A DNA stretch of 64,000 nt from Psammoneis japonica (lineage: Eukaryota). The position numbers and the translations under genes are program-made. The notes below the pieces were generated by a model. That model was not told the DNA's origin, ran no database searches, and worked only from the letters and a program-made list of their open reading frames with translations. Of the stretch, positions 1-64,000 are shown one piece after another. The DNA lies in the NCBI GenBank assembly GCA_008632985.1, contig QPGO01000147.1:62001-126000 (forward strand), in the 5' to 3' direction. Numbering within the stretch: position 1 is the stretch's first letter; the number at the start of each line of letters is the position of its first letter.

Positions 1-2270
1 GATTAGAGTCCGGAGTCGGAGAGAAAAACTCGAATCATTGCTGCTTATAAAGCTCTGTGAACGAGATCGGTCGTCGGATTTTCGCATGTCTATTGCGTCC
101 GCAAGCATCGAGGCCCCAAATTCTATGGACATGCTTCGGATCGTAAGCAGTGGTTGAATGGCAGAAAATTCATTCGCGCTTTATGGATAAAGGTGACACC
201 TCTGTGTTCTGGAGGACAAGCTACATCGCGTCCTTGGGATCGCCTTTGACGAGGACTCGCATGCTGTGCTACAAGAGATCGATGCTGTCCGCGAGGGGCG
301 AGGGGTCTCCAGTTTCGCACCCCAGATGGCTTGCATTCGAGGTAGAGCAAAACCTGCAGAATCGGCCGAGTCAGTACTCTATCGTACGCCAGCTCCTGAA
401 GAATCCAAACAGTGTGATTCAATTGAACATGGGTCTTGGTAGGTCAATCTCAGGAGCCCGAGATTTGCGACTAGTATGAGTTAGTCTGTCTTACCCATCG
501 CCTTTTGTCGCTTCGTAGGCAAGACACGTGTCATCGTTCCAATGCTGATCCTGGAGTACATGTCTTCAACGCGCATCAGCCGTCTGAATATGCTTCCTTC
601 CATTGTCGATGAAGCTATGGAGTACTACCGAACATTTCACGTCGCATCAGTGCAACGCATCAAGCTGTTCGCTTTGCCCTTTGATCGTGATATTCCTTTA
701 GATGATGTGATTGCCGGCCAGCTGACTGACGAGATCCTAAAGCAGAGAAACTCTCTTCTACTGAAGCGATATGATCAAGACGTGTTCGTACAGGGCTTGA
801 ACGAAAGCTTCGTTGACATACTCGACGAAAGTGACTCCATTCTAAGCCATGATTTCCAACTCGTATACGCGCTCAGGGGCTCAGGTGCCGCTTCCGGCCG
901 AGCCGTTGGCAGGTTGTGCAAGCTCTCCTTACTGTCTTGGCTCGACGTGAGAGCAAGGAGCTTCGCACGATATTGCAAGACTGCGAACGGGTGCACACTG
1001 AGCGAAGTAAGCGTGGTTCGTTTCCCAAGATTCGTCTACTGTTGATTTTTCGAGGGCACGAGCGTGAGTTAAGAGCTGCTGTTGCTAAACAGCTTGTAGC
1101 TCGTCCACCCCATAAACTTCGCTGGATGAAGGAAGTGCCGACTAAAGAAGTGGATGTCCTTGTCCGCATGCTAACGGAACCTAACTTCGAACACTGTGTG
1201 GAGGTGGTTTAGTCAAGCCCCCTATTCAAAGAATACGAAAGCCATATAATTGCAGCTCGAGGCTTCATTGCCTATGGTTTGATGTTTCACGGGCTCGAGG
1301 CAAGGTATCGCGTGACGTATGGCTTGACAGAATCTATCTGAGTGCTTCGTGTACTTTTGATGAGAGTCGATGCCGAGGATCGAACATGAGACTCCGGATG
1401 GATGCGGTTGCGATGGTAACAATTGAACCAAAGCAAACCAAGGACAAGTTCTTCCAAGGTTGTGCTCGCTTGAGGCAGCTGCGCCCCGACGGGCAGTCTC
1501 TAGTTCTCGCTGGTACATAGCAGGATGTTTCAGCCCAGACAACAACAAAACGAGTGCTCAAGGCTATTTTGCATCGCACAGCAGTAATTACGCTGGCCGA
1601 TTTCTTTCGCAGCAAAGTGGACAGCATTGCCGTAATCGAATTGTCCCTTGCTAATCTGTTCTGCACTCCGAACTTCTTGAGGACTATCCAGGTTTTTGAG
1701 TCAGCCGCGGATTTGTCTCTGTACCTCCGCCCACTTAACGCTGTACTTCTGGCGCCTCAAGATCGACTCGTCTTGCTTTCGGCATATGAACTGGATATGA
1801 GCTACTGTCTTTTTGGTGGAACGCAAAGACAAAGTCGAACGCGACGCTTCAGCATCTTTTCACGCTTGCTTCCAAGTAATGCTTGGGCTGGGACCAGGCC
1901 AAGACAACTGATGAAAAAATGGCCCTCGCGAAACTATTTCGAGGGCACGTGCAGTTGACTGAAAGGAACAAGAGACACTTGGCAAGGCATTGCGCAATGC
2001 ACCAGAGTCCCATTTGGTCGTTCAAGAGCTGCTTGGCATGCGTGGACGCCTGAATTATTACGACGGGAGTGACCTTGAAATCATCTCAACAAAGTTCTGT
2101 CGTTAACTGCAAAAGTAGAAACATGTGTTTTAATCCTAGTTCCATGTACTCTGCGCTCTTTTGTCGTGGAGCCTGGCTGCGGGAATGCATGCCTTCAAGC
2201 ATGGCATAGCTAGCTTGCGGCATTCTGTCTTTCGTTTGGTCATTCTGTACAAGGTTATTCTGATGCCTGT
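1..2270 (+). pseudogene. Possible degenerate coding remnant (fragmented + strand ORFs, product unknown)
   Basis: A chain of overlapping, frame-switching + ORFs (150-479, 542-1045, 916-1212, 1554-1958) with protein-like composition and a plausible short intron near 474-518 (gtatgag...cgtag). No family recognised. Confidence 0.25.
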
Positions 2271-5200
2271 GGGAGAATCTGCGTTTCAGTGACAAATCGC
2301 TGTGAACGGGACGCAGTGCCAGCAAACAGAGATTCCCAACTGTGATTGTCGATTGTTGCCACGACGCAATCAACAAAAACACTGTCACAGCCAACCAACG
2401 TGAGTTTGGACTTACTGCATCCAGAGGCATGGGAGAGTTGTTGAACAGATGACCCAATGACTGCAGCAAACTGATGCAAAACACAAGTCCAAAGTCACAG
2501 AAATGTGTGTTCACGACATGCGGCTCACATGATCAAAAAAAATGTTCATGTGTCACAGTCCAGCAGTGTGGGGTCCCACCCAGAGTTGGACATGATGATC
2601 ATGCAGAGTGTGGCATTGACAATGAGTGCAAGTGGAAATTGGCTTCAAGTGGCAGATTTTGAGAACTTCATTTGTCATTTGTCAGGGGGTGTTCTTCCAC
2701 CAGCAGGTCAGCATGCTCAAACCCACCTGCCAGGAGCCATTCCAACAGATGGGCCAGCTCTTTTCAAAAGATTGGGAAACCATGGCTCTCAAACATGACA
2801 AGCTCTTTTTTCAAGCTGGTGTGTGCAGCATTTTTTAGGGTTCTTGTCTTTGGAGAGGACTGGGCTCACCTGAGAACAAAACTCAAAAACAAATTTGAAA
2901 GGCTTGCCATCAGCAGTGGGAGAGAACACTCACTCACAACACCAACCTGGTTGGTGCAAAACTTGGACTTGCAATGAGTGCATCAGCAACAACTGGATGA
3001 TGCCATGATCATTTTGCACAGCAAAAAAATGATTGAGTGGATTTTGTGTAAAAAAGTGCTGGCAAATGTTAAATGAGTTGGGAAAGGCCACATGACAGTC
3101 AGCAGCCAGGTGGGCTGTGATGTCAAGATCCCATCTCACACTGTGGGGCAGAACATTTTGAAGTCGCGCACACAGCATTTGAGGGGCAAAAATTGCTGCC
3201 AGACTGGCATTTGCACGAGGCATGCCATGGTGCACTTGAGTGCGACATGAGCATGCAAACACTGGCTGGTGACACAACTTGCTTGTTGTGGAGCAACAGC
3301 AAGGATGTGCCAGCACTGTTTGCAGATTTGAAGCCAGGGGGTGGCAGTCAACACTTGCCTTTGCCCTGGTCTTTTTTTGAAATTGGGGAGCAATCCAGTG
3401 GCCTAGAGCATGTGCAGGTGAGCACATCAAAATCTCTTTTTTGCTGGTCACACCCTCCAAATCATGCAAGAAACATGCTCATCATTTGTGCAACACTTGC
3501 CAACACAGCTGCAGAGTGACAAGCTGGTGCATGCCATTGCCTTGGGACGCTGTCAGCTGAAATGTAAAAAAAAGGAGCTCTCAGTGGCATCGCATTGTCC
3601 CCACTCAAACACTGAACACAGAAGTCTCCATCCAGTTGAGAGCAACACTTGTGCTTTGTGCAAGCAAGGCCCCTTTCTGACAACCAATGGCTCATCAAGT
3701 GCACTTTGTTGTTGCATGTCATGAACATTGGCAAAGAGGGTTTTGTGTGCAAACTTTGCTGCTCTGTCATTGACCACAACATCTTTGTCTTGAGCTGCAA
3801 GCTCTGGTGCCATCATCTTTTGCATCTGCTGCTGCTGCTGCCACAGCTTCTGCTGTTGTCTCTGTGCACCTGTGCCAGTGGCAACACTCCCACTTGGACA
3901 TGAAGATTTGTGTCAGGAACAGCCAACCAAGATGACCAAAAATGCAATGGAGAGGTGACGTTTCCTTGCCAAACACCACATCTGCAGCGTCAGTGGGGCA
4001 ACTGCAGCAGCTCACTTGGCTGAAGACAAGGCAGCCACATGCCCAGCCTGTGCCAGGAAAGCATGGGACATTGCACCCAAAGCCATGAACAGCTGGCACA
4101 TCCAAGAGATTGTCTTGGTGTTTGTCAATTTGTGTGCCTTTGGCCAGAGAAAGAGGAGCATCTGGCATGTGGGTGTGCTTTCAACATGGCACCCACTCAA
4201 CATGGCACCCACTGCAGCAGTGGCCAACTTGACCTTGAGTGTGGTGCATGCCATCTCACATCCATTGCAGAAGCTGAGGCTGGCTGCAGTCACCACCAAG
4301 GCAAAGCTTGGCCAGCAAAAACGGCCCCTGCATTCCCCCACAATTTGCAACCTGGCAAGCATCCTTTCGCAAAGACTGCTGAAGTTTTGCCGCTTGCCAA
4401 CCAGCACACACTCAGTCTTGCCAACCCCAAAATCACTGCATGGATTGCAAACACACACTTCCATTGCTGTCACCACCATTGCTGTGTTGACAAGACTTGC
4501 AGCTCAATCTGAGCTGTGCATGCAAATTCACCATGTTTTCCACAATCGTCATTGCATCCTTCACTGCAACACTGTCTGTCTGCCCTGCAAAAACAACCTC
4601 TCACCCCAATCTTTTAACAAAAAAGTTGACAAGAGCACTGGGAGGCTCTCGTCTTTGTTTGGGACATCATCAAAAACAGGAGGTTGACAAGGACAGCAAG
4701 AGAGGGGCACGCAAGGGCAACTTTGCAGCTCCCTTTTTTCTGTGGTTGAAGCAAGAAATGGGCCCTGAGATCTTTTCAATTGCGTGTGGGTTGCTGTTTG
4801 CTTCTGTGCAGCAGCTGCACAGAGCATGGCACTGACACAAAGTGCAAACTTTAAAACTGGCTTCAGATGGCAAATTTTGAGAACTCTGTTTTGTCAGACG
4901 ATGAGCTCCAACTCCTGTGGCTCGTTGCCTTTTTTCTGGCCAGCATGTCATGCCCCTGGCAGGCTGGGCATGAAAGCACTCAAAGTGAGCAAGGAATCAA
5001 AAAGCTGAAACCCAAGTTGAGAATCTGAGTGACGCTTGCTTGCGTGACAAAACTTCTTTGTTTTTGCTTCGACAAACTCGCCAGCTTTTTTCAAAGTGCC
5101 AGTGGAGCAGCGCCCAAAAATGGTGTGTGTGCCTGTTTCTAACAAGCGCACACAATGCATTTTCATCTGAGCTTTCTTTGGAAAGAACATTGAGCCAAAG

Positions 5201-5280
5201 CATTTGCTGCATATGAAAAAGGGGTTGGCAATGTGCAGGCCAACCACCACTTGCTGGCAACCACCGCTTCACTCAATCTA
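2270..5280. repeat. TpA- and CpG-depleted, TG/CA-rich decayed repeat island 1
   Basis: Manual count for 3001-3600 gives about 4 TA and about 6 CG. The six-frame ORFs are Cys/His-rich and nearly Tyr-free. Composition returns to normal after about 5280. Confidence 0.75.
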
Positions 5281-5662
5281 ATCACAGAAGCGGGGAAGCA
5301 ATAAAAGCCATGCGAATCCAAGACAAATTCACACGTGATTTATTCAGTCAAAAGTCTGAAGTGAGACATTTCGATTGTGTCATTCGTCATTGGAATGCTA
5401 AATAACAGGGTTGGAGGGAAACAAATTTTACGTTACTAATGACCTCCATTAGTTACCCACTTGAAAGTCTTTTTAAAATGACTCTTATGATTTCTTGATG
5501 ACTTTGAGGGCATATTCCTTTCAACAATAGCCCACCTGAATGCCATGACCCATGATACATCAAAGTCATCATCACCGCCTTTTTAAAAATACGGTACTGT
5601 ACCAATTAAACGAGACAACACCAGCATCTTCGCACTCCTCATCAAGAAACAGCGAAGAGACC

Positions 5663-7180
5663 ATGACGAGAGGCTCTAGTGTGTTTCCCTTACTGTTTGC
5701 TCTATCTACAGTAGCATCGGGAGCTCGGACCGTGTCACAGACCGACGTCAATGAGAACCTCCCGAAACGGTTGAGAAATTTTGATAAGATTTTCACTCTT
5801 CCGAGAAGACTTAGTAGCAGTGTGAGTGGAAGTGGAAGTGGTAGTGGTAGTGGAAGTTGGAGTGGAAGCGGCAGTGACAGTGGGAGTGGAAGTGGCAGCG
5901 GGAGTGGCAGCTATGCAACGCCGGCTCAAACGAAAGCGGAAGCAGCTAACAATAACGACGCTGTCAGTAGCTTAAGCGTCAACAGAAAACCTGCAGGAGG
6001 GGGGCTTACGGCAGGGGCAAGTAATATTCAGTACAAAGTTTCTCCAGAATTAGAAGACGACGTTTCAACCTGCGGTGGAAGCAAAACTTTCTTCGCCGAT
6101 GTCCTAGTTGAGCATTATCTTGAGGACGCAGAGGACCTTCCGGGAAGCCTACTGAAACAGATGGAAGACATATTTCGTGATACCTACAACTCTCTAAACA
6201 CTCCGAGAACTAATCAGGCTGTGTGTGATGCAGGCAAACTGCGCTATGTTGATAAAGTGGAGGTTTTTGCCAAGGACAACATCTACAGGCAACTGGACGG
6301 GCAGAAGCTTGCTCGCCGCAATTTCTTTTACCGCGTGACTGCAAAGTGCATCAACTGCGACAAGGAAGCGACTACAATCTTTGATACGGCGCCTCATCGA
6401 AAGGAGGTCGCGATAATTGCACTGATGGATGATGCAGAATCTACAACCTGCACATGTAGTGCCAAGAACGACAATAGAAGAGCTCCCACCGAAGTTGAAT
6501 TTCGAAATGCGTTTCGCAAAAACATCAAGGGACTTGTAGCTGAAGGATCCCTGATGAACATAAAAACAGCGGACAAGGTTGTCGAATATGATGTTGTTGA
6601 CTGTAAAGGAGGCGATGACAAGTTTGAGACGGAGGTGTATGTGGATCTTTCGGAGGAACCAGAGGTTGAAAGTATTCCACATCTGGAGAATGGATTTCTC
6701 AATTCGTACAATAAGCTTGCTGTTTCATTCTGTGATCCAGAGCATCATTTTATAGAACAAGTGGACATGGAAGACCACGTGAGATTCTTGGAGGAGGTTG
6801 TCGTAAAGAAGAAGAAAAGGAGAAGAAAGTTCAGGGTCAAGGGCAGGTGCAGGGGATGTAAGAGTCTTTCGGGGCTATTTAATGATGCAGTCGATGCTGT
6901 CACCAAGACAGATGGGACGAAAAGAAATCTCCGTGCCGGTGGCGAAGGCGGTCGTCGTCGAGCCATCAGGAGTTACGGCGGTTTCGACTTTCGCCACACG
7001 AAAAAAGATGGGATGGACGAATGCTTTTGTGCAGCGCGTCCACTAGCACGGCGAGCTCCTAACGAGGTTGAGGTTCGAGATTCCTTCAACAATATTCTTA
7101 TTCAGGGTAATAAAAGGGGCTATGTGAAGCAAGCAATTGTCGCCGAGGAAGTGAGTTCTGCTGGAGAATCTTCGTCGTAA
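5663..7180 (+). CDS. Secreted diatom-type protein with Gly-Ser repeat and two tandem Cys-containing domains
   Basis: Signal peptide MTRGSSVFPLLFALSTVASGA from ATG 5663, an RRL motif before a (GS)n tract, and two internally homologous domains (F..TYNSL..CD / FLNSYNKL..CD; RVTAKCINC / RVKGRCRGC; RRAPTEVEFR / RRAPNEVEVR). Confidence 0.8.
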   Translation: MTRGSSVFPLLFALSTVASGARTVSQTDVNENLPKRLRNFDKIFTLPRRLSSSVSGSGSGSGSGSWSGSGSDSGSGSGSGSGSYATPAQTKAEAANNNDAVSSLSVNRKPAGGGLTAGASNIQYKVSPELEDDVSTCGGSKTFFADVLVEHYLEDAEDLPGSLLKQMEDIFRDTYNSLNTPRTNQAVCDAGKLRYVDKVEVFAKDNIYRQLDGQKLARRNFFYRVTAKCINCDKEATTIFDTAPHRKEVAIIALMDDAESTTCTCSAKNDNRRAPTEVEFRNAFRKNIKGLVAEGSLMNIKTADKVVEYDVVDCKGGDDKFETEVYVDLSEEPEVESIPHLENGFLNSYNKLAVSFCDPEHHFIEQVDMEDHVRFLEEVVVKKKKRRRKFRVKGRCRGCKSLSGLFNDAVDAVTKTDGTKRNLRAGGEGGRRRAIRSYGGFDFRHTKKDGMDECFCAARPLARRAPNEVEVRDSFNNILIQGNKRGYVKQAIVAEEVSSAGESSS

Positions 7181-7320
7181 CCTTGTTGTCACCATAACAT
7201 CACAACCTATCTTTAAATAGTAACTATCGTCATCTATCTCGGCTTGAGATTGGTACCAATCGCAAGAACCGTTTTGCATGGAAAATTACAGCACGTTACA
7301 GTTTATATTGCAAGTATTCA

Positions 7321-7752
7321 CTAGCTAGCATTGCTGTTGTATCTGTATTCCTCTTGAACACGGTAGGGCTCGGTTAGAATCCAGTTCTTCTTCTTTTTCA
7401 GTTCTCGATCACAGCAGCGCTTGTAGTAGGCAACAAATAGTTTGCATTCGTCCAATGGATTGTCGTTGGGACTAGGTAGAGCACCCGACGGGTCGTTACT
7501 ATCATTCTCAGGCTTCTTGATTGGTTCCTGCTGCTTTTGCTGCGCGGGCAAGTCGTCATAGTAGCTTTTGGCGTATCCAGCCTTTTCCAAGTCCCGGGCC
7601 TTTTCAGTTGCTTCATGAGCTAGACAAGAAAAGAGCTTTTCCGCGTGGCGTTCACATCCTTTGGGTTGTACTGGGAAATAATCCGGCAGCGTTGTTACCT
7701 CGTCCATGTGTGGCGTGCCACTGAGAGCATCGCGAATTCGACCCCAAACCAT
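7321..7752 (-). CDS. Small twin CX9C-motif protein (candidate mitochondrial intermembrane-space protein)
   Basis: 143-aa ORF containing C-ERHAEKLFS-C and C-KLFVAYYKR-C, both exactly CX9C. Confidence 0.7.
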   Translation of the reverse strand: MVWGRIRDALSGTPHMDEVTTLPDYFPVQPKGCERHAEKLFSCLAHEATEKARDLEKAGYAKSYYDDLPAQQKQQEPIKKPENDSNDPSGALPSPNDNPLDECKLFVAYYKRCCDRELKKKKNWILTEPYRVQEEYRYNSNAS

Positions 7753-7987
7753 GTTTTGTGTTTAAAAGTTTTTCGTGCGAACAAATAAGTAAATATCTTA
7801 CGAAGCGTGACGAGTGTATCCACAAGATGAAAAAGAGAGCAACAACCGCAAAAGGCCTTGCTTAACAATGCTTTTCGTAGAGGGGGCAACGGGATAAATG
7901 AGTCAGGCGTTTACGCATGATGATGGTTGTGTTTCTCCGATCCAGATCGAAATGGCGGGAACACAGCGACCGTCTAATGGACCATCG

Positions 7988-8028
7988 GATAATTATCGAT
8001 AATTATCGATAATTATCGGATAATTATC
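7988..8028. repeat. Tandem array of the palindrome GATAATTATC x4
   Basis: Copies at 7988, 7998, 8008 and 8019, read directly. They lie in the divergent intergenic region between the genes starting at 7752 (-) and 9461 (+). Confidence 0.9.
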
Positions 8029-9460
8029 GGCATATTTTCACATTCGTGGCCGCATAAAAGGAAAACGAAAAAAAGAGGGGATTGCGCATTACTGTAAGGC
8101 ACGTTGCAAATTCACGACGCTTCTGGGCCACGTCCGCGCGGCCATCGCTGTGATTTTCGACAAAACGCTCATAACCCATAAAATCAATGTTTCTTCATCC
8201 AAAACGCAGACACGCGACGCAACTCAAGTCGACCATGAGATCGGTTGCGGCGGCGGCAATATTTAACACCAAGTGTAAGAAACACCTGGATAGTATGTTA
8301 AAACCTCATTATGATCATATGGTAAGGGTGCTAAAGCAAGAAATCTTCATTTGATGCCTTTAATCGTCATCTGAACTTTTCACTCAATTTCTTTGTGTCT
8401 TCTGCATCCGACACGACAGCAAATGTTTTGAAGGTGTACAGTGGAATGTATTATGCAGGTACCCATGACTTGGACGATATATTCGATAAAGGTGACATAG
8501 AAAGTCACAAGCTCTTTCTTTGGCAGTGTTTTCCGTGTCAAAAACAAAAGCAAGCGCGGCAATCCTTGCTGTCACGATCATTTTCGACAATCAAATCGGC
8601 TCAATGTCTACATTAAACCATCCAAAAGTTTCAACCTACGCCTCATACTCCTCCCTCTATGCCTAAATGAGACGATCCTGGGTGGTTGTCAGAAGTCAAG
8701 AATCCATGCGAGTTCCTGAGGAGCCGCAAGCAGTTGGACCTCTGATCCTGTGAATGTACCAGCTCCAACCAAATCGATGCGGAGCACAGCTTAAATTGTT
8801 CATATTGTCTGCAAAGATGCTTTTTTATGCGGTCAATGCTTCTTAAGATCGGGATCAAACTGTAGAAAATACTACCAGTGACTGGTAATTGACGATAGCT
8901 GGCCGGAACCCTTTTTACGGACACCCATTTTCATCATTTTGAGTGCACGGAACGATGCGTAGTTTGTTAATAATGTAGATTTAAGGCTTAACAATAGTCC
9001 AGGAAGCATCCACTACATAGAAGGACATTGAATATGAGTAGTGGCAAGAGTCAACAAAAACAATAAGTGCCATTGAAGCCCAAAAGTGGATTTGATCCGG
9101 AACTTGGTGAGCGCAAGCAGTTCTCTCTTGAAGGCTCCAAGCGCTAGAAATCATCACTTCAATGATAAGAATGCTGTAGATTATAAATGCGTAATATGAT
9201 AAATTAGCATGGACTAGTGCTTATAATTGCTAGTTAAAACTAGGAGTCGTCTAATACGACGTACAAACATGAATGAGGGTCTAACATACAAAGATCTCTA
9301 CGGAGGTTATAAGTTTAATAAATTTCGAAAAATCTTTTGCGCACCGCGAGCCGCGAGCGACGCACTTTCACTAGTTGCGTTCAATCAAGCTTGCTGTTAC
9401 TCAGCTTGCCACCAACAGTTTTTTGTGTCATCTTTTCGTTTTGTTGTAGTCCGAATCAAC

Positions 9461-10954
9461 ATGACAAAGATGAAAAGCCGCCGCAGTGTAGCTCTTGTGC
9501 TGCTATTATGCTTCACGGTTGGCAATGCGTTGATTGCCAATCCGTCGCTGGCGGGCAAAAAGCCACCAAGCACGGCGAGAACAGGTCCGGTTGTCAAGAT
9601 GACATCGGACGCTGTCGCCGCCGAACTGCCCCGCGGTGGAGAAGGAGGTGGTACTGCTACTATTCCCAACGAAGTCTTCAATCTTGTCAAGAGTATTGTT
9701 GGAGCGGGTGTGTTGAGTTTGCCGGCGGGTATCGCAGCTTTCGGCAACGCACCGTCTGCCGTCATTCCGGCTTCCATTCTTATTGCTCTCATGGGCGGTG
9801 TCTCGGCTTATACATTTGCATTGATTGGTCGTGTCTGTGCTTCTACCAATACGAGCTCGTATTCTCAAGCTTGGGATAAGGTGGTGGGAACCTCCACCAG
9901 TTGGCTTATTGCGCTAAGCTGTGTTGTGGATTGCTTTGCTGGAAACTTATCGTACAGCATGATTTTGGCTGATACCTTTGTCAGCATCTTGGCTGCTATG
10001 GGGATTGCAGTAACTCGTACTCAGTCCCTATTGGGTGTAACGGGTCTTTTATTGACTCCACTTTGTCTCATGAAGAACCTTAGCAGTCTTGCACCCTTTT
10101 CTCTGGTTGGGATTATGGGTATGCTCTACACGCTTGTCGCCATGACGATTCGTTACTTGGGCGGAAACTATGCGCCTCCGGCTGGTTCCTTTTTGAGTAG
10201 CATTGCGGCACAGCCATCCTTTGGTTCTGTCGGTGCCTCTGGAGTGTTCTCGGCCAAGTCCTTGATTTTGACGTGCATGTTGAGCAACGCCTACATTGCT
10301 CACTTTAACGCGCCCAAGTTTTATTCGGAGCTCAAGAACAACACCATGCCGCGATTCTACCAAGTGATTGCATGGAGTTTTGGAATCTCGGTTCTAATCT
10401 ATGCCATCATGTCGGCTGTTGGATTCCTCACTTTTGGTGCCGCGTGCAATGGTCTCATTCTCAACAATTATTCTACCAAGGATTTTATTATGAGTTTGTC
10501 ACGGGTTGCTGTGACCATTTCCATTATCTTCTCGTAAGTGTCCTGTATTGTGTTTGTTACGAGTTGACTCCTCCGTAAGCTTACTGCTTCCCTCTTGTTT
10601 TTCACAAGCTATCCCTTGATCTTTGTCGGGACCCGTGATTCTCTTTTGGACTTGTTCAAGGTGGATAACTCCAAGCGCACTCCATCCATGCTCAACAAGG
10701 TAACCTTTGGTATTTTAGCTGTCGTTACGGCAATGGCCTCCAAGTTAACCGACTTAGGCCTTGTTGCATCCGTCGGTGGCGCAACCTTTGGAACGGCTCT
10801 GGTGTTTATCTATCCGACAATTATGCACAGGATCAACCTCGTCAACGAAGGAAAACCAAAGAGCCTTGAACGCGTGTGGTCTCTATTGATTTGTGCCTTA
10901 GGTGTTGCCATGGGAGGCATTGGCACCTACATGTCCTTCAAGGGCGCAGCTTAA
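9461..10954 (+). CDS. Amino-acid transporter, Aa_trans/SLC38-like (AAAP family), paralog 1; exons 9461-10533, 10609-10954
   Basis: Motifs FNLVKSIVGAGVLSLP, AHFNAPKFY, GFLTFG..GLILNNY and multiple TM helices. N-terminal signal-like peptide. Splicing the intron 10534-10608 (gtaagt...ag) restores F-S-Y-P. Confidence 0.92.
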
Positions 10955-11816
10955 AACTACTCTGTGTATCTTTATGACTATTTGAGTCAAAGTAAGGAAT
11001 CTTGTGCTCGTTGATAGTTGTAACACCAAAGAAACTACGTGCTCCCGTCCTTGTCCTTGTCCTCTAGAAAGCCTCTCGCGTCGGTTGTTGTCGGCACTTT
11101 CCATGCGTGAGTCAACCTTGTAGTTCTTCTTCTTTACTGCATTCCGTGATGCCAGAGGCCCACTCGTGTTCCTACTTTTTGAACTGAACACTGCGTCTCA
11201 TGTTGTCCGACGGACGTTTGCATTTTCTTTTGCTAGGTTGAATTGATCGGCACATATATCATGAATTCATTTTAATGCTTAATCGTAGTCGACTAGGATC
11301 CAAAACCACCACCACATGGCCTTGCGAGTTGACATGGCTACTTCTGGCTCGCTCGTGCCCATCGATTTCTTGGAGCAGTAAGGCCTGAAGCTCCAAATAG
11401 TTTAAAAGGATACAAAGGAGAACTTGAGTCGTAAGCAAGGAACACAAAATGCCCCCCGCGAGACAAGAGTGTGGCGGCATTCCGCTGTAGATCACTGCGC
11501 TCGAACCACTCGTGACTTGAAATTCAAATTTCTAAGATAGTCAGCCATCCGCCGAATGAACGCGGGTGGCGGCTCGAAGAGAAGCTGAGACGCCATCACT
11601 GTTAAGGCAGCAAGAAGAGAGTCGCCAAGTATACTCGTAGCAGATAGTGTACTAGATAGAGACAGAGAGAATACAAAAGTATAGCGAGTGCACTGTCGCG
11701 ACGTGGCTGATGACATGCAAAACTACATTTACCCACTAATCAATGTTTTGAGAAACATCCCGCGCGTGCCAGCTAAGACCAGGGAAAAGCATTGCCACCC
11801 CGTAGACCAGAGTTCC

Positions 11817-13305
11817 TCAACTCGAGGAGCCACTGCTGCCGCCACCGTCTTCTTCACTGTCTTCTTCACCTTCATCCTTCATTTCAGATTCGCAGTCGTA
11901 GCAAGCACGCTTGCATCTACGAGAACTTGATCCGTTGCACCTCGCACAGTATTGGCACATCCTGGAACTCCCTTTAGCCGCGGCAGCCTCTTTCTCTGCC
12001 GCCTCCTGAGCAGCTTTCTTCCTCCTAGCCTCAGCTTCGGCCGCCTCCTGAGCAGCTTTCTCCTTTCTAGCCTCGGCTTCGGCCGCCTCCTGGGCAGCTT
12101 TCTTCTTTCTAGCCGCGGCTTCGGCAGCGATCTGAGCTTCTTTCTCCTTTCTAGCCTCGGCTTCAGCAGCCTCCTTAGCCCTCTTGAGTCTTTCTGCTTC
12201 TGCGTCGGCAGCGAGCTGGGCTTCCTTCTTCTTTCTGGCCTCGGCTTCGGCGGCCTCCTTCCGGGCCCTCTCTTCAGCAGCCCTCTTCTCTGCGGCAGCT
12301 TTCTCCTCCGCCGCCTTCTTCCGAGCCTTCTCGGCGGCGGCCTCTTCTTCCGCTGCCTTCTGTCGAGCCCTCTCTGCGGCGGCTTGCTCTTCCGCTGCCT
12401 TCTGACGAGCCCTCTCTGCGGCAGCTTCCTCTTCAGCAGCCTTCTTACGAGCCCTCTCTGCGGCAGCTTCCTCTTCAGCAGCCTTCTTCCTAGCCCTCTC
12501 TTCAGCAGCCCTCTTCTCTGCAGCGGCTTTTTCCTCCGCCGCCTTCTGACGAGCCCTCTCTGCGGCGGCTTCCTCTTCTGCTGCCTTCTGTCGAGCCCTC
12601 TCTGCGGCGGCTTGCTCTTCCGCTGCCTTCTGTCGAGCCCTCTCGGCGGCGGCTTCCTCTTCCGCCGCCTTCTGTCGAGCCCTCTCTGCGGCAGCTTCCT
12701 CTTCGGCGGCTTTCTTGTCGGCAGGTTTTGCTTCTGTTTTCCCGGGCGCCTCGTTCGACTTTCCGGGCTCGTCCGGTTTCCCGGGCTCGTTGCACTTGTA
12801 CGTTACACAGAGATCGCAATCCTTGTTACTAGCGTCTGGGCAAGTGGCTGCACGGCATCGCTTGCAGCCCCTGTTTTTGCAGTAACCTCGCACAGACTCG
12901 CACCCAGAGAGTTCGCACTCGTTTGCATCGGGAGGGTTATCACTGTAACAATCGTTACGGGCGCATTTGCCACATTGGTAGAGGGTTTTGCAGTTGTACT
13001 CGCCACTCTCGCAAGGGGCGCATGACCCGTCAGTTGGGACTTTACTTTGCGAGTCACTGAGGCAACCCGAATTGGTGCATCGGCGACAAATGTCTTTGGG
13101 GCTGTCCTGCAACTTCCTCAAGAAATCGCCACGGAGATTGCTACCACCGGCTCCTGTGCCGAAAGGGACATCAAATCTTGAGATACGTAGGCCGACAATG
13201 ACTCTCCAATACCATGACGAATCTTTTCTTACCCTGTTGAGCCGTCACGTGCGAAGCAGCACCCAGGAGCAACACAGCTAGCTTAAACGAGGCGCGAAGC
13301 AACAT
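11817..13305 (-). CDS. Secreted protein: Cys-rich N domain, long E/A/K/R repeat helix, Cys-rich and acidic C terminus; exons 13305-13233, 13153-11817
   Basis: ATG 13305 starts the signal peptide MLLRASFKLAVLLLGAASHVTA. The GT-AG intron 13232-13154 joins in frame to the 434-aa ORF. NLRG and RKL pro-peptide motifs, then 12-aa repeats (EEEAAAERARQKAA-type). Confidence 0.82.
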
Positions 13306-13699
13306 GCCACTGAAAGAAGTATTGTACGATGAAGAAACTCTTGTTTCAAAGATCAAGATCAACAACAAACCGAAGTGTGCTCAGTTTGTTGCAAAATTTG
13401 AAAAAAAGTGAGAGGCTTACGAGTGAGATCGTGAAGTAGGAATGACTCTTTTCCAATGTGTATGACTGTTTCCGCCGATGAGGCAATAATATTTTGCAAA
13501 AAATGACTTCGGCAAAAAATAATTAGAAATCATATACATAAGCCCTCCTATTAACAAATGACTTCAGATAATAAGCCCTTCTGTGCGATGTCTCAAATTC
13601 CCCATCCATGACTTTTCGACAAAAACCGACGGCTCAAAGCAGGATCGATCATTTAGGTCATCGTCATCATCTTCGTTCGTTCTGATTGCCGTTCACACA

Positions 13700-16340
13700 T
13701 GTGTGTGAGCTCTGCCCGTTTGATGTGTGTCAGCCTGGGTTGTGTGTCTGACCGAGCGGATTCGCTTGTTGTGAGTGCCTTCTCAATGTTCTCTCACAAC
13801 TCTGTTGTTGAACACGGTGTTCTTTGTCAAGAAGTTTTCAGCTGGATCTTGTGCTCAACCCTGGCCACAACTTTGGCTGCCAGTGACACTCAGCCTCCTG
13901 CCTTTTTTCATTGCTTTGACAGCATGTCAGCTTGTCCTTGAATGAGAGCATAGAACAGATGCCCAACAAATCAATGAAGAGCTCTTGCTTGCCCTCGAGC
14001 TTGCTGCTCTCCAGGTGCTGCTGACAATTGAGGTCAGTTGTTGGACTTGTGCTCACATTTGTTCAATCATTTTTGTTTCTGTCAGAAGTTTAACTTGTTG
14101 GTGCAACAAGGTTTGTGCTGGCCAAATGTTTTCACATTTTGCTTGAATGTAAAAAGGCACAGCTGTCTTGTGGCCAAGTGTGCCTCGTTGGCTGTTTTTG
14201 CACTCTGCAGAGCGAGCCAGATGTCAGTGCACAGCCAATTTTTTCAACAGCAACATCAACAGCAGTGTGACCACAGACAAATGTCTTGAAAAGAAGAGGC
14301 AAGTGCTGGCAAAAAAAACTTGCATTTGGCCAAAAAAAAAAGTGCAAAATGGGCACAAAAGCTTTTTTCTGCACAACCTCTCCTTTGCTGTTTGTGTGTT
14401 CTGGGAATGCTGGAATGCAGGCAAATCGCCGCACCATTGTGAGCCAACAATGCCACGCAAGCAAGTGAGGAAGCACACAACAATGCCATGCAAGCAAGTG
14501 AGGAAGCACACAACAATGCAGTGCAAGCAAGTGAGGAAGCACAGGAACACTTTGAAAGCACCCACAAACTGAGAGCCAGAAAGAGAGGGTGATTGTCAGC
14601 CAATCTTGAGTGACGTCAACAACACTTGCGCGCCTCCCGCCTCAGTGTTTTGGCGTTTCTTCAGCTGGCATTTTTGCAAAGCCAAGAGTGTGAGTGGCTG
14701 CACAACCATTTCATTGAAGAGCAATGTTTTGACCACACCTTAAAAGCTCAAGTGCCAAGCCTGAAACAGATGGCCACAGCGCCACTTGCAACGACATGTG
14801 CGGTGGGTGTCAATCCATTGATCTGCATGTGGCATGACCTGCAACAACAACACACCTTTGTTGACACAGACTTCTTGAGTTGTTGCCCCAAACAAGCCAG
14901 CCACACTCAAGTTTCCAACTTGGCAGGATTTGCAAACTTGGTCACTGACATCTCTTGCCCAATTTGACAACCTGATCAACTCTGCTTTGAACTCTCCATC
15001 AAAATTTGTTTTGAAGGGTTTGCACCACCAACCAGCATGCAACAGCTGGCTCAAATTAAAGCAAAAACAATCTTTCACCTCTAAAGGGTCTAAAACTGTC
15101 CCACATTGGAGCCCAAGAGCACACGAAAACTTTGCAACAAATCTTGAAAATGTGCGACAGAGAGAGCGCTGTTCATTGGCTCAACATTCAGAGGTGGGTT
15201 GAGAAAAAAGCAGCACAGTTTGCCAAAGGTCTGCCACTTTTGGATGTGTCCTTTTTCAGCTGGCACTCAGCGCAGCATTGTGCAAAGATGCAGTGGGGCA
15301 CATCTGCCACGTGCCTGCTTGGCTCAGCAGCACTTGGGAGGAGGGAGTTTTTTCTCCAGGAGGTGACAAGTTTGCTGCAGCAATTTGGGGGTTGGATCAT
15401 CAAGATCACCAAAAATGGCACAAAACTTGTGGCTCAAGTTGAAGCCAGCACATCTGCTTCCTCCTCTTGAAAGTCTGAACAAATTGTCAAAGGTTGGAGC
15501 CTTGCAAACAAGAGCCTCAAGAACGTTTTGCAGATTTTGAAAATGAGCAGCAAAGAGTGCACTGGAATGAGAAAACACAGAAGGCATCATTTGCAGCTCT
15601 GTTGGTCAGCTTCATGCTCTGAGGTGGTTTGGGAAAAAGCGCAGTTTGCAAAGGCTCGCCACTTTTGGACGCGTCCTTTTGCAGCTTGTGCTCAATGCAT
15701 CATTGTGTGATGCAGCAGGCATGTCCATCACACACCTGCTTGGCTCAGCAGCACTTGGGACAGAGTTTCTTCTCCAGCAGCTGACAAACTTGCTTTGGCT
15801 TGTGTGAGTGCAACAACAATTTGGTTGGCCTGGAGCACTGCAAAGATTGGCAAAGGCTGCAGAGCTTGTCAACAAAAACACATTGGAAAACTTGTTGGCA
15901 ACATGCCAGGAAACTTTGTCATTGTCAACTTGTGCCAGCTCCATCTTGGACTGCACCAGCAGTCAGAGCCACAAAACGTCAACAAGAAAGAGCCCGAGAA
16001 CCAGCCAGTGCACGACCGCAGCTTTTGACTTTGATGCACAGCTGTCCAAAAGGACAAATCAACCACATCCGCTTTGGTCCCAGGTGACAATGGAGCTCCT
16101 CTTTTGGGCACATTGGTTGTGATTTGTGACCAAGATGTGCTTGAGTCAGTGCCCAGTGCTGAGCCATGAGATGAGTCTCTCAGCATGGCAGATTGATTGC
16201 ACGCCAGAAAATGATCAGGCCTGCAAGATCCAGAGCTTGTGTGGTGACGACTTGGTTTTCAAAGGAACTGTGAGGAGAATGAGAAGGGATCTCTGTTGGG
16301 GATTCCTTCTGGTGGCTCTCGCAATGTCCAACGCGTTAGT
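13700..16340. repeat. TpA- and CpG-depleted decayed repeat island 2 with internal duplications
   Basis: TA is nearly absent. About 33-bp tandem units (gcaagcaagtgaggaagcacacaacaatgc) x3 at about 14457-14545, and a diverged ~160-bp direct duplication (about 15210-15378 vs 15638-15795). Confidence 0.75.
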
Positions 16341-16547
16341 TAGTTGACACACTGTCGACACGGAGCTTTTCAAGTTTCGCGTTCAAGCAAGAGAAGCGAA
16401 AAGAAAAGGAAATAAAGCCCAGTTTGCACCGTGTCCGTGCGTCTTCCGACGATCTTTTTTCTCAGATGCGACGAAGTGTAGGTAGACTAAAAAATAAAAG
16501 CGCAATAAGCAATACTGTACTGTAATAACAGCACTGAAGCATCGGCC

Positions 16548-18086
16548 ATGAGGAGTTTAGTAAAGTGGCGGCGATCGGCACTCGTTATCCTGTCGCTCTT
16601 GTTTCGTCAGACTTGCTCGTTTGGAGTTCTTACTCCTTCACTCAGTAAAAGGATACACACTCAACTTGACGCCACACCTTACAAGACTGATGGAGAGAAT
16701 GGAAATCCAACCTCGCTCAAGGTTGCCGTTGTTGGTGGCGGTCCGTCAGGTTTACTCTTGGCACATTTATTATTGGAACAAGGACATTCCGTATCAATCA
16801 TGGAGAGAAGAAACGACGTAAGAAAACTGGTGGAAAGTGGTGGTGGTGGTGAAAGTAGCAGAGCTTATGCTCTGGGAATTGGAATCCGAGGCCGAACTGC
16901 GATTCGTCAAGCTGGCGACGCAGTGTGGAACGCAGTTGAAGAAAAGGGATATCCGAGCGAACGATTTACACTATGCATCAATTCGAAACTGAAGATTCGA
17001 CTTCGAGATCGAGCAAAACAGGACAAGAACGGTAAAGCCATTGAGCCGTCGCTGCTGCTCTATCAGACTGATTTGTGTTCTGCGCTCTTGGAACAACTCG
17101 AAGAACGATACAAGAATAGCACCAGGTACTCGATTAAATTCAATGCCAGTGTCGAACGAATCGATCTGGAAACGAAATTGTGTGTTGTAAGTCAAGCCGA
17201 CACGGATAAGTCTGAAAAGTTGGGGCCCTTTGATGTGATTGCGGGGTGCGATGGGGTCAACTCAATTGTGCGAGACTCGATTGACAGCAAGGCCTTTCAG
17301 CAAAACGTCACGTTACTACCTGGACAATTCAAAGTTTGTCGGTGTACAAGCATTCCACCGATGCTAGATCCGACCTCTGTTTCCTTGTTATTGCCGAAAA
17401 AGGGTGGAATCACCGCCTTTGTGGAACCGACTCGAAATGGAGGAGGTTGCATCTTGTTTGCTGGTAGACAAGAGGATGATCCGATATTTGCCAAGAACCC
17501 TCAAGACCTGGATATCATTGAGCGATACCCATTGCTTGATGGGATTGACGTGAACGAAGTTATTAGTCAGCTATCCAGACAAGAAGCGTCTCGAGCATCA
17601 TCAGTACGATGCAACGCCTACCACTACAAGAACCTAGTACTCTGTGGAGATGCAGCCCATGCTACCGGCGGCGTTTCTGGGCAAGGAGTCAATTCGGCTC
17701 TTGCCGATGCGTCTGCCTTGGCTGCATGCCTTGACCCCTCTATGTTGCAGCATGGACAAGGATCCATGGGCAAGGATACAATTGTGCAACAAGCTCTCTT
17801 GGCGTATTCTCAGTCCCAAGTTCCAGAAGGCAAGGCACTGTATGAGTTGTTCTTTGGTGATGGAAGCAGTACTTCTATTGGAAAACGGATTCGCTCTGCA
17901 CTTGCCACCGCTCGAGATGCCATTTTCCAAGGCAAGCTAGGCATTGGGCGCATGCCTCTGCAAACGCTCTTGGTATCTTCGTTAACACCGTTTGCCGACA
18001 TTCGACGTGATCGTGACGGAGACTTTGACACCACATTCCCAACTGCGGAGGAATGGAATGAGAGCTTGGCAGATTTATATAAGTAG
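16548..18086 (+). CDS. FAD-dependent monooxygenase (kynurenine 3-monooxygenase-like, group A flavoprotein), probably plastid-targeted
   Basis: Motifs VAVVGGGPSG (GxGxxG), GCDGVNSIVR (DG) and LCGDAAHATGGVSGQGVNSALADA (GD). Signal peptide ending TCS-F followed by a transit-like stretch. Confidence 0.88.
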   Translation: MRSLVKWRRSALVILSLLFRQTCSFGVLTPSLSKRIHTQLDATPYKTDGENGNPTSLKVAVVGGGPSGLLLAHLLLEQGHSVSIMERRNDVRKLVESGGGGESSRAYALGIGIRGRTAIRQAGDAVWNAVEEKGYPSERFTLCINSKLKIRLRDRAKQDKNGKAIEPSLLLYQTDLCSALLEQLEERYKNSTRYSIKFNASVERIDLETKLCVVSQADTDKSEKLGPFDVIAGCDGVNSIVRDSIDSKAFQQNVTLLPGQFKVCRCTSIPPMLDPTSVSLLLPKKGGITAFVEPTRNGGGCILFAGRQEDDPIFAKNPQDLDIIERYPLLDGIDVNEVISQLSRQEASRASSVRCNAYHYKNLVLCGDAAHATGGVSGQGVNSALADASALAACLDPSMLQHGQGSMGKDTIVQQALLAYSQSQVPEGKALYELFFGDGSSTSIGKRIRSALATARDAIFQGKLGIGRMPLQTLLVSSLTPFADIRRDRDGDFDTTFPTAEEWNESLADLYK

Positions 18087-20120
18087 TCCAGTGAGCATTA
18101 ATTACCTTATCATGCTTTTTGGCTGAGGAATACAATCCCCGAATGTCTTGGACAATTGTGAGTTGGTGAGGGTGTTAGACGACTCCGTGTCGGGTTCTTG
18201 GTTGGCCGAAAATTTCGACTCTAGAGTTCAACTTATGCTGATGGAAGTTGAAACGAGATTCTAACCGAGGACCTAATCGAGAAGAGGAATCGCATTCTCT
18301 AGACTCTACGGGCACCTCGGTGGACCATCTGAGTTGAAATCGTGCGCAGGACATTAGATGTTGAACTCTAAACAATACGGCACAAAAATTCTTGATACTC
18401 TTTTAACGCAAAAGAGGTCTACTAACTGTGCTGTCGACCTATATCTTCTGCTACTAGAGAGAGTTATTAAAGCTACCGTAGTCTTGTGCTGTAACAACAG
18501 GGAGGTGCAGCGGACCGAAATATACACCTGTGCAAGAAAAGTTAAAAACTCCTAGATGACTTTGTCGTGAACGTAAAACGTGTGTCAAATTTGTCGAGAA
18601 AAAATGTGCAATGTTGAGAAGCACACCGTTGTAGTTCTCGTGGTACAGTACCGGCTTTTGTCCGAATATTTCGCAAGATGTAAAATAAGGCCTCCGATAA
18701 ACAACTTTTACATCCCATGGCATTGATAGCGGCGAACAAGCAAGAGCATATGAGTTTTCCCGTAGTTCGGAGACTCGTGGGATACAGCGAAAACGGGTAC
18801 GGTAGATACCTGCCACCTAAAGGCTCGTCAACTTAAGCACTTCTTTGTAACTGTTGAAAAGCTCTTCATAACCATTTTCTAATACCCCGCCGCCATGAAT
18901 AGCGCCAGGCAATGCCCAAATGATACGCCGTTGTTTACCAGTGGCCACTGGTACAGGCGACTTGTGGATAATCGTGGCACCTATCGCCAAATAATATACC
19001 CCACCAAATCGCCCCCCGGCTCCACCATACAGGCAGCCATTGTGGTCGGTCCTTGTTTGCTCATTGTACACCAGCCTCCATCCTTGTGAAAGCCAAGAGA
19101 AAACTCTTGTGCACCGCCTTGCCCATCTTGGCCGTACTTGTGTCGAGGGGGGGCTATACCCAAAATTGAATTGCCATGGACTTGTTCTGTATAATATAGG
19201 GCCAATCGCACGTGTGTCTCTTGATGCCACTATCCTGGGAACTCACTTTGCGGATGAATCGAAAAACGGAAATCACAAAGACGAACCGCATTATGCTCGA
19301 CGCATTTGACACTTATTACACGAGGATATTCGAGCAAGGGATATGATTCGACCGTAAATGAGACTCGCAAGGCATAGCATTCATGAAGAAAGAGTCATAC
19401 CTCCAACTATGGGATTGAAGCTTGATATAAATAGTGCGGATTGGAAACTTGATGATCCAATACCTGATGGAGAAAGTCTGCCCACGCTTCATTGAACGAC
19501 ACTCGTATACAACCACCACGCCGTCTTTTTGTTTGACTTTCTGGACTACATCGGGATCTACAGTAATCATTGCTAAGGATGATAAGGATTTTGGGATTGG
19601 CAGGCGCCTGGACTTTGGTCTCCCCACGCCACGGAAAAGAGGCTTGTGTAGCCATTTTCAGCAAACTCCTGGCCACCCACCACAACTCTAATGATGCAGA
19701 GAACGAGCAAGAGCTGGCCTTTCGACAAACCTCAAAGCTGCGTCTCTTACGTCAAGGGAATAACAACGCGCTCATCTATCGGCGGATAGCTAGAAACGCA
19801 GGTGACTTTCTCTTGTTCCAAAAATCAAATGTGAAAGTGCTGCCACTTGTTTTCTTCATTTAGATCCTAATAACTGTAAGCATGCGTTGAGACAACGGTT
19901 ACGATAGAGCTAACGGTTATTATATCGAAATAATAGGATTCACTCTGGTACATAATCTACACATCATACTATTTACTATTGATTTTTCTTATAAAGAAAA
20001 TGTCTGATTTTGCAACGGTTCTTTAATATCAATAACGGAAACATACCGATAAATTTTCAAACAGGATGAAATTTTTTCGCACAAATAAAACAGCATAGAG
20101 AAGGAAAGCTGTGAGACACC

Positions 20121-21979
20121 ATGGTACTGCTACTGCTATATTATGTTGTATGTCTGAGTCTCTTTGTTCTGCCGAGCGTCTCTGTTGCGTCCGATTTTAC
20201 TCCGCCGTCCGATGTCCTGTCGTTGCCTGACGGTGTGACGGAGGAAAGAGCACAAGAGATTACAAACAAGGCTCTGAAAAAGCTCGTGAGTCGTCTTTGG
20301 AACAACAACAAAAAGGATGATGATTCATCGAAACGACGCAACCTACTACGCCGAAAATTGGAGAATACCAATTGTACTACTGAGAAGTTTCCATATTTTG
20401 AGTGTGGAAGCGTCATTGCTGCCATATCTGCTACGGAGATTCAAGAGCTCGTTCGAGCAGATTTCGATTTGGAGGGGCTCGAGCGTCTTGTGGTGGAAGT
20501 TACCGTTATTGCAAGGCTCCAATCCGACTATCAGATTTGGAAGATCTGTGGCAGTTGCGCCGATCCTAAATATCCAGGAGACCTCACTTGCAACGAGGGC
20601 GACTATGGTAAGAATACATGATTGTGTTTCGCACGTGTCTGTGTCGTTTTCTAATCTGTGATGTTTGGATATTGCGCACACGCAGGTTTCGATGCCACTG
20701 TCTCGGGTGCCCTGTTTCTACCCTACACGATATGGGAGAAGCGCGCTAAACCCGGCACTTCGGTTGTCACTATGCTCTATCCGGTCTCGGGTGATAGGAT
20801 CACTCGAGATTTGGAATCTAGCTTTTCTACAATTGCCGGAGCATTCACATCCGCATCGGAAACAGCAATTATAATTCCGGATCAGCTTGGCTTTGGTGAT
20901 AGTAGCGCCCAAAGTTTAGATGAATCGAAAAGGTTCAAGCGGCCGTTCGGGATTCGAGACGCCATTGAGACGGGTACAGCACCATTGATTGCGGCTGCCG
21001 AAAAACTCGTGCAAGAGCAGACGAATGGTGGTTGTACTGCCTTGGCCAAATCCTATGTCGTCGTGGGATACTCGGAAGGCGGTTTTGCGGGACCGGCATT
21101 TGCGGACTTTTTGGCTCGTCAGGGCAAGGCGGTTCGTCTTTTCACGGGTATGCATTATACTAGACCAGTCTGACTTTTATTGTCAATTTCTTGTTTCGTA
21201 TCATTGCTTACGTTCTGTTGGCTTGATTTTCAGGTGGTGGCGTTTTAAAATTGTCGACAGAGCAGGCGAGCTTTGCAGTCGAAAACTTTAGAAAACCGGA
21301 AGGATACAGTATTGGATTCACCGCTTATCTGGGAGCAGCCTATTCCTCGACGATCCCTGGCCTCCCGAACTTTGAGATGGGACAAGACTTGCTTATAGAA
21401 GATATTCGCCAACAAGTTATTGATAACTGGAACAGATGTGGAGATGGAAGGGGATCTGGAAAAACCCGGGAGCCCTTCGACCAATTCTGCGACCCTGACT
21501 GCAAAGTTAACCGTACTGGTGCTATTTTAGGCCTGAACCCTGATTTCATTCAATTGGTGGATGAGGCGCTTGCTGAGGGTGATCGTGAACCATGCAAGAG
21601 GACGGCTCGTGTCAACGAACTCAAAGTGGATAAGCTATGTGCGGCATTGATGGAGAATGACCTGATTGAATCCATAGAAAAGGCAGACTACCCAGTAAGA
21701 TTTTGCCACTCCAGAAAGGACGAGCTCGTCAGCTTTGAGAATTTGCCTGACGCGACCAAGATGATAGACGCGGAAATTACAGAGGTGGGTGGGTCGCACG
21801 GCAACGCCGGCGTAACTTGCATTGTCGAAAAGTGGGTGCCCTTTTGGCTTGAAGGTGACATAAATAAAATTAAGGTGGAGAAAAGGCATGACCGGAAAAA
21901 ATGCGACAAGTATTTTGGCCCCGTATGTCGCTTCTGGTATCACGGACGGTGTTGGAAAATGGATTGGTCTTTCTTTTAA
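20121..21979 (+). CDS. Secreted alpha/beta-hydrolase (secretory lipase-like); exons 20121-20607, 20686-21147, 21234-21979
   Basis: Signal peptide and RRNL/RRKL motifs. IPDQLGFG, nucleophile elbow GYSEGG, HSRKDELV (Asp) and GSHG (His). Two GT-AG introns join three ORFs in frame. Confidence 0.85.
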
Positions 21980-23151
21980 CGCATACCAGAGGAAATGAAT
22001 GTGCTATTGACAAATTTGTACAGGTAACGCACTGCGTAAGATCACCGCCCGTGATCTTTAGCTGTCCTCCATGTAATAGAGGTTGTTTGAAGGTCGAGGC
22101 AATAGACACACCACGAAGTATGGTGCTGGACAAACGAGTCTTGGACATTTGTTCGTTCGCGCTAGTGTTGCTTTACCCATTCGACTCATGGACGGCGATC
22201 CGTCGGGTTTGTTTAGAAGTGCTCAAGAATGTTGAACTTCACTGTTGTTGAAATGAGCGAATGACGCGTCAATCGGAGTAGCACTTGCTCCCGATAACGC
22301 GGGCGTAGCGCGTCCACCTCGTCATTACAAGATATATTATACAAGGGGTCGCGATGCATCGAGTGGGTACTGTACATTACAGTTCGACAGTATGCAAGCA
22401 AGGTTGTTGAAGAAGAAGGTTCACGTCTGGCAACAAAAAGGGAGCTTCCAGGCTCAACTTGGCTGAGTTGGACAGATAGAGTCCAGCTTGCGTATGCTTT
22501 CAACTCCGCTGTCAGGTGTTGGCGAAGCATCCTATTTGTCTCCAAGTATATGTATATGTGTGTTGATGTGCTTGTCGCTATGATATTCAGAGAAAGAATA
22601 GTCTTGACAATGTTGTAAAAAATAATAATCAAGCTTAAAGTATGTAAAGGACGTTCGAACCAATAGCTTTTCATTTGTCCGCTTAAGGAAGTATCATCTA
22701 TGAGTACTAGACCTTTCGCTCCTATCTCCTATCCCGCATGAATGTTGTCAAGCAGGAACATAATGAAAAGTTTGAAAGAGTTTTTTACTAGCTATTTGTT
22801 GGGCAATGATACCGAGAGCGTTTCGCCTGAGTTGTTATGGTAGTTAAAAGTTGTAGGACGATAATACGTCGGAAGCACAGTAGTTCAAATCATCACCTGT
22901 CGGTATCGCAACAGTTCATCACGTCGTGAGTCTCCGAAGCGATATTGAGATTGGCGCCGAGGAACGCTAAGCGGTGTTTTGGTCGGGTTTTGACAACAGA
23001 AAAAAAACGTGTCCCGTTTTGTGATCTCTGATGGGACTACGTAGAAACCACGTAGCCGCCAGCATACGCGAATCATCCTCCACGCTTTGCGCTTTCCCAC
23101 TCCATCTCACAAAACGGACAATTCGTCTTTTGTTATCATCAAGCATCAACC

Positions 23152-25035
23152 ATGTCGTTCTCCCTCATGATCTTTGTTGCTCTCTTTTCTACCATCCTTG
23201 CCGGTGGCGTTGCTTTCATCGGCAATGTTGACATTGCCGCATTCTCGGCTTTCGTTGCTTTGAAGTCGATTTCGAAGAAGCTTTTCGACGATGAACAAGT
23301 CGGCACGTTTCAACTTGATCTGGCCCCAACTGTTCAAGAGGTTACTTCGATTGTTCCGTATTCCAATGGCGCTGCTGTCTTCTTCAACAAGTCGACCGCG
23401 CCTGCTTGGTTCAAATGTTACGTTCAGAATCTTGCTCGTTTTGTCGTCAAGACTCGTGTTGAGAAAATCTACGTTTTTCCTACCGCCGCCAACGAAGCCA
23501 CTACACAAGCCGTTACGGAAAGCCTTCCCACCTACAAACAGAAAATGGTCACTGCTGAATCTGGTATGATCAAGAGTGCTGCTATTTCTTATTCTACAAA
23601 CTCAGTTCTTGTTGAGCTCGTGTTCAAGCCTTCCTCCTCCGACTCGCGTCCTGACGATTTCGAAGAAGTCGTGGTTGACACCCTCAAGAAGAAGCTTCGT
23701 ATTTTCGCTCCAGGCGTTCAAGCGAATATTTTACTCAAGAGCAGCAACACATCCTCGGGTCCATCCATTGATGTTATGGCGATCCTCGAGCTCTCAACAT
23801 GCGACTTCGCCACGAATGTGGAAACGCCCAACCAAAGTTACAAAGTTGTATTCAATGGGAATGAGTGCACGCCCTCCCTTCCATTCGATGCAAGCTTCAC
23901 GCTCAACACACAAGCTCGTCCAATCCGCCGGAACGCCACCCATCCGATTGCCCTCATCGAGGCTCCACCACCTGTTTCATCAACCACGATTGTCCATTCC
24001 GTGCCTGAAGCCTTTAACATGGTTAAAGAAAAGGTGAGCGCGCTCAAAACAATCCAGCGCGCTTTTCGAAACATCCTACAACGAGTTGCCACGATGAACG
24101 CTGCTGCTACAACTATTCAGGTCGCCTTCCAAAGCTTCATTGTCAAGAGCCGCATTCACGAGAAGGAACTCGCCGCCGTCGTGAGGATCCAGGTCGCTTA
24201 CCGAAAACATTGCGCTTTCCGAAACATCCTGCAGCGAGTTGCCGCGACGAACGGTGCTGCTGCAACTATCCAGGTCGCCTTCCAAAGCTTCATTGTGAAG
24301 CGCCGCAAACACGAGAAGAAACTCGCCGCCGTTATGAGGATACAGGTCGCTTACCGACAACATCGCACCCGTGTCGAGAAAGAGGAGAAGTTGAACTATT
24401 TCAAGAGCCTTTTCAAACTCCACTGTTGGAGGGATGCCGGTGGCGTTTTCAGCGCCCATCATCCCAATTTTTATGAATTCTCGACTCCCTGCTTGAATGG
24501 CACAGACAAAGAGAGTGAGTGCAATGACGACTTGGTAATGAAAATGCCCGCCAAGAAAAGCACCGTGGAAAGCATTGCAGCGATTGCAGAGATAATCCAA
24601 ACACTTCTCGCAGCAAGCAACAGGATTCCGCCGCTCCAAACACAGCCTGAAACAAGCACTCCGTCGCTCCACGACCAACCTGGAACAAGCTCGTCGCAAG
24701 CCAAAAAGCCGGCTTTGAATGAAGAGCTCAAGTCATTAAAACGTTGCATTGAAGCCGAGGAAGCTCCAAGAAAAAGGAGAAAGCTTGAGTTCCACGAGCC
24801 CGGCAAACCAAATCCGTTTGCTCTTGAGTTGCTTCGACGAAAGAAAGCACCAACACCCCGTCATCAGCTCAAGCGGTCCCCTCCCAAGTCCAATGAGAAT
24901 CTCAAAAAGAACATTCAAACAATGAAACGGAAGTCCATTGAACAGATCCGACGCCAGAGGAAACATGAACGGATGTGCAAGCTTCGTGGCATTGCAGTCA
25001 AACCATTGAAGACCAGGGCCCTGATGACCCTATGA
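23152..25035 (+). CDS. Hypothetical IQ-motif protein with hydrophobic N terminus and basic C terminus
   Basis: 627-aa ORF with IQ-like motifs IQRAFR, IQVAFQ (x2) and IQVAYR (x2). A 153-bp tandem duplication starts at 24061 and 24214. Confidence 0.65.
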   Translation: MSFSLMIFVALFSTILAGGVAFIGNVDIAAFSAFVALKSISKKLFDDEQVGTFQLDLAPTVQEVTSIVPYSNGAAVFFNKSTAPAWFKCYVQNLARFVVKTRVEKIYVFPTAANEATTQAVTESLPTYKQKMVTAESGMIKSAAISYSTNSVLVELVFKPSSSDSRPDDFEEVVVDTLKKKLRIFAPGVQANILLKSSNTSSGPSIDVMAILELSTCDFATNVETPNQSYKVVFNGNECTPSLPFDASFTLNTQARPIRRNATHPIALIEAPPPVSSTTIVHSVPEAFNMVKEKVSALKTIQRAFRNILQRVATMNAAATTIQVAFQSFIVKSRIHEKELAAVVRIQVAYRKHCAFRNILQRVAATNGAAATIQVAFQSFIVKRRKHEKKLAAVMRIQVAYRQHRTRVEKEEKLNYFKSLFKLHCWRDAGGVFSAHHPNFYEFSTPCLNGTDKESECNDDLVMKMPAKKSTVESIAAIAEIIQTLLAASNRIPPLQTQPETSTPSLHDQPGTSSSQAKKPALNEELKSLKRCIEAEEAPRKRRKLEFHEPGKPNPFALELLRRKKAPTPRHQLKRSPPKSNENLKKNIQTMKRKSIEQIRRQRKHERMCKLRGIAVKPLKTRALMTL

Positions 25036-27420
25036 ACAAAAAGGAGGAGGATGCAATGGAGAGTGTGATGCTGTAAAGGTTTACGTGGAGCTTGTCTCAC
25101 CGGTTTTCTTTCGGTGTCTCTGACGCCCGAATCACACTAAGGTGGTGCGACTCACAGTGACGATTCTGTCGAGTCGCGCAACCCATCGGTTCCGAGAGTT
25201 AATGCGATCTGTCACACAATCCCAGGGAGAAAGAGAGTAGGAAAGACAAGCCCCACAATCGTTAGAGTACAAATAGGAAATCATCACAAATAAATACGTG
25301 TTCAAAGAATACTCCGCTTGGCACCACGCACCCTGTTGATTGGTGGAAGTACCTAGTAGAGACGCTCGTTGATAGGACACAATGTGCGGTATCGAGTGCC
25401 TTATGTTGTCAAAACAGCGACCCAAATATCACTGACAAGAGCATCAGGAAGGAGTCCCGTCCATGCTTAGTGTCCTCGTGACGGAGATAACGCACTCCCT
25501 GCTTCACCAATTTGGCCAGATCTACTAGGCTCCAAGACAAGTGGAATGAGTATTTCGAGCTGTTGATGTCCACAGGTTTTTTGTGATGCTCACGTTTCGA
25601 TATTTCAATGCAAGAGTGCCACGCCATCGGTTCGGAGTCGTGCAGAAACAGGCTTTCGTCCCTCTTGAGAGCTAGACAGTGCCCAAGCCTTGGCAAATCG
25701 TCCCAACCGCTAATATTCCCCTCTCCCGAAGTGCCTCAATGTTATAGAATCAATGCATGTGCTACTGCACCTCTAGAAATGAGAATTTGCTTCACGTTGT
25801 TGGTCCCAGACACGATGCGTTTATAAGCAGCAAGATTACGGAAAAGTGTCCCACTCGAAGATAGGGTCATTACCCAAGTTCCACGCACCACTTTGTCGCA
25901 AATTCCACAAGTAATGGACCACTGGGTTGCCAAGTGCAGAAGCGTCGGAAAGGAGCCCAAGCAAGTATAGAACGCACGGTCGTTTCCTGGCAGTGGCGAC
26001 CCGATTCTACGTCCACCACCCAAAACCAACGAGCACCTTCAAAGTGCAACGCAATCCTCCGAGGTTGACTGCCCCATCTTAATACCATTCAACACCCCAA
26101 CCCCAACGAAGCTCGCAGTCCCAGTAGACAAATCGATCGACTAGCCTCTCCCTCCTCCCACGCCTCAATTCAATGATCATTCGATCGCCGAGAAAGCCTT
26201 GATAACAAAAAAAGACGGTTAGCAGAGCAACAAAAAGTAATCAAAGCGTTTGGTAAGTATTCACCCAACCCGGCAAACCATTGACTCGAACGGCGGCGAC
26301 AGCAGCTCGAGACTTACATTTTCAGGAGACATCAGCAGAGCCCACCGAACGGCTTTTTCATCTTCAGGATTCCTCAGTACATCACATTAAAGCAATAGAT
26401 GCAACACCGACCGAACAGGTTCCTTTTCAGGACACCCCAGTACACCCCACAAGACTGGCTACTTGCCTACTAGTACTCGAGAAAGCCCGTACAGGGGCTG
26501 ATAGGACCAAACCAGATGAACTCTCCGGCTCCGACTTAATCGAGCTGATCCAGGTCATCATACTACAACCTATTCGACTGCCAAACACGCCTATCTTCTC
26601 CTGTGAACCTGCCAAGGAAGTGGCTGAACAAAAGTATTGGTTGATTTTGTCCCAACATTAGTCACCCACTACCGGTATAGAACAACATCAGGAATATGAT
26701 GAAGAAAGGTGCAGTGTATCCACCGGCGTCAATCAATGACGCCGACCGAGCACAGCATCTAGCTGACGCCGTAGAACAAGGAAGCCACAAAAGTCCGCCA
26801 TACGTAAAGTGGAAATCTTGACAGAGAAGCTCCACGAGGAAGTCGACATCCTCAAAGGGAGGGAGTTGTGGTGCTACCGGACATTGGTGAGGACCTGAAA
26901 CAAGGTCAGGCAGCGGTACTCCATGCACTGCATGTCTTGGGAACACCCGTCCACCCCGATGAAATCTTTCTTATGCTCAGCTCTAGTAAAACATGCCATC
27001 TCTTTGTCAACTTCTTGATGATTCTTTGCTGACTGAAGATGCGTTGCGCAGCGGGAGCTCGTCGCCTTCATGAGGGTAGAATAGGTATTTTAGATATAAA
27101 TCATCGTTCCATTGCACTTACAGCACTCGAAACCTGGTATTTTCCGTTGTCGCAGGCTCATCATGCCGCGTCAGACGATTTGTGAAAGAGCACCGTTTTT
27201 ACCTTCCACAGCCACTCGTTTTGAACAAACAAAACATTAAAAAATACGAAGATTATTTCTTGAGGATGCAGCCAAGTGTCGGTTGTCATATCGACACACA
27301 ATGGGTGCGGAGTCGTAGAGCACGACGTCTCACACATACGCCATGATGGTGATAACAGCGGAACTATTGAGCGGATGCGTCGCATTGATCGCGCGAAAAA
27401 GGTCTGCGCACGAGTTTGGG

Positions 27421-27470
27421 AAAAACGATTGAAATGGCGGTAAAAACGATTGAAATGGGTAAAAACGGTT
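27421..27470. repeat. Short tandem repeat (aaaaacgattgaaatgg-type, about 20-bp unit, 2.5 copies)
   Basis: Read directly from the sequence. Confidence 0.7.
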
Positions 27471-28495
27471 TGGGGTGACTCGCTTCCCCGTTGGGCCTCT
27501 GTCACCATTGCGCATCGCATCAATGTTACGGCCGTGATCAGGAGCTTCTATTAGCACCTTTGTTTGCGAAAATTGGTGGAATATTCGTGAGGTAAAGTCG
27601 TGTTATGTGCGTATTTTTGGCACTTTTCACGTGAGTCGTTTGCCATTTCGCGTTTGCTTCGTTGTTTCAGCATCGTTCCTCCCTGTTCGTGGCTCGTATC
27701 GCTACTTTATTGTTTCAAGAAGGTTGCTAGTGCGTTACATGGCCAAATCTGGTGTTTTCAAAGTCGTGAGAACACGATTTATCCGTGCTACATCGTTGTT
27801 GTTTTCGTGCCGCTTGATCGTTCATCCTTTGCTTCTTTTAACAAGCTTCGTCCGTCGCACGCTGCGTCTCGTGTCGCTTCTTTGTTGTGTTGGGAAGAAA
27901 TTCCGAGTGCTGTATTGTTATGGCGCGCGCTGTATCTGTCGTGAAAAAATTTTTTTACCCGTGTTATACGTATTCCCGCCATTTTGAGCAACGGTGTTTT
28001 TCAAATTCTCTCCACTCTCTGGCACTGTTGCTGGGGGCAACGGAATCGTCATTACGATGAGGGGGAGTGCTGACGGACGACCGAAGCGAAAGCGAAAACC
28101 ACCTCCTAGAGCTTCGCTGTCTGTGCAAAATGAACTTGACACCAAGAATGCAAGAGTGGAGCGCCTTGAGAAAGCTCCACATTGTTGTGACCAATGAGGA
28201 ATCCAAGTTGTGCGCCCATCTGATCGTGCCCGATTCCGCGTCAAACCGGCATGGTGGGGGTGATGTGCTTTCTGATGTCATCGGGGCCAAAGACGCTGGA
28301 ATTGGAATGGACATCTTGGTGAAGACCGGCAAGTGTCGATAAAATGACGAGGTGAAATATCCAGACAATGCGGTGGACTACACCGTTGACTCGATTGTGG
28401 AAGCTGTTGACCTGACATTGTCTTCATTGGAGCAAGATGCTGGTAACGAGAACGAATAGCATAGGTATAGTACATCAGGTCTATAATTTTTAGCT

Positions 28496-31452
28496 CTATA
28501 GAGTTATCATTTCACAATCATGTACGGACTTTTTTCTTCGAGCCGGCTCTGTCTGGAGTCCCTGTTCCGGGGCTCGTGGTGTCTCTGCTGAAGATAAAGG
28601 CGACGGCTCGCTTTCGGAGAAGGACCCAATGCCTCCATGAGAATCCTCAACTGTAACTACTAGTGTTTCCATGTTGGGTTTTGTGATGATGACGCTCTCT
28701 TCATCGTTGACATCAATGCTGGCCTCCTCGCCTTGTCCAAGAAAGCCACGCACAATGGCATCACTCAGAGTATCTTCCAAGTAACGTTGAGCCGCTCGTC
28801 GCATGGGGCGAGCTCCAAACTGTGCCGCGTGTGCGCTACCCTCGGCCATTATCCTTTTCACAAGCAATGGAGATACCGATAAGTCCAAATTGCGTTCAGC
28901 TTGGGCACGCTCAATGGTCTCGGCCACCATGTTGTCGGCGATGGCAAGCAAGTCCGGCTCGGATAGCGGCGAAAAGACGACAATTTCATCAATACGGTTG
29001 AGCAATTCGGGTTTCATGGCTGCTTCAAGTTCCTCCTTCACCACCTCAGACAGTTGCGCATACTGCGAATCGGCGCCATCGCCATTGACACTTGATTTAC
29101 CAGCTTGTTCTCGGGAAAGCTCAAGAATCCGTTTGCTCCCGACATTGGAGGTCATTACGAGAATTGCATGTTTAAAATCCACAGTTCTTCCCTTGCCGTC
29201 TGTCAATACTCCATCTTCCATGATTTGTAACAAAATGTTGAGCACATCGCCGTGCGCCTTTTCCAGTTCGTCTAGTAACACCAGCGAATGTGGCGCACGA
29301 CGCACAGCCTCAGTAAGTTGCCCACCCTCGTCCTGAATCAAAAGACACAGCAATTGGGGCGGTCAGCAAGACAAGAATGACTCAGCCATCCATACCGTAC
29401 AAGTGGTAGCAGCAACTCACATATCCAATATATCCCGGAGGCGGACCCGTCAATCGACTGACCGAGTGCTTCTCCATGTACTCGCTCATGTCGATCCGAA
29501 CCATGTTCTTTTTCGATCCAAAGTAAATTTCAGATAGTCTCTTGCAAAGTTCCGTCTTGCCCGTACCTATGAAAGGGAAAAACAAATTGGAATGAGAAAT
29601 CAGACTTTTAGAGATATTGTACAGCAGTTGCCCGTGTTCACCACAAAAGTCAGGTGTATCTGCCCTTACCCGTCGGACCACAAAACATAAAAGAGGCTGG
29701 ACGGTTTCCGTCTCGAATTCCAGACCGTGCCCTGCGTACCGCTCGCGCCACGGAACGAACCGCCCGGTCTTGTCCCTTGACGTGTCGTTCAATCTTGTCT
29801 TCGAGCTGCACGAGGTGTTCCATTTCGTCGCTTTCCAATTGACCAATGGGTACGGCGGACCATTCCGAAACGACTTGTGCCACAGTGTGGTCCGTCACCA
29901 CCAAGGGTGTGCCGTCGTCATTGTCGGCACTATTGTGTTTATCCATGTGCACAATGGCCCCGGCTTCATCCAGCAAGTCAATTGCCTTGTCGGGCAAGAA
30001 TCGATCCGTCACGTATCGTTCACTCAGTTTGGCCGCCGCTACCAAGCTCTCTGTAGAGTACGAAACTCCGTGGTGCGACGCATATTTGGGTGCAATTGCT
30101 TTTAAAATATCCACGGTTCGTTCCACGGTTGGCTCTAGTACCATCAATGGTTGCAATCGCCGTTCCAATGCCGCATCCTTTTCAATATACTTTCTGTATT
30201 CCGCAATGGTTGTCGCGCCAATCACTTGCAAATTGCCACGCGCTAAGGCGGGTTTGAGCATGTTGGCGGCATCCATGCCACCGTCGGCGCTTCCGGCACC
30301 CACCAGTGTATGAATTTCATCTAGAAACAAAATCGTGGGTGGAGCTCGGTCGTTGGTGACTTCTTGAACAATGGCTTGAAGGCGTTCTTCAAATTCACCG
30401 CGATACTTTGTTCCGGCCACGAGCGTTGCCATTTCCAAGGAAATGATGCGATGGTCCTTGAGTCGCGGTGGGCACGTTTCTTCGTTTACCAAAATTTGTG
30501 CAATTCCCTCGACAATGGCGGTCTTGCCAACACCGGCTTCGCCCATGAGACAGGGATTGTTTTTTCGTCGTCTCACCAAGGTTCGTAGACAAGAACGAAT
30601 TTCGTCGTCTCGGCCATGGACGGGATCCAATTGATTATCACGCGCCATTTGGGTCAAGTCTACACCGCATTCTTCCAACGTGGGTGTTGACGTGGTTTTG
30701 CCCTTGCCACCGGCCGCTACGAGACCATCCTCGTCTTCGTCTTGTTCCAACAAATGTTGCAACACGTCATTACAAAAATCAATCGCTTCAATTGTGGGCT
30801 CCGTACTTGCTTCCATCAAAAGAGAGAGTGCCTCACTTGTTTCTGACGCTGTTTCCGTCTTGCCATTGTACCCCAACAAGGCCAACAAGACGTGATGAGA
30901 CGAAACCGTCGCACTCGCCGTCAGATCCGCCAGTTTGCCAGCGCTCGCGAGTGCTTGTTTGAGTTCTTTGGAAAAGGGCAAATCCTCGTCGCTGCTTTGA
31001 TTTTGTTGAAAAAGGGCCTTGACTCTGTTGTTGTCGTTCGAAGAAGGATGCATGTCTTGAAACTTACGCTTGACGTTGTAAAAGGTAATGCCGTACTTCT
31101 TCAGGGATTTGCGTGCTGCTTCGGGACGATCGACAATGCCCAACACCATGGCTTGCGGTGATACGGAATCGAGTTGAACCCAATTGGCCTGTTTCTGGGC
31201 CGTTACAATGGCGCCAATGCAATCTTCCGACATGCGTTCAAAAACCATTCTTAGAGAAAAAGTGGTCCGTCCCACATTATTCTTGTTGTGGATGATCGAG
31301 CGTTGCTGTCTTGAAGTATAAAGCACATTGTTACTTCGTCCTGCAGGAACAAACGAAAAGGCCCTTGTGGAGTGATTGACAAGAGCGACCACAAATATAA
31401 CATGAAACAACCAGCAGCATGGCTGCCGTCGCTGTCGAAACAACTCCGACAT
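28496..31452 (-). CDS. Nuclear-encoded, probably plastid-targeted Clp/Hsp100 AAA+ chaperone (ClpC/ClpD-like); exons 31452-29670, 29566-29421, 29332-28496
   Basis: Clp-N domain (FERMSEDC...), NBD1 GEAGVGKT / LFLDEIH / DAALERR, NBD2 GPTGTGKT (restored by splicing), [25 protein letters not shown] and FGARPMRR. Presequence with STRA-F. Two GT-AG introns. Confidence 0.92.
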
Positions 31453-31834
31453 GGTCGTCGAACGAAGGAAGTGAGAAAGAAGAAAACAAAATCGTGCGCC
31501 ACATTTCTGTGGGTTGGGTAATATTCCTTCATGAACGAATAAATCAAATTGTTTGGATTCCATGACCACGTCATCAGCCACCATGGCTGATAGATACTGA
31601 ATGAATGAAAGGTTCGGCACGTGCACCAAGACCGCTCAAAAGGCATATCCACTGACAAACGGATACCATACAGATATCAACACGTGCGTGTTTTTCAATT
31701 TGTGGTGCGCGCATGCTGTTCGTTGCTGTTGATGTTGGCATCGTGATGGCACATGCATTGAACATGCACATCTTGGATCGTTCCTTCAAGGTAGATAGGG
31801 CACTTTGTATTATCTGTGTGATTGATTGAACAAG

Positions 31835-33457
31835 ATGACAAGGCTTGGTACTCTGGTTCTCATTAGTATTGCAACTTATGCAAATGTCGCCTCGGCATTT
31901 ACTACAACAACGACGTCTCGGCATGCTGTGTTGCCTCGGCATCCGCCTGTAGTAGCTCCCAAGTTTGTTTTTTCGTATCCTTCGTCGTTTCGTCGTGTTG
32001 AATTCCGCAGCAAGAAACAACAACAGCAGAATCCCCTATACATGGCTGACGATGAAAATCAAGACGAGTCGCCTTCTGAAGAAGAAACAAAAGATACTCC
32101 TCCTACTTCTGGTGGCACGGCTACCATTCCAAACGAAGTCTTCAATCTCGTCAAATCCATTGTCGGTGCGGGAGTACTGAGTTTACCAGCAGGCATTGCC
32201 GCGTTTGGCGATGCACCTTCTGCCGCGTGGCCAGCTGTCGCCTTGATTGCCGCGATTGGTAGCTTGTCGGGCTATGCCTTTTCTCTGATTGGACGTGTCT
32301 GTTCCTACACGGGTGCAACCTCGTATAAAGATGCATGGACCGAATCGGTGGGTTCGTCCACCAGTTGGATACCCGCAGTCAGTTGTACCTTTAAAACCGT
32401 CGCTGCCGTTTTGGCGTACAGCATGATTTTGGCAGACACGTCCACGTCCCTCTTGACCACGGCGGGCGTTGCCTCGACACGCACCAAATCACTTCTTGGC
32501 GTCACGGGGCTCATCTTGTTGCCCTTGTGTTGGTTGAAGAACCTTTCTTCACTCGCACCCTTTTCACTCTTGGGTAGTTTGGGTATGGGCTATACCGCTG
32601 TCGCCATGGGCATTCGTTGCTTTGGACCCGCCTACAAAAAGGGTGGCAAGTACTTGGCCGACGTTGCGACCGAGTTGCAACCATCCTTTGGAACCAAGGG
32701 TGCCTCCAGTGTCTTGTCTCCCAATTCCTTTATACTCATTTGCATGCTTTCCACGGCATTCATGGCACACTTTAACGCTCCCAAGTTTTATACAGAACTC
32801 AAGGACAATACCATTGCACGATACAACAAGGTCGTGTCGACGAGCTTTGGTATTTCCATTGGACTCTTTGCTGCCATTGCGAGTTTGGGCTTCTTAACGT
32901 TTGGTGCCGCCAGTTCGGGATTGATTCTCAACAATTATTCCAACGCCGATGCGCTCATGAGTCTGAGCCGTATTGCCGTCTTTGTTAGTTTGATCTTTTC
33001 GTGAGTATTTGTGTATAAATTGTAGTGTGGTATCTCTGTTTCTGAGTAGCTCGCATCTCAACCCGTACTTTGCTATACTTCTCGCTCTATTATTGTAATA
33101 CACAGTTATCCGCTCGTTTTCCTTGGAGTCCGCGATGGTTTCATGGACTTGTTCAACGTCAAGGACCGGTCCAATAGCAAACTCAATGCCTTCACGGTTG
33201 GTCTACTGGGAGGTGTGACAGCCTTGGCACTCAAGGTGAAAGATTTGAGTTTTGTCTTGGCCTTTGGCGGAGCAACGCTGGGCAATTCGCTCATTTATAT
33301 TTATCCAGCGCTCATGTTTCGATCGGCCGTCAAGAATATGTCGAGTCCAACAAAGGGACAAGAAATGGAAGGCAAACTCGCCCTGGGCATGGCAGGCCTT
33401 GGAGCGGCACTGGGATTGACGGGAGCTAGAATGGCAATCAAGAATCTGGCGCTGTAG
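31835..33457 (+). CDS. Amino-acid transporter Aa_trans/SLC38-like, paralog 2, with ASAF plastid-type presequence; exons 31835-33000, 33106-33457
   Basis: Same motifs as paralog 1. N terminus MTRLGTLVLISIATYANVASA-FTTTT. The intron 33001-33105 lies at the same F-S-Y-P position. Confidence 0.92.
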
Positions 33458-33763
33458 AGTGGGAGACGTACATGTATGTGATATTGGAGCGTTGTGTGGT
33501 GTTACATGTTGTGAATCGAATTAGGGTTGTTTGGAGGATGCATTATATAAATGCATACTATCGCTTTGTAACGCGCTCGCGTCGGGAGAAACGCGGCAGC
33601 TAAGAATTAAAGAAATAACTAAGCAGTTCCATAGTCATCAGAACGTATTCTATTTTCCCACATCTACATTTGCTACCTAGGCGTACTACATATAGACCGC
33701 ATTGGGGTCCGACCTGCCACATGAGTAGCGCACAATCGACACTGCGCCTCAAATGAAATGCTG

Positions 33764-33819
33764 GGCACTCAAAGAAACACGACGCAAGTTCGGCACTCAA
33801 AAAACACGACGCAACTTCG
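33764..33819. repeat. 28-bp direct tandem duplication (ggcactcaaa.aaacacgacgcaa.ttc)
   Basis: Read directly from the sequence. Confidence 0.7.
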
Positions 33820-33835
33820 AATGACCTCCCCGCCC

Positions 33836-34924
33836 CTACAACTCTCGAAGATTACCAAACATCTCCAATCCAGTTCCATGCCAGTGTTTGGCATCACCGT
33901 TCGTGTTTGCACGAACTCGGAAGAAACCATAAAACGAGTCTGTGCTTTTCACTTTCCAAATGAATCGCTCGTACCTCTCTAGCATGTTAGTCGCATACTC
34001 ATCCTCACTAACAGAAGATGCTTCGTTCTCCTCCCGCCTTATAGCCACATCAAAGTCATGCTCAATGCCGCCCTCATGCTCTTGAAGTGGTTCCCACTCC
34101 TTGCCATCGGTCGATGCCTCAAAAATCCAAGGAGCATCCAACCCGTCGCAACATTCATATCGAAGAGAGTAGTGTGTTGGACAGAGTGATGCATTTCGTA
34201 GCGCAACTGTAGCTGTCCATCCATCGTCTACAGGGAAGCATGGTGTGAAGTCAGAATGAACAAGGCGAACGTCAATGTAATATTCGGGGTCGGGGGGTGC
34301 TTTGCACTGTGGGCGATGCTGGACAAACATTGAGCGGGTCAACGCAGATCCAGCTTTGTACCGTTCCCCCGTTTCTTCTGTGTCCAAAGACTCGTCACAC
34401 CATCCGCCGACGTGTACCTTGCCGCTCATGTGGGGGTTGCTGTACGTTTCGCGTCCATAGTCCGTGCCGAGCAAGTACAACACACCACGATTCTGGGAAT
34501 TCGGTGGGCATGAGTGCACTGGCGGTTCACAATTGGTGGCAAGGTCATCCAACCCGTAAAACATAGCTTCGTCGCGAAGCCTGCTCCAGAAACCTTTATT
34601 TTCAAGGTACGGTTGGGGCAGCATGTTTTCGATCTCGCCCGTTCTCAAGAACTCGAGAATGCACCTGAACAACTCAGGATCGCGGTCGATGAAATAAATC
34701 GTTCGTCCCCACTGATCCTGTCCATAGACGCCTCCAGGAGTCATGTCGTTGGTAGTGTTTCCAAAGCGAGCTGCAAAATACGAGCCACCAACGCGTGTGA
34801 GCGTCGAGAGGTACGCATCAAAGTTTTCTCCTCCGACACGCAACACAACGATGGGATCGTCACGACGGATTTCGGCCTTGTGCGCTTCAGTCCATGGGTC
34901 TGCAGAGTCTGCGTCACTCGACAT
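33836..34924 (-). CDS. BTB/POZ (KCTD/T1-type) protein with C-terminal galactose-binding-like domain
   Basis: LRVGGENF...STLT...YFAARF...YFIDRDPELFRCILEFLRTG, then NRGVLYLLGT...NPH...PTHYSLR...WIFEASTDGKEW...LEMFG. Start assumed at MSSDADS (34924). Confidence 0.82.
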   Translation of the reverse strand: MSSDADSADPWTEAHKAEIRRDDPIVVLRVGGENFDAYLSTLTRVGGSYFAARFGNTTNDMTPGGVYGQDQWGRTIYFIDRDPELFRCILEFLRTGEIENMLPQPYLENKGFWSRLRDEAMFYGLDDLATNCEPPVHSCPPNSQNRGVLYLLGTDYGRETYSNPHMSGKVHVGGWCDESLDTEETGERYKAGSALTRSMFVQHRPQCKAPPDPEYYIDVRLVHSDFTPCFPVDDGWTATVALRNASLCPTHYSLRYECCDGLDAPWIFEASTDGKEWEPLQEHEGGIEHDFDVAIRREENEASSVSEDEYATNMLERYERFIWKVKSTDSFYGFFRVRANTNGDAKHWHGTGLEMFGNLREL

Positions 34925-35222
34925 CCTTGGTACGACAACTGGAAGAAATACAACAACAACAACAATGCAGGAGATGAAACGCAACAGCAATGCGAGATTA
35001 TGAAGTCAGTCCATCGTGATCAGCCATGGCCATCGCTGCGAAGCACCAAAACGGTCGGAGTAGCCACGTTATTTTTGCGGTTTGTTTTACTAATAAATTG
35101 TTGTTGGTTATTTGCAAAAATAACAAAAACCAAGTGACGCTATGGTTGTGTCTCGTATTCGCACACCCCATACTCCTCGAATTCGGAACCAACCCGTTGT
35201 TCTAAATATCACGTAAAGAGAA

Positions 35223-36167
35223 TCATGTGGGTTTCCTGAATAGCTCAGGTTTGGCCTTGATAACAAGGTGACGGAGGTTGTGGTTCTCGCCAACCCGTTC
35301 CAACACCTTGGCCCAAATACCATCGGGAACGGAATCACGACGCAACAACAGCAAAATGTGCCGCAACAGCTCACGGTCCCTTTCAATCTCAGACACAAGC
35401 TCCTTGTGAATGCCGAGCCATAAACGAGAAGGATCAACCTTCCTATTTTGCTTCACGCCGTCCACTAGGGCTGCCTCCCCGTCATCTCCAAAAGAGTCCC
35501 GCGTCACAATCACACGCCCGATTGTGCCGTTTTGCGCAATCATTTGTCCAAGGGCTCTTGCACCACCGTCTCCAATATTGTTTTTATCAAGTTTAAGGAT
35601 ATCAACGGATGAGTTTTCATGCATGCTCCCGGCCAACGCAATGGCTCCCTTTTGCCCAATGCGACAATTCGACAACCACAAAACTTTCAGTTTGCGATTT
35701 TTCAGCAACATTTTTCCAATGCATTCTGCACCTCGATCTCCGAGTGCATTTCCAGAGAGGGAGATAAGCCTGATTACTGTGCTTTGCTCAAGCACTTCGC
35801 ACAAAGACTTGACACCCTCGGGGCCAATGCCGTTTCGACCCAGACAGAGATTCTCAAGCCGAAAAAGAGAAGGGATGACTTTCGACAAACACTTGACACC
35901 GTCATCCCCAATCTTGTTGCCACTTACATCAAGGGCAGACAGCTTTGGGAGCAACAAAAGGGCTCGAGACAAATGGTCCATTCCCTCTGAATCAATGTTG
36001 CAATTAATCAAATCAAGATGCGTTAATTCGCAAAAGGACGGAAGGACTCGGCACAATAGCTGGACACCTTCGGCATCGATTTCATCAGCATAAATGTGGA
36101 TGTGATAGACCTCACTTGGGTTTGTTTCGGCAAACACCACTTGCAAGCTCTCGCGCAAAGCTCTCAT
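35223..36167 (-). CDS. RI-like leucine-rich repeat protein (NLRC3-type LRRs)
   Basis: 28-aa repeats such as LDVSGNKIGDDGVKCL, LCLGRNGIGPEGVKSL, LSGNALGDRGAECI and LKLDKNNIGDGGARAL. Start at 36167 or upstream at 36320. Confidence 0.85.
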   Translation of the reverse strand: MRALRESLQVVFAETNPSEVYHIHIYADEIDAEGVQLLCRVLPSFCELTHLDLINCNIDSEGMDHLSRALLLLPKLSALDVSGNKIGDDGVKCLSKVIPSLFRLENLCLGRNGIGPEGVKSLCEVLEQSTVIRLISLSGNALGDRGAECIGKMLLKNRKLKVLWLSNCRIGQKGAIALAGSMHENSSVDILKLDKNNIGDGGARALGQMIAQNGTIGRVIVTRDSFGDDGEAALVDGVKQNRKVDPSRLWLGIHKELVSEIERDRELLRHILLLLRRDSVPDGIWAKVLERVGENHNLRHLVIKAKPELFRKPT

Positions 36168-37247
36168 TGCAAATGTGGGAGAGACTTGGCAAATGCAACA
36201 ACAAGCACACTGCAAAAATAAATCGGACTTCGGAGTGCGGCGGCTGTGGCATGGGCTTTTGTTTTGAGGCTGTCGTGAATTTAGCCAGTGGCTAAAAACC
36301 TCCTGTAGAATTCTACGCATTTCTCCTAGTATGCGATTAATTTAATGATAACGTCTTTTTTAAAAAACGCTACCCCATTGTTTTCTTTTATATACATATT
36401 AATATTTAAAGTTTTTTTTATGTATTTTTATACAGAGCATTATGGTTCAAAAATTCAAATTCAACGGATACTAGACCTTCATCGACGAATTTAACATAGC
36501 ATGGAGCGAAGTGACGTCACCTCGCGAACACCGTTGGCTGTGTTGGACGACACCAACAATGGCGACAATGGCGGTTCCAAATCGACGCCCACGAAACCCC
36601 CTGCCAAAAGAGCAAGAGTGGAGACTCGAGACCTTACCCTTCTTACGAGTGAGCAAGTACAAGCAAAGAGATTGAGCGAGAAGACTTGCTGCAATTGCAC
36701 CTTGGGGTCAACTTGCCAAACACGTGGTTGCTCATGCTGCAAACATGACCGACAGTGTGCCAACTGTGTTTGCGTCCACAAATGTAAGAACAAGGAAGGA
36801 CTCCCAACTTGTGGTATAAGTAACAGGAATTCGGACAAGAAGACACGGAAACTTCTAACCTCCCCAGAAACCAGTCCACTTCAACCGAAAATTTGTCAAC
36901 TCATCAACGACACCCCTGATGATGCCGACAAACAAAACAAAAACAAGGCCAACCCCGAAGCCAACAAAGAAAACATCGCACCCAATAATCAGAGGACGGA
37001 CACTGACGAGGGTAGAAATGATGAGGAGGTCACTGCCGCCACAAGGGACAGTGAGCGGTCGGAGGACAGATCGGGCTCGGAGGGAGCTGTCATTCCGTCA
37101 ATTGACGACACCAGCAACACACCCAACGACTTCAATTCAGACGCAGAACGGATCATCTGCGAGACACACGGTGAGACATGTCACCTAAGTGCTGGCACTG
37201 AGCTGGATGGTGGGACACTGGACGACAAAACGTGGCACAAGAGCATT

Positions 37248-37629
37248 GGCGCCGGCCGACGCGTTCCAGCCCTGGGTGGGAGCTCGCAGCACTGACGTGT
37301 GACACAAATAATTTTTATCATCCGTCGCATGTTTTGCACGTAGATTTCTACGTGTGACATTTAAAAAGAATTGTCCAGACTTGCTGTTTTGCGAAGCCCC
37401 ACAGACGTTTTGCACAACGAGTTTATAGAAACAACAAACTGGCCAAGTAAAAAATGATGTGCTTCAATCATGGGCGAGTTTGTGCATTCGCAAAATTGCC
37501 TCATTTTCTGTTGGCGATCATTGACATTTTAATTGCTGCACAATTTTGCTGCGGAGCTCGCATGCAGAAGTCTGCGGGCCCAATGTCACACGGATTCCCA
37601 CCTGCGTCTGGAACGCATCGGCCAGTGCC
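37248..37629. mobile_element. About 380-bp MITE with ~35-bp imperfect TIRs inserted in the CRE ORF
   Basis: Left end ggcgccggccgacgcgttccagccctgggtggga; right end reverse-complemented ggcactggccgatgcgttccagacgcaggtggga. AT-rich non-coding interior. It separates DDKTWHKSI from CPSQRCNAP. TSD not resolved. Confidence 0.72.
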
Positions 37630-37836
37630 CTGTCCATCGCAACGATGCAACGCACCAAATGGCTCGGTTGGCAAACGATTCATTGCAACGTTGGCAGAAC
37701 TGCTGGATGGAGTCACGAGGCGGAAGTGGAACTCGGAAAGATTCATGGCACATCAGACGGTTGTTTCACAGTGAGACCGCAACGTAAAAGGAGCCAAAGA
37801 TGTCAGAACTTTGCTCAGCACGCGCATGGACGATTG

Positions 37837-40800
37837 AAAAACAAAACAAAACCAAACTTCTACATTTTAAGTGCTGCTGCGCTTCCACCCCGCAACTCCG
37901 GCAACAAGCTAACCCACACTCCCAGCACACAATTAGTGCGGCAGGAGCAAATGGCAATCAGCCGAGATCGGCATCACCCGAGACTGGTTTGAACATTGCC
38001 AGCCAGCTGCGAATCCGATGAGTTGAATGCATCAAATGATCTTCCACCGAATCCAATGAGAGCGCCTTGTCTCTCGCAAGGTGATCATCCGTACGAGAAC
38101 AAATCGCTTTAACCTCTGCTTCCACGTCTCTCCTTTGAGAGGACTTTCTAGTTTCCGAATCGTGTCCGTGTGCAGCGTCATTGTGAGCATCCCACAGGTC
38201 CCACCACTGCTCCCATACAAAGTTCCCAACAGTTGCCGCCCAATCCAAACGTTTCTGTTGGTCCGAAAGGGTCCGACAAATGCCGCTCGACGTAAGACAG
38301 GAGGTTTGTGTCGCATTCCATTGGACCGAAAAATGACCACTAAACAACTGACGCCAACCCATTTCTCCTTGGGAATGGAAAACGGGGACGACGCTGTGAT
38401 GAAATTGCTCAGAGTAAAGAAGCTCGTCTCGAAACCATGCTTCAACAGCCGAAATGATCAAGTCTCGTAAGGAGGGAGACGTGTGAATGTCGTCGCACTT
38501 CTTGCGCAGGCCTTGTAAAAATTTTCTGCGCCAGGCCTCATTGTGAGGACAACGGAGAATGTGGTCTCTGTCTTCCATGGGGTCCTGACAGTGCACACAA
38601 CAGTCCGGACGTGTTGGATTGCATCTGTGCACGATTTTGTTAGTGGGCAGAAGATCTTGAACCAGCTTGACAGTGCTGACTTTTCGACGAACATTCCGTG
38701 ACATCAGTTTCGCGTGAACGTCCCAATCGATCGATGCGCAGACTTCGTCGGACCAACCACATTTCTCTTTCATGCAGTCGACCAGCGCGGGACTCGATGC
38801 CTGATGTCGCAGGACCGGCTTGTATTTGGACGAGACGGTGGCTCCTTGGAGGATCAGATTTGCTCGACAGTGAGGCACACGGGGGGCTTCAAGAGTGTCG
38901 CCAGAAAATTGGCCTTGGAACTGTCCTGCCAATCTGTCAGCCCGCATGTTCAACTTCGCCGCCAAGGATGAAGACTCCACAGGAAGAGCATCATCTTGGT
39001 GACCTTTCACCCAATGAATCTCATGACAGGACACTGCAGTTCGTCAGTGCTGACCTCGGATGCTTGTCGCAGGGAGTGAAAAATTTCATTGACAATGTCC
39101 CAGTCTGGTGAGAGGGTGTCAGCAATGTGATGCCGCCATTGAAAGTCATCGGCTCCTTGAGCATCCTCTGCTTCGGGAGGAGAAGGAATCACCTGGAAAT
39201 TCGAGATGTTGCGAATGAGTGAAGAATTGTCGCAATGCAAGTCAGCGCCTCTTAAAGATGAAGAACAATGTTCTGTCAATCGGATCAGGAAACGGAGAAA
39301 GGACAGCATGCCGCATGCTTCAGCTCGGCAAGAAGATGGGCGAAAACCGAAAACCGGACCTGCGCAATCCACAAGAGGTGTCCCATCGATTGTGATCGTC
39401 CAACCAAAGGCACCTCGAAATTGAAGGACCGAGCCGTCGCCACCCGCTGACGCTTGGTGGGTCGCAAAGATGTCGGCGATTTCGAATGTTGACCGGTGCA
39501 GTGTGATTTCCTCAAACAGGGACGATTCCCAACAAGATAGAGACCACAGCACAGAGAGAAAATCATCAGGGACGGGAGGCAAAGTTGGCAAGAAGACTGG
39601 AGCACCAGAAGACCGAATTCGCCAATGACCGTTTCTGATGGCATCCACAAGCACCGGGGATGCCGCAGGGGAAAGATCTGGGACAGTTTCCAAGGCCGCA
39701 ATCGAGTCAGCATGACCGTGTTTCACCGGAAACATTTGAAATCCAGCATCCGAACGGATGCACAAGTGATCTTCGGAGGGTTCGTGGCATGCCACGTGTG
39801 ACATTCGCATTTCCGTGGCTGGTGTGAGCCATTGACCCAGGGGATCTCGGAGATCAAAAGAATCGTCCTTGCAAAATAAGGAACAAGCTCTTCGCCACTG
39901 TTTCCAAGCTCGAGCAGACGGGCGTTGTTGTTCAACGGGGTTCAGAGCACTGCGGCTGCTAAAAAGGGACAATCGGCCGTCGACTTTAAAGGAGTCAAGC
40001 GAGAGGCCATCTGGAAGAGCAACATCCGACAGTGTCAGTGCGTCAAGATGTGACCGACAGCAGTTGACCCACCTGATCTCCCAATCACTGAAGGTGCCCG
40101 ATTCAAGTGCAACGTCCACAACATGTTGGTTGTTGTCTCGCTGTGGCGGGAGGACGCCAGGCTCGTCACAGTCAATGGAAGCATCAATCCTTGCCAAGAA
40201 AGATCGGAGAGACACAAACCAGCATGATTCCGAATGAGGCAACTTGGCAGGAACGTCTTTTAGAAAACCAACTCCCGCTCCAATCTGCAACTGAATCCAT
40301 GACACTGCAATGCAAGACAGAGCTTGAGGTTGTCCTGTCCCGCGCCAGTGACGAAGAAACTGCAGAACTTGAGCAACTCCTTGTTTGACGTCTAAGGACC
40401 TGAAACCGCCACCTCCCAGGGAACATGGTCCAAATGGAACATCTCGTTTCGAATTTCGACCACATCCGCATTTGGCAAAAATCACACGCATGGCCTTTCT
40501 TTGTGCCTCTGACAACTCTTTCTCCTTGAAATGGGCATTTGGGAGAACGCAGGTGGTCGAGGACAGGCAGCAGGCAAAACAATGGGTCCAAGCCTCGTGT
40601 CTGTCAAGGGGGCAAGAACAAAGAAACAAGGCAGTGCCATCGCTCTTCTGTTTGAGGGCCGTGTGTTGAGTCTTTTGCGCACCGCGGAGCTTTGTGATGA
40701 CCAAGTGTCTTGTGAGCAGAACAAGCAGACAGTTGTTTGCTAGACCGTGTCGCAGTTCGGTCAGCAGAAGAGATTTCAACATCGATCTCCTCATTGCATG

Positions 40801-43800
40801 GTCGCAGGTGTGGTTCCCCGTCATCTGTGAACATCCACTTGATTGCGTGGAAGGAGCACTTGGGCAGTTCTAACTCGTGTCCAGCTGCATTCAAAAGGTC
40901 ACACCACAGCTGATTGTCCTCCTGCATCTTTGGAGCCAATTCCAGAATGCAAGGTTGAGGAGACGCACAAAAGGCATTCACCTGTTTGGATGCATCATCC
41001 ATGTGTCCACGATTGAACATCTGCAGAGAAAGAGAGTGGTCAGGGGTCTCGAAACAGGCACCGTGTGCACGTTGATCGAAAATCTGAAACAAACTGTTGC
41101 AGATTTGGTTCCAGTGGAACGGGGAGTTTCCACCACCCTGTCCAGTGCCGTAAATCGGAAAGTCATCGGAATGGGAACAAGAACCTTGAGACAGGCCGAG
41201 CACCGTGCGCAACCAGTGTCGAGCCTTGTGAAGAGTCGAGTTGGCAACCTGGGTGACTTCTTTGGGCATTCTGTTGCCACGGCTTTCAATTGCCACCAAA
41301 GCAGGGATGTTTCTGTCGCAGCACGAAGTGCAATCGTCATCACTGTGAACAGCAGACTTGCGTGCAGCTCTGCTGATCTCCAGCATGAGTTCCTCAAGGT
41401 GCTCGGGAGTGTTGGCATTTAAGAAAGCGCGAGCACCGTAGATCCCAGAATTGCACAGTCGACGTTGCTCCACATTTTGAGCTGGAGCACGCCACTTGAC
41501 GCTCGAGATCAATTGAAAGTCGGCTTCGCATGTGTGGACAACTCGAAGACGATGAATCTTGTTGTTGCCCGGATCTTTGAAAATCATGACATTTACGATG
41601 TCTTGCCAATGGTGAAACGAACACCCCCAGCGGAGAGCGCAATTTAGCAAATTCAACCTGATTTGAATGAGGGTGTGTTGAACTTCATCGAGGGCCTCAC
41701 GATCAACAGTGGGATTGCCTTCTGAATCCGCAGCCTCAGAAAATCGATGAGGAGCATGCATTGCCTTCCAATGACCGAGATGGAGTCCAGAATGTGTGGA
41801 CGCAGTGGCAGTTTCTGTCCAACGTTTTATTTTCCCTTCGAGGTCTGAGGCAGAAAGGAGGTTTGGCACTGACACTGGTGACCGTTGTCGTAAGTGTTTG
41901 ATGAAAAGAGCTGTTGCTTCATTCAAAGCAGACGTGTCATGCTTGCCATTGAGAATGAGATCCGCCACAATCGTGTCACCTTCACAACCAAGGTCCACCG
42001 ACAGTGGAGGGACTGTTGGGGGTGTGCCGTGTGCTTGACCAAAGTGTTTCTGACTCCGTTGACGGAGAGCAGTTGCTGCGTCTTCCGGAGCATCGACAGT
42101 GACCCAGTCTTGACATTCTTTCGGAGGAATGGAGGGATTGCGAGGAACTTGTACACTCTGTGTGCCAGTGTCCTTCTGGGCACGACAAGAATCTATCTTC
42201 TTGAACAATTTCTTCATTTCTTCTGCCTTGCGGATGTTGCGCAATGCAGTGGCCTGCTTGCGGGAAGCCTTGGTGTTTTCTAAATCGAGTGCTGCTGTCT
42301 TTTCTGACATCTCCCGTTCACGGTGGACCACGCTGTCGGCAGCTGAGTGCTTGCAGTCTTCCTGAGCAGCACGCAACTCTTGTTGACACTCTTGCAAAGT
42401 CTCCGGAACAGAAAAGGATCCACTGAGTTTATCCCGAATCGACCGAATCTGTGAGATGTGGTCTAATTTTGTCCGCATCATTGACACGAGGCATGAAAAG
42501 ACATGCACCCTGTGTCTCAAATCTGCCAGTTCTACCAACCAGTCTGGTTTGCGGTGAGAGCGGCATTTCTTGGCGGCAGCGAGGGAGAACTGGGTAAGAT
42601 CACGGTCTGGGCGTTCTGCCAATGCATGATTTGGAGTTTCGAGGTCAATTGACTGACGCGACCTCTCCAATGCTGAGTGGCTCTGAATCACAGGGCTGAT
42701 GGCTTGAAGACAAGTGGTGATCTGAGGTTTGGATGTTGCCTGAAGATCCCGGAAAGATGCCTTGGGTAGATCGATGGTGGGATTGCCAAAAAGGGCCACC
42801 GTGTCAAAATCCACAAAGCAAGCACGATGATCAGACGCAAATCTATAACCAAAAGCTTCGCATCCACCGAACCGTGCCGCAGCGAGAGCACCAGGTGAGG
42901 CGAGTGCATGGTCGAGGCGCTTAGAACCCCTCGTGTGTGCAGTGAAGTCGTTGTCGCCCACAATGTCAAACAGAACGTCGGACAAATCAAAACGTTGTGC
43001 AACAGCAGCCAAAGAGTCTGTGTCGAAGTTGAAATCAGTGTTAAAATCGCCAAAGATGATCACCTCCCCATTCGGCTCTGCCATGAAGTCCTGCAAAACA
43101 TGGGACAAGTCGGTGCAAAAGGCTTTCCTGGGGTCGAGGATCTGACGGCCTTGTTGTCGGAGAAGAGACATTTGCTGAGCATGAGCTGTTGTTTTCCCCG
43201 GGTGTTGTTGGTTTTTAGCGCAAACTCAATGGCAAGAGACAAACATCACTTGGCGTCCGTTCCTGCCGTCGAAAACTTGAATGGACCACCGACCGAGTGG
43301 GTCTGATTCTTGAGTCCGAAAACGTGCTGATGTCGAATTGCAAGACAACAAAGCCGTGCCACCTGGTTTGCATTGAGTGGTGAAGGTGGCAGAGCTGGTC
43401 GAGAAAGTGGATCACCCGTGGTGCAGAGATTTGGAGACAGTGGAACGGCAAACAGAGAGAACATCAAATTGGGCAGTGTCCAGACACACTTCGGAGATGC
43501 CGATGACGTCGGCTTGGATTTCCGAAGCAATTTGACAGCACTCATTTACATCCCCGCCGCGCTTGTCGAACTTGCAACCATTGGCGTTAAAGGCGCACAG
43601 ACGTGCATGATGCGGAAGCTTGGGTCGAAGTGCATCGCCCATGGGTTCATTGGTCTTGAGGCGAGAAAAATCGATCCGGCGATCAGCAGGAGGATGATGG
43701 CTGCGTCCATCGAGAATTTGCTGCCATGCGAGAGAGGGATCATCAGTCGAAATCGCACTGCTCATGGTTGGGCCGTGCTCCTCTGAAGAGAAGACTGAGG

Positions 43801-45797
43801 CTCAGAGCACTGCATTAACTTGAGGTTCGGTTGAAAGGAGAAAGGCCGACATCTGGAGGTCCGACGAAAAATGGAAGTTAAAGTAAGAGGTGAGTGGAGC
43901 CGAGTGACAATGTCGGGAGGACGCCCAATTTCTTGAGGGGGTGGAGGCGGCGAGATCCAACCCCTGCCTGAAAATCCGATTCCCTGTCTTTGTCATCCCC
44001 AGGGCGCTCGGGAGTTTCCATGTGGTTGGGGCGTTTTCTGGCGGAGCTCTGAGACGGTTGACTTGCTTGAAGGAGTTTAGCTGTTTGGTTCATTTGGTCC
44101 TGCATGGCAGCCAGTTGCTGGGAGCATTGTGACTGAAGTGCGGCCATGTCTTGAGTGTGTTGTTTGTTGAACGTGTCATTCAAAGCTTCCACATCCTTGG
44201 AATGCTGTTGGCGGAGTTCGGCCAGGGCCTGATCGTTCTCATGTTGCATCTGAGACAACGTCTGTTGCACTTCCGCCATCTGAGCTGAAGCAAGAGAGGA
44301 GCTCGACGTAGATTGAGCAGCTTGAGCACAAGACAATTGGGGAGACGGCATGCCAGGGCATCCAGCACAACCAAGTTTCGACAGAGATTGGGAGGAAAGG
44401 GGGGTGAAGATCTGAGGTGGAACCGGAGAACCTCGCGTGGGACCTCGACCGGGGAATCCTCGTCCTGCACATCCGCGACCAGGATGAGATTGCGATGGAG
44501 GGTGATGATGCGCACTGGGAGCATGAGTGTCTGTCAAAGGAGAAACGTCCAAAAAGGTTGGGGATTCGAGACTGCAAATGCTCGCAGAGACGATGGATTT
44601 GCTGGTCTCCGACGGTTCGTCAAAAACGCCTGAGACTTGAGGATGATCTGGGAAGGGAGGAGTCGGGTGAGATTCTTCCGGCAGATCTGGAATGAGATTC
44701 ATGACACACGTGGAAATTGCGGCACGTGCTGTCTTGAAATCCACTCGATTGACGAGAACATTGTGCCTCCCGTCGGCGGAGTTAGAGGCGCAAATGTCCT
44801 GCATGCCTTTCAAGGCCCCAATGTTTTGTTCGAAGTAGAACATCACACCTGGGGAAGCACACAAGAGCGGGACGATGCATGTGTTTTCATTGCGGCGGGC
44901 TTGAGTTTTGACAGCGTTGTAGAAGGCCAAGGGAGAGAGGTGACGGGTCTTGGCCATCACGACATGGGTCGGGAGTTTGTTAGATGCGCGCAACAAGACT
45001 CTCCCGGCATTGCGACACTCATCATTTTGAACCTCAATGGCAAAAGTCGTTGTGCGAATGGGAGTGGCGAGTTTGTCATTGTCTGCTCGGATTGACGCAG
45101 GCACCAGACGAAACTTTGGCATCTTGGTCTTGAATTCACCCAAATCTCCAAGAAACTTTTTGGTGGCGTCGTCGACTGGAGCATGTTTCGCAGCGGCAGC
45201 AATGTGGCAGGCCGGTGTCGCCGTGTCAATCACTGATTCATTCCAGGCGTGTCGTTTCATGCCCACATCACTCAGATCCAAAATGCTTTGAACATGAGGA
45301 TGAGAGCGAATTTCGCGAAGCGGTGACTTTGTAAGAATGCGATGACATGAGCGATGGGTGACCGGGCGTTTTTCACCACTGCGAGCAGTGGAGATGACGA
45401 AGTGACGTTCGTGCTGAAGGGAGGAAATCCAATCAGCCACATTGATTTGCGTGATTCAGTTGTTGTGGTCATCAAGGATTTGCACGTCTTTATGATGCGT
45501 GAAAAGAATCTGCTGTAAGACTTGTAAATGGGCAGTGACAAGAGTCATCGGCTTGCATGTCGCTGCAGGGCCATGAATTTCGAAGCGAAGAGTGATCTCT
45601 TCGAACTGACGCTCTTTCGGTTTAGAAGACGACTTAAGAGAAGTCTGATCAACGGTGGTGTCATCTGCCATGGTGGCGTTGTGGATGGGAGGAGGGGCAT
45701 GGCTGCCGTCAACGACGGAAGGAGACGCCATGGTGATCGGCTGTTCTACGGGGAGCCTGGTGCTGAAAACACGCAGGTGTGTTCAGTGCCAGCAATC
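37837..45797 (-). mobile_element. Apparently full-length Ambal-like LINE (ORF1; ORF2 = APE endonuclease, RT, RNase H), inactivated, flanked by 9-bp TSD GGACGATTG
   Basis: Identical GGACGATTG at 37828-37836 and 45798-45806. ORF1 at 45731-43878. APE motifs (FNANG, IQADVIGISE, FGDFN, RLDH, SDHRA). RT (GTGQGGGNSP, GHMDD). RNase H (GDGSV...FGW, RAEACG, CDN, WVKGHQD, NMRADRLA). T-rich 3' tail. Confidence 0.88.
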
Positions 45798-48700
45798 GGA
45801 CGATTGGGACGCGGGCAAGCACAAAATGCTGGTCCAATCAACGGAGCGGCTACTTGAAGCGAACCTAAAGACCATTCAAAGGGAGGAAATGCCTGAGCAG
45901 TGCACCAAGACATTCAACAGAATGGTGCTCCGAGGGAACCTACGAGGAGTGGTTGGGTGCATCTCTGAACGTGAAAAAGGTGGGATTCTCTTGCCGGATG
46001 ACATCGACGAAAAGACCAACAACACAGTGTTTGAAGTCCTTCAGAAGAAGCATCCAAACCAGAGGATCCTGGACAAAGACCACTTTCACAAATTCAGCGA
46101 ACTGCCTGAACTCCAGGACATGCTCATCACCGATGGCACCATCGAAACCGTCGCACGGAGACTGTCCGGAGGCGCAGGACTTGGTGGGTCTGATGCCAAC
46201 GCAGTGTCAGAGTGGCTTCTCCATCACGGAAAAGCCAGCGGATTGCTTGGAGAAGTGTTGTGCATGTTCGCGAACTGGCCAGCAAACGAGTCCCCCCGTG
46301 GGCCGCATGCCGTGCAATCATGGCGAAGAGACTCGTCGCGCCAGACAAAAATCCAGGCGCACGCCCAGTCGGTGTGGGGGAGGTGTGGCAATGAGCCACG
46401 CCAAAGCCGTTCTCCTGGTTGCTGGAGCAGAAGCCAAGGAAGCTTGTGGCACAGATCAGCTTTGCGCTGGACTGGAAGCAGGCATCGAAGGTGCCGTTCA
46501 CACTGTGAACCTGCTCTGGGAGCAACACAAATTCGAAGACGACTGCGGTTTCCTCTTTGTCGACGCCTCCAACGGATTCAACGAAGAGAATCGGATCCCA
46601 ACGCCACACAACGTAAGGCACCTGTGGCCATCGGGTGCAAGGTTCACCTTCAACAGTCACAAGCATTGGAGCATCCTGATCATCCGTGGAAACTTCGGAA
46701 CCGCCTTCATCTTGTTCAGCAAGGAAGGCGTCACGCAGGGCGATCCACTTGGCATGGCAGCATGCGGACCAGGCCTTCTTCCACCAGTCCGCGAGATGAA
46801 TGAACATTTCAAAGATGCACTCACACCATGGTACGCCGACGACTCCGCAGCAGCAGGAAATTTCGAGACACTGCGAGAATTCTTCCTCAGTCTCCGAGCC
46901 GAAGGCCCCAAACATGGCTGCTGCCCCACCGACAACTCCAAGAACATCCTGGCAGTCCCAGAACGCAACCTGGAAAACGCTGGAACATGCTTTGGAGATC
47001 CAGGCTTTACCATCAAGTCTGGCAGCCGTCACCTCGGAGGCTTCATTGGAGAGTCCGACGCGCGCGACCAATGGCTGGCGGAAAAGCCGAGTCATGGACC
47101 TCGGTCGTCCAGGGACTCGCCAAAATCGCAATTCATCACCCTCAGACCGCCCATGCCGGTCTGCAGAAGTCCCCACAACACCAGTGGCAATGCGTCCAAC
47201 GTGCAGTTAAGGACTGCGGCGAATCGTTTGCCGACGTAGAACGCGCAATGCAGCGCAATTTCCTGCCGGCTTTGACAGGTGAGACCCTGGCAGACGACGA
47301 CCCGAGACTAGCCCCATCCGCCCTCCCAATCAAATTTTCGGGACTGTCCATCCCTCGTCCAACTGAGTCCGCAGCTCACAACTACAAAGCAAGTGCTCTC
47401 ACGTGTTCCCACATGATTGACTCACTCCGCGGCCACTCCCAGTTCTCATCCGCAGTCCACAAGGACACCACATGCGAAGTGAAACAAGAAGTGGCCGATC
47501 GAAAGGTTGTGGCGCACAAGGAGACCCTCAAAACGATCCTCAGGACCTCACCCGACCTCCAGGCCAGAGCTGTCAAGCGCAGCACCAAGACAGGCGCGTG
47601 GCTCTCAGCGCCCTTTGACACTGAATGGCACGGAACTCTCATGCCAAGAGTTCCGCGACGCGCTCTTCCTGCGGCATGGCAGCACTCCACCGGACCTCCC
47701 AGAGCACTGCGATGGATGTGGATGCAAATTCACAATGAACCACGCCCTTCAGTGCAAGAAGGGCGGCCTGGTCATCTCACGACACGATGAAGTCCGTGAC
47801 AACCCAGGCAACCCAATGGGCAAGGCTTGCAAACCTTCCTGCGCACGTGACGAACCTCCAGTCAACCCCACTGGTCGCAGCGCAGGAAGCTCAAGCACCC
47901 CCACCAGCTCCCCAGGAAACACCAACTCCAACAAGTCCAAGGATGGCGATCGCGGTGACCTTCTCGGCATGCAATTCTGGGATGGAAGGACAGACATGGT
48001 GACGGATGTTCGCATTCCGACACGGATGCGAAGTCACACCCATCCAAAACACCAGAGGATGTCCTGGCAATGCACGAACGGGAGAAAAAGCGCAAGCACC
48101 TCAAGCCCTGTCTTGAGCAACGCCGTCATTTCACGCCCTTCGTAGTGTCATGCGACGGACTCTTTGGCAAAGAAGCCAAAGCAATGCTGCGCAAGACAGC
48201 CTTGAGACTGTCAGACAAATGGCAAAAGCCATGCTCTGAAGCACGCGGCTGCGTCAATGCGAGAATGAGCATCACCACAGTCCGGGCGACTCACCGTTGC
48301 CTCCGGGGATCCTGCATTCCCGCCTCTCACATCAGCTCCAGACGACCCCAGTGAGAAGACGGCGCTGGTCTGTCCCCGCACAGACACCAAATGACCCCGC
48401 CCAACTGACTGCACCCTTCCAGACAACATGCCAACTGACTGTCCACCCACAACATCGACATCGTGCCTGGAAGTTGACAAAAGCCCACCATCACCCCGAA
48501 AACGGTGCCACAACTATTTCAAATTTCGCGCGCACAGCCTGCAATCTTGCGCGTGACAACTGCCCCTCATTTGCACGACTGCGTTGGCTGTGCAACACCC
48601 ACTTGTCCATTTTTCTTTAAAGCTCAGACGTCACAGTTAGCTTCAAACTGTCATGTGTGGCAATTGTTTCAAAAATGAAACACATTCGTTTGGTCTTAGC

Positions 48701-51700
48701 GCCAGCAAAAACCGGGGCGTGGCACCCGGGTTTTCACATTGGCGACAGCCGTTAGACCAAAAAACAAATGTATGTTGACAATGGACTAAATCCCTTTTAG
48801 CCCTCTCTTCATCACTGTTGATCCATGCACATGCAGCAGCAACTGCCACAAACCAATTGCCGACTGCTGTGCTAAAGAAATGAGCGGCAGTGCAACGTCA
48901 AACAAGCAAGGACACTGGTGCACACAAATGACGGGCCGGCTTGTCACACTTTTGATTGGGCAAACACAAAAAAAACTCATCACCCATGACGAGTGCCGCC
49001 GCCGCCGCGTCGCCTTGCAGCTCCACTAAAATGACACTGACGGCTCTCTCACACAACACACACAATCCAAGAGTGTTCAAGTGGCTGTTGAGCTCTCAAG
49101 ATTGTTGAGAGATGGTTGAATGGGGTCACCCGATGCCATGCACTGAGTGCTGCTGCTGCTGCATTGTGCTGCAGCTGGACCGAGGAGAGGCAAAGAATGC
49201 TGATTGATGCCACAGACAGCTTGTCAATCATTGCAGTGCTAAAGTTGGAGTTGGAATGTGATGGAGGCACAATGCCATGCAACACAGCTGGTCATGACAC
49301 GAGCTGGTGCACCACCATTTTCAAGAAGGATGTGGGTGCCGGATGCTGCCGAGCAGAAGTTGGAGAAAAAATGCTGGAGTGAGACAGGAGAAAACCATGT
49401 GTGAGCAACAAGTTTGTGTTTTGATGGATCAAATGGCTGAAATTGAAATCAAGCATGCTCCAGTTGTCAACAGAGCTGCAGCGTTGCCATGGGCAGTTTT
49501 GCCTCCCACATGCTGGACACTGCTGCAGAACAAACCACAAGTCTTGGATGAAGTCAATTGGCTGGAGAGTTGCCACAGGAACCTTCTGTGAATGACACTC
49601 CACCCAATGAAAGGCTCATGTCACCCACTTTGTTGGAGTCATTGAGAATTTTTTCAGAGGCACTGCGCACAAGAAGCGTCGCATCGCACCCCCCCAGTGC
49701 CAGATTCCAAAGAACAGGGAAGTGCAGACAATGACAATGGTGGTGTGCAAGTTTCAATCTGAAGGTCACATCACTTCTTTCTCCAGATGAGGAGTGCACA
49801 GCACTGGCAAACAAGGCTGAGAACATGAAAAAATCAACCGTCAAACCACAGCAGACAGACACATCATTGAGTTGATCCACAGATTGTTGAGGAAAGTGGG
49901 GGCTGCTGTTGACACTTTGCATTGTCTGGACTGGCTTGATGATGAGCCATGTGTGTGCATGTTGCATGCTTGGCATTGAGTGAAATTGACCCAACTGACA
50001 TTGATGGTGGATGATGCAATCTCATTGACCCCCAAGTGAAGAAACCTGAGTTGTTGGTGTGCTCACTCATTCAAAGCATGACACAAAGCCAGTCATGACA
50101 GCATTCAAGACTGTCGCTGGGAGTGAAAGCCGGTGCAATGACTCTTTTCATTTCCATCCACTGGCAGTGGGTGTTGTTGATCTTGCCTCTCCTCAACAAG
50201 CAATTGAGAATGTGCTTGAGCAAGTCAGGGGCGGACACCATGTCAATGAGAAATGACTGTTTCATTCCCATTGATCTTTTCCAATGATGCCCCCAGAAGT
50301 CATGACATTTCAATCAGTGGAGCCAATGCGAGCATCAAGCGGTGTGTTTCAAAGTTTGCTCCTCTGAAACAATTTCAGAAGTCAGAAATGATGTGAGTGC
50401 GAGTGTGGTGTTGCTCAGTCACTCAGTTGACTGGGCTGTGGTGGCAGTTGGTGACTTTTCAACCCTGCAATCACCATGTTTGCAGACTCCTGTTCTGGCA
50501 TTGTGCATTTTGGTGGTGCACATTGGCCCGTTTGGGTTCTTCATGTTGTTCATGGGGGCAATGCCTTGCAGTGGACTTCTGTGCACTTTGCCATGCCAGC
50601 TGCTCTCCATGCTTGCGCACACATGTCTGAGGGAAGTTTTGAGAAATCAATCTCTGTGCGGTGCAGTGGTGGAATGCTGTGGCTGCTTTGCCTTGTTTAA
50701 GTTGCATGGATCTTCTGCCAAAAATGTTGAAATTTGCAATTTCCAACTTTGCATGCAAAACACCATGAGCAAGATCTGTCATTTGCAGCTGCCAGCAGTT
50801 TGTTTGAAGAAGTGATTCACCAAAAATGGAGCTGCAGTCCATCATTGTGCAGTGTCAGACACAATGACAATGACTGACATTTTGGATGCCCTTGTGCAGA
50901 GATCATCTTGACGGACATCTCCCATCATGCTTCTGGTGGCCGACTTGGGCTGTGACTGTGACGGGAGCCATGTTTGCTGTCTTTTTTCTGTTCCATTCCA
51001 AAACAAAAAAGGGTGCATCAATTCATGTTCCTGTCAATTCAATCTCACCATTTACAAGCAAGAATGAAATTGTGATTTTTGTGCCCACCCTCTGCCCCTG
51101 CAAACCTGCAAATTAAAATCATTTGCGTTGTGCCACAAACATTCCATTTTGTTGTTTGCATTTAACCCAAACAATGCTGAAGGAGACAACACCTCACAAG
51201 TTTGCAGCAGCAGTTGCAGCTCTCTTTCTTGAAGTGCCGTTGCCAGCAGCCACCTTGTTCATTGCCAAAAAGTGTGCCAGAGTGCATTGTGAGAGCACAG
51301 TGCAATGTGGCAATGACCGAATCAACATGGTCATGACAGACCAAAAGACATGGGTGCAGAAAAACCACAACATTTTAGCAGGAATGCAGGACCAACACCC
51401 TCACAAAGGCCGGCAGGCAGCAGAAATTGCTTGCATCACTGACTGACATCACAGATCAGGAACTTTTGCTTTGTTGCACTTTTCAAGTCTGAGACCTGAA
51501 CAATTCATCGCGAACATCGATTTTGCATCAAGAGAATTCAAGAGGGATTTTGGATTCAGCAATGGTGTGGCAGTTCTCAAGTCTTGAGCAGCAAGCCATC
51601 ACACTTCTTCTTCTTCCATCCAACTTGCTGTGTCCAACAGCCCCAATCATGACGGGTGAGCAGAGCAAGATTTGTGAGGCAGTGGACGACTTGCAAGCAC

Positions 51701-53639
51701 AACTTCCAAATGGCAATGGACTGAGCAATTTCATGCAACAGCTGTGGTTGAAGTTTTGCAGACAAAAAGTTGTCCAGGAGCTTTCCAGCTCAGATGACAT
51801 GGGTGCCATTCCACTGGATCTCCTTGATTGTGGTGCGTCAATCCTTCACCCACAAGTTGCAGGCTTTGGCACTGTGTGGGAGCATCCAGAAAAGGCCTCA
51901 ACATTTCTCATGTCACCAGAGGACATTCTCTGGGCTTGTGACACTCTTGGAGAAGACAGCCCCACTGTCAAGATCATGAATGGCATGCCACAACTGGACT
52001 TGATTGCAGGGCACATGCTGCTGCATTTTCCAATCAAAGAGCAGAGCTGCCACTCAGTTTGATGGTTTGTTGCTTGTGGGCAGCTGAATTTGTGTTTCAT
52101 TGCCCACCAAGGAATGCCATTGTCTGGCCAGGGCCACACAGCTGCAAGCCAGCATGCAAACCAGAACACTTGCCATCAAACAATTGAAAGTGGGTGGTGA
52201 CTCAGAGGGTCAAGCAAGCCAGTCATCTGCTGCAAATGGCCATGCAGCCAAGTGAGCTGCCATCAGTGCAAAACCCACAGTCAGACCAGTGCCCTCCTTG
52301 AGACAACATCCATGGGAGCATGGCTCTTCACACTGGATGGTGCCATCCATGTGTGGCAGCAGCATGCATGGCATGGGACAGGAAGGCAGTGCAGAGTGAG
52401 CTGCACATGGATGCAGCACTCACATCAGTGGTGTGCACAGACCATGAAAGGAGGAAGTGCTGCATGAAGACATGCCAGCCAGATCAATTGATTGGCTGCT
52501 CATTTGCTGCTCCTCATTTGTTGGAATCCATTGTCAGGGATTGACAAAAGGGCTGCCATGGCATTGCCAGAAGGATGAGCCACAGCAGTGGATTGATGGG
52601 CACTGGCACACAAAAGAGGTTGGCACACCAACCACTCCAACATTGGCCATGGACATTCTCAAATGTTGGCACATTTTCTGTAGTCTCTGCGTGTGCGAAG
52701 CTCGAATTTCGTGCCGAAGCAACAACCACCCTTCGGAATTGTGGAATCAATGTCCCGGGTGACAAACTCTGTCTGTTTGCCACCTGTTTGTTGTTCCGGA
52801 GCAACAGAACTTGACTGTGTGGGGACAACACTGAATTCAGCGTGAACGATCTTTCTGTTCTCAGACTCAAAAGATTGCCAAAACTCCATCCAACAACACA
52901 CATCGATGAAGTCTGTTGAGATGCATTTCTTTGCTCTTGTCAATGGAGAACGTCATTTGCAAGCTCTGGTTTTTTTCTCCAAGTGGTCATGCACCAAGCC
53001 AATTCAAAATGCATGGATGTTCATGTTTGACAGTTCAAGAGTTGTGAAATTTTGGAGTTTCCATCCACAAAATTCATTGCAAATTTGATCGTTTCAAAAC
53101 TAGAAACCAAAACTCTCACCCGCATTCTGACAATTGAACTGTGGATTTGGCTTCCACTGGCTCTTGTTCCCAGCACACTTGTTTTCTCTTTGTGACACAA
53201 GAGATGCGGTGTTGATTCCATCATGAGCGTGAGACATGCAAAAGAAAGAAATTTTGGCAAATTCGCAAGAAGTTTGTTTTCACTGCTTTTTCTTGTTGCA
53301 TTTTCTTGAACTCATTTGCATCAAAATTGCTTTGCTTCTGCCAGCAATTGAAACTGGCAAGAACGCTCTCTGTCAATCAATGATGAGTGAGGCTCATCAT
53401 CACTCGCTTGACTTTCACCCTGTGTTCGAGTCAGATTGGGATCTTTTCTGTGAGCCGACAGAGGACTTGATGTTCTCTGAAGAAGACACTCAGATGCTTG
53501 AAGACTGTGTGGCTGAAAAGCATTCCTTGGAGCTCTCTCAGGATCAACCAAGGTGGCATCTTGAAAAAGACTGTGGAAAAAATGTTGTCATTGCATTTGA
53601 CAAAAAGCAAGTGCAAAGTGTGAGAAGTTGCAAAGGGGG

Positions 53640-54520
53640 AGATGGGAGAATGCTGCAAACAAGTCACAAGGAGGACTGGCAAATCTTTTGAGGACATTGA
53701 TCCTTTAGAAGACATTTTGCTGTTGCACAACATGGGAAAGCACAGTCCTGTGACACAGTTGATGCAGTTGAAACTTGGTCTGGGGTTTGAGGAAGTTGCC
53801 ATTTTTCTCTTGATGCACTGTGTGCAAAAAGTGTGCCTCCTCTCTGTGGATCAGCTCTGCAGGGATGATGACAAGAGGCTGCACAAGTCAGGACTTGTGG
53901 AGAAATCAAAGCACAAAGCCATGTGGAAAATTGTTGGCAAGTCCCCTTCTCTTGCAGGTGAAGAATGTTGGAAGCTTCAATGAGTTGTGTCATGACCTCA
54001 ACGTGAGTTGGAGGGCATCTCTTGTGTTGTCTCATTGGATGATGACAAGAAGAAAGCCACAGTCAACAATGGTGATGGCATGCAGGTTTAAAGCAAGTGG
54101 TCCATGCTGACAAAAGAAAAGGCATTGTTGGTCATGCTGCAGTTTCTCCAGCAACACTCTTGACACATGGAGCATGCTGAGAGCAATGTGGCAAGTTGGC
54201 CTGCGAGTGCTGCATTGATCTGGTCAAGACAGTGTTTGGGAAAAAGCCCAATCTTGATGGAGCAACATTCTGCTCTAACCGCAGGTGCTGGACATTGAAG
54301 CCAGTGCAATGCATGTTAGAGAGTGGAGCCAAAGTCCATGGTGCGGTTCAAAGACAACATTGGCATCAGTTTGCCTGTTGTCAAGATCTTAAGATTGGTG
54401 ATCTGAGGACCTTAATTGACAAGGTTGGCCTGCCAGCCCTCTGCACAAGATCAGGAAAGATTGCCAATGGAGATGTTGAGACACAAATGCATTCCGCAAT
54501 GGGACAAATGGGGTTGCATT
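53640..54520 (+). pseudogene. Decayed piggyBac-like DDD transposase
   Basis: LDDDK at about 54035 and FCSNRRCWTLKPVQCMLESGAKVHGAVQR, which resemble the piggyBac D-motif and D..Y...L...L...G....GT.R motif once TA changes are reverted. Frameshifted. Confidence 0.45.
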
Positions 54521-55116
54521 GACCACATCATCAGTCCATTGCGGTGCACATTGAGATTGTGTCACATGCAACAAGAAGACGATGTCGAACAAAATCCCAC
54601 CCGGCACAAGCCCTGAGCTGCATTGCGTGGAATTGGGTCAGTTGGAAATTGAGCATGTTGCTGAGTGCCAGTCAAATGCTGGGTGGTTCAAGGCACATCA
54701 GAACTCATTGACATCATCCAGGGTGGACATGCAGGTCAGCATTCAGCTCAGGCTGCTGGACAAAGAATGAAATGAGCATCATCATCATTGGGTCAAGTTT
54801 GAAAAGCACCTTGACATGAACTTGGGTTTGACCAATGAAGAGGATGCTGGAGCGAGTGCCCAAGAGACCAACGCAGCAGCCGATGTGGAACCTGTGGGAG
54901 ACAGTGCCTCTGGCCCAAGCGCAGATGGCAAAACCACACCAAAGTCAATCAAGTGGAGGAACACTTCAATCTTGATGATCCATGGTTTGACCCAGACATG
55001 GATGCAGATGCCCGACTTTCACAAGTTGACAGGGAGCATGATGAGGCAGAAGAAGTGGAGGCAAAGGTCAAGGAGATTCTTGCTGATGTGACGGACATGG
55101 CGGAATGAAACAATGA

Positions 55117-55833
55117 ATGCTGGGACAAACTCACATCAGAATTGAAAGCTCAGTCTCACAAACAGCCACTGAAAGAGTTTGTCAAACAAATGGGTTGGAA
55201 GCCATTGGTTTCCTTGGCATCCAGCCTAAAGAATGCCACAACTTGGCTGGAGGTGACACCTGCAGTGTGTCCCCACATTGTTCTGAACAAAACGCAGCTC
55301 AAGGTCAGTTGATCAAAGCACGTTGGCAGCTTGCAACTTCCTTTGATGCTCACATGGTGACTTGTTCTTGTTCACAGCTGGAGCACAGATCAAAAATCAG
55401 CAGCACGATCCCATCCAGTGTCTCAAAGAACAGTGACTTTGTTGCTGTTCTGAGTGGCAACGCAAATCCACCAGTCTCGCGAGACAACAATGCTGGGCTG
55501 GCAACGCCTCTGGAAGCCACTGCAAAGACAAACTTCCTTCCTCCACTCAAAGGGGAGGCAAAAAATCTTTGCAGGTTGGTGCACAAGATGGAGAAAAAGC
55601 ATGGTGAAGATCTTCTTTCCATTGCCAAGGATGCAGTGTCTTTGGAGAATGGCTCAGCATTGGAAATTGATCACCTGTTTGGAGCTGGCTTGCTGCAAAA
55701 GTGCAAAAAACCACACCAAAAGAACTCACCTGACTTTGTTGCTGCAGGCAGAATTGACGGTGAGCTCATTGTTGCCGTCATTGAAATGAAGGCCCAGTGC
55801 AAATCCTTGACTGCAGCAAAGGAACACAGTTGA
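55117..55833 (+). pseudogene. Decayed YqaJ/lambda-exonuclease-like PD-(D/E)xK domain
   Basis: GAGLL......H...SPDFV...........VIEMKA matches the YqaJ GL...Y...SPDG...IEIK pattern. Confidence 0.55.
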
Positions 55834-56954
55834 ATTGCCAAGGTTGGCCAGCTCTCTTTCATTTCTTGCAATTCTCCAGATTTGCGCAAGCATGCACCCA
55901 AGCGGTCAGAAGCAGTGCAGGTGAGACTGTGCTTGTTTTGTCATCACACCGGTGTAATTCATCTGCACTCACCATGTTGTCTGTCATGCATTTTCCAGTG
56001 CACTCATCATGTGAGTGCTCTTGGAGCAAACCACATGATGCTTGCTGCAGGTGACCAACTCGGTTTAACTGGGGCAGATGTCATTCACTGCAATGAAGAG
56101 TTTCTCAAGCATTGTGAGAAGTGCTTCAATGACATGTGCATGAGTCCTCCTTAAAATGGGTGTGTGAGGGTTGTGATGAAGATCAATTGGAGGAGTGGAG
56201 CCATGACAAGGCAGAGACACCTGCAGAAGAGACAAAAAGGCAGCTGTGTCAAAGGCAAGGGTGAAGATCAGCTGTGAAACATTCATGAAGTCCTTTTGCT
56301 TCTGGAAAGAACTTGCCAAACTGGAGCGCTTGCCTCTGCCACCTTGTGAATGAATCATGCCAATGCAGCATGCATGCTGGAACAAGATGAAACACAGATC
56401 CGATGTGAAAACACAGCATTGCCAGAGACAATCCTCTGTCATTCCTGAAAATTCCCCTGGGGCAAAGGCGTGCAACCAAATGCAAATGACGCTGCTTTCT
56501 GATGTTCACAAGGGAGATCAGAACTTCTACACCAAGGAAGATCTGAGCAAGTGCAAGTCCATCCACAACTGTTGTGACAGCGTGAAACACTCATTGGGCT
56601 TTTGCAAGGCATTGCTCATGTCATCAAGGATTTTTCAAAGGCTCTCCAAGGAAGAGTTGTGCAGCAGTGCAGAACCAAGTGCATCTCAATGAGCATTGGT
56701 GTCACCTGGTGCGTGGTCCCTCTGCAATGTCTTGTCACTCAACAGTCAAAAATTCTCTTCTCCTCCAATCCAGCCCAGCAATTGTTTGCACCATCTCCTG
56801 TGCCCATCTTTGTGCAAGCTGCAAGGCCTGCCTTGTGATGATTTCTGGGCCAAACAAGTTTCTTCAATGTGGGATTGAGACAACAATGCCAAGCACTGGC
56901 TCTTTCACAGGGATGGAGGCAACAACAAGTGTGCAGAAATCCTTGTCCATGGGC

Positions 56955-57445
56955 TGTCATTTGCGCATGCACTGCATGTTTAAGAAGAAAGCTTCAGCAA
57001 AAGGTCAAATTGCTCCAGCTCTTCCCCTTGACTGCTGCGCGTGCAGAGAGGCTCCAGTGTGCCAACCCATGACTCCAGGAGTGGACCCAACAAAGAAAGT
57101 TGAGAGTGCCCAGTTTGCATTTGATGACACCTTTGACCAAAACACCAGACTTGTGGACAAGCAACTTGCCACATGATTCTAGGTGTCTTCTTTGAAGGAC
57201 AGTGGAAAAGTTTGTTTGCATGGGAAGACCAGAAGTGGCAAGACATTCACAGCAATCGGGTGCAACTTGACCAGGAGCAATGCCAATGGAAACCAACATG
57301 ATGAATCCAACCTGGGGCTGTGCCACATCCTGGCAGTGCTTGACATTTTCAAACTGGCAGATGTGCCAGAGAATGGACAGAAGTTGTCAGCAGGCTTTTC
57401 TCTGTTTTGAGATCTGCACCCAGTGGAAAGCTGTTTGATTTGTGT
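56955..57445 (+). pseudogene. Kinesin-13-like motor-domain fragment
   Basis: GVDPTKKVESAQFAFDDTFD (cf. KVDLTK..E...F.FD..FD), HGKTRSGKTFT (P-loop YGQTGSGKT) and CFEIC..GKLFDL (FFEIYGGKLFDL), with stops and frameshifts. Confidence 0.7.
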
Positions 57446-57920
57446 GCCCAATTGGCCATCAAGTGTTTGCAACTGTGTGGCACAGAGCATGAAAAGATTG
57501 CTGCAATTGGCAAAAAGCACACAGTTTGGAAACAAACAAGAGCTGCTGTGGCAATGAATGAATGATGAGAGTTGATCATCCAGCCCTTCCTTTCTTCTTT
57601 GTGTGAGCATTGCATTGACATTCAAAATGAATGATGTGCACTTGTCACCTTGCATTTTGCAATGTGAGCATCATGTCACTGCGCCAAATGCGTGCACACA
57701 TTTGCCTGACATTTTGCAGTGCAAGCACATCCTCATTTGCCTGATTTTTCATGATGCACAAATTTGTTGCGACTCTTCTTGTGCTGACATTGCCCTTCTC
57801 AAATGGCATCTTTTTGGCTCCAGCATGCCCTTTTTGTCCTCATTGGTCAGTTGTGCAACCTCACTGCAGCATGACAAGAAATGTTCTTCAACTGAAAACA
57901 ATGGGAGTCAAACCCTTGTG

Positions 57921-57963
57921 GCTGGCTTGCATGCTGGCTTGCATGCTGGCTTGCATGCTGGCT
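57921..57963. repeat. 12-bp tandem repeat (gctggcttgcat) x3.5
   Basis: Read directly from the sequence. Confidence 0.85.
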
Positions 57964-59175
57964 GTTGTTTCTTACAATTTTCCACCATGTGAGAAATGTT
58001 TCTGCACAGGCTCCAGCACAAATTCTGTGTGGCTCAGCAGAAACCACCAACCATCCACTGGCCACAGCTCCAGACTGCTTCTTCTGTCCATGACAACTGC
58101 TGGGACTCAATGCGAAGCACTGCCTCTGCAGTGCCTCCCTTGCAAGCATGAGTGTGAGTTGTCCTCTGGTGTCCATCAACTGCTTTTTTTGAAGATCTGT
58201 CTGAATGTGATTGTCCTTTGTAGTTTTGTGATGTGCCCTCTGTGTGGCTGTCACCTCCTGCTGCAAGCACACAACAAATTCCTTGTGGCAAGACACTCCT
58301 TTTCAGTCATTTGGCAGGGTGCCATCTTCTGGTGGTGCCTGCTCTGGCCAACCTCATGCAAGCTCCTGCCATGCTGAAGCAGTGTGCTGGGAGTGTGGGT
58401 TGGCCGGTGCTGGCCTGGCTGGCAACAGAGCAGCAGCACCAAAAAAATTGTTGTTTTTTGTGTGCACCATTTCCCATGTTGTGTTCTCTTCTGTTTGCCT
58501 TCTCTCTTGCAAAAAGAAGAGGCAACAGCCACAGGCAAAAAGCAGTGTGGGTGTGGTGTCGGTGTGTGTGTGGGGGCAAGCACATGGCTGGGGTTGCAAC
58601 AAGGCACCACCACCAAGCAAGTGGCACATTGATGTGGATTCAACGATTGTCTTGGGCCTTGGGTCATGGTGCTCCAGCATGGCACTCGGCACTGTTTTGC
58701 AGATGATGAGCATGTGGGGGATGGTTGGCCTCCTGGGGGTTGCAAGGCCCCTGCTCTTGCACCACCAAGCCATGTTTGGCTCTTTGCAGCCATCTCATCA
58801 ATCCTGCATGTGCAGCTTCAACTCACCACCACCCGCCGCTGACTTTGGATCACCTCCAGGAGGCAGCAGTCGCAGTGTCTGTGCCACACAATCACACAAC
58901 ATGGACGACAACTCATGTAAAGTAATGTGTGTTTAATGTGTCTGCTTGTTGAAACTTCCTTTGCTACAATCATAAAGGTTATGCTCCTGTCTACACTCCA
59001 GTCCAACCTCTCGTAGCAGACATCTCGGCGAAGCTTTGACTCACAGGACCAACGTTCTTATCAAGTCGTTGGATGCTAAAAGAACGTTTTTAGCAAAGTT
59101 TTCTTCTTAAAATTAAGGCAGCATCTATTGTGAATATGCTGTGGCTCTGTCCCGTTTCTTCCTTCAGTCTCCTGC

Positions 59176-60814
59176 TTATGCTTTTGATCCCTTGAGAGCC
59201 ATGGTTGTCCCAATGATCCCCATGACGAGACCCATAACGCCGGTAGCGACGGCAAGCGCTACATTGGTTGGTTCTTCCGAGTTCTTGCTGTTTTGAATGT
59301 ACATGTAGGTTGGGAACAGATAAATGACGGCATTCCCCCATGTGGCACCAGCCAAGGCGAGCAACTGTTTGAGATCCGTCACAACCAGTGCTAAGCCAGT
59401 CACGGCCAGCAGGAGTGCGACGGTCAAAGAATTCAGCATCACGTCACTTCTCTTAGCGGGTGACACCTTTAGCATATCCAACATGCCATCTCGGACGCCC
59501 GTAAAAGCAAGAGGATAACTGCACGACAATACCCGAGTCAAAGATTCGTGGTGTAATTGGTTGAGAACAAAAGACGACGCGAGCGATACAAGTGGAAAGC
59601 CAAACAAAAAAAGCAATCACTTACGACGCAAGAATTGATGTCGTGACAGCAAAACGGCTAAGAGACATGATGCCGTCACTTGTTGAGTAGTTGTTGAGGA
59701 TCAATCCATCGCTGGCTTGTCCAAATGTCAGAAAGCCCAAGGATGCAATCGTCGCAAACATAGTCACGGAAATCCCAAAACTGGTCAGAACCACTGTCTG
59801 GTATCGCTTGAGCGTATTGTTTTCCAGCTCCCAATAAAACTTTGGTGCATTGTAATGAGCCATGTAGGCTGTGGATAGCATACAAATAAAAACAACAAGC
59901 TGAGAGTTTCCACATGTTTCCACGAGCGTCTGCTTCGCCTCCGCAAGAGCAAAGCGGGGTCGAAACTCTGGCGCAATCGTCGCCCACAAGTTCCCCCCTT
60001 CTGCATAGTTCTGCCCAAAATATCGCACCGCCATGGCAATACCCGTATAGATCATTCCCATGATTCCCAGAATAGAAAATGGCGCCAACGATTTCAGGTC
60101 CTTGAGCAAACAGAGTGGCAACAGAATGACTGTGGTTGTTGCACACAGAGTTAAGGTTCTGCCCCAATCCACAACGCCCGAAAGCAATTGAGGAACCGTG
60201 TCGGATAAAATGATGCTATACGCTAAGACTGTGCACGAGGTAACCATCAGACATGCCAAGGCGGGAATCCAACTGGTTTTGGGCGAAACAGACTCGCTCC
60301 ATGCGTCCCGATACGATGTGGCACCTGTCGAGGCGCAGACACGCCCAATCAAACTAAAGCCATAACTGCTTGCCATACCAATACACAAGACGAGTATGGA
60401 TGCTGGAATTAGAGCCAGTGGCGAGTCTCCAAATGCAGCGATACCTTAGAGGAGCACATAACAAGCATAAAGTGAGTGAGGGCTGCATGACGTATGACAT
60501 GAGAGTTGAGAGGGAGCACGCCAAATTATTATGCGCAAGCATACCGTACCTGATGGCAAACCTAAAACTCCGGCACCCACAATACTCTTGACCAAATTAA
60601 AAACCTCGTTAGGTATCGACGCAGTTCCTGATCCAACAGCAACATCCTGTTTGCTTTTGACTTGCTCTTTCTGTGTGGATACGCGAGACGGTACTTTTGC
60701 GCGAGGAAACGACACAGCTGCACATGTAGTTGTGTGTTTAAGGCTACCAGCAGCAAAAAGTGATATCAGATACCATATGAACAAGACAGAGCGCGGTTTG
60801 TATTGTCGGTTCAT
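59176..60814 (-). CDS. Amino-acid transporter Aa_trans/SLC38-like, paralog 3; exons 60814-60550, 60444-59625, 59518-59176
   Basis: Motifs IPNEVFNLVKSIVGAGVLGLP, AHYNAPKFY and GFLTFG..GLILNNY. Introns 60549-60445 and 59624-59519; the second is at the shared S-Y-P position. Confidence 0.9.
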
Positions 60815-61129
60815 GGTTAAACAAGCTTTGGTACTGTAGCTGTTAGCTATGATCTATGATACTTTATACCGGTAGTTGTGTCTCCGTCTACGATATCCAT
60901 CATCCGCGTCAGACGAGGAAGTATAAGTTCGATGGGTCCTCCCGCCCGCCCGTCCGCCCGTGTGATCCTCCATCGCGCTGTCGACACTGCTGCTTCGGCA
61001 CGCAGCCGCACCGCCGTTCTCCGCTCTCACAATAACATCATCTGCAAGGTATGGTAGAACAAACACCTTACAGAGGGACTGGAGATTTTAAGAACAGAGG
61101 ATAAAACATCAAGACAGAGTGATAAAAAT

Positions 61130-62730
61130 GTGGAGGCCAGAGAAGTCGGAAAACAAAACACCGCTCGCGAGTGCGTCACGCCTTCTGAGAGCAACAACGA
61201 AGAAGGGCAGAGTCTGGCAACTGTGACCATCCATCAGCAGTTTGCATGGACTGGTCTAGCTCGTGATGCAGAGGAAGAGAAATCGCCACTTGCTGATGCA
61301 GGGTTGGAAACGAGTGATGAGAGCGACAATGTTTGGTTTGATGACCCAGCGCTGTGGAACGTTCTCGGCTTTGCTGTTGACGTTGGCCCTGACCACCTCA
61401 AATTGCAGTGCGTCTGTAAGCGGTGGAAGAGTGTCGTGGACATTCTAGTTCCCTCTGTCATTCTCAAAATGGCACGCCGACTGGAAGACTTTTCTGCCCG
61501 TGTTGTTGTTCCTCTCGATGAGATTGTGTTGCTGTGGGACGAAGCACTTGCGCTTTGCAAGACTCGCGACAGTGCTCTCTGCCAAAGAGTTGATGAGCAA
61601 AAGAACGGGAAACTTTCACACTGGCCAAAGCTTCAACCCCAATTCAGTGTTGCAATGATGCGATTCGTGTGTGACACTGCAACTCACCATCCCACCTGGG
61701 AGGATCTTGGATGCCGAACTGTGTGCGCGTCGATCCAGTCCTTTTTTGACGCCCTTGCCGATGAATCGGTGGACAAATTTTGGAAGACAGTGGAGAATAC
61801 AAAATTAGCGAGAACTGGTCCTTTGGAGCATGTTGAGAAGCTCGTCACTGTTTGGCGAGAATGGGCTGGCTTGGTAGAAACCGTAGATGGCTTGGCCGAC
61901 TGCCTCAACCACTTTTTCTTGAGGCAGCAAAATCTTCCATCAATCTCTCAGACAGCTGAACGCGCCTTGGTGGGCTTGGCAAGCGTCGCTCAGCAGAATT
62001 AGCAGCAATGACTGCATTGTTGCACAAGATTTCATTGTGAGTTGCGGCAGCGAGGATGTCACCAAAGGATTGGAGGCATTCGAACGTGATGTCATTTTGC
62101 AAGCATTGAGTGCTTGTGAAAGACTTCAGAGTTTTGCGCAATCCAGAGAAGTGGGCACTCAGCAGATCCCGGAGGGATGGGCTTTGGCACACAAGACTCA
62201 TTCATGGATTCAGTCTACATTGTCCCCTCTGTTGAAGGCCTGTTCTGGGGAGGACCATTTTAAGGCTGACAACGATGTAGAAGCAGTTGCTGCAAAGCCC
62301 ATCACTGTCCAGTGCCCTGGAGGTCACGAGCATGTCATGAAGTTGGACAGCCACTTTTTCAAATCCAGCGGATTTTTGAAACGTCTCAAACTGCAACCTG
62401 GTGATGTGATGCGCCTCCCGATTCAAAATGAAAGGATGGAAATGGTGCTTGAATTCCATGCAATGGATGAAGCAAACCCCTTGCCAAATCTTCTGACCCC
62501 TTTGATTGGAGAGTCCAAGAAACTGTTGGCGAGAGCCACTCGAGGTTCACATTGGACCTGTCGGGATCTACGATTATGAAGCTCATCGCCGATGCAAACC
62601 TTTTGGATTGCAGGAAGCTTGTTGATCTTTCCTGCACCGCGTTTGACAAGGTGTTGTCTTCGAAAACGCTTGAAGAACGTTGCCAAATGTTTTCTCAAGA
62701 AGAGGAAGCTCAGCAGACAAGGATGCGACG
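61130..62730 (+). pseudogene. F-box-like + cullin-repeat-like + Skp1-like coding region, frameshifted and TpA-depleted
   Basis: LWNVLGF...LQCVCKRWKSVV (F-box-like). LVTVWREW...DCLNHFFLRQQNLPSI (cullin repeat 1-like). RLPIQNERMEMVLEF...MKLIADANLLDCRKLVDLSC...KTLEERCQMF (Skp1-like). Two frame changes. No Tyr in the 290-aa and 180-aa ORFs. Confidence 0.55.
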
Positions 62731-63099
62731 GAATTACAAAGGCAGGATTAGGCCAACAAATTTTTTGTATCCTCATTGCCTGCCTGCTCATTCGTTCTTT
62801 CCCAGCAGTCGTCTTGGTCTTCCTCTTCCATGTCATTCTCATCGATGTCTTCATCAAAAACAGATTCGACCCAGTCGTCTTCGTTCATCACAAAGTGGCA
62901 TCCATGGAACTGGTGCATCCCAATTACCTCCATGTGCTGACGATCGGCGCGGATGCAAGGGTCGCGGTGCTCGTGGATGCACAATCGTGGAAAAAAGATT
63001 GCGACAACGTGCACCACCACGCAGAAGGGATCTCTCCGCCGTTCTGTGCATCTCGAACCCGAGAACAAGAATCAAGAAAAGGAATGAGGCGAGAAGACT

Positions 63100-63567
63100 T
63101 GGCACTGGCACTGGCAGCGACACTTGCAAGATGCGCTCTACAAGCCACAGTGCTGGTGCTCATGATGCGCCCATTGCTGCAAACAGCACCAAGAGTGGCA
63201 CCAAGCTTCCCTGCAGGAAAATGGTGGGGCTGCGCAGAGAACACAATTGGGCCTGCTCACAAGCACGCATGCACGTCACAATGTCTCATGTTGAGTTGTT
63301 GCTGTTGCCCATCAAATTAAAAAATTCTTTCCCCTGAATGTTGCACCACTGGCAGCATCACTGGCATTTTTTGTGTTGCTGGTGCAACTTCTTCCAGCTT
63401 GCTTCATTTTTGGCATCTCCCTCTGCTGGCAATGACGTGGTCTTCTGGTGGCGTGCAGTGCTCAAGGTGTGGCCATTGCTGATCACACCTGCAGCACCTC
63501 CCACTTCACGGCATGACCCCATTCCCCCAATGGCAGTGTGGTGCTGGCATGCCACACAACACAGCCA

Positions 63568-63598
<31 letters not shown>

Positions 63599-64000
63599 AG
63601 TGTCATTCTGGGCCCACACTCAAGCTTCAGAGTGCAAGCAAGCCAAGTGTTTGTGACGACTCTCACTTCTTCATGCAAAACAGCCAGTGCTCTCAACAAT
63701 GCTGCAGAGGAAGCAGAAATGAGCTGCCATTGTTGTTGGCATCATTCCATGCCGCTCAAGCAGCTGTCAAAAATGCAAGAATCAAAATGACAGTGGAGAG
63801 CACTGGTGGTGGCTGGAATGTGTGCACGTGCTGTTGCCGCTGTGAAATGCTGAAGGCCTTTGCCAGCATTGCATTTGTTCTCTCTTCAACCCTGTTGTTT
63901 GTTCTTTTTTGTCCAAGACTTGCCATTTCTCTCTTTTTGCCTTTTCTGCAGCTCACGTGCTGAGCAGCTCAACTCGCTGAAATGCTGCAACAATCAAAAA
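63100..64000. repeat. TpA/CpG-depleted island 4 including a (CTG)9 tract at 63571-63597
   Basis: Same compositional signature as the other islands; continues off the window end. Confidence 0.7.

What the first reader, a model, noticed from the sequence alone, without database searches (positions are those of the whole stretch)
36490..48620. TpA-targeted A:T->G:C hypermutation of transposons: a candidate RIP-like genome-defence system
Seen in sequence: TA has almost vanished from both LINEs (about 1 TA in 46021-46620, against about 9 per 300 bp in the monooxygenase gene at 17041-17340). Conserved residues are changed in a directional way that TA->TG or TA->CA explains. Tyr->Cys/His examples: SSCRAEACG for SSYRAEAYG, SCCDR for SCYDR, RLDH for RLDY, HTCEAD for HIYEAD, SRHLGG for SRYLGG, KKRKHL for KKRKYL, PQTAHAG...QCVQR for PQTAYAG...QYVQR, KPCSEARGCVN for KPYSEVRGYVN. 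Leu(TTA/CTA)->Ser/Pro, Val(GTA)->Ala and Ile(ATA)->Thr also occur. The consensus motifs are recalled from family knowledge. Both directions occur in the same ORF, so both strands are hit, which argues against RNA editing of the retro-intermediate. Fungal RIP and 5mC decay are C->T and RIP creates TpA, so this is the opposite chemistry. Inference: a repeat-directed DNA process, such as an adenine deaminase (TadA-family enzymes prefer a 5' U/T neighbour) or Pol-eta-like error-prone repair (WA/TA hotspot). I do not know of such a pathway described in diatoms, but cannot check the literature here.
Basis: partly seen in the sequence, partly recalled or inferred. Interest (0 to 1): 0.95.

Follow-up and report, generated by a model that had tools for sequence, protein, structure and literature searches.

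The report
TA-erasing hypermutation of diatom transposons
Transposons and other non-gene DNA in this diatom-like genome have had nearly every TA step rewritten to TG or CA, the footprint of a targeted mutation process reported so far only once, in an unrelated alga, and probably a way of killing invading DNA.

Summary
TA is almost absent from two nested LINE-like elements (36,490-48,620: 98 TA against about 418 expected). It is equally absent from four blocks totalling 29,800 of the 64,000 bases.

It is mutation, not native composition. At 25 tyrosine columns conserved in relatives the window keeps 1 and has Cys at 15 and His at 7. It keeps 531 of 678 other conserved residues. In 79 metagenome copies of the LINE-2 family, TA observed/expected is 0.22-0.79, against 0.09 here.

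Both strands are hit. Duplicated copies carry CA in one and TG in the other at the same site. Two environmental copies of the same family show this spectrum directly; 62 control pairs do not.

Targets are graded: ATAT, ATAN and GTAC are erased, while TTAA, CTAA and CTAG survive. The mutated A mostly lies in 5'-TAY-3'.

Older blocks have also lost CpG. Contigs at single-copy depth from a public run reproduce the TA-free sequence.

A 2026 preprint measured the same TpA-to-TpG/CpA hypermutation in Bigelowiella natans. This is therefore a new member of a just-described kind, in a diatom-like host. The enzyme is unknown.

The parts
36490..37827 (+). LINE-2, 5' part: Cys-rich N-terminal ORF (36495-37295) and the start of the long ORF. 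It is cut at 37827 by the LINE-1 insertion. TA is only partly depleted (o/e 0.30 in the ORF).
   Evidence: Public contigs join 37827 to 45798. The reading frame continues across the joint and matches relative P0012 on both sides. Composition.
37248..37629 (.). MITE-like 382-bp insert inside LINE-2 with 34-nt inverted-repeat arms. It is only mildly TA-depleted (37238-37625: 9 TA, o/e 0.35; CG o/e 1.07).
   Evidence: Inverted repeat I1. Other copies in the run skip about 37213/37237 to 37615/37634 (table 5c). Composition.
37828..45797 (-). LINE-1, a full-length nested insertion of 7,970 bp counted with one copy of the 9-bp target-site duplication GGACGATTG (37828-37836 and 45798-45806). TA o/e is 0.07-0.19 per kb; CpG is largely kept.
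   Evidence: Joint with 9 shared letters. The duplication was read. Composition.
40604..43225 (-). LINE-1 endonuclease/reverse-transcriptase frame (873 aa). Tyr is 0.3% against a median of 3.27% in 150 relatives. 0 of 11 conserved Tyr are kept (7 Cys, 3 His, 1 Trp).
   Evidence: Pfam Exo_endo_phos. Relatives carry PF00078 and PF03372. Counts.
37958..40869 (-). LINE-1 downstream frames 39007-40869 and 37958-39043, reached by frameshifts. 0 of 8 conserved Tyr are kept (6 Cys, 1 His, 1 Asp).
   Evidence: Weak zf-RVT hit below cutoff.
43878..45455 (-). LINE-1 upstream ORF (525 aa, ORF1-like by position only). Tyr 0.4%, TA o/e 0.10.
   Evidence: No Pfam family and no aligned relatives.
45798..48620 (+). 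LINE-2, 3' part with the reverse transcriptase (YADD kept). TA o/e 0.09 in 45869-47239. 1 of 6 conserved Tyr is kept (2 Cys, 3 His).
   Evidence: Relatives with PF00078. Counts. Nucleotide-level test.
48874..58917 (.). Block depleted of both TA and CG. No recognisable gene. Now at single-copy depth over the laid part (48,800-53,500).
   Evidence: 0 credible Pfam hits in the ORFs of 70 aa or more. Contigs of depth 55-61 match it.
2257..5211 (.). TA-free block. Its CG-poor core (about 2521-5033) is narrower than the TA-free zone.
13573..16336 (.). TA-free block with a narrower CG-poor core (about 13816-15976). It contains an internal duplication (15188-15376 and 15618-15794) whose copies differ by 6 CA<->TG doublets.
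61124..64000 (.). Low-TA block running off the window. CpG is kept up to about 63 kb. It holds two ORFs (61058-62002, 62471-63337) with 0-0.7% Tyr.
   Evidence: The F-box hit is below cutoff only.

Best explanation
A mutational process acting on DNA converts A:T to G:C specifically at 5'-TpA-3'. It acts on either strand, inside transposon-derived and other non-genic DNA, and spares the neighbouring genes.

It acts on copies after they have formed and accumulates with age. It leaves TG and CA where TA stood, which removes nearly all Tyr codons as well as CTA, GTA and ATA codons. The element's proteins are ruined without any in-frame stop being created.

Targets are graded by their flanks. RTAY sites (ATAT, ATAC, GTAC) and ATAN sites are erased; YTAR sites (TTAA, CTAA/TTAG, CTAG) resist. 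The A that changes is mostly followed by a pyrimidine (5'-TAY-3').

The likeliest chemistry is enzymatic deamination of adenine to hypoxanthine in DNA, guided to silenced or foreign chromatin. This would be the same kind of process as the TpA hypermutation measured in Bigelowiella natans mutation-accumulation lines. CpG loss in the older blocks is a second, slower process, most simply 5-methylcytosine decay.

Shown here: the TA-to-TG/CA direction, both strands, independent hits in sister copies, the flank hierarchy, and the restriction to non-genic DNA.

Inferred: action in place on chromosomal DNA, the deaminase chemistry, the guiding signal, and a defensive role.
For: (1) Depletion and mass balance. 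TA o/e is 0.12 in the LINE block and 0.05 in the older blocks, against 0.62 in ordinary DNA. CA/TG rises from 1.16 to 1.38 and to 1.83. Poisson P is 1e-26 to 1e-213 per block.

(2) Not native composition.
- 1 of 25 conserved Tyr columns is kept (15 Cys, 7 His), against 531 of 678 other conserved columns. For the 873-aa frame alone, Fisher P = 2.9e-7.
- All 6 Leu->Pro changes are CCA, and 2 of 3 Val->Ala are GCA.
- 79 metagenome loci of the LINE-2 family have TA o/e 0.22-0.79, median 0.55, against 0.09 in the window's RT frame.
- Where most of at least 30 loci have TA, the window keeps 1 of 7 (3 CA, 2 TG). It keeps 246 of 366 other majority dinucleotides.

(3) Independent hits on either strand after copying.
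- The internal duplicate has 6 CA<->TG doublets in 185 aligned bases. About 4.2 adjacent double transitions of all eight kinds together are expected.
- Contigs of other LINE-1 copies read TG where the window has CA at 40993-40994.

(4) Direct spectrum in relatives. Loci L011 and L021 are 94.5% alike over 1,760 bases. They differ at 94 sites: 22 lie in 11 CA<->TG doublets and 20 are TA/TG or TA/CA. This TA-type share is 0.46, against 0.04-0.28 in the 62 other locus pairs with 15 or more differences.

(5) Flank hierarchy.
- Survival relative to ordinary DNA: TTAA 0.45, CTAA/TTAG 0.40, CTAG 0.15, GTAC 0.035, ATAN/NTAT about 0.03, ATAT 0 of 180.
- It recurs in the L011/L021 pair: ATAN/NTAT mutated 13, kept 2; all other contexts mutated 12, kept 13; Fisher P = 0.02.
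- At mixed sites the changed A is followed by a pyrimidine in 11 of 14 cases in the pair and in 10 of 14 Tyr codons preceded by a pyrimidine.

(6) Age trend. The MITE-like insert has TA o/e 0.35 with CG 1.07. The LINEs have 0.12 with CG 0.83. The old blocks have 0.05 with CG 0.22.

(7) Not an assembly artefact. Contigs of depth 55-61 from a public run match 48,800-53,500 with 1-3 other letters per piece. That is the same depth as a host-gene contig (55.8).

(8) Precedent (preprint 10.64898/2026.01.13.699255; abstract, Results and Discussion read). 230 of 231 new mutations in two integrated viral regions were A->G or T->C. All of these fell on TpA, at about 1000 times the background rate, arising in place during vegetative growth.
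Against: - No new mutations were observed in this organism. No consensus of the window's own families could be built, because no whole genome is held.
- The one public run may be the assembly's own data. In the multi-copy LINE part, many listed places show only letters that differ from the window, so the window's exact LINE sequence is not independently confirmed base by base.
- Independent editing of each new copy during retrotransposition would also give CA<->TG doublets. The case for action in place rests on the age trend (few blocks) and on the B. natans precedent.
- Targeting looks element-wise in places. A spacer at 48,618-48,873 keeps 8 TA and the MITE-like insert is little affected. 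Elsewhere the TA-free zone overshoots the CG-poor core. No single guiding model is fixed by these data.
- The survival hierarchy in the window uses host DNA as its baseline. A tetranucleotide mass balance on that baseline did not close.
- No deaminase or other candidate enzyme lies in the window.
Confidence: 0.7

Rival explanations
1. Editing at the time of retrotransposition. An A-deaminase acts on the element's RNA and on its first-strand cDNA, so each new copy arrives already hypermutated and nothing happens to chromosomal DNA afterwards.
For: The two best-characterised targets are retroelements. Sister copies differ by CA<->TG doublets, which independent editing of each daughter copy would also produce. 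A TA-bearing spacer at 48,618-48,873 lies between two depleted elements.
Against: 85-95% of all TA sites are gone on both strands of a 7.97-kb element, which is far more than a single passage would be expected to give. Depletion deepens with the CpG-decay age of the block. The most depleted 16 kb has no retroelement signature at all. TA-free zones reach 85-360 bp beyond the CG-poor cores. In B. natans the same signature arises in place in integrated DNA viruses.
Confidence: 0.12
2. The same targeting but different chemistry: enzymatic oxidation of thymine at TpA by a TET/JBP-type dioxygenase to 5-hydroxymethyl- or 5-formyluracil. This base mispairs with G and gives T->C, which is A->G on the other strand.
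For: The footprint is symmetric, so sequence alone cannot tell whether T or A is the damaged base. A thymine dioxygenase product silences transposons in dinoflagellates (PMC11572971; search listing and start of abstract only). From memory, not from a call: dinoflagellate 5hmU is enriched at TpA, and 5-formyluracil is mutagenic towards A:T->G:C.
Against: No evidence of such a base or enzyme in diatoms was found in my searches. If T were the target, the 5'-TAY-3' strand preference (21 of 28 mixed sites) would have to be read as a rule on the base before the T (R-T-A). That is possible, so the preference does not decide between the two. The B. natans authors favour an ADAT2-like deaminase, also without proof.
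Confidence: 0.1
3. Error-prone repair synthesis recruited to heterochromatin: a Pol-eta-like polymerase misinserting G opposite T at WA motifs.
For: Pol eta is known for A:T->G:C errors with a WA, especially TA, hotspot.
Against: AA/TT is not depleted (1.20-1.24 against 1.17 in ordinary DNA), so the rule is TA, not WA. Erasure of TA is near-complete, and the flank hierarchy is strict with ATAT at 0 of 180. That looks like site recognition, not polymerase error.
Confidence: 0.04
4. No mutation process. These element families are natively TA-poor, or selection removes TA from them.
For: TA is under-represented everywhere, including in genes (o/e 0.55-0.7).
Against: Relatives have 3.0-4.0% Tyr and TA o/e 0.22-0.79. 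The window has Cys or His at catalytic-domain Tyr positions, and the frames carry frameshifts. Selection for function cannot produce this.
Confidence: 0.01
5. Sequencing or polishing artefact, for example a modified base at TA in transposon DNA that is miscalled as TG or CA.
For: The platform behind the assembly is unknown, and the single public run may be the assembly's own data.
Against: k-mer contigs at single-copy depth (55-61) reproduce the TA- and CG-free sequence nearly exactly. Two unrelated metagenome assemblies carry copies with the same signature, as does one further database protein, P0233.
Confidence: 0.02

Closest known systems
TpA hypermutation of integrated viral DNA in Bigelowiella natans (Mettrop et al., bioRxiv 10.64898/2026.01.13.699255, 2026)
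   Same: The same signature: TpA->TpG and TpA->CpA on either strand, confined to foreign DNA, raising G+C. In that genome too, TpA-depleted genes are enriched for reverse transcriptase, endonuclease-RT and DDE domains.
   Different: - Host: a diatom-like stramenopile here, a chlorarachniophyte there.
- Evidence: a fossil footprint here, measured new mutations there.
- Extent: far deeper and wider here (TA o/e 0.03-0.15 over 47% of the window). In B. natans the hypermutable giant-virus region has rho 0.45, and there are 124 clusters in about 95 Mb.
- The main text there does not contain the words 'CpG', 'context', 'trinucleotide' or 'diatom'. I could not see its supplements. Its Table S2 may hold flank data.
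Repeat-induced point mutation (RIP) of Neurospora and other fungi
   Same: Wholesale transition mutation of transposons in chromosomal DNA, on both strands and with a dinucleotide preference, leaving the element dead.
   Different: - The chemistry and direction are opposite. RIP is C->T, mostly at CpA, and creates TpA while lowering G+C. Here TpA is destroyed, CpA/TpG is created and G+C rises.
- Dependence on duplication is not shown here.
- RIP creates stop codons. This process cannot create an in-frame stop.
APOBEC3/AID and ADAR editing of retroelements and viruses in animals
   Same: Deaminase-driven hypermutation used against mobile or foreign nucleic acid. ADAR favours a 5' U.
   Different: - APOBEC changes C, on one strand.
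- ADAR acts on double-stranded RNA, tolerates a 5' A and favours a 3' G (recalled). Here AA is untouched and TAG/TAA are the resistant contexts.
- ADARs are animal proteins (recalled).
5-methylcytosine decay of CpG in methylated transposons
   Same: It explains the CpG loss and part of the TG/CA gain in the older blocks.
   Different: - It cannot remove TA.
- In the LINEs, TA has fallen about 8 times faster on a log scale than CpG (my arithmetic: ln(0.12/0.62) against ln(0.83/1.01)).
- The CG-poor core is narrower than the TA-free zone at 5 borders.
TadA/ADAT2 tRNA adenosine deaminases, including reports of DNA editing by amphioxus and trypanosome ADAT2 (as cited in the preprint)
   Same: A preference for an A preceded by U/T. 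Bacterial TadA's natural site reads U-A-C (recalled), which resembles the 5'-TAY-3' preference found here.
   Different: No such enzyme has been tied to this footprint in any organism. None could be looked for in this genome.

Membership tests
TpA->TpG/CpA hypermutation of foreign DNA (the B. natans type) | Changes are almost only A:T->G:C and fall on TpA | tested here: met
   - TA o/e 0.05-0.12, with a matching gain of CA/TG.
- Tyr->Cys/His at 22 of 25 conserved Tyr columns.
- 42 of 94 differing sites in the L011/L021 pair are of the TA type, against a share of 0.04-0.28 in 62 control pairs.
TpA->TpG/CpA hypermutation of foreign DNA (the B. natans type) | Either strand is hit (both TpG and CpA products) | tested here: met
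   - 15 Cys and 7 His at conserved Tyr columns.
- CA<->TG doublets between copies.
- CA and TG are both raised.
TpA->TpG/CpA hypermutation of foreign DNA (the B. natans type) | Confined to foreign or mobile DNA, sparing host genes | tested here: met
   The blocks hold LINE-like elements or unidentifiable intergenic DNA. Borders against genes are sharp to within about 100 bp. Eleven host ORFs have TA o/e 0.30-0.72.
TpA->TpG/CpA hypermutation of foreign DNA (the B. natans type) | Raised rate of new mutation measured in place in living lines | not testable with these tools
   This needs mutation-accumulation or pedigree sequencing of this organism. Only one public DNA run, kept as contigs, was found.
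Fungal RIP | C->T transitions (CpA->TpA) that enrich TpA and lower G+C | tested here: not met
   TpA is depleted and CpA/TpG enriched. G+C of the LINE block is 0.50-0.58, against 0.43-0.51 in ordinary DNA.
Fungal RIP | Triggered by sequence duplication | tested here: inconclusive
   The LINE parts are multi-copy (summed depth 240-2,900). The most depleted block matches contigs of depth 55-61, which is single copy now. Copy number at the time of mutation is unknown.
ADAR-type editing of double-stranded RNA | 5' U or A tolerated and 3' G favoured; changes fixed through an RNA intermediate | tested here: not met
   AA/TT is not depleted. TAG and TAA contexts are the most resistant. Non-retroelement blocks are affected. 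The ADAR preferences are recalled, not taken from a call.
Pol-eta-type WA mutator | Both AA and TA are hotspots | tested here: not met
   AA/TT o/e is 1.20-1.24 in the low-TA blocks, against 1.17 in ordinary DNA.
APE-type non-LTR retrotransposon (LINE-1 of this report) | Apurinic-type endonuclease followed by reverse transcriptase in one frame, with a target-site duplication | tested here: met
   Pfam Exo_endo_phos (E = 1.6e-6) in the window ORF. Relative P0001 carries PF03372 and PF00078. 9-bp duplication GGACGATTG. The RT domain itself does not reach Pfam thresholds in the mutated copy.
Reverse-transcriptase element (LINE-2 of this report) | RT domain; class of endonuclease | tested here: inconclusive
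   Relatives carry PF00078, and YADD is kept in the window. The intact relative P0022 gave no Pfam family at E of 0.001 or below. The C-terminal nuclease type was not established, so 'LINE' rests on the rise of depth towards the 3' end and on the RT alone.

The most novel reading that the evidence does not exclude
Diatoms and chlorarachniophytes share an ancient genome-defence pathway guided by chromatin or small RNA. In it a DNA adenine deaminase, possibly derived from TadA/ADAT2, reads 5'-TAY-3' in silenced foreign DNA and erases TpA. In this diatom-like genome it, rather than cytosine methylation, is the main force that kills transposons and shapes about half of the sequence. The pathway would be an A-directed mirror image of fungal RIP and a natural double-strand-capable adenine editor.
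Probability: 0.35. Interest if true: 0.9.

Novelty: new member of a known kind. Interest (0 to 1): 0.75.

Why it matters
TpA-directed hypermutation of foreign DNA has been described only once, in a 2026 preprint, in one alga, and with no enzyme identified.

Finding its footprint in a diatom-like genome suggests a widespread defence rather than a curiosity of one species. The footprint here is far deeper. It covers retrotransposons and about half of a 64-kb window, and it recurs in marine-metagenome copies of the same element family.

The report also adds features that any candidate enzyme must explain:
- a strict TA rule (not WA);
- a graded flank code, with RTAY erased and YTAR resistant;
- a 5'-TAY-3' strand preference;
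- a rate well above CpG decay;
- an inability to create stop codons, so dead elements keep long open frames that mislead gene callers.

Diatoms are genetically tractable (recalled), so the enzyme hunt becomes a feasible knock-out experiment. A natural adenine deaminase that works on chromosomal DNA would also interest genome engineers.

Tried and rejected
- **Whole genome:** not held.
- **Self-comparison of the window:** no similarity between the depleted blocks. It found only the small internal duplicate, which I then used.
- **Identity of the blocks depleted of both TA and CG:** 145 stop-free ORFs of 70 aa or more gave only six hits at E 0.003-0.006, all below the Pfam cut-offs. A first attempt with stops read as X was too large to print.
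- **Expression:** no RNA holder listed.
- **Which strand is hit at each tetranucleotide, judged from product excess over a host-DNA baseline:** the balance did not close (for example ATAT lost 76, products +3 and +3). I dropped it. The question was answered instead from the L011/L021 pair and from Tyr codons.
- **Strand bias from all amino-acid changes (18 A->G against 14 T->C):** set aside. Synonymous changes hide one direction at two of the three codon positions, so only Tyr codons are unbiased.
- **Second Atlas query:** gave no taxonomic signal.
- **An impression that 62471-62740 encodes an Skp1-like tail:** no support.
- **Earlier findings of this scan:** nothing on this genome or element. 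The word hits were phage cases.
- **Literature:** seven searches found no diatom report of TpA hypermutation or of a RIP-like process. A further search on 5-hydroxymethyluracil gave only the dinoflagellate paper used for one rival.
- **Nucleotide comparison of the window's LINE-2 with metagenome loci:** only 64-71% identity, too distant for site-by-site polarisation. I used majority-dinucleotide columns instead.

Full report
**1.

Region 36490-48620 has 98 TA (o/e 0.15), with CG at 0.83, TG at 1.43 and CA at 1.34. At the o/e of the window's ordinary DNA (0.62) about 418 are expected; Poisson P = 2.5e-79.

A two-state segmentation on 100-bp bins finds four long low-TA blocks. Together they make 29,800 of 64,000 bases.

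| Block | TA count |
|---|---|
| 2301-5200 | 9 |
| 13601-16300 | 8 |
| 37501-58900 | 108 |
| 61201-64000 | 19 |

Two grades exist.

| DNA class | TA o/e | CG o/e | CA/TG o/e |
|---|---|---|---|
| Ordinary DNA | 0.62 | 1.01 | 1.16 |
| LINE block 37501-48600 | 0.12 | 0.83 | 1.38 |
| 2301-5200, 13601-16300 and 48601-58900 | 0.05 | 0.22 | 1.83 |

The gain in CA/TG is about what conversion of the missing TA (and, in the older blocks, CG) would give. That estimate is my arithmetic. No other dinucleotide changes much, and AA/TT in particular does not (1.20-1.24 against 1.17).

**2. Anatomy of the flagged region.**

Public contigs join 37827 directly to 45798, with 9 letters shared by both sides. The sequence shows the 9-bp direct repeat GGACGATTG at 37828-37836 and 45798-45806.

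So a full-length element on the minus strand, 'LINE-1' (37828-45797, 7,970 bp), is inserted into a plus-strand element, 'LINE-2'. The frame of LINE-2 runs on across the joint and matches relative P0012 on both sides.

LINE-1 consists of:
- an upstream ORF (43878-45455);
- an endonuclease/RT frame (40604-43225; Pfam Exo_endo_phos; relatives with PF03372 and PF00078);
- two further frames reached by frameshifts (39007-40869, 37958-39043).

LINE-2 consists of:
- a Cys-rich N-terminal ORF (36495-37295);
- an RT with YADD intact (45869-47239; relatives with PF00078).

Summed depth rises along LINE-2 towards its 3' end, from 779 to 2,878. That is what 5'-truncated copies would give. Its nuclease type was not established.

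A 382-bp piece with 34-nt inverted-repeat arms (37248-37629) is missing from other copies (table 5c). It is only mildly TA-depleted (o/e 0.35, CG 1.07).

The blocks depleted of both TA and CG hold nothing recognisable. Among 145 ORFs of 70 aa or more there were only six sub-threshold hits.

**3. It is mutation, not the families' own composition.**

I aligned each frame against real relatives: 150 representatives and 6 first hits for LINE-1, and 120 hits for LINE-2. I took the columns where at least half of the aligned relatives agree.

| Frame | Conserved Tyr kept | Replacements | Other conserved columns kept |
|---|---|---|---|
| 40604-43225 | 0 of 11 | 7 Cys, 3 His, 1 Trp | 205 of 269 |
| 39007-40869 | 0 of 6 | 4 Cys, 1 His, 1 Asp | 112 of 134 |
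| 37958-39043 | 0 of 2 | 2 Cys | 57 of 73 |
| 45869-47239 | 1 of 5 | 2 Cys, 2 His | 106 of 136 |
| 46804-47790 | 0 of 1 | 1 His | 51 of 66 |
| Total | 1 of 25 | 15 Cys, 7 His, 1 Trp, 1 Asp | 531 of 678 |

For the 873-aa frame alone, Fisher P = 2.9e-7. The upstream ORF 43878-45455 found no relatives.

Further points:
- Tyr is 0.3% of the 873-aa frame, against a median of 3.27% in the relatives. Cys is 3.4% against 1.65%, and His 5.15% against 4.17%.
- Of 125 changed conserved columns, 32 are explained by one TA->TG or TA->CA event. All 6 Leu->Pro are CCA, and 2 of 3 Val->Ala are GCA.
- At the DNA level, 79 metagenome loci of the LINE-2 family have TA o/e 0.22-0.79, median 0.55. The window's RT frame has 0.09.
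- Where most of at least 30 loci have TA, the window keeps 1 of 7 (3 CA, 2 TG, 1 TT). It keeps 246 of 366 other majority dinucleotides.
- The next worst-kept dinucleotide is AT (8 of 27). It is replaced by GT (7) and AC (7), as expected from TAT->TGT and ATA->ACA.

**4. Both strands, and independently in sister copies.**

Tyr codons are the only codons in which both directions change the residue. They give 15 Cys (A->G on the sense strand) and 7 His (T->C).

Inside block 13573-16336, an internal duplication (185 aligned bases, 40 differences) has 12 adjacent double transitions where about 4.2 are expected. Six of them are CA in one copy and TG in the other. That is the mark of one ancestral TA resolved differently in two copies. 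The same doublet separates the window from other LINE-1 copies at 40993-40994.

They come from two metagenome assemblies and are 94.5% alike over 1,760 bases. Both are partly depleted (TA o/e 0.31 and 0.27). L021 has Cys or His at 4 of 6 conserved Tyr columns, and L011 at two or more.

Their 94 differing sites break down as follows:

| Class | Differing sites |
|---|---|
| In 11 CA<->TG doublets | 22 |
| TA/TG | 10 |
| TA/CA | 10 |
| CG/TG or CG/CA | 8 |
| Other transitions | 22 |
| Transversions | 22 |

The 75%-identical outgroup L010 has TA at 5 of the 11 doublets, at 6 of the 10 TA/TG sites and at 3 of the 10 TA/CA sites.

As a control, I scored all 63 locus pairs with 15 or more differences. 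The TA-type share is 0.04-0.28 in 62 pairs and 0.46 in L011-L021. That alignment gives 12 doublets among 95 differences.

One further database protein, P0233, has Cys or His at 4 of 7 conserved Tyr columns, at sites partly different from the window's.

**5. A flank code.**

Survival of TA in the low blocks, relative to ordinary DNA and per unit length, is graded:

| Context | Survival |
|---|---|
| TTAA | 0.45 |
| CTAA/TTAG | 0.40 |
| GTAA/TTAC | 0.16 |
| CTAG | 0.15 |
| CTAC/GTAG | 0.13 |
| GTAC | 0.035 |
| ATAN/NTAT | about 0.03 |
| ATAT | 0 of 180 |

The survivors are scattered, not clustered. The baseline here is host DNA, which is a weakness.

The L011/L021 pair carries its own baseline and shows the same order:
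- ATAN/NTAT: mutated 13, kept 2.
- All other contexts: mutated 12, kept 13 (Fisher P = 0.02).
- CTAG: 0 mutated, 5 kept.
- TTAA/CTAA/TTAG: 1 mutated, 7 kept.

At sites where the two strands differ (RTAR/YTAY), the A that changed is the one followed by a pyrimidine:
- 11 of 14 cases in the pair;
- 10 of 14 Tyr codons preceded by a pyrimidine in the window.

Together that is 21 of 28, with a binomial P of about 0.01 by my arithmetic. The per-strand target is thus 5'-TAY-3'. This also explains why Cys outnumbers His.

**6. Relation to CpG loss, rate and borders.**

In the LINEs, TA has fallen to a fifth of its normal level while CG has fallen by about a sixth. On a log scale TA is lost about 8 times faster than CpG in the same DNA.

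Depletion deepens with the CpG-decay age of the piece:

| Piece | TA o/e | CG o/e |
|---|---|---|
| MITE-like insert | 0.35 | 1.07 |
| LINEs | 0.12 | 0.83 |
| Old blocks | 0.05 | 0.22 |

That trend fits accumulation in place.

Borders against genes are sharp. At five borders the TA-free zone reaches 85-360 bp beyond the CG-poor core:

| TA border | CG border (about) |
|---|---|
| 2257 | 2520 |
| 5212 | 5033 |
| 13573 | 13815 |
| 16337 | 15977 |
| 58918 | 58834 |

Against a simple domain model, a 260-bp spacer at 48,618-48,873 keeps 8 TA.

A side effect follows from the codon table. TA->TG/CA can never make an in-frame stop, and it destroys TAG and TAA. In the LINE block, TAA plus TAG number 104 against 452 TGA, counted over both strands. 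This explains the many long overlapping ORFs there. CpG->TpG then creates TGA from CGA, which explains the lack of ORFs in the old blocks.

**7. Not an assembly artefact, as far as can be told.**

One public DNA run holds the stretch. Its k-mer contigs cover 48,800-53,500 in pieces of 0.8-5.2 kb. These have depth 55-61, with 1-3 other letters and 1-5 gaps each. That is the same depth as a host-gene contig (55.8, no differences).

Two limits apply. The run may be the assembly's own data. In the multi-copy LINE part, many listed places show only letters that differ from the window. The metagenome copies and P0233 are independent of this assembly.

**8. Host and literature.**

Named best hits of a ClpB-like host ORF are all diatoms, at 49-62% identity. 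The nearest Atlas cluster of the FAD mono-oxygenase is mostly Bacillariophyta. LINE-2 relatives occur in a diatom transcriptome set. The host is therefore a diatom or a close ally. I did not go further.

The preprint 10.64898/2026.01.13.699255 was read as abstract, all of Results, Discussion and term passages. Its supplements could not be seen. It reports, for Bigelowiella natans:
- 231 of 302 new single-nucleotide mutations lie in two integrated viral regions.
- 230 of those 231 are A->G or T->C, all on TpA.
- The rate is about 6e-7 against 3.5e-10, seen in 11 of 15 lines.
- TpA-depleted genes are enriched in RT, endonuclease-RT and DDE domains.
- 124 depleted clusters exist genome-wide.
- An ADAT2-like candidate is proposed, without proof.

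Its main text does not contain the words 'diatom', 'CpG', 'context' or 'trinucleotide'. Seven full-text searches found no other report of this process and none for diatoms.

**9. Mechanism and rivals.**

The best reading (0.7) is a DNA-level, TpA-directed A:T->G:C process aimed at silenced mobile DNA and acting in place. The chemistry is most likely adenine deamination.

| Rival | Confidence | Main objection |
|---|---|---|
| Editing during retrotransposition | 0.12 | It would also give doublets, but fits badly with the near-total erasure, the age trend, the non-retroelement blocks and the B. natans data |
| Thymine oxidation at TpA | 0.10 | Sequence cannot exclude it; PMC11572971 (listing and start of abstract only) shows such a base silencing transposons in dinoflagellates |
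| Pol-eta-like WA mutator | 0.04 | AA is untouched |
| Native composition | 0.01 | Contradicted by section 3 |
| Artefact | 0.02 | Contradicted by section 7 |

The preferences of ADAR, TadA and Pol eta used here are recalled, not taken from a call.

**10. Verdict.**

It is no longer without precedent, so I class it as a new member of a kind described in 2026.

What it adds is substantial:
- a different major lineage;
- retrotransposons as the main targets;
- a much deeper footprint;
- a flank code and a strand motif;
- coupling to CpG decay;
- presence in marine metagenomes.

Still open are the enzyme, the guiding signal, and whether the process is active today in this organism.

Noticed in passing
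37828-37836 and 45798-45806: A 9-bp target-site duplication, GGACGATTG, marks a full-length 7.97-kb LINE nested inside another retroelement's open reading frame. Other genomic copies lack the insertion.
   Followed up: yes
37248-37629: A MITE-like 382-bp insert with 34-nt inverted-repeat arms (79% complementary) sits inside LINE-2. It is only mildly TA-depleted. The depth bins covering it (36836-38169) reach 25,000-40,000 summed depth. A very high-copy sequence therefore lies here, but I could not tell whether it is this insert or the 3' end of LINE-1.
   Followed up: partly
61058-63337: Two ORFs (314 and 288 aa) in a low-TA block still rich in CpG have 0-0.7% Tyr. The first has a sub-threshold F-box hit (17.4 bits, cutoff 20.5). 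This may be a host-derived gene or pseudogene caught by the hypermutation.
   Followed up: partly
37501-48600 (all six frames): TA erasure removes TAA and TAG and cannot create stops. The dead LINEs therefore carry many long overlapping ORFs on both strands (for example 46127-47206 on the minus strand over the LINE-2 RT). Gene callers would be misled here.
   Followed up: yes
L011 and L021 (metagenome loci); protein P0233: Copies of related elements in other public assemblies carry the same Tyr->Cys/His and TA-loss signature. L011 and L021 are two partly mutated copies of one family found in two different marine metagenome assemblies.
   Followed up: yes
24401-25000 and 35601-36000: Short low-TA stretches (o/e 0.11) lie inside apparently ordinary host ORFs (23056-25035, and the LRR gene 35223-36341). 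They may reflect local amino-acid composition or limited spill-over. Not examined.
   Followed up: no
28496-29362 and 29650-31635 (minus strand): A ClpB/ClpC-like chaperone gene is split into two ORFs about 290 bp apart. This is an intron or a frameshift.
   Followed up: no
9227-10537, 31826-33004 and 59621-60445: Three amino-acid-transporter (Aa_trans) paralogues lie in one 64-kb window. The first two are 65% identical in DNA over 830 bp.
   Followed up: no
12245-12716: A GC-rich (64%) run of tandem repeats with a period of about 186-228 bp lies inside overlapping long ORFs on both strands.
   Followed up: no
48618-48873: A 260-bp spacer with 8 TA lies between the 3' end of LINE-2 and the next depleted block. 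Targeting therefore looks element-wise at this junction.
   Followed up: partly

What the first reader, a model, noticed from the sequence alone, without database searches (positions are those of the whole stretch)
45800..58920. Two-stage decay: TpA is lost before CpG
The structurally intact LINEs keep abundant CpG (about 39 CG vs 1 TA in 46021-46620, manual count). The neighbouring, barely recognisable island has lost both (about 5 CG and 3 TA in 55801-56400; about 6 CG and 4 TA in 3001-3600). TpA loss therefore cannot be a by-product of CpG deamination and appears faster. Both processes converge on TG/CA, and the CpG level could serve as a relative age clock.
Basis: partly seen in the sequence, partly recalled or inferred. 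Interest (0 to 1): 0.8.

Follow-up and report, generated by a model that had tools for sequence, protein, structure and literature searches.

The report
TpA-targeted hypermutation of diatom transposons
In what looks like a diatom genome, dead jumping genes have had nearly every TA step changed to TG or CA while most CG steps survive, a defence-like mutation pattern so far reported only in one unrelated alga.

Summary
The counts are exact: 39 CG/1 TA in 46021-46620, 5/3 in 55801-56400, 6/4 in 3001-3600. Gene DNA of this window would give about 25 TA per 600 bp.

The TA loss is mutation, not composition. At 22 columns where homologous reverse transcriptases keep Tyr (codon TAY), the two LINEs have Tyr 3, Cys 8 (TGY), His 4 (CAY). 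Other conserved residues are kept in 261 of 379 columns.

The LINEs are not intact. One has 2 frameshifts, the other at least 5, and the first is inserted inside the second. Their long ORFs exist because TAA and TAG stops are gone.

The window has three states, and none of 128 500-bp windows is CG-poor yet TA-normal. The order TA first, CG later therefore fits. It is not shown to be an age series: the islands match no transposon or protein family, and the two LINEs of known relative age have equal TA and CG levels.

The closest known case is the TpA-only hypermutation of integrated viruses in Bigelowiella natans (2026 preprint). My searches found no such report for diatoms. The CpG loss is most simply ordinary decay of methylated repeats.

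The parts
36600..37827 (+). 5' part of LINE2, a plus-strand non-LTR retrotransposon, cut off by the LINE1 insertion. TA o/e is 0.27 and CG o/e 0.92 (measured over 36500-37827).
   Evidence: Homologues P0306, P0312 and P0314 align to 36675-37834 and continue at 45760-45799. TA density drops at about 36.6 kb.
37828..37836 (.). Left copy of the 9-bp target-site duplication GGACGATTG of the LINE1 insertion.
   Evidence: Read directly. The joint 37827->45798 has 9 letters that fit either side, in 2 contigs of run X1.
37837..45797 (-). LINE1: a 7961-bp minus-strand LINE with endonuclease, reverse transcriptase and an RNase H-like part, plus a possible ORF1 at 43878-45455. It is a dead copy with 2 frameshifts. 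TA o/e is 0.13, CG o/e 0.83 and Tyr 0-0.6% of its ORFs.
   Evidence: Pfam Exo_endo_phos E 1.6e-6. 127 homologues, best E 1.5e-101. Tyr columns give Y 2, C 6, H 3 of 17. Frames are, the empty-site joint and composition.
45798..45806 (.). Right copy of the 9-bp target-site duplication.
45798..48600 (+). 3' part of LINE2 (reverse transcriptase with YADD at about 46830, homology to 48378). It has at least 5 frame changes. TA o/e is 0.13 and CG o/e 0.81 (measured over 45798-48900).
   Evidence: 3414 homologues, best E 5.7e-70. Tyr columns give Y 1, C 2, H 1, F 1 of 5. Frames are and composition.
49200..58850 (.). Island C: 9.65 kb with both TA (o/e 0.03) and CG (0.19) nearly gone and TG/CA at 1.85. 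No recognisable gene or transposon.
   Evidence: 0 credible Pfam hits. Logan contigs reproduce 52716-57499 with 14 differences.
2400..5300 (.). Island A, same state (TA o/e 0.06, CG o/e 0.16).
13800..16250 (.). Island B, same state (TA o/e 0.04, CG o/e 0.23). TA loss reaches about 200 bp further out than CG loss on both sides.
61200..63199 (+). TA-depleted, CG-keeping block with coding-like 3-base periodicity and Tyr-poor ORFs (0-0.7%). Family unknown.
   Evidence: TA o/e 0.14 and CG o/e 0.70, periodicity 10.2. Tyr 0-0.7%. No Pfam family at significance. Atlas best score 0.88 with low recognition.
63200..64000 (.). Island D, same doubly depleted state (TA o/e 0.02, CG o/e 0.24). It runs off the window.

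Best explanation
The window comes from a diatom-like genome. Transposon-derived blocks in it have been hit by a DNA-level hypermutation aimed at the dinucleotide TpA. Either base pair of the step undergoes a transition, so TA becomes TG or CA, on both strands. The efficiency depends on the base 3' of the target adenine (T > C > G > A).

The process is confined to the elements and stops within about 200 bp of their edges. It removes Tyr codons and TAA/TAG stops, which kills the element's proteins and leaves long false ORFs.

A second, slower and independent process removes CG in some of the same blocks. This is most likely deamination of 5-methylcytosine in CpG-methylated repeat chromatin. Both processes end in TG/CA.

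Shown here: the direction and target of the TA changes, their restriction to the blocks, both-strand action, the context hierarchy, and the nesting of the states.

Inferred: the enzyme (a DNA adenine deaminase, as proposed for Bigelowiella natans), methylation as the cause of CG loss, and the reading that the doubly depleted islands are older.
For: 1. Direction and target. At 17 columns with Tyr in at least 60% of 38 homologues, LINE1 has Y 2, C 6 (TGY), H 3 (CAY), F 4, W 1, L 1. It keeps W in 8 of 8, H in 11 of 12 and K in 11 of 12 columns, and 180 of 256 non-Tyr columns overall (Fisher P 2e-6). LINE2 has Y 1, C 2, H 1, F 1 of 5. The 38 homologues have Cys in only 2 cells at 23 Tyr columns. 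Their Tyr content is 2.8-4.7% against 0.3% here.
2. Baseline. 80 related LINE loci from metagenomes have TA o/e 0.37-0.81 and CG o/e 0.52-1.16. The same region here has TA 0.14 and CG 0.75.
3. Dinucleotide budget. TG/CA rises to 1.35-1.5 where TA alone is lost and to about 1.85 where both are lost. GpC rises and ApT falls, as TAC>TGC, GTA>GCA, TAT>TGT and ATA>ACA predict.
4. Both strands. TG is about equal to CA on the sense strand of LINE1 (1.35 against 1.39), with a modest TG excess in LINE2 (1.51-1.56 against 1.33-1.34). Both Y>C (8) and Y>H (4) occur.
5. Context. ATAN and NTAT are nearly extinct while TTAA and CTAA/TTAG survive. Fitted loss exponents by 3' neighbour A, C, G, T are 0.25, 1.09, 0.52, 2.33 in the LINEs and 0.41, 2.26, 1.12, 3.61 in the islands. 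The order is the same in both.
6. Sharp edges at element borders.
7. Copy-specific changes. Of the 40 listed differences to other copies, 5 are window TG/CA against TA elsewhere and 12 are window TG/CA against CG elsewhere. The opposite cases number 2 and 2.
8. Precedent. A mutation-accumulation experiment in B. natans saw 230 of 231 mutations in integrated viral regions as A>G or T>C, the GC-biased ones all at TpA. TpA-poor coding sequences there were enriched in reverse transcriptase domains (bioRxiv 10.64898/2026.01.13.699255, Results read).
9. Diatom methylation is mainly CpG and lies on repeat blocks up to 30 kb long (PMC5124317, passages).
10. Nesting. 0 of 128 500-bp windows are CG-low with normal TA, 26 are TA-low only and 32 are low in both.
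Against: - No ancestral or sister copies could be aligned base by base, so the substitution spectrum rests on codon inference and dinucleotide budgets.
- Only 40 of 2874 read differences were visible.
- The baseline for 'loss' is borrowed from neighbouring genes and from foreign relatives. The search for those relatives required Tyr in both peptide patterns, so hypermutated copies could not be found by design.
- LINE2 is older than LINE1 by nesting and by frameshift count, yet it has the same TA and CG o/e. Time dependence is therefore not visible where it could be tested.
- The islands have no demonstrable transposon origin.
- No methylation data, no deaminase gene and no whole genome were available.
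- 4 of 17 Tyr columns in LINE1 carry Phe, which is not a TA>TG/CA product.
Confidence: 0.7

Rival explanations
1. The two states differ by targeting, not by age. All blocks receive TpA hypermutation, but only some (the islands) are CpG-methylated heterochromatin and so lose CG. The LINEs are not methylated, or only weakly. CpG level would then report chromatin state, and there is no 'two-stage decay' of one kind of element.
For: - LINE1 and LINE2 have a known age order but identical TA and CG o/e.
- TA exposure differs only about 1.6-2.2-fold between islands and LINEs while CG exposure differs about 8-fold.
- The switch from CG-kept to CG-lost is abrupt, for example at 48.8-49.4 kb and 63.0-63.4 kb.
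- In Cyclotella some repeats are hypomethylated and 'under a different control mechanism' (PMC5124317, passage).
Against: - The islands have lost all protein and periodicity signal, and the core 52.7-57.5 kb is covered only by its own contig. The LINE region drew 3488 similar contigs. This fits greater age.
- TA exposure is higher in the islands in every context class.
Confidence: 0.35
2. The LINE families are TA-poor by composition or selection, for example UpA avoidance in RNA, codon usage, or escape from a TA-reading defence. They were not mutated after insertion.
For: - TpA is mildly under-represented even in the window's genes (o/e 0.62).
- One ordinary-looking gene (23056-25035) has TA o/e 0.30 with normal Tyr content.
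Against: - Invariant Tyr residues of the reverse transcriptase are replaced by exactly the TA>TG and TA>CA products. In LINE1, columns that are Tyr in 97-100% of homologues carry Cys. In LINE2, a column that is 100% Tyr carries His.
- Both elements are frameshifted.
- 80 relatives have TA o/e of 0.37 or more.
- Non-coding islands show the same loss with the same context hierarchy.
Confidence: 0.05
3. RNA editing followed by retrotransposition. Adenosines after U in LINE transcripts are deaminated (ADAR- or ADAT-like) and the edits are fixed when the RNA is copied back into DNA.
For: - The 5' U preference of ADAR and ADAT enzymes fits TA>TG (discussed in the preprint).
- The best-characterised targets here are retrotransposons.
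- Y>C outnumbers Y>H by 8 to 4.
Against: - T>C changes on the sense strand (4 Y>H) and a TG:CA balance close to even on the sense strands need action on both DNA strands.
- The islands show no retroelement features yet have the same signature.
- Some differences are specific to this copy.
- In B. natans the targets are single-copy integrated DNA viruses mutating in situ.
Confidence: 0.07
4. One dual-specificity deaminase removes both steps. It would deaminate A in TpA and C in CpG in targeted DNA, so CG loss in the islands is enzymatic hypermutation and not methylation decay.
For: - ADAT2-type enzymes are reported to deaminate both A and C in DNA in amphioxus and trypanosomes, as cited in the preprint.
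- CG-lost domains always lie inside TA-lost domains.
Against: - CG loss shows only a shallow context dependence (survival 0.10-0.39 across contexts). TA survival spans 0 to 0.44.
- The LINEs lost about 80% of TA with little CG loss, so the two activities are at least uncoupled.
- Methylated repeat blocks are documented in diatoms.
Confidence: 0.08
5. Sequencing or assembly artefact, for example systematic miscalls at modified bases.
For: None found, beyond the general fact that modified bases can bias some base-callers.
Against: - Logan contigs of a public run reproduce 48800-57499 in four pieces with 1-14 differences each. They may come from the same sample as the assembly, so this is not fully independent.
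- The changes are coherent at codon level and respect element boundaries, which include a clean 9-bp target-site duplication.
Confidence: 0.02

Closest known systems
TpA-specific hypermutation of integrated viral DNA in the chlorarachniophyte Bigelowiella natans (Mettrop et al., bioRxiv 10.64898/2026.01.13.699255, 2026; abstract, Results and Discussion read)
   Same: - Transitions at TpA only, giving TpG or CpA depending on the strand.
- Confined to foreign or selfish DNA within sharply bounded regions.
- A long-term footprint of TpA-poor, CpA+TpG-rich windows. TpA-poor coding sequences there are enriched in reverse transcriptase, endonuclease-RT and DDE domains.
   Different: - The host here is a diatom-like stramenopile, not a rhizarian.
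- The targets here are LINEs and unidentifiable islands, not giant-virus and virophage inserts.
- Depletion here is near saturation (o/e 0.03-0.13). The hypermutable NCLDV region there has Rho TpA 0.45, and the virophage region is not depleted at all.
- A 3'-neighbour hierarchy is seen here; I saw none reported there, and its supplementary tables were not readable.
- The preprint's text never mentions CpG (0 occurrences), while here a CG-lost state sits on top of the TA-lost one.
- No de novo mutation rates are available here.
Repeat-induced point mutation (RIP) of fungi (PMC2621366 and PMC7296669, search listings with the start of their abstracts only)
   Same: A DNA-level, dinucleotide-specific transition hypermutation that inactivates transposons and leaves a diagnostic dinucleotide skew.
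   Different: - RIP changes C to T mainly at CpA and so creates TpA and depletes CpA/TpG. Here the flow is the opposite: TpA is destroyed and CpA/TpG are created.
- The target base is in an A:T pair here, not a C:G pair.
- Dependence on duplication is not shown here, and the B. natans target is single-copy.
CpG decay of methylated repeats by 5-methylcytosine deamination; CpG-methylated repeat blocks of diatoms (PMC5124317, passages read)
   Same: CG o/e of about 0.2 with matching TG/CA gain, in repeat-like blocks of 2.5-10 kb lying between CG-normal genes.
   Different: Methylation of these islands was not measured. The islands are also stripped of TpA, which methylation decay does not do.
ADAR/ADAT-type A-to-I editing with a 5' U preference (as discussed in the preprint)
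   Same: Adenine after T/U is the target, and the outcome reads as A to G.
   Different: These enzymes are known chiefly as RNA editors. Here both DNA strands are affected and non-retroelement DNA is included. No enzyme was identified.

Membership tests
TpA-specific DNA hypermutation of foreign or selfish DNA (Bigelowiella natans type) | Changes are transitions at TpA, giving TpG or CpA | tested here: met
   Conserved Tyr (TAY) is replaced by Cys (TGY) in 8 and His (CAY) in 4 of 22 columns, and Tyr is kept in 3. The TG/CA gain balances the TA loss. This is indirect evidence, not a polarised base-by-base spectrum.
TpA-specific DNA hypermutation of foreign or selfish DNA (Bigelowiella natans type) | Both strands are affected (TpG and CpA both produced) | tested here: met
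   On the sense strand TG and CA o/e are 1.35 and 1.39 in LINE1 and 1.51 and 1.33 in the LINE2 3' part. In the islands they are 1.85 and 1.85.
TpA-specific DNA hypermutation of foreign or selfish DNA (Bigelowiella natans type) | Restricted to bounded regions of foreign or mobile origin; neighbouring genes are spared | tested here: met
   Edges are sharp to about 200 bp at 36.6, 59.0 and 61.2 kb and at the island borders. Genes keep TA o/e 0.62. Mobile origin is shown for the LINEs only, not for the islands.
TpA-specific DNA hypermutation of foreign or selfish DNA (Bigelowiella natans type) | De novo mutation rate in the region is raised by orders of magnitude, and is episodic between lines | not testable with these tools
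   This needs mutation-accumulation or pedigree sequencing of this organism.
TpA-specific DNA hypermutation of foreign or selfish DNA (Bigelowiella natans type) | Candidate ADAT2-like DNA adenine deaminase in the host | not tested
   No whole genome is held for the window, and no deaminase domain appeared among the window's ORFs scanned against Pfam.
Fungal RIP | C to T at CpA, raising TpA and lowering CpA/TpG | tested here: not met
   TpA o/e is 0.03-0.13 and CpA/TpG is 1.35-1.9. This is the reverse of RIP.
Methylation-driven CpG decay | CG depleted with TG/CA gain and no strong flanking-base rule | tested here: met
   In the islands CG o/e is 0.16-0.24 and survival by context is 0.10-0.39.
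Methylation-driven CpG decay | The region carries 5mC at CpG | not testable with these tools
   No methylation data were available. Only contigs of one DNA run were found.
RNA editing of retroelement transcripts (ADAR-like hypermutation) | A to G on the sense strand only | tested here: not met
   Sense-strand T>C changes occur (Y>H, 4 of 12 Tyr-destroying transitions), TG and CA are close to balanced on the sense strands, and the non-retroelement islands share the signature.
Non-LTR retrotransposon (LINE) with AP-type endonuclease | Endonuclease plus reverse transcriptase in one ORF, flanked by a target-site duplication | tested here: met
   Exo_endo_phos E 1.6e-6. Homologues carry PF03372 and PF00078. 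There is a 9-bp duplication, and 2 contigs show the empty site.
Non-LTR retrotransposon (LINE) with AP-type endonuclease | Intact, potentially active copy | tested here: not met
   LINE1 has 2 frame changes and LINE2 at least 5 against full-length homologues. Near-invariant Tyr residues are lost.

The most novel reading that the evidence does not exclude
TpA-directed DNA hypermutation may be an old genome-defence system shared across the SAR lineages, seen experimentally in a rhizarian and as a saturated footprint here in a stramenopile. It would be a mirror image of fungal RIP that works on A:T pairs. In diatoms it would act together with CpG methylation as a double lock: a fast, episodic strike erases Tyr codons and TAA/TAG stops within the element, and methylation then slowly erases CpG. 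The TAT > TAC > TAG > TAA preference would be the fingerprint of the still unknown DNA adenine deaminase.
Probability: 0.3. Interest if true: 0.85.

Novelty: new member of a known kind. Interest (0 to 1): 0.62.

Why it matters
Context-specific hypermutation used as genome defence is well established in fungi (RIP) and in animals (APOBEC and ADAR). A TpA-specific version was reported only in 2026, in one chlorarachniophyte.

A saturated TpA footprint on retrotransposons of a diatom-like genome would suggest the process is not a curiosity of one alga. Diatoms are ecologically dominant and genetically tractable, so the enzyme could be sought there.

There are also practical consequences:
- Such blocks carry long false ORFs and Tyr-free 'proteins' that mislead gene prediction.
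- They escape similarity-based repeat annotation.
- They distort composition-based inferences.

The flanking-base hierarchy measured here is a testable prediction for any candidate deaminase.

Tried and rejected
- **Earlier notes of this scan:** nothing on this genome, on this sequence or on TpA in eukaryotes. The TpA-related notes returned were phage cases and do not bear on this.
- **Self-comparison:** blastn of the window against itself gave 7 pairs, none linking islands to LINEs or to each other.
- **tblastn against the window:** 13 of the window's own ORFs hit only themselves. The 120 LINE1 homologues hit only 37.5-44 kb.
- **Pfam on the islands:** 135 ORFs of at least 70 aa gave only scattered hits, all far below the curated cut-offs (best E 0.0034).
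- **Repeats in island C:** only short, weak matches, with no LTR or TIR structure.
- **Same-species LINE copies among shorter database proteins:** 62 hits, best identity 46%, none from the same family.
- **Sequencing runs:** one sample with three runs, kept as contigs only. No RNA holder was listed, so nothing can be said about expression or RNA editing.
- **Read laying:** only 40 of 2874 differences were shown, so context statistics across copies could not be computed.
- **Metagenome relatives:** 80 loci, and 0 of 1942 500-bp windows had TA o/e below 0.2. Both search patterns contained Tyr, so hypermutated copies were excluded by design.
- **Atlas search of ORF 61058-62002:** best score 0.88 with low recognition, so it stays unidentified.
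- **Rule for Y>H against Y>C from the preceding base:** 4 cases with G, A, T and T before the codon, which shows no pattern.
- **Gene 23056-25035:** considered as an intermediate stage (TA o/e 0.30). Rejected because it has normal Tyr content (1.8%), strong periodicity and CG o/e 1.11.
- **Literature:** six searches found no report of TpA loss in diatom transposons. The only relevant paper is the B. natans preprint.


Full report
**1. The observation**

| Piece | CG (o/e) | TA (o/e) |
|---|---|---|
| 46021-46620 | 39 (0.83) | 1 (0.04) |
| 55801-56400 | 5 (0.15) | 3 (0.07) |
| 3001-3600 | 6 (0.17) | 4 (0.10) |

At the TA density of the window's ordinary genes (42.3 per kb), 25.4 TA are expected per 600 bp. 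The Poisson probabilities are 2.5e-10, 2.9e-8 and 1.9e-7.

A 1-kb profile and a 200-bp profile at the borders show three states with edges sharp to about 200 bp:
- **Ordinary genes:** TA o/e 0.62, CG o/e 0.99.
- **TA-only depletion:** about 36.6-48.6 kb and 61.2-63.2 kb, with TA 0.13-0.14 and CG 0.70-0.83.
- **Double depletion:** 2.4-5.3, 13.8-16.25, 49.2-58.85 and 63.2-64 kb, with TA 0.02-0.06, CG 0.16-0.24 and TG/CA about 1.85.

Of 128 non-overlapping 500-bp windows, 70 are normal, 26 are TA-low only, 32 are low in both, and none is CG-low with normal TA.

**2. What the elements are**

The genes in the window are amino-acid transporters, an FAD monooxygenase, a ClpB/C-type chaperone, and BTB and LRR proteins.
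- The closest named relatives of the chaperone ORF are all from diatoms (Cylindrotheca, Nitzschia, Thalassiosira, Seminavis, Fistulifera and others), at 49-59% identity. The best unnamed hits reach about 62%.
- The named relatives of the LINE are also from diatoms (Fragilaria, Cylindrotheca).
- The window is therefore most likely from a diatom that is not itself in the protein database.

LINE1 lies on the minus strand.
- It has an AP-type endonuclease (Pfam E 1.6e-6), a reverse transcriptase and an RNase H-like part.
- It has 127 homologues, with a best E-value of 1.5e-101 at 43% identity.

LINE2 lies on the plus strand and has a YADD reverse transcriptase. It has 3414 homologues, the best at E 5.7e-70.

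LINE1 is inserted inside LINE2:
- Two contigs of a public run join 37827 directly to 45798, skipping 7970 bases, with 9 letters that fit either side.
- The same 9-bp word flanks the insert at 37828-37836 and 45798-45806.
- LINE2 homologues align collinearly across the gap, for example P0306 residues 12-126 to 37496-37831 and residues 123-288 to 45790-46290.

LINE1 is therefore younger than LINE2.

Neither copy is intact. Against full-length homologues, LINE1 changes frame twice and LINE2 at least five times. The many long ORFs in several frames and on both strands follow from the loss of TAA and TAG.

**3. The TA loss is mutation, in the direction TA to TG/CA**

Tyr is the only amino acid whose codons (TAY) all contain TA.

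LINE1 was tested in an alignment with 38 of its homologues. At the 17 columns where at least 60% of them have Tyr and LINE1 has a residue:
- Tyr is kept in 2.
- Cys (all TGY) stands in 6 and His (all CAY) in 3.
- Phe stands in 4, Trp in 1 and Leu in 1.
- Columns that are 97-100% Tyr in the homologues carry TGC here.

By contrast:
- Trp is kept in 8 of 8 columns, His in 11 of 12, Lys in 11 of 12 and Arg in 13 of 18.
- All non-Tyr residues together are kept in 180 of 256 columns (Fisher P 2e-6).
- The 38 homologues show Cys in only 2 cells at their 23 Tyr columns. Their Tyr content is 2.8-4.7% against 0.3% in the window's ORF.

LINE2 was aligned with 40 of the 150 listed homologues. It gives Tyr 1 (the YADD Tyr), Cys 2, His 1 and Phe 1 at 5 columns. 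Other residues are kept in 81 of 123 columns.

All ORFs in TA-depleted DNA have 0-0.7% Tyr. Nine of the 11 gene ORFs have 1.8-4.4%, and the other two have 0.5% and 0.7%.

As an outside baseline, 80 related LINE loci from metagenomes have TA o/e 0.37-0.81 and CG o/e 0.52-1.16 over the homologous region. The window has 0.14 and 0.75. This sample could not contain hypermutated copies, because both search patterns include Tyr.

**4. Signature**

- **Strand symmetry.** TG and CA are raised about equally on the sense strand of LINE1 (1.35 and 1.39). LINE2 shows a modest TG excess (1.51-1.56 against 1.33-1.34), and the islands are even at 1.85 and 1.85. Both Y>C (8) and Y>H (4) occur. Both DNA strands are therefore affected, which argues against sense-strand RNA editing fixed by retrotransposition.
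- **By-products.** GpC rises to 1.27-1.7 and ApT falls, as expected from TAC>TGC, GTA>GCA, TAT>TGT and ATA>ACA.
- **Surviving TA steps are not random.** ATAN and NTAT are almost extinct in the LINEs (ATAT 0 against 32.5 expected, ATAC/GTAT 3 against 71.8). TTAA (12 against 25.4) and CTAA/TTAG (24 against 34.9) survive.
- **Fitted hierarchy.** In the model each TA step offers two target adenines, and the loss depends on the 3' neighbour. The fitted exponents for A, C, G, T are 0.25, 1.09, 0.52, 2.33 in the LINEs and 0.41, 2.26, 1.12, 3.61 in the islands.
- **Same order in both classes.** The order T > C > G > A holds in LINEs and islands, so one process probably acted on both and went further in the islands. 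The same data can be written as a thymine target with a 5'-neighbour rule; the sequence cannot tell these apart.
- **CG loss** in the islands has only a shallow context dependence, with survival 0.10-0.39.

**5. Evidence from other copies**

At 80% likeness, 3488 contigs of run X1 lie on 37.5-57.5 kb. Differences are mostly transitions: A>G 548, G>A 618, C>T 541 and T>C 383 places, against 62-118 places for each transversion class.

Only 40 of the 2874 differing places were printed. Among them:
- 12 are window TG/CA where other copies have CG, against 2 in the opposite sense.
- 5 are window TG/CA where others have TA, against 2 in the opposite sense.

At least part of both losses is therefore specific to this copy. 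The sample is small and selected.

The island core 52716-57499 is covered by one contig with 14 differences. Summed word depth there is about 60-110, against 230-2870 over most of the LINE region (237-33,552 across all its bins). The tool warns that depth is not copy number.

**6. Is it a two-stage decay?**

For the order 'TA first':
- The empty quadrant, 0 of 128 windows.
- TA loss reaches about 200 bp beyond CG loss at both edges of island B.
- TA exposure is higher in the islands in every context.
- The islands have no protein hits (0 credible Pfam hits in 135 ORFs) and no 3-base periodicity (2.9-6.3 against 8-21 in coding DNA).

Against a simple clock:
- LINE2 is older than LINE1, yet both have TA o/e 0.13, and their CG o/e is 0.81 and 0.83.
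- From LINEs to islands the TA exposure rises about 1.6-2.2-fold, while the CG exposure (minus the log of o/e over the gene baseline) rises from about 0.19 to about 1.6.
- This fits a fast TA strike that saturates or is episodic, followed by slow CG decay. It fits equally well a difference in CpG-methylation targeting between blocks.
- The islands cannot be tied to any transposon family, so their 'age' remains an inference.

**7. Comparison with what is known**

Six literature searches found one directly relevant paper, a 2026 bioRxiv preprint on Bigelowiella natans. I read its abstract, Results and Discussion. It reports:
- In mutation-accumulation lines, 231 of 302 nuclear mutations fell in an integrated giant-virus region and a virophage region, and 230 of those 231 were A>G or T>C. 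All of these AT>GC changes lie at TpA, giving TpG or CpA.
- The rate was about 6e-7 per site per generation, and hypermutation was seen in only 11 of 15 lines.
- The TpA-poorest coding sequences were enriched in reverse transcriptase, endonuclease-RT and DDE domains.
- 124 clusters of TpA-poor, CpA+TpG-rich windows were found.
- An ADAT2-like adenine deaminase was proposed as the agent.

The preprint's text mentions neither CpG nor diatoms (0 occurrences each). Its supplements were not readable here.

The window shows the long-term footprint that this process predicts, but differs in several ways:
- The host belongs to a different supergroup lineage.
- The targets are LINEs.
- The depletion is close to saturation.
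- A flanking-base hierarchy is measurable.
- A CG-lost state is layered on top.

For the CG part, diatom methylation is mainly at CpG and concentrated on repeat blocks up to 30 kb long, lying between unmethylated gene-rich stretches (PMC5124317, passages).

Fungal RIP works like this in logic but in the opposite chemical direction (C>T at CpA, creating TpA), so this is not RIP.

**8. Verdict**

- The claim of intact LINEs is wrong.
- The core idea holds for the LINEs: a separate TpA-destroying process that runs ahead of CpG decay and ends in TG/CA.
- The age-series and clock readings are unproven and partly contradicted by the nested pair.
- The thing itself is best filed as a new member, in a diatom-like genome and on retrotransposons, of the TpA-specific hypermutation first reported in B. 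natans. It is combined here with ordinary methylation-type CpG decay.

Noticed in passing
window 11817-13244, especially 12245-12716: GC-rich block (61% in 12001-13000, AT skew -0.55) with tandem copies of about 230 bp at 80-90% identity. Long ORFs run on both strands and no Pfam family was found.
   Followed up: no
window 9227-10537 (+), 31826-33004 (+), 59621-60445 (-): Three paralogous Aa_trans amino-acid transporter genes within 64 kb. The first two are 65% identical in DNA over 830 bp.
   Followed up: no
window 37500-38166: Summed word depth in run X1 is 33,551 here, against hundreds over most of the neighbouring LINE bins. A short, very high-copy piece seems to lie at the LINE2/LINE1 junction or in the A-rich end of LINE1 (37837-37860).
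   Followed up: no
window 61200-63199: TA-depleted, CG-keeping block with coding-like periodicity and ORFs almost free of Tyr. There is only a weak F-box hint (Pfam E 0.004; Atlas score 0.86). It may be a hypermutated host-like gene or an unknown element.
   Followed up: partly
window 37828-48900 (LINEs): Among surviving TA steps followed by C, 15 of 37 are followed by CG (TACG), against 128 of 640 in genes. All 3 surviving conserved Tyr codons are TAC followed by G. An adjacent CpG may protect the step, or this may be chance.
   Followed up: partly
window 23056-25035: A 659-aa ORF with IQ-like repeated motifs and an internal 155-bp tandem duplication (24059-24366). Its TA o/e is 0.30 but its Tyr content and CG are normal. 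It is a TA-poor ordinary gene, not a hypermutated one.
   Followed up: partly
window 48600-48799: A short patch with normal TA density (7 in 200 bp) separates the end of LINE2 from island C, so the two are separate units.
   Followed up: no
window 57923-57963: Short tandem run of the word GCATGCTGGCTT inside island C. Words made of TGCA and GCTG/CAGC are the most enriched tetramers of the islands (TGCA 3.4-fold over genes).
   Followed up: no
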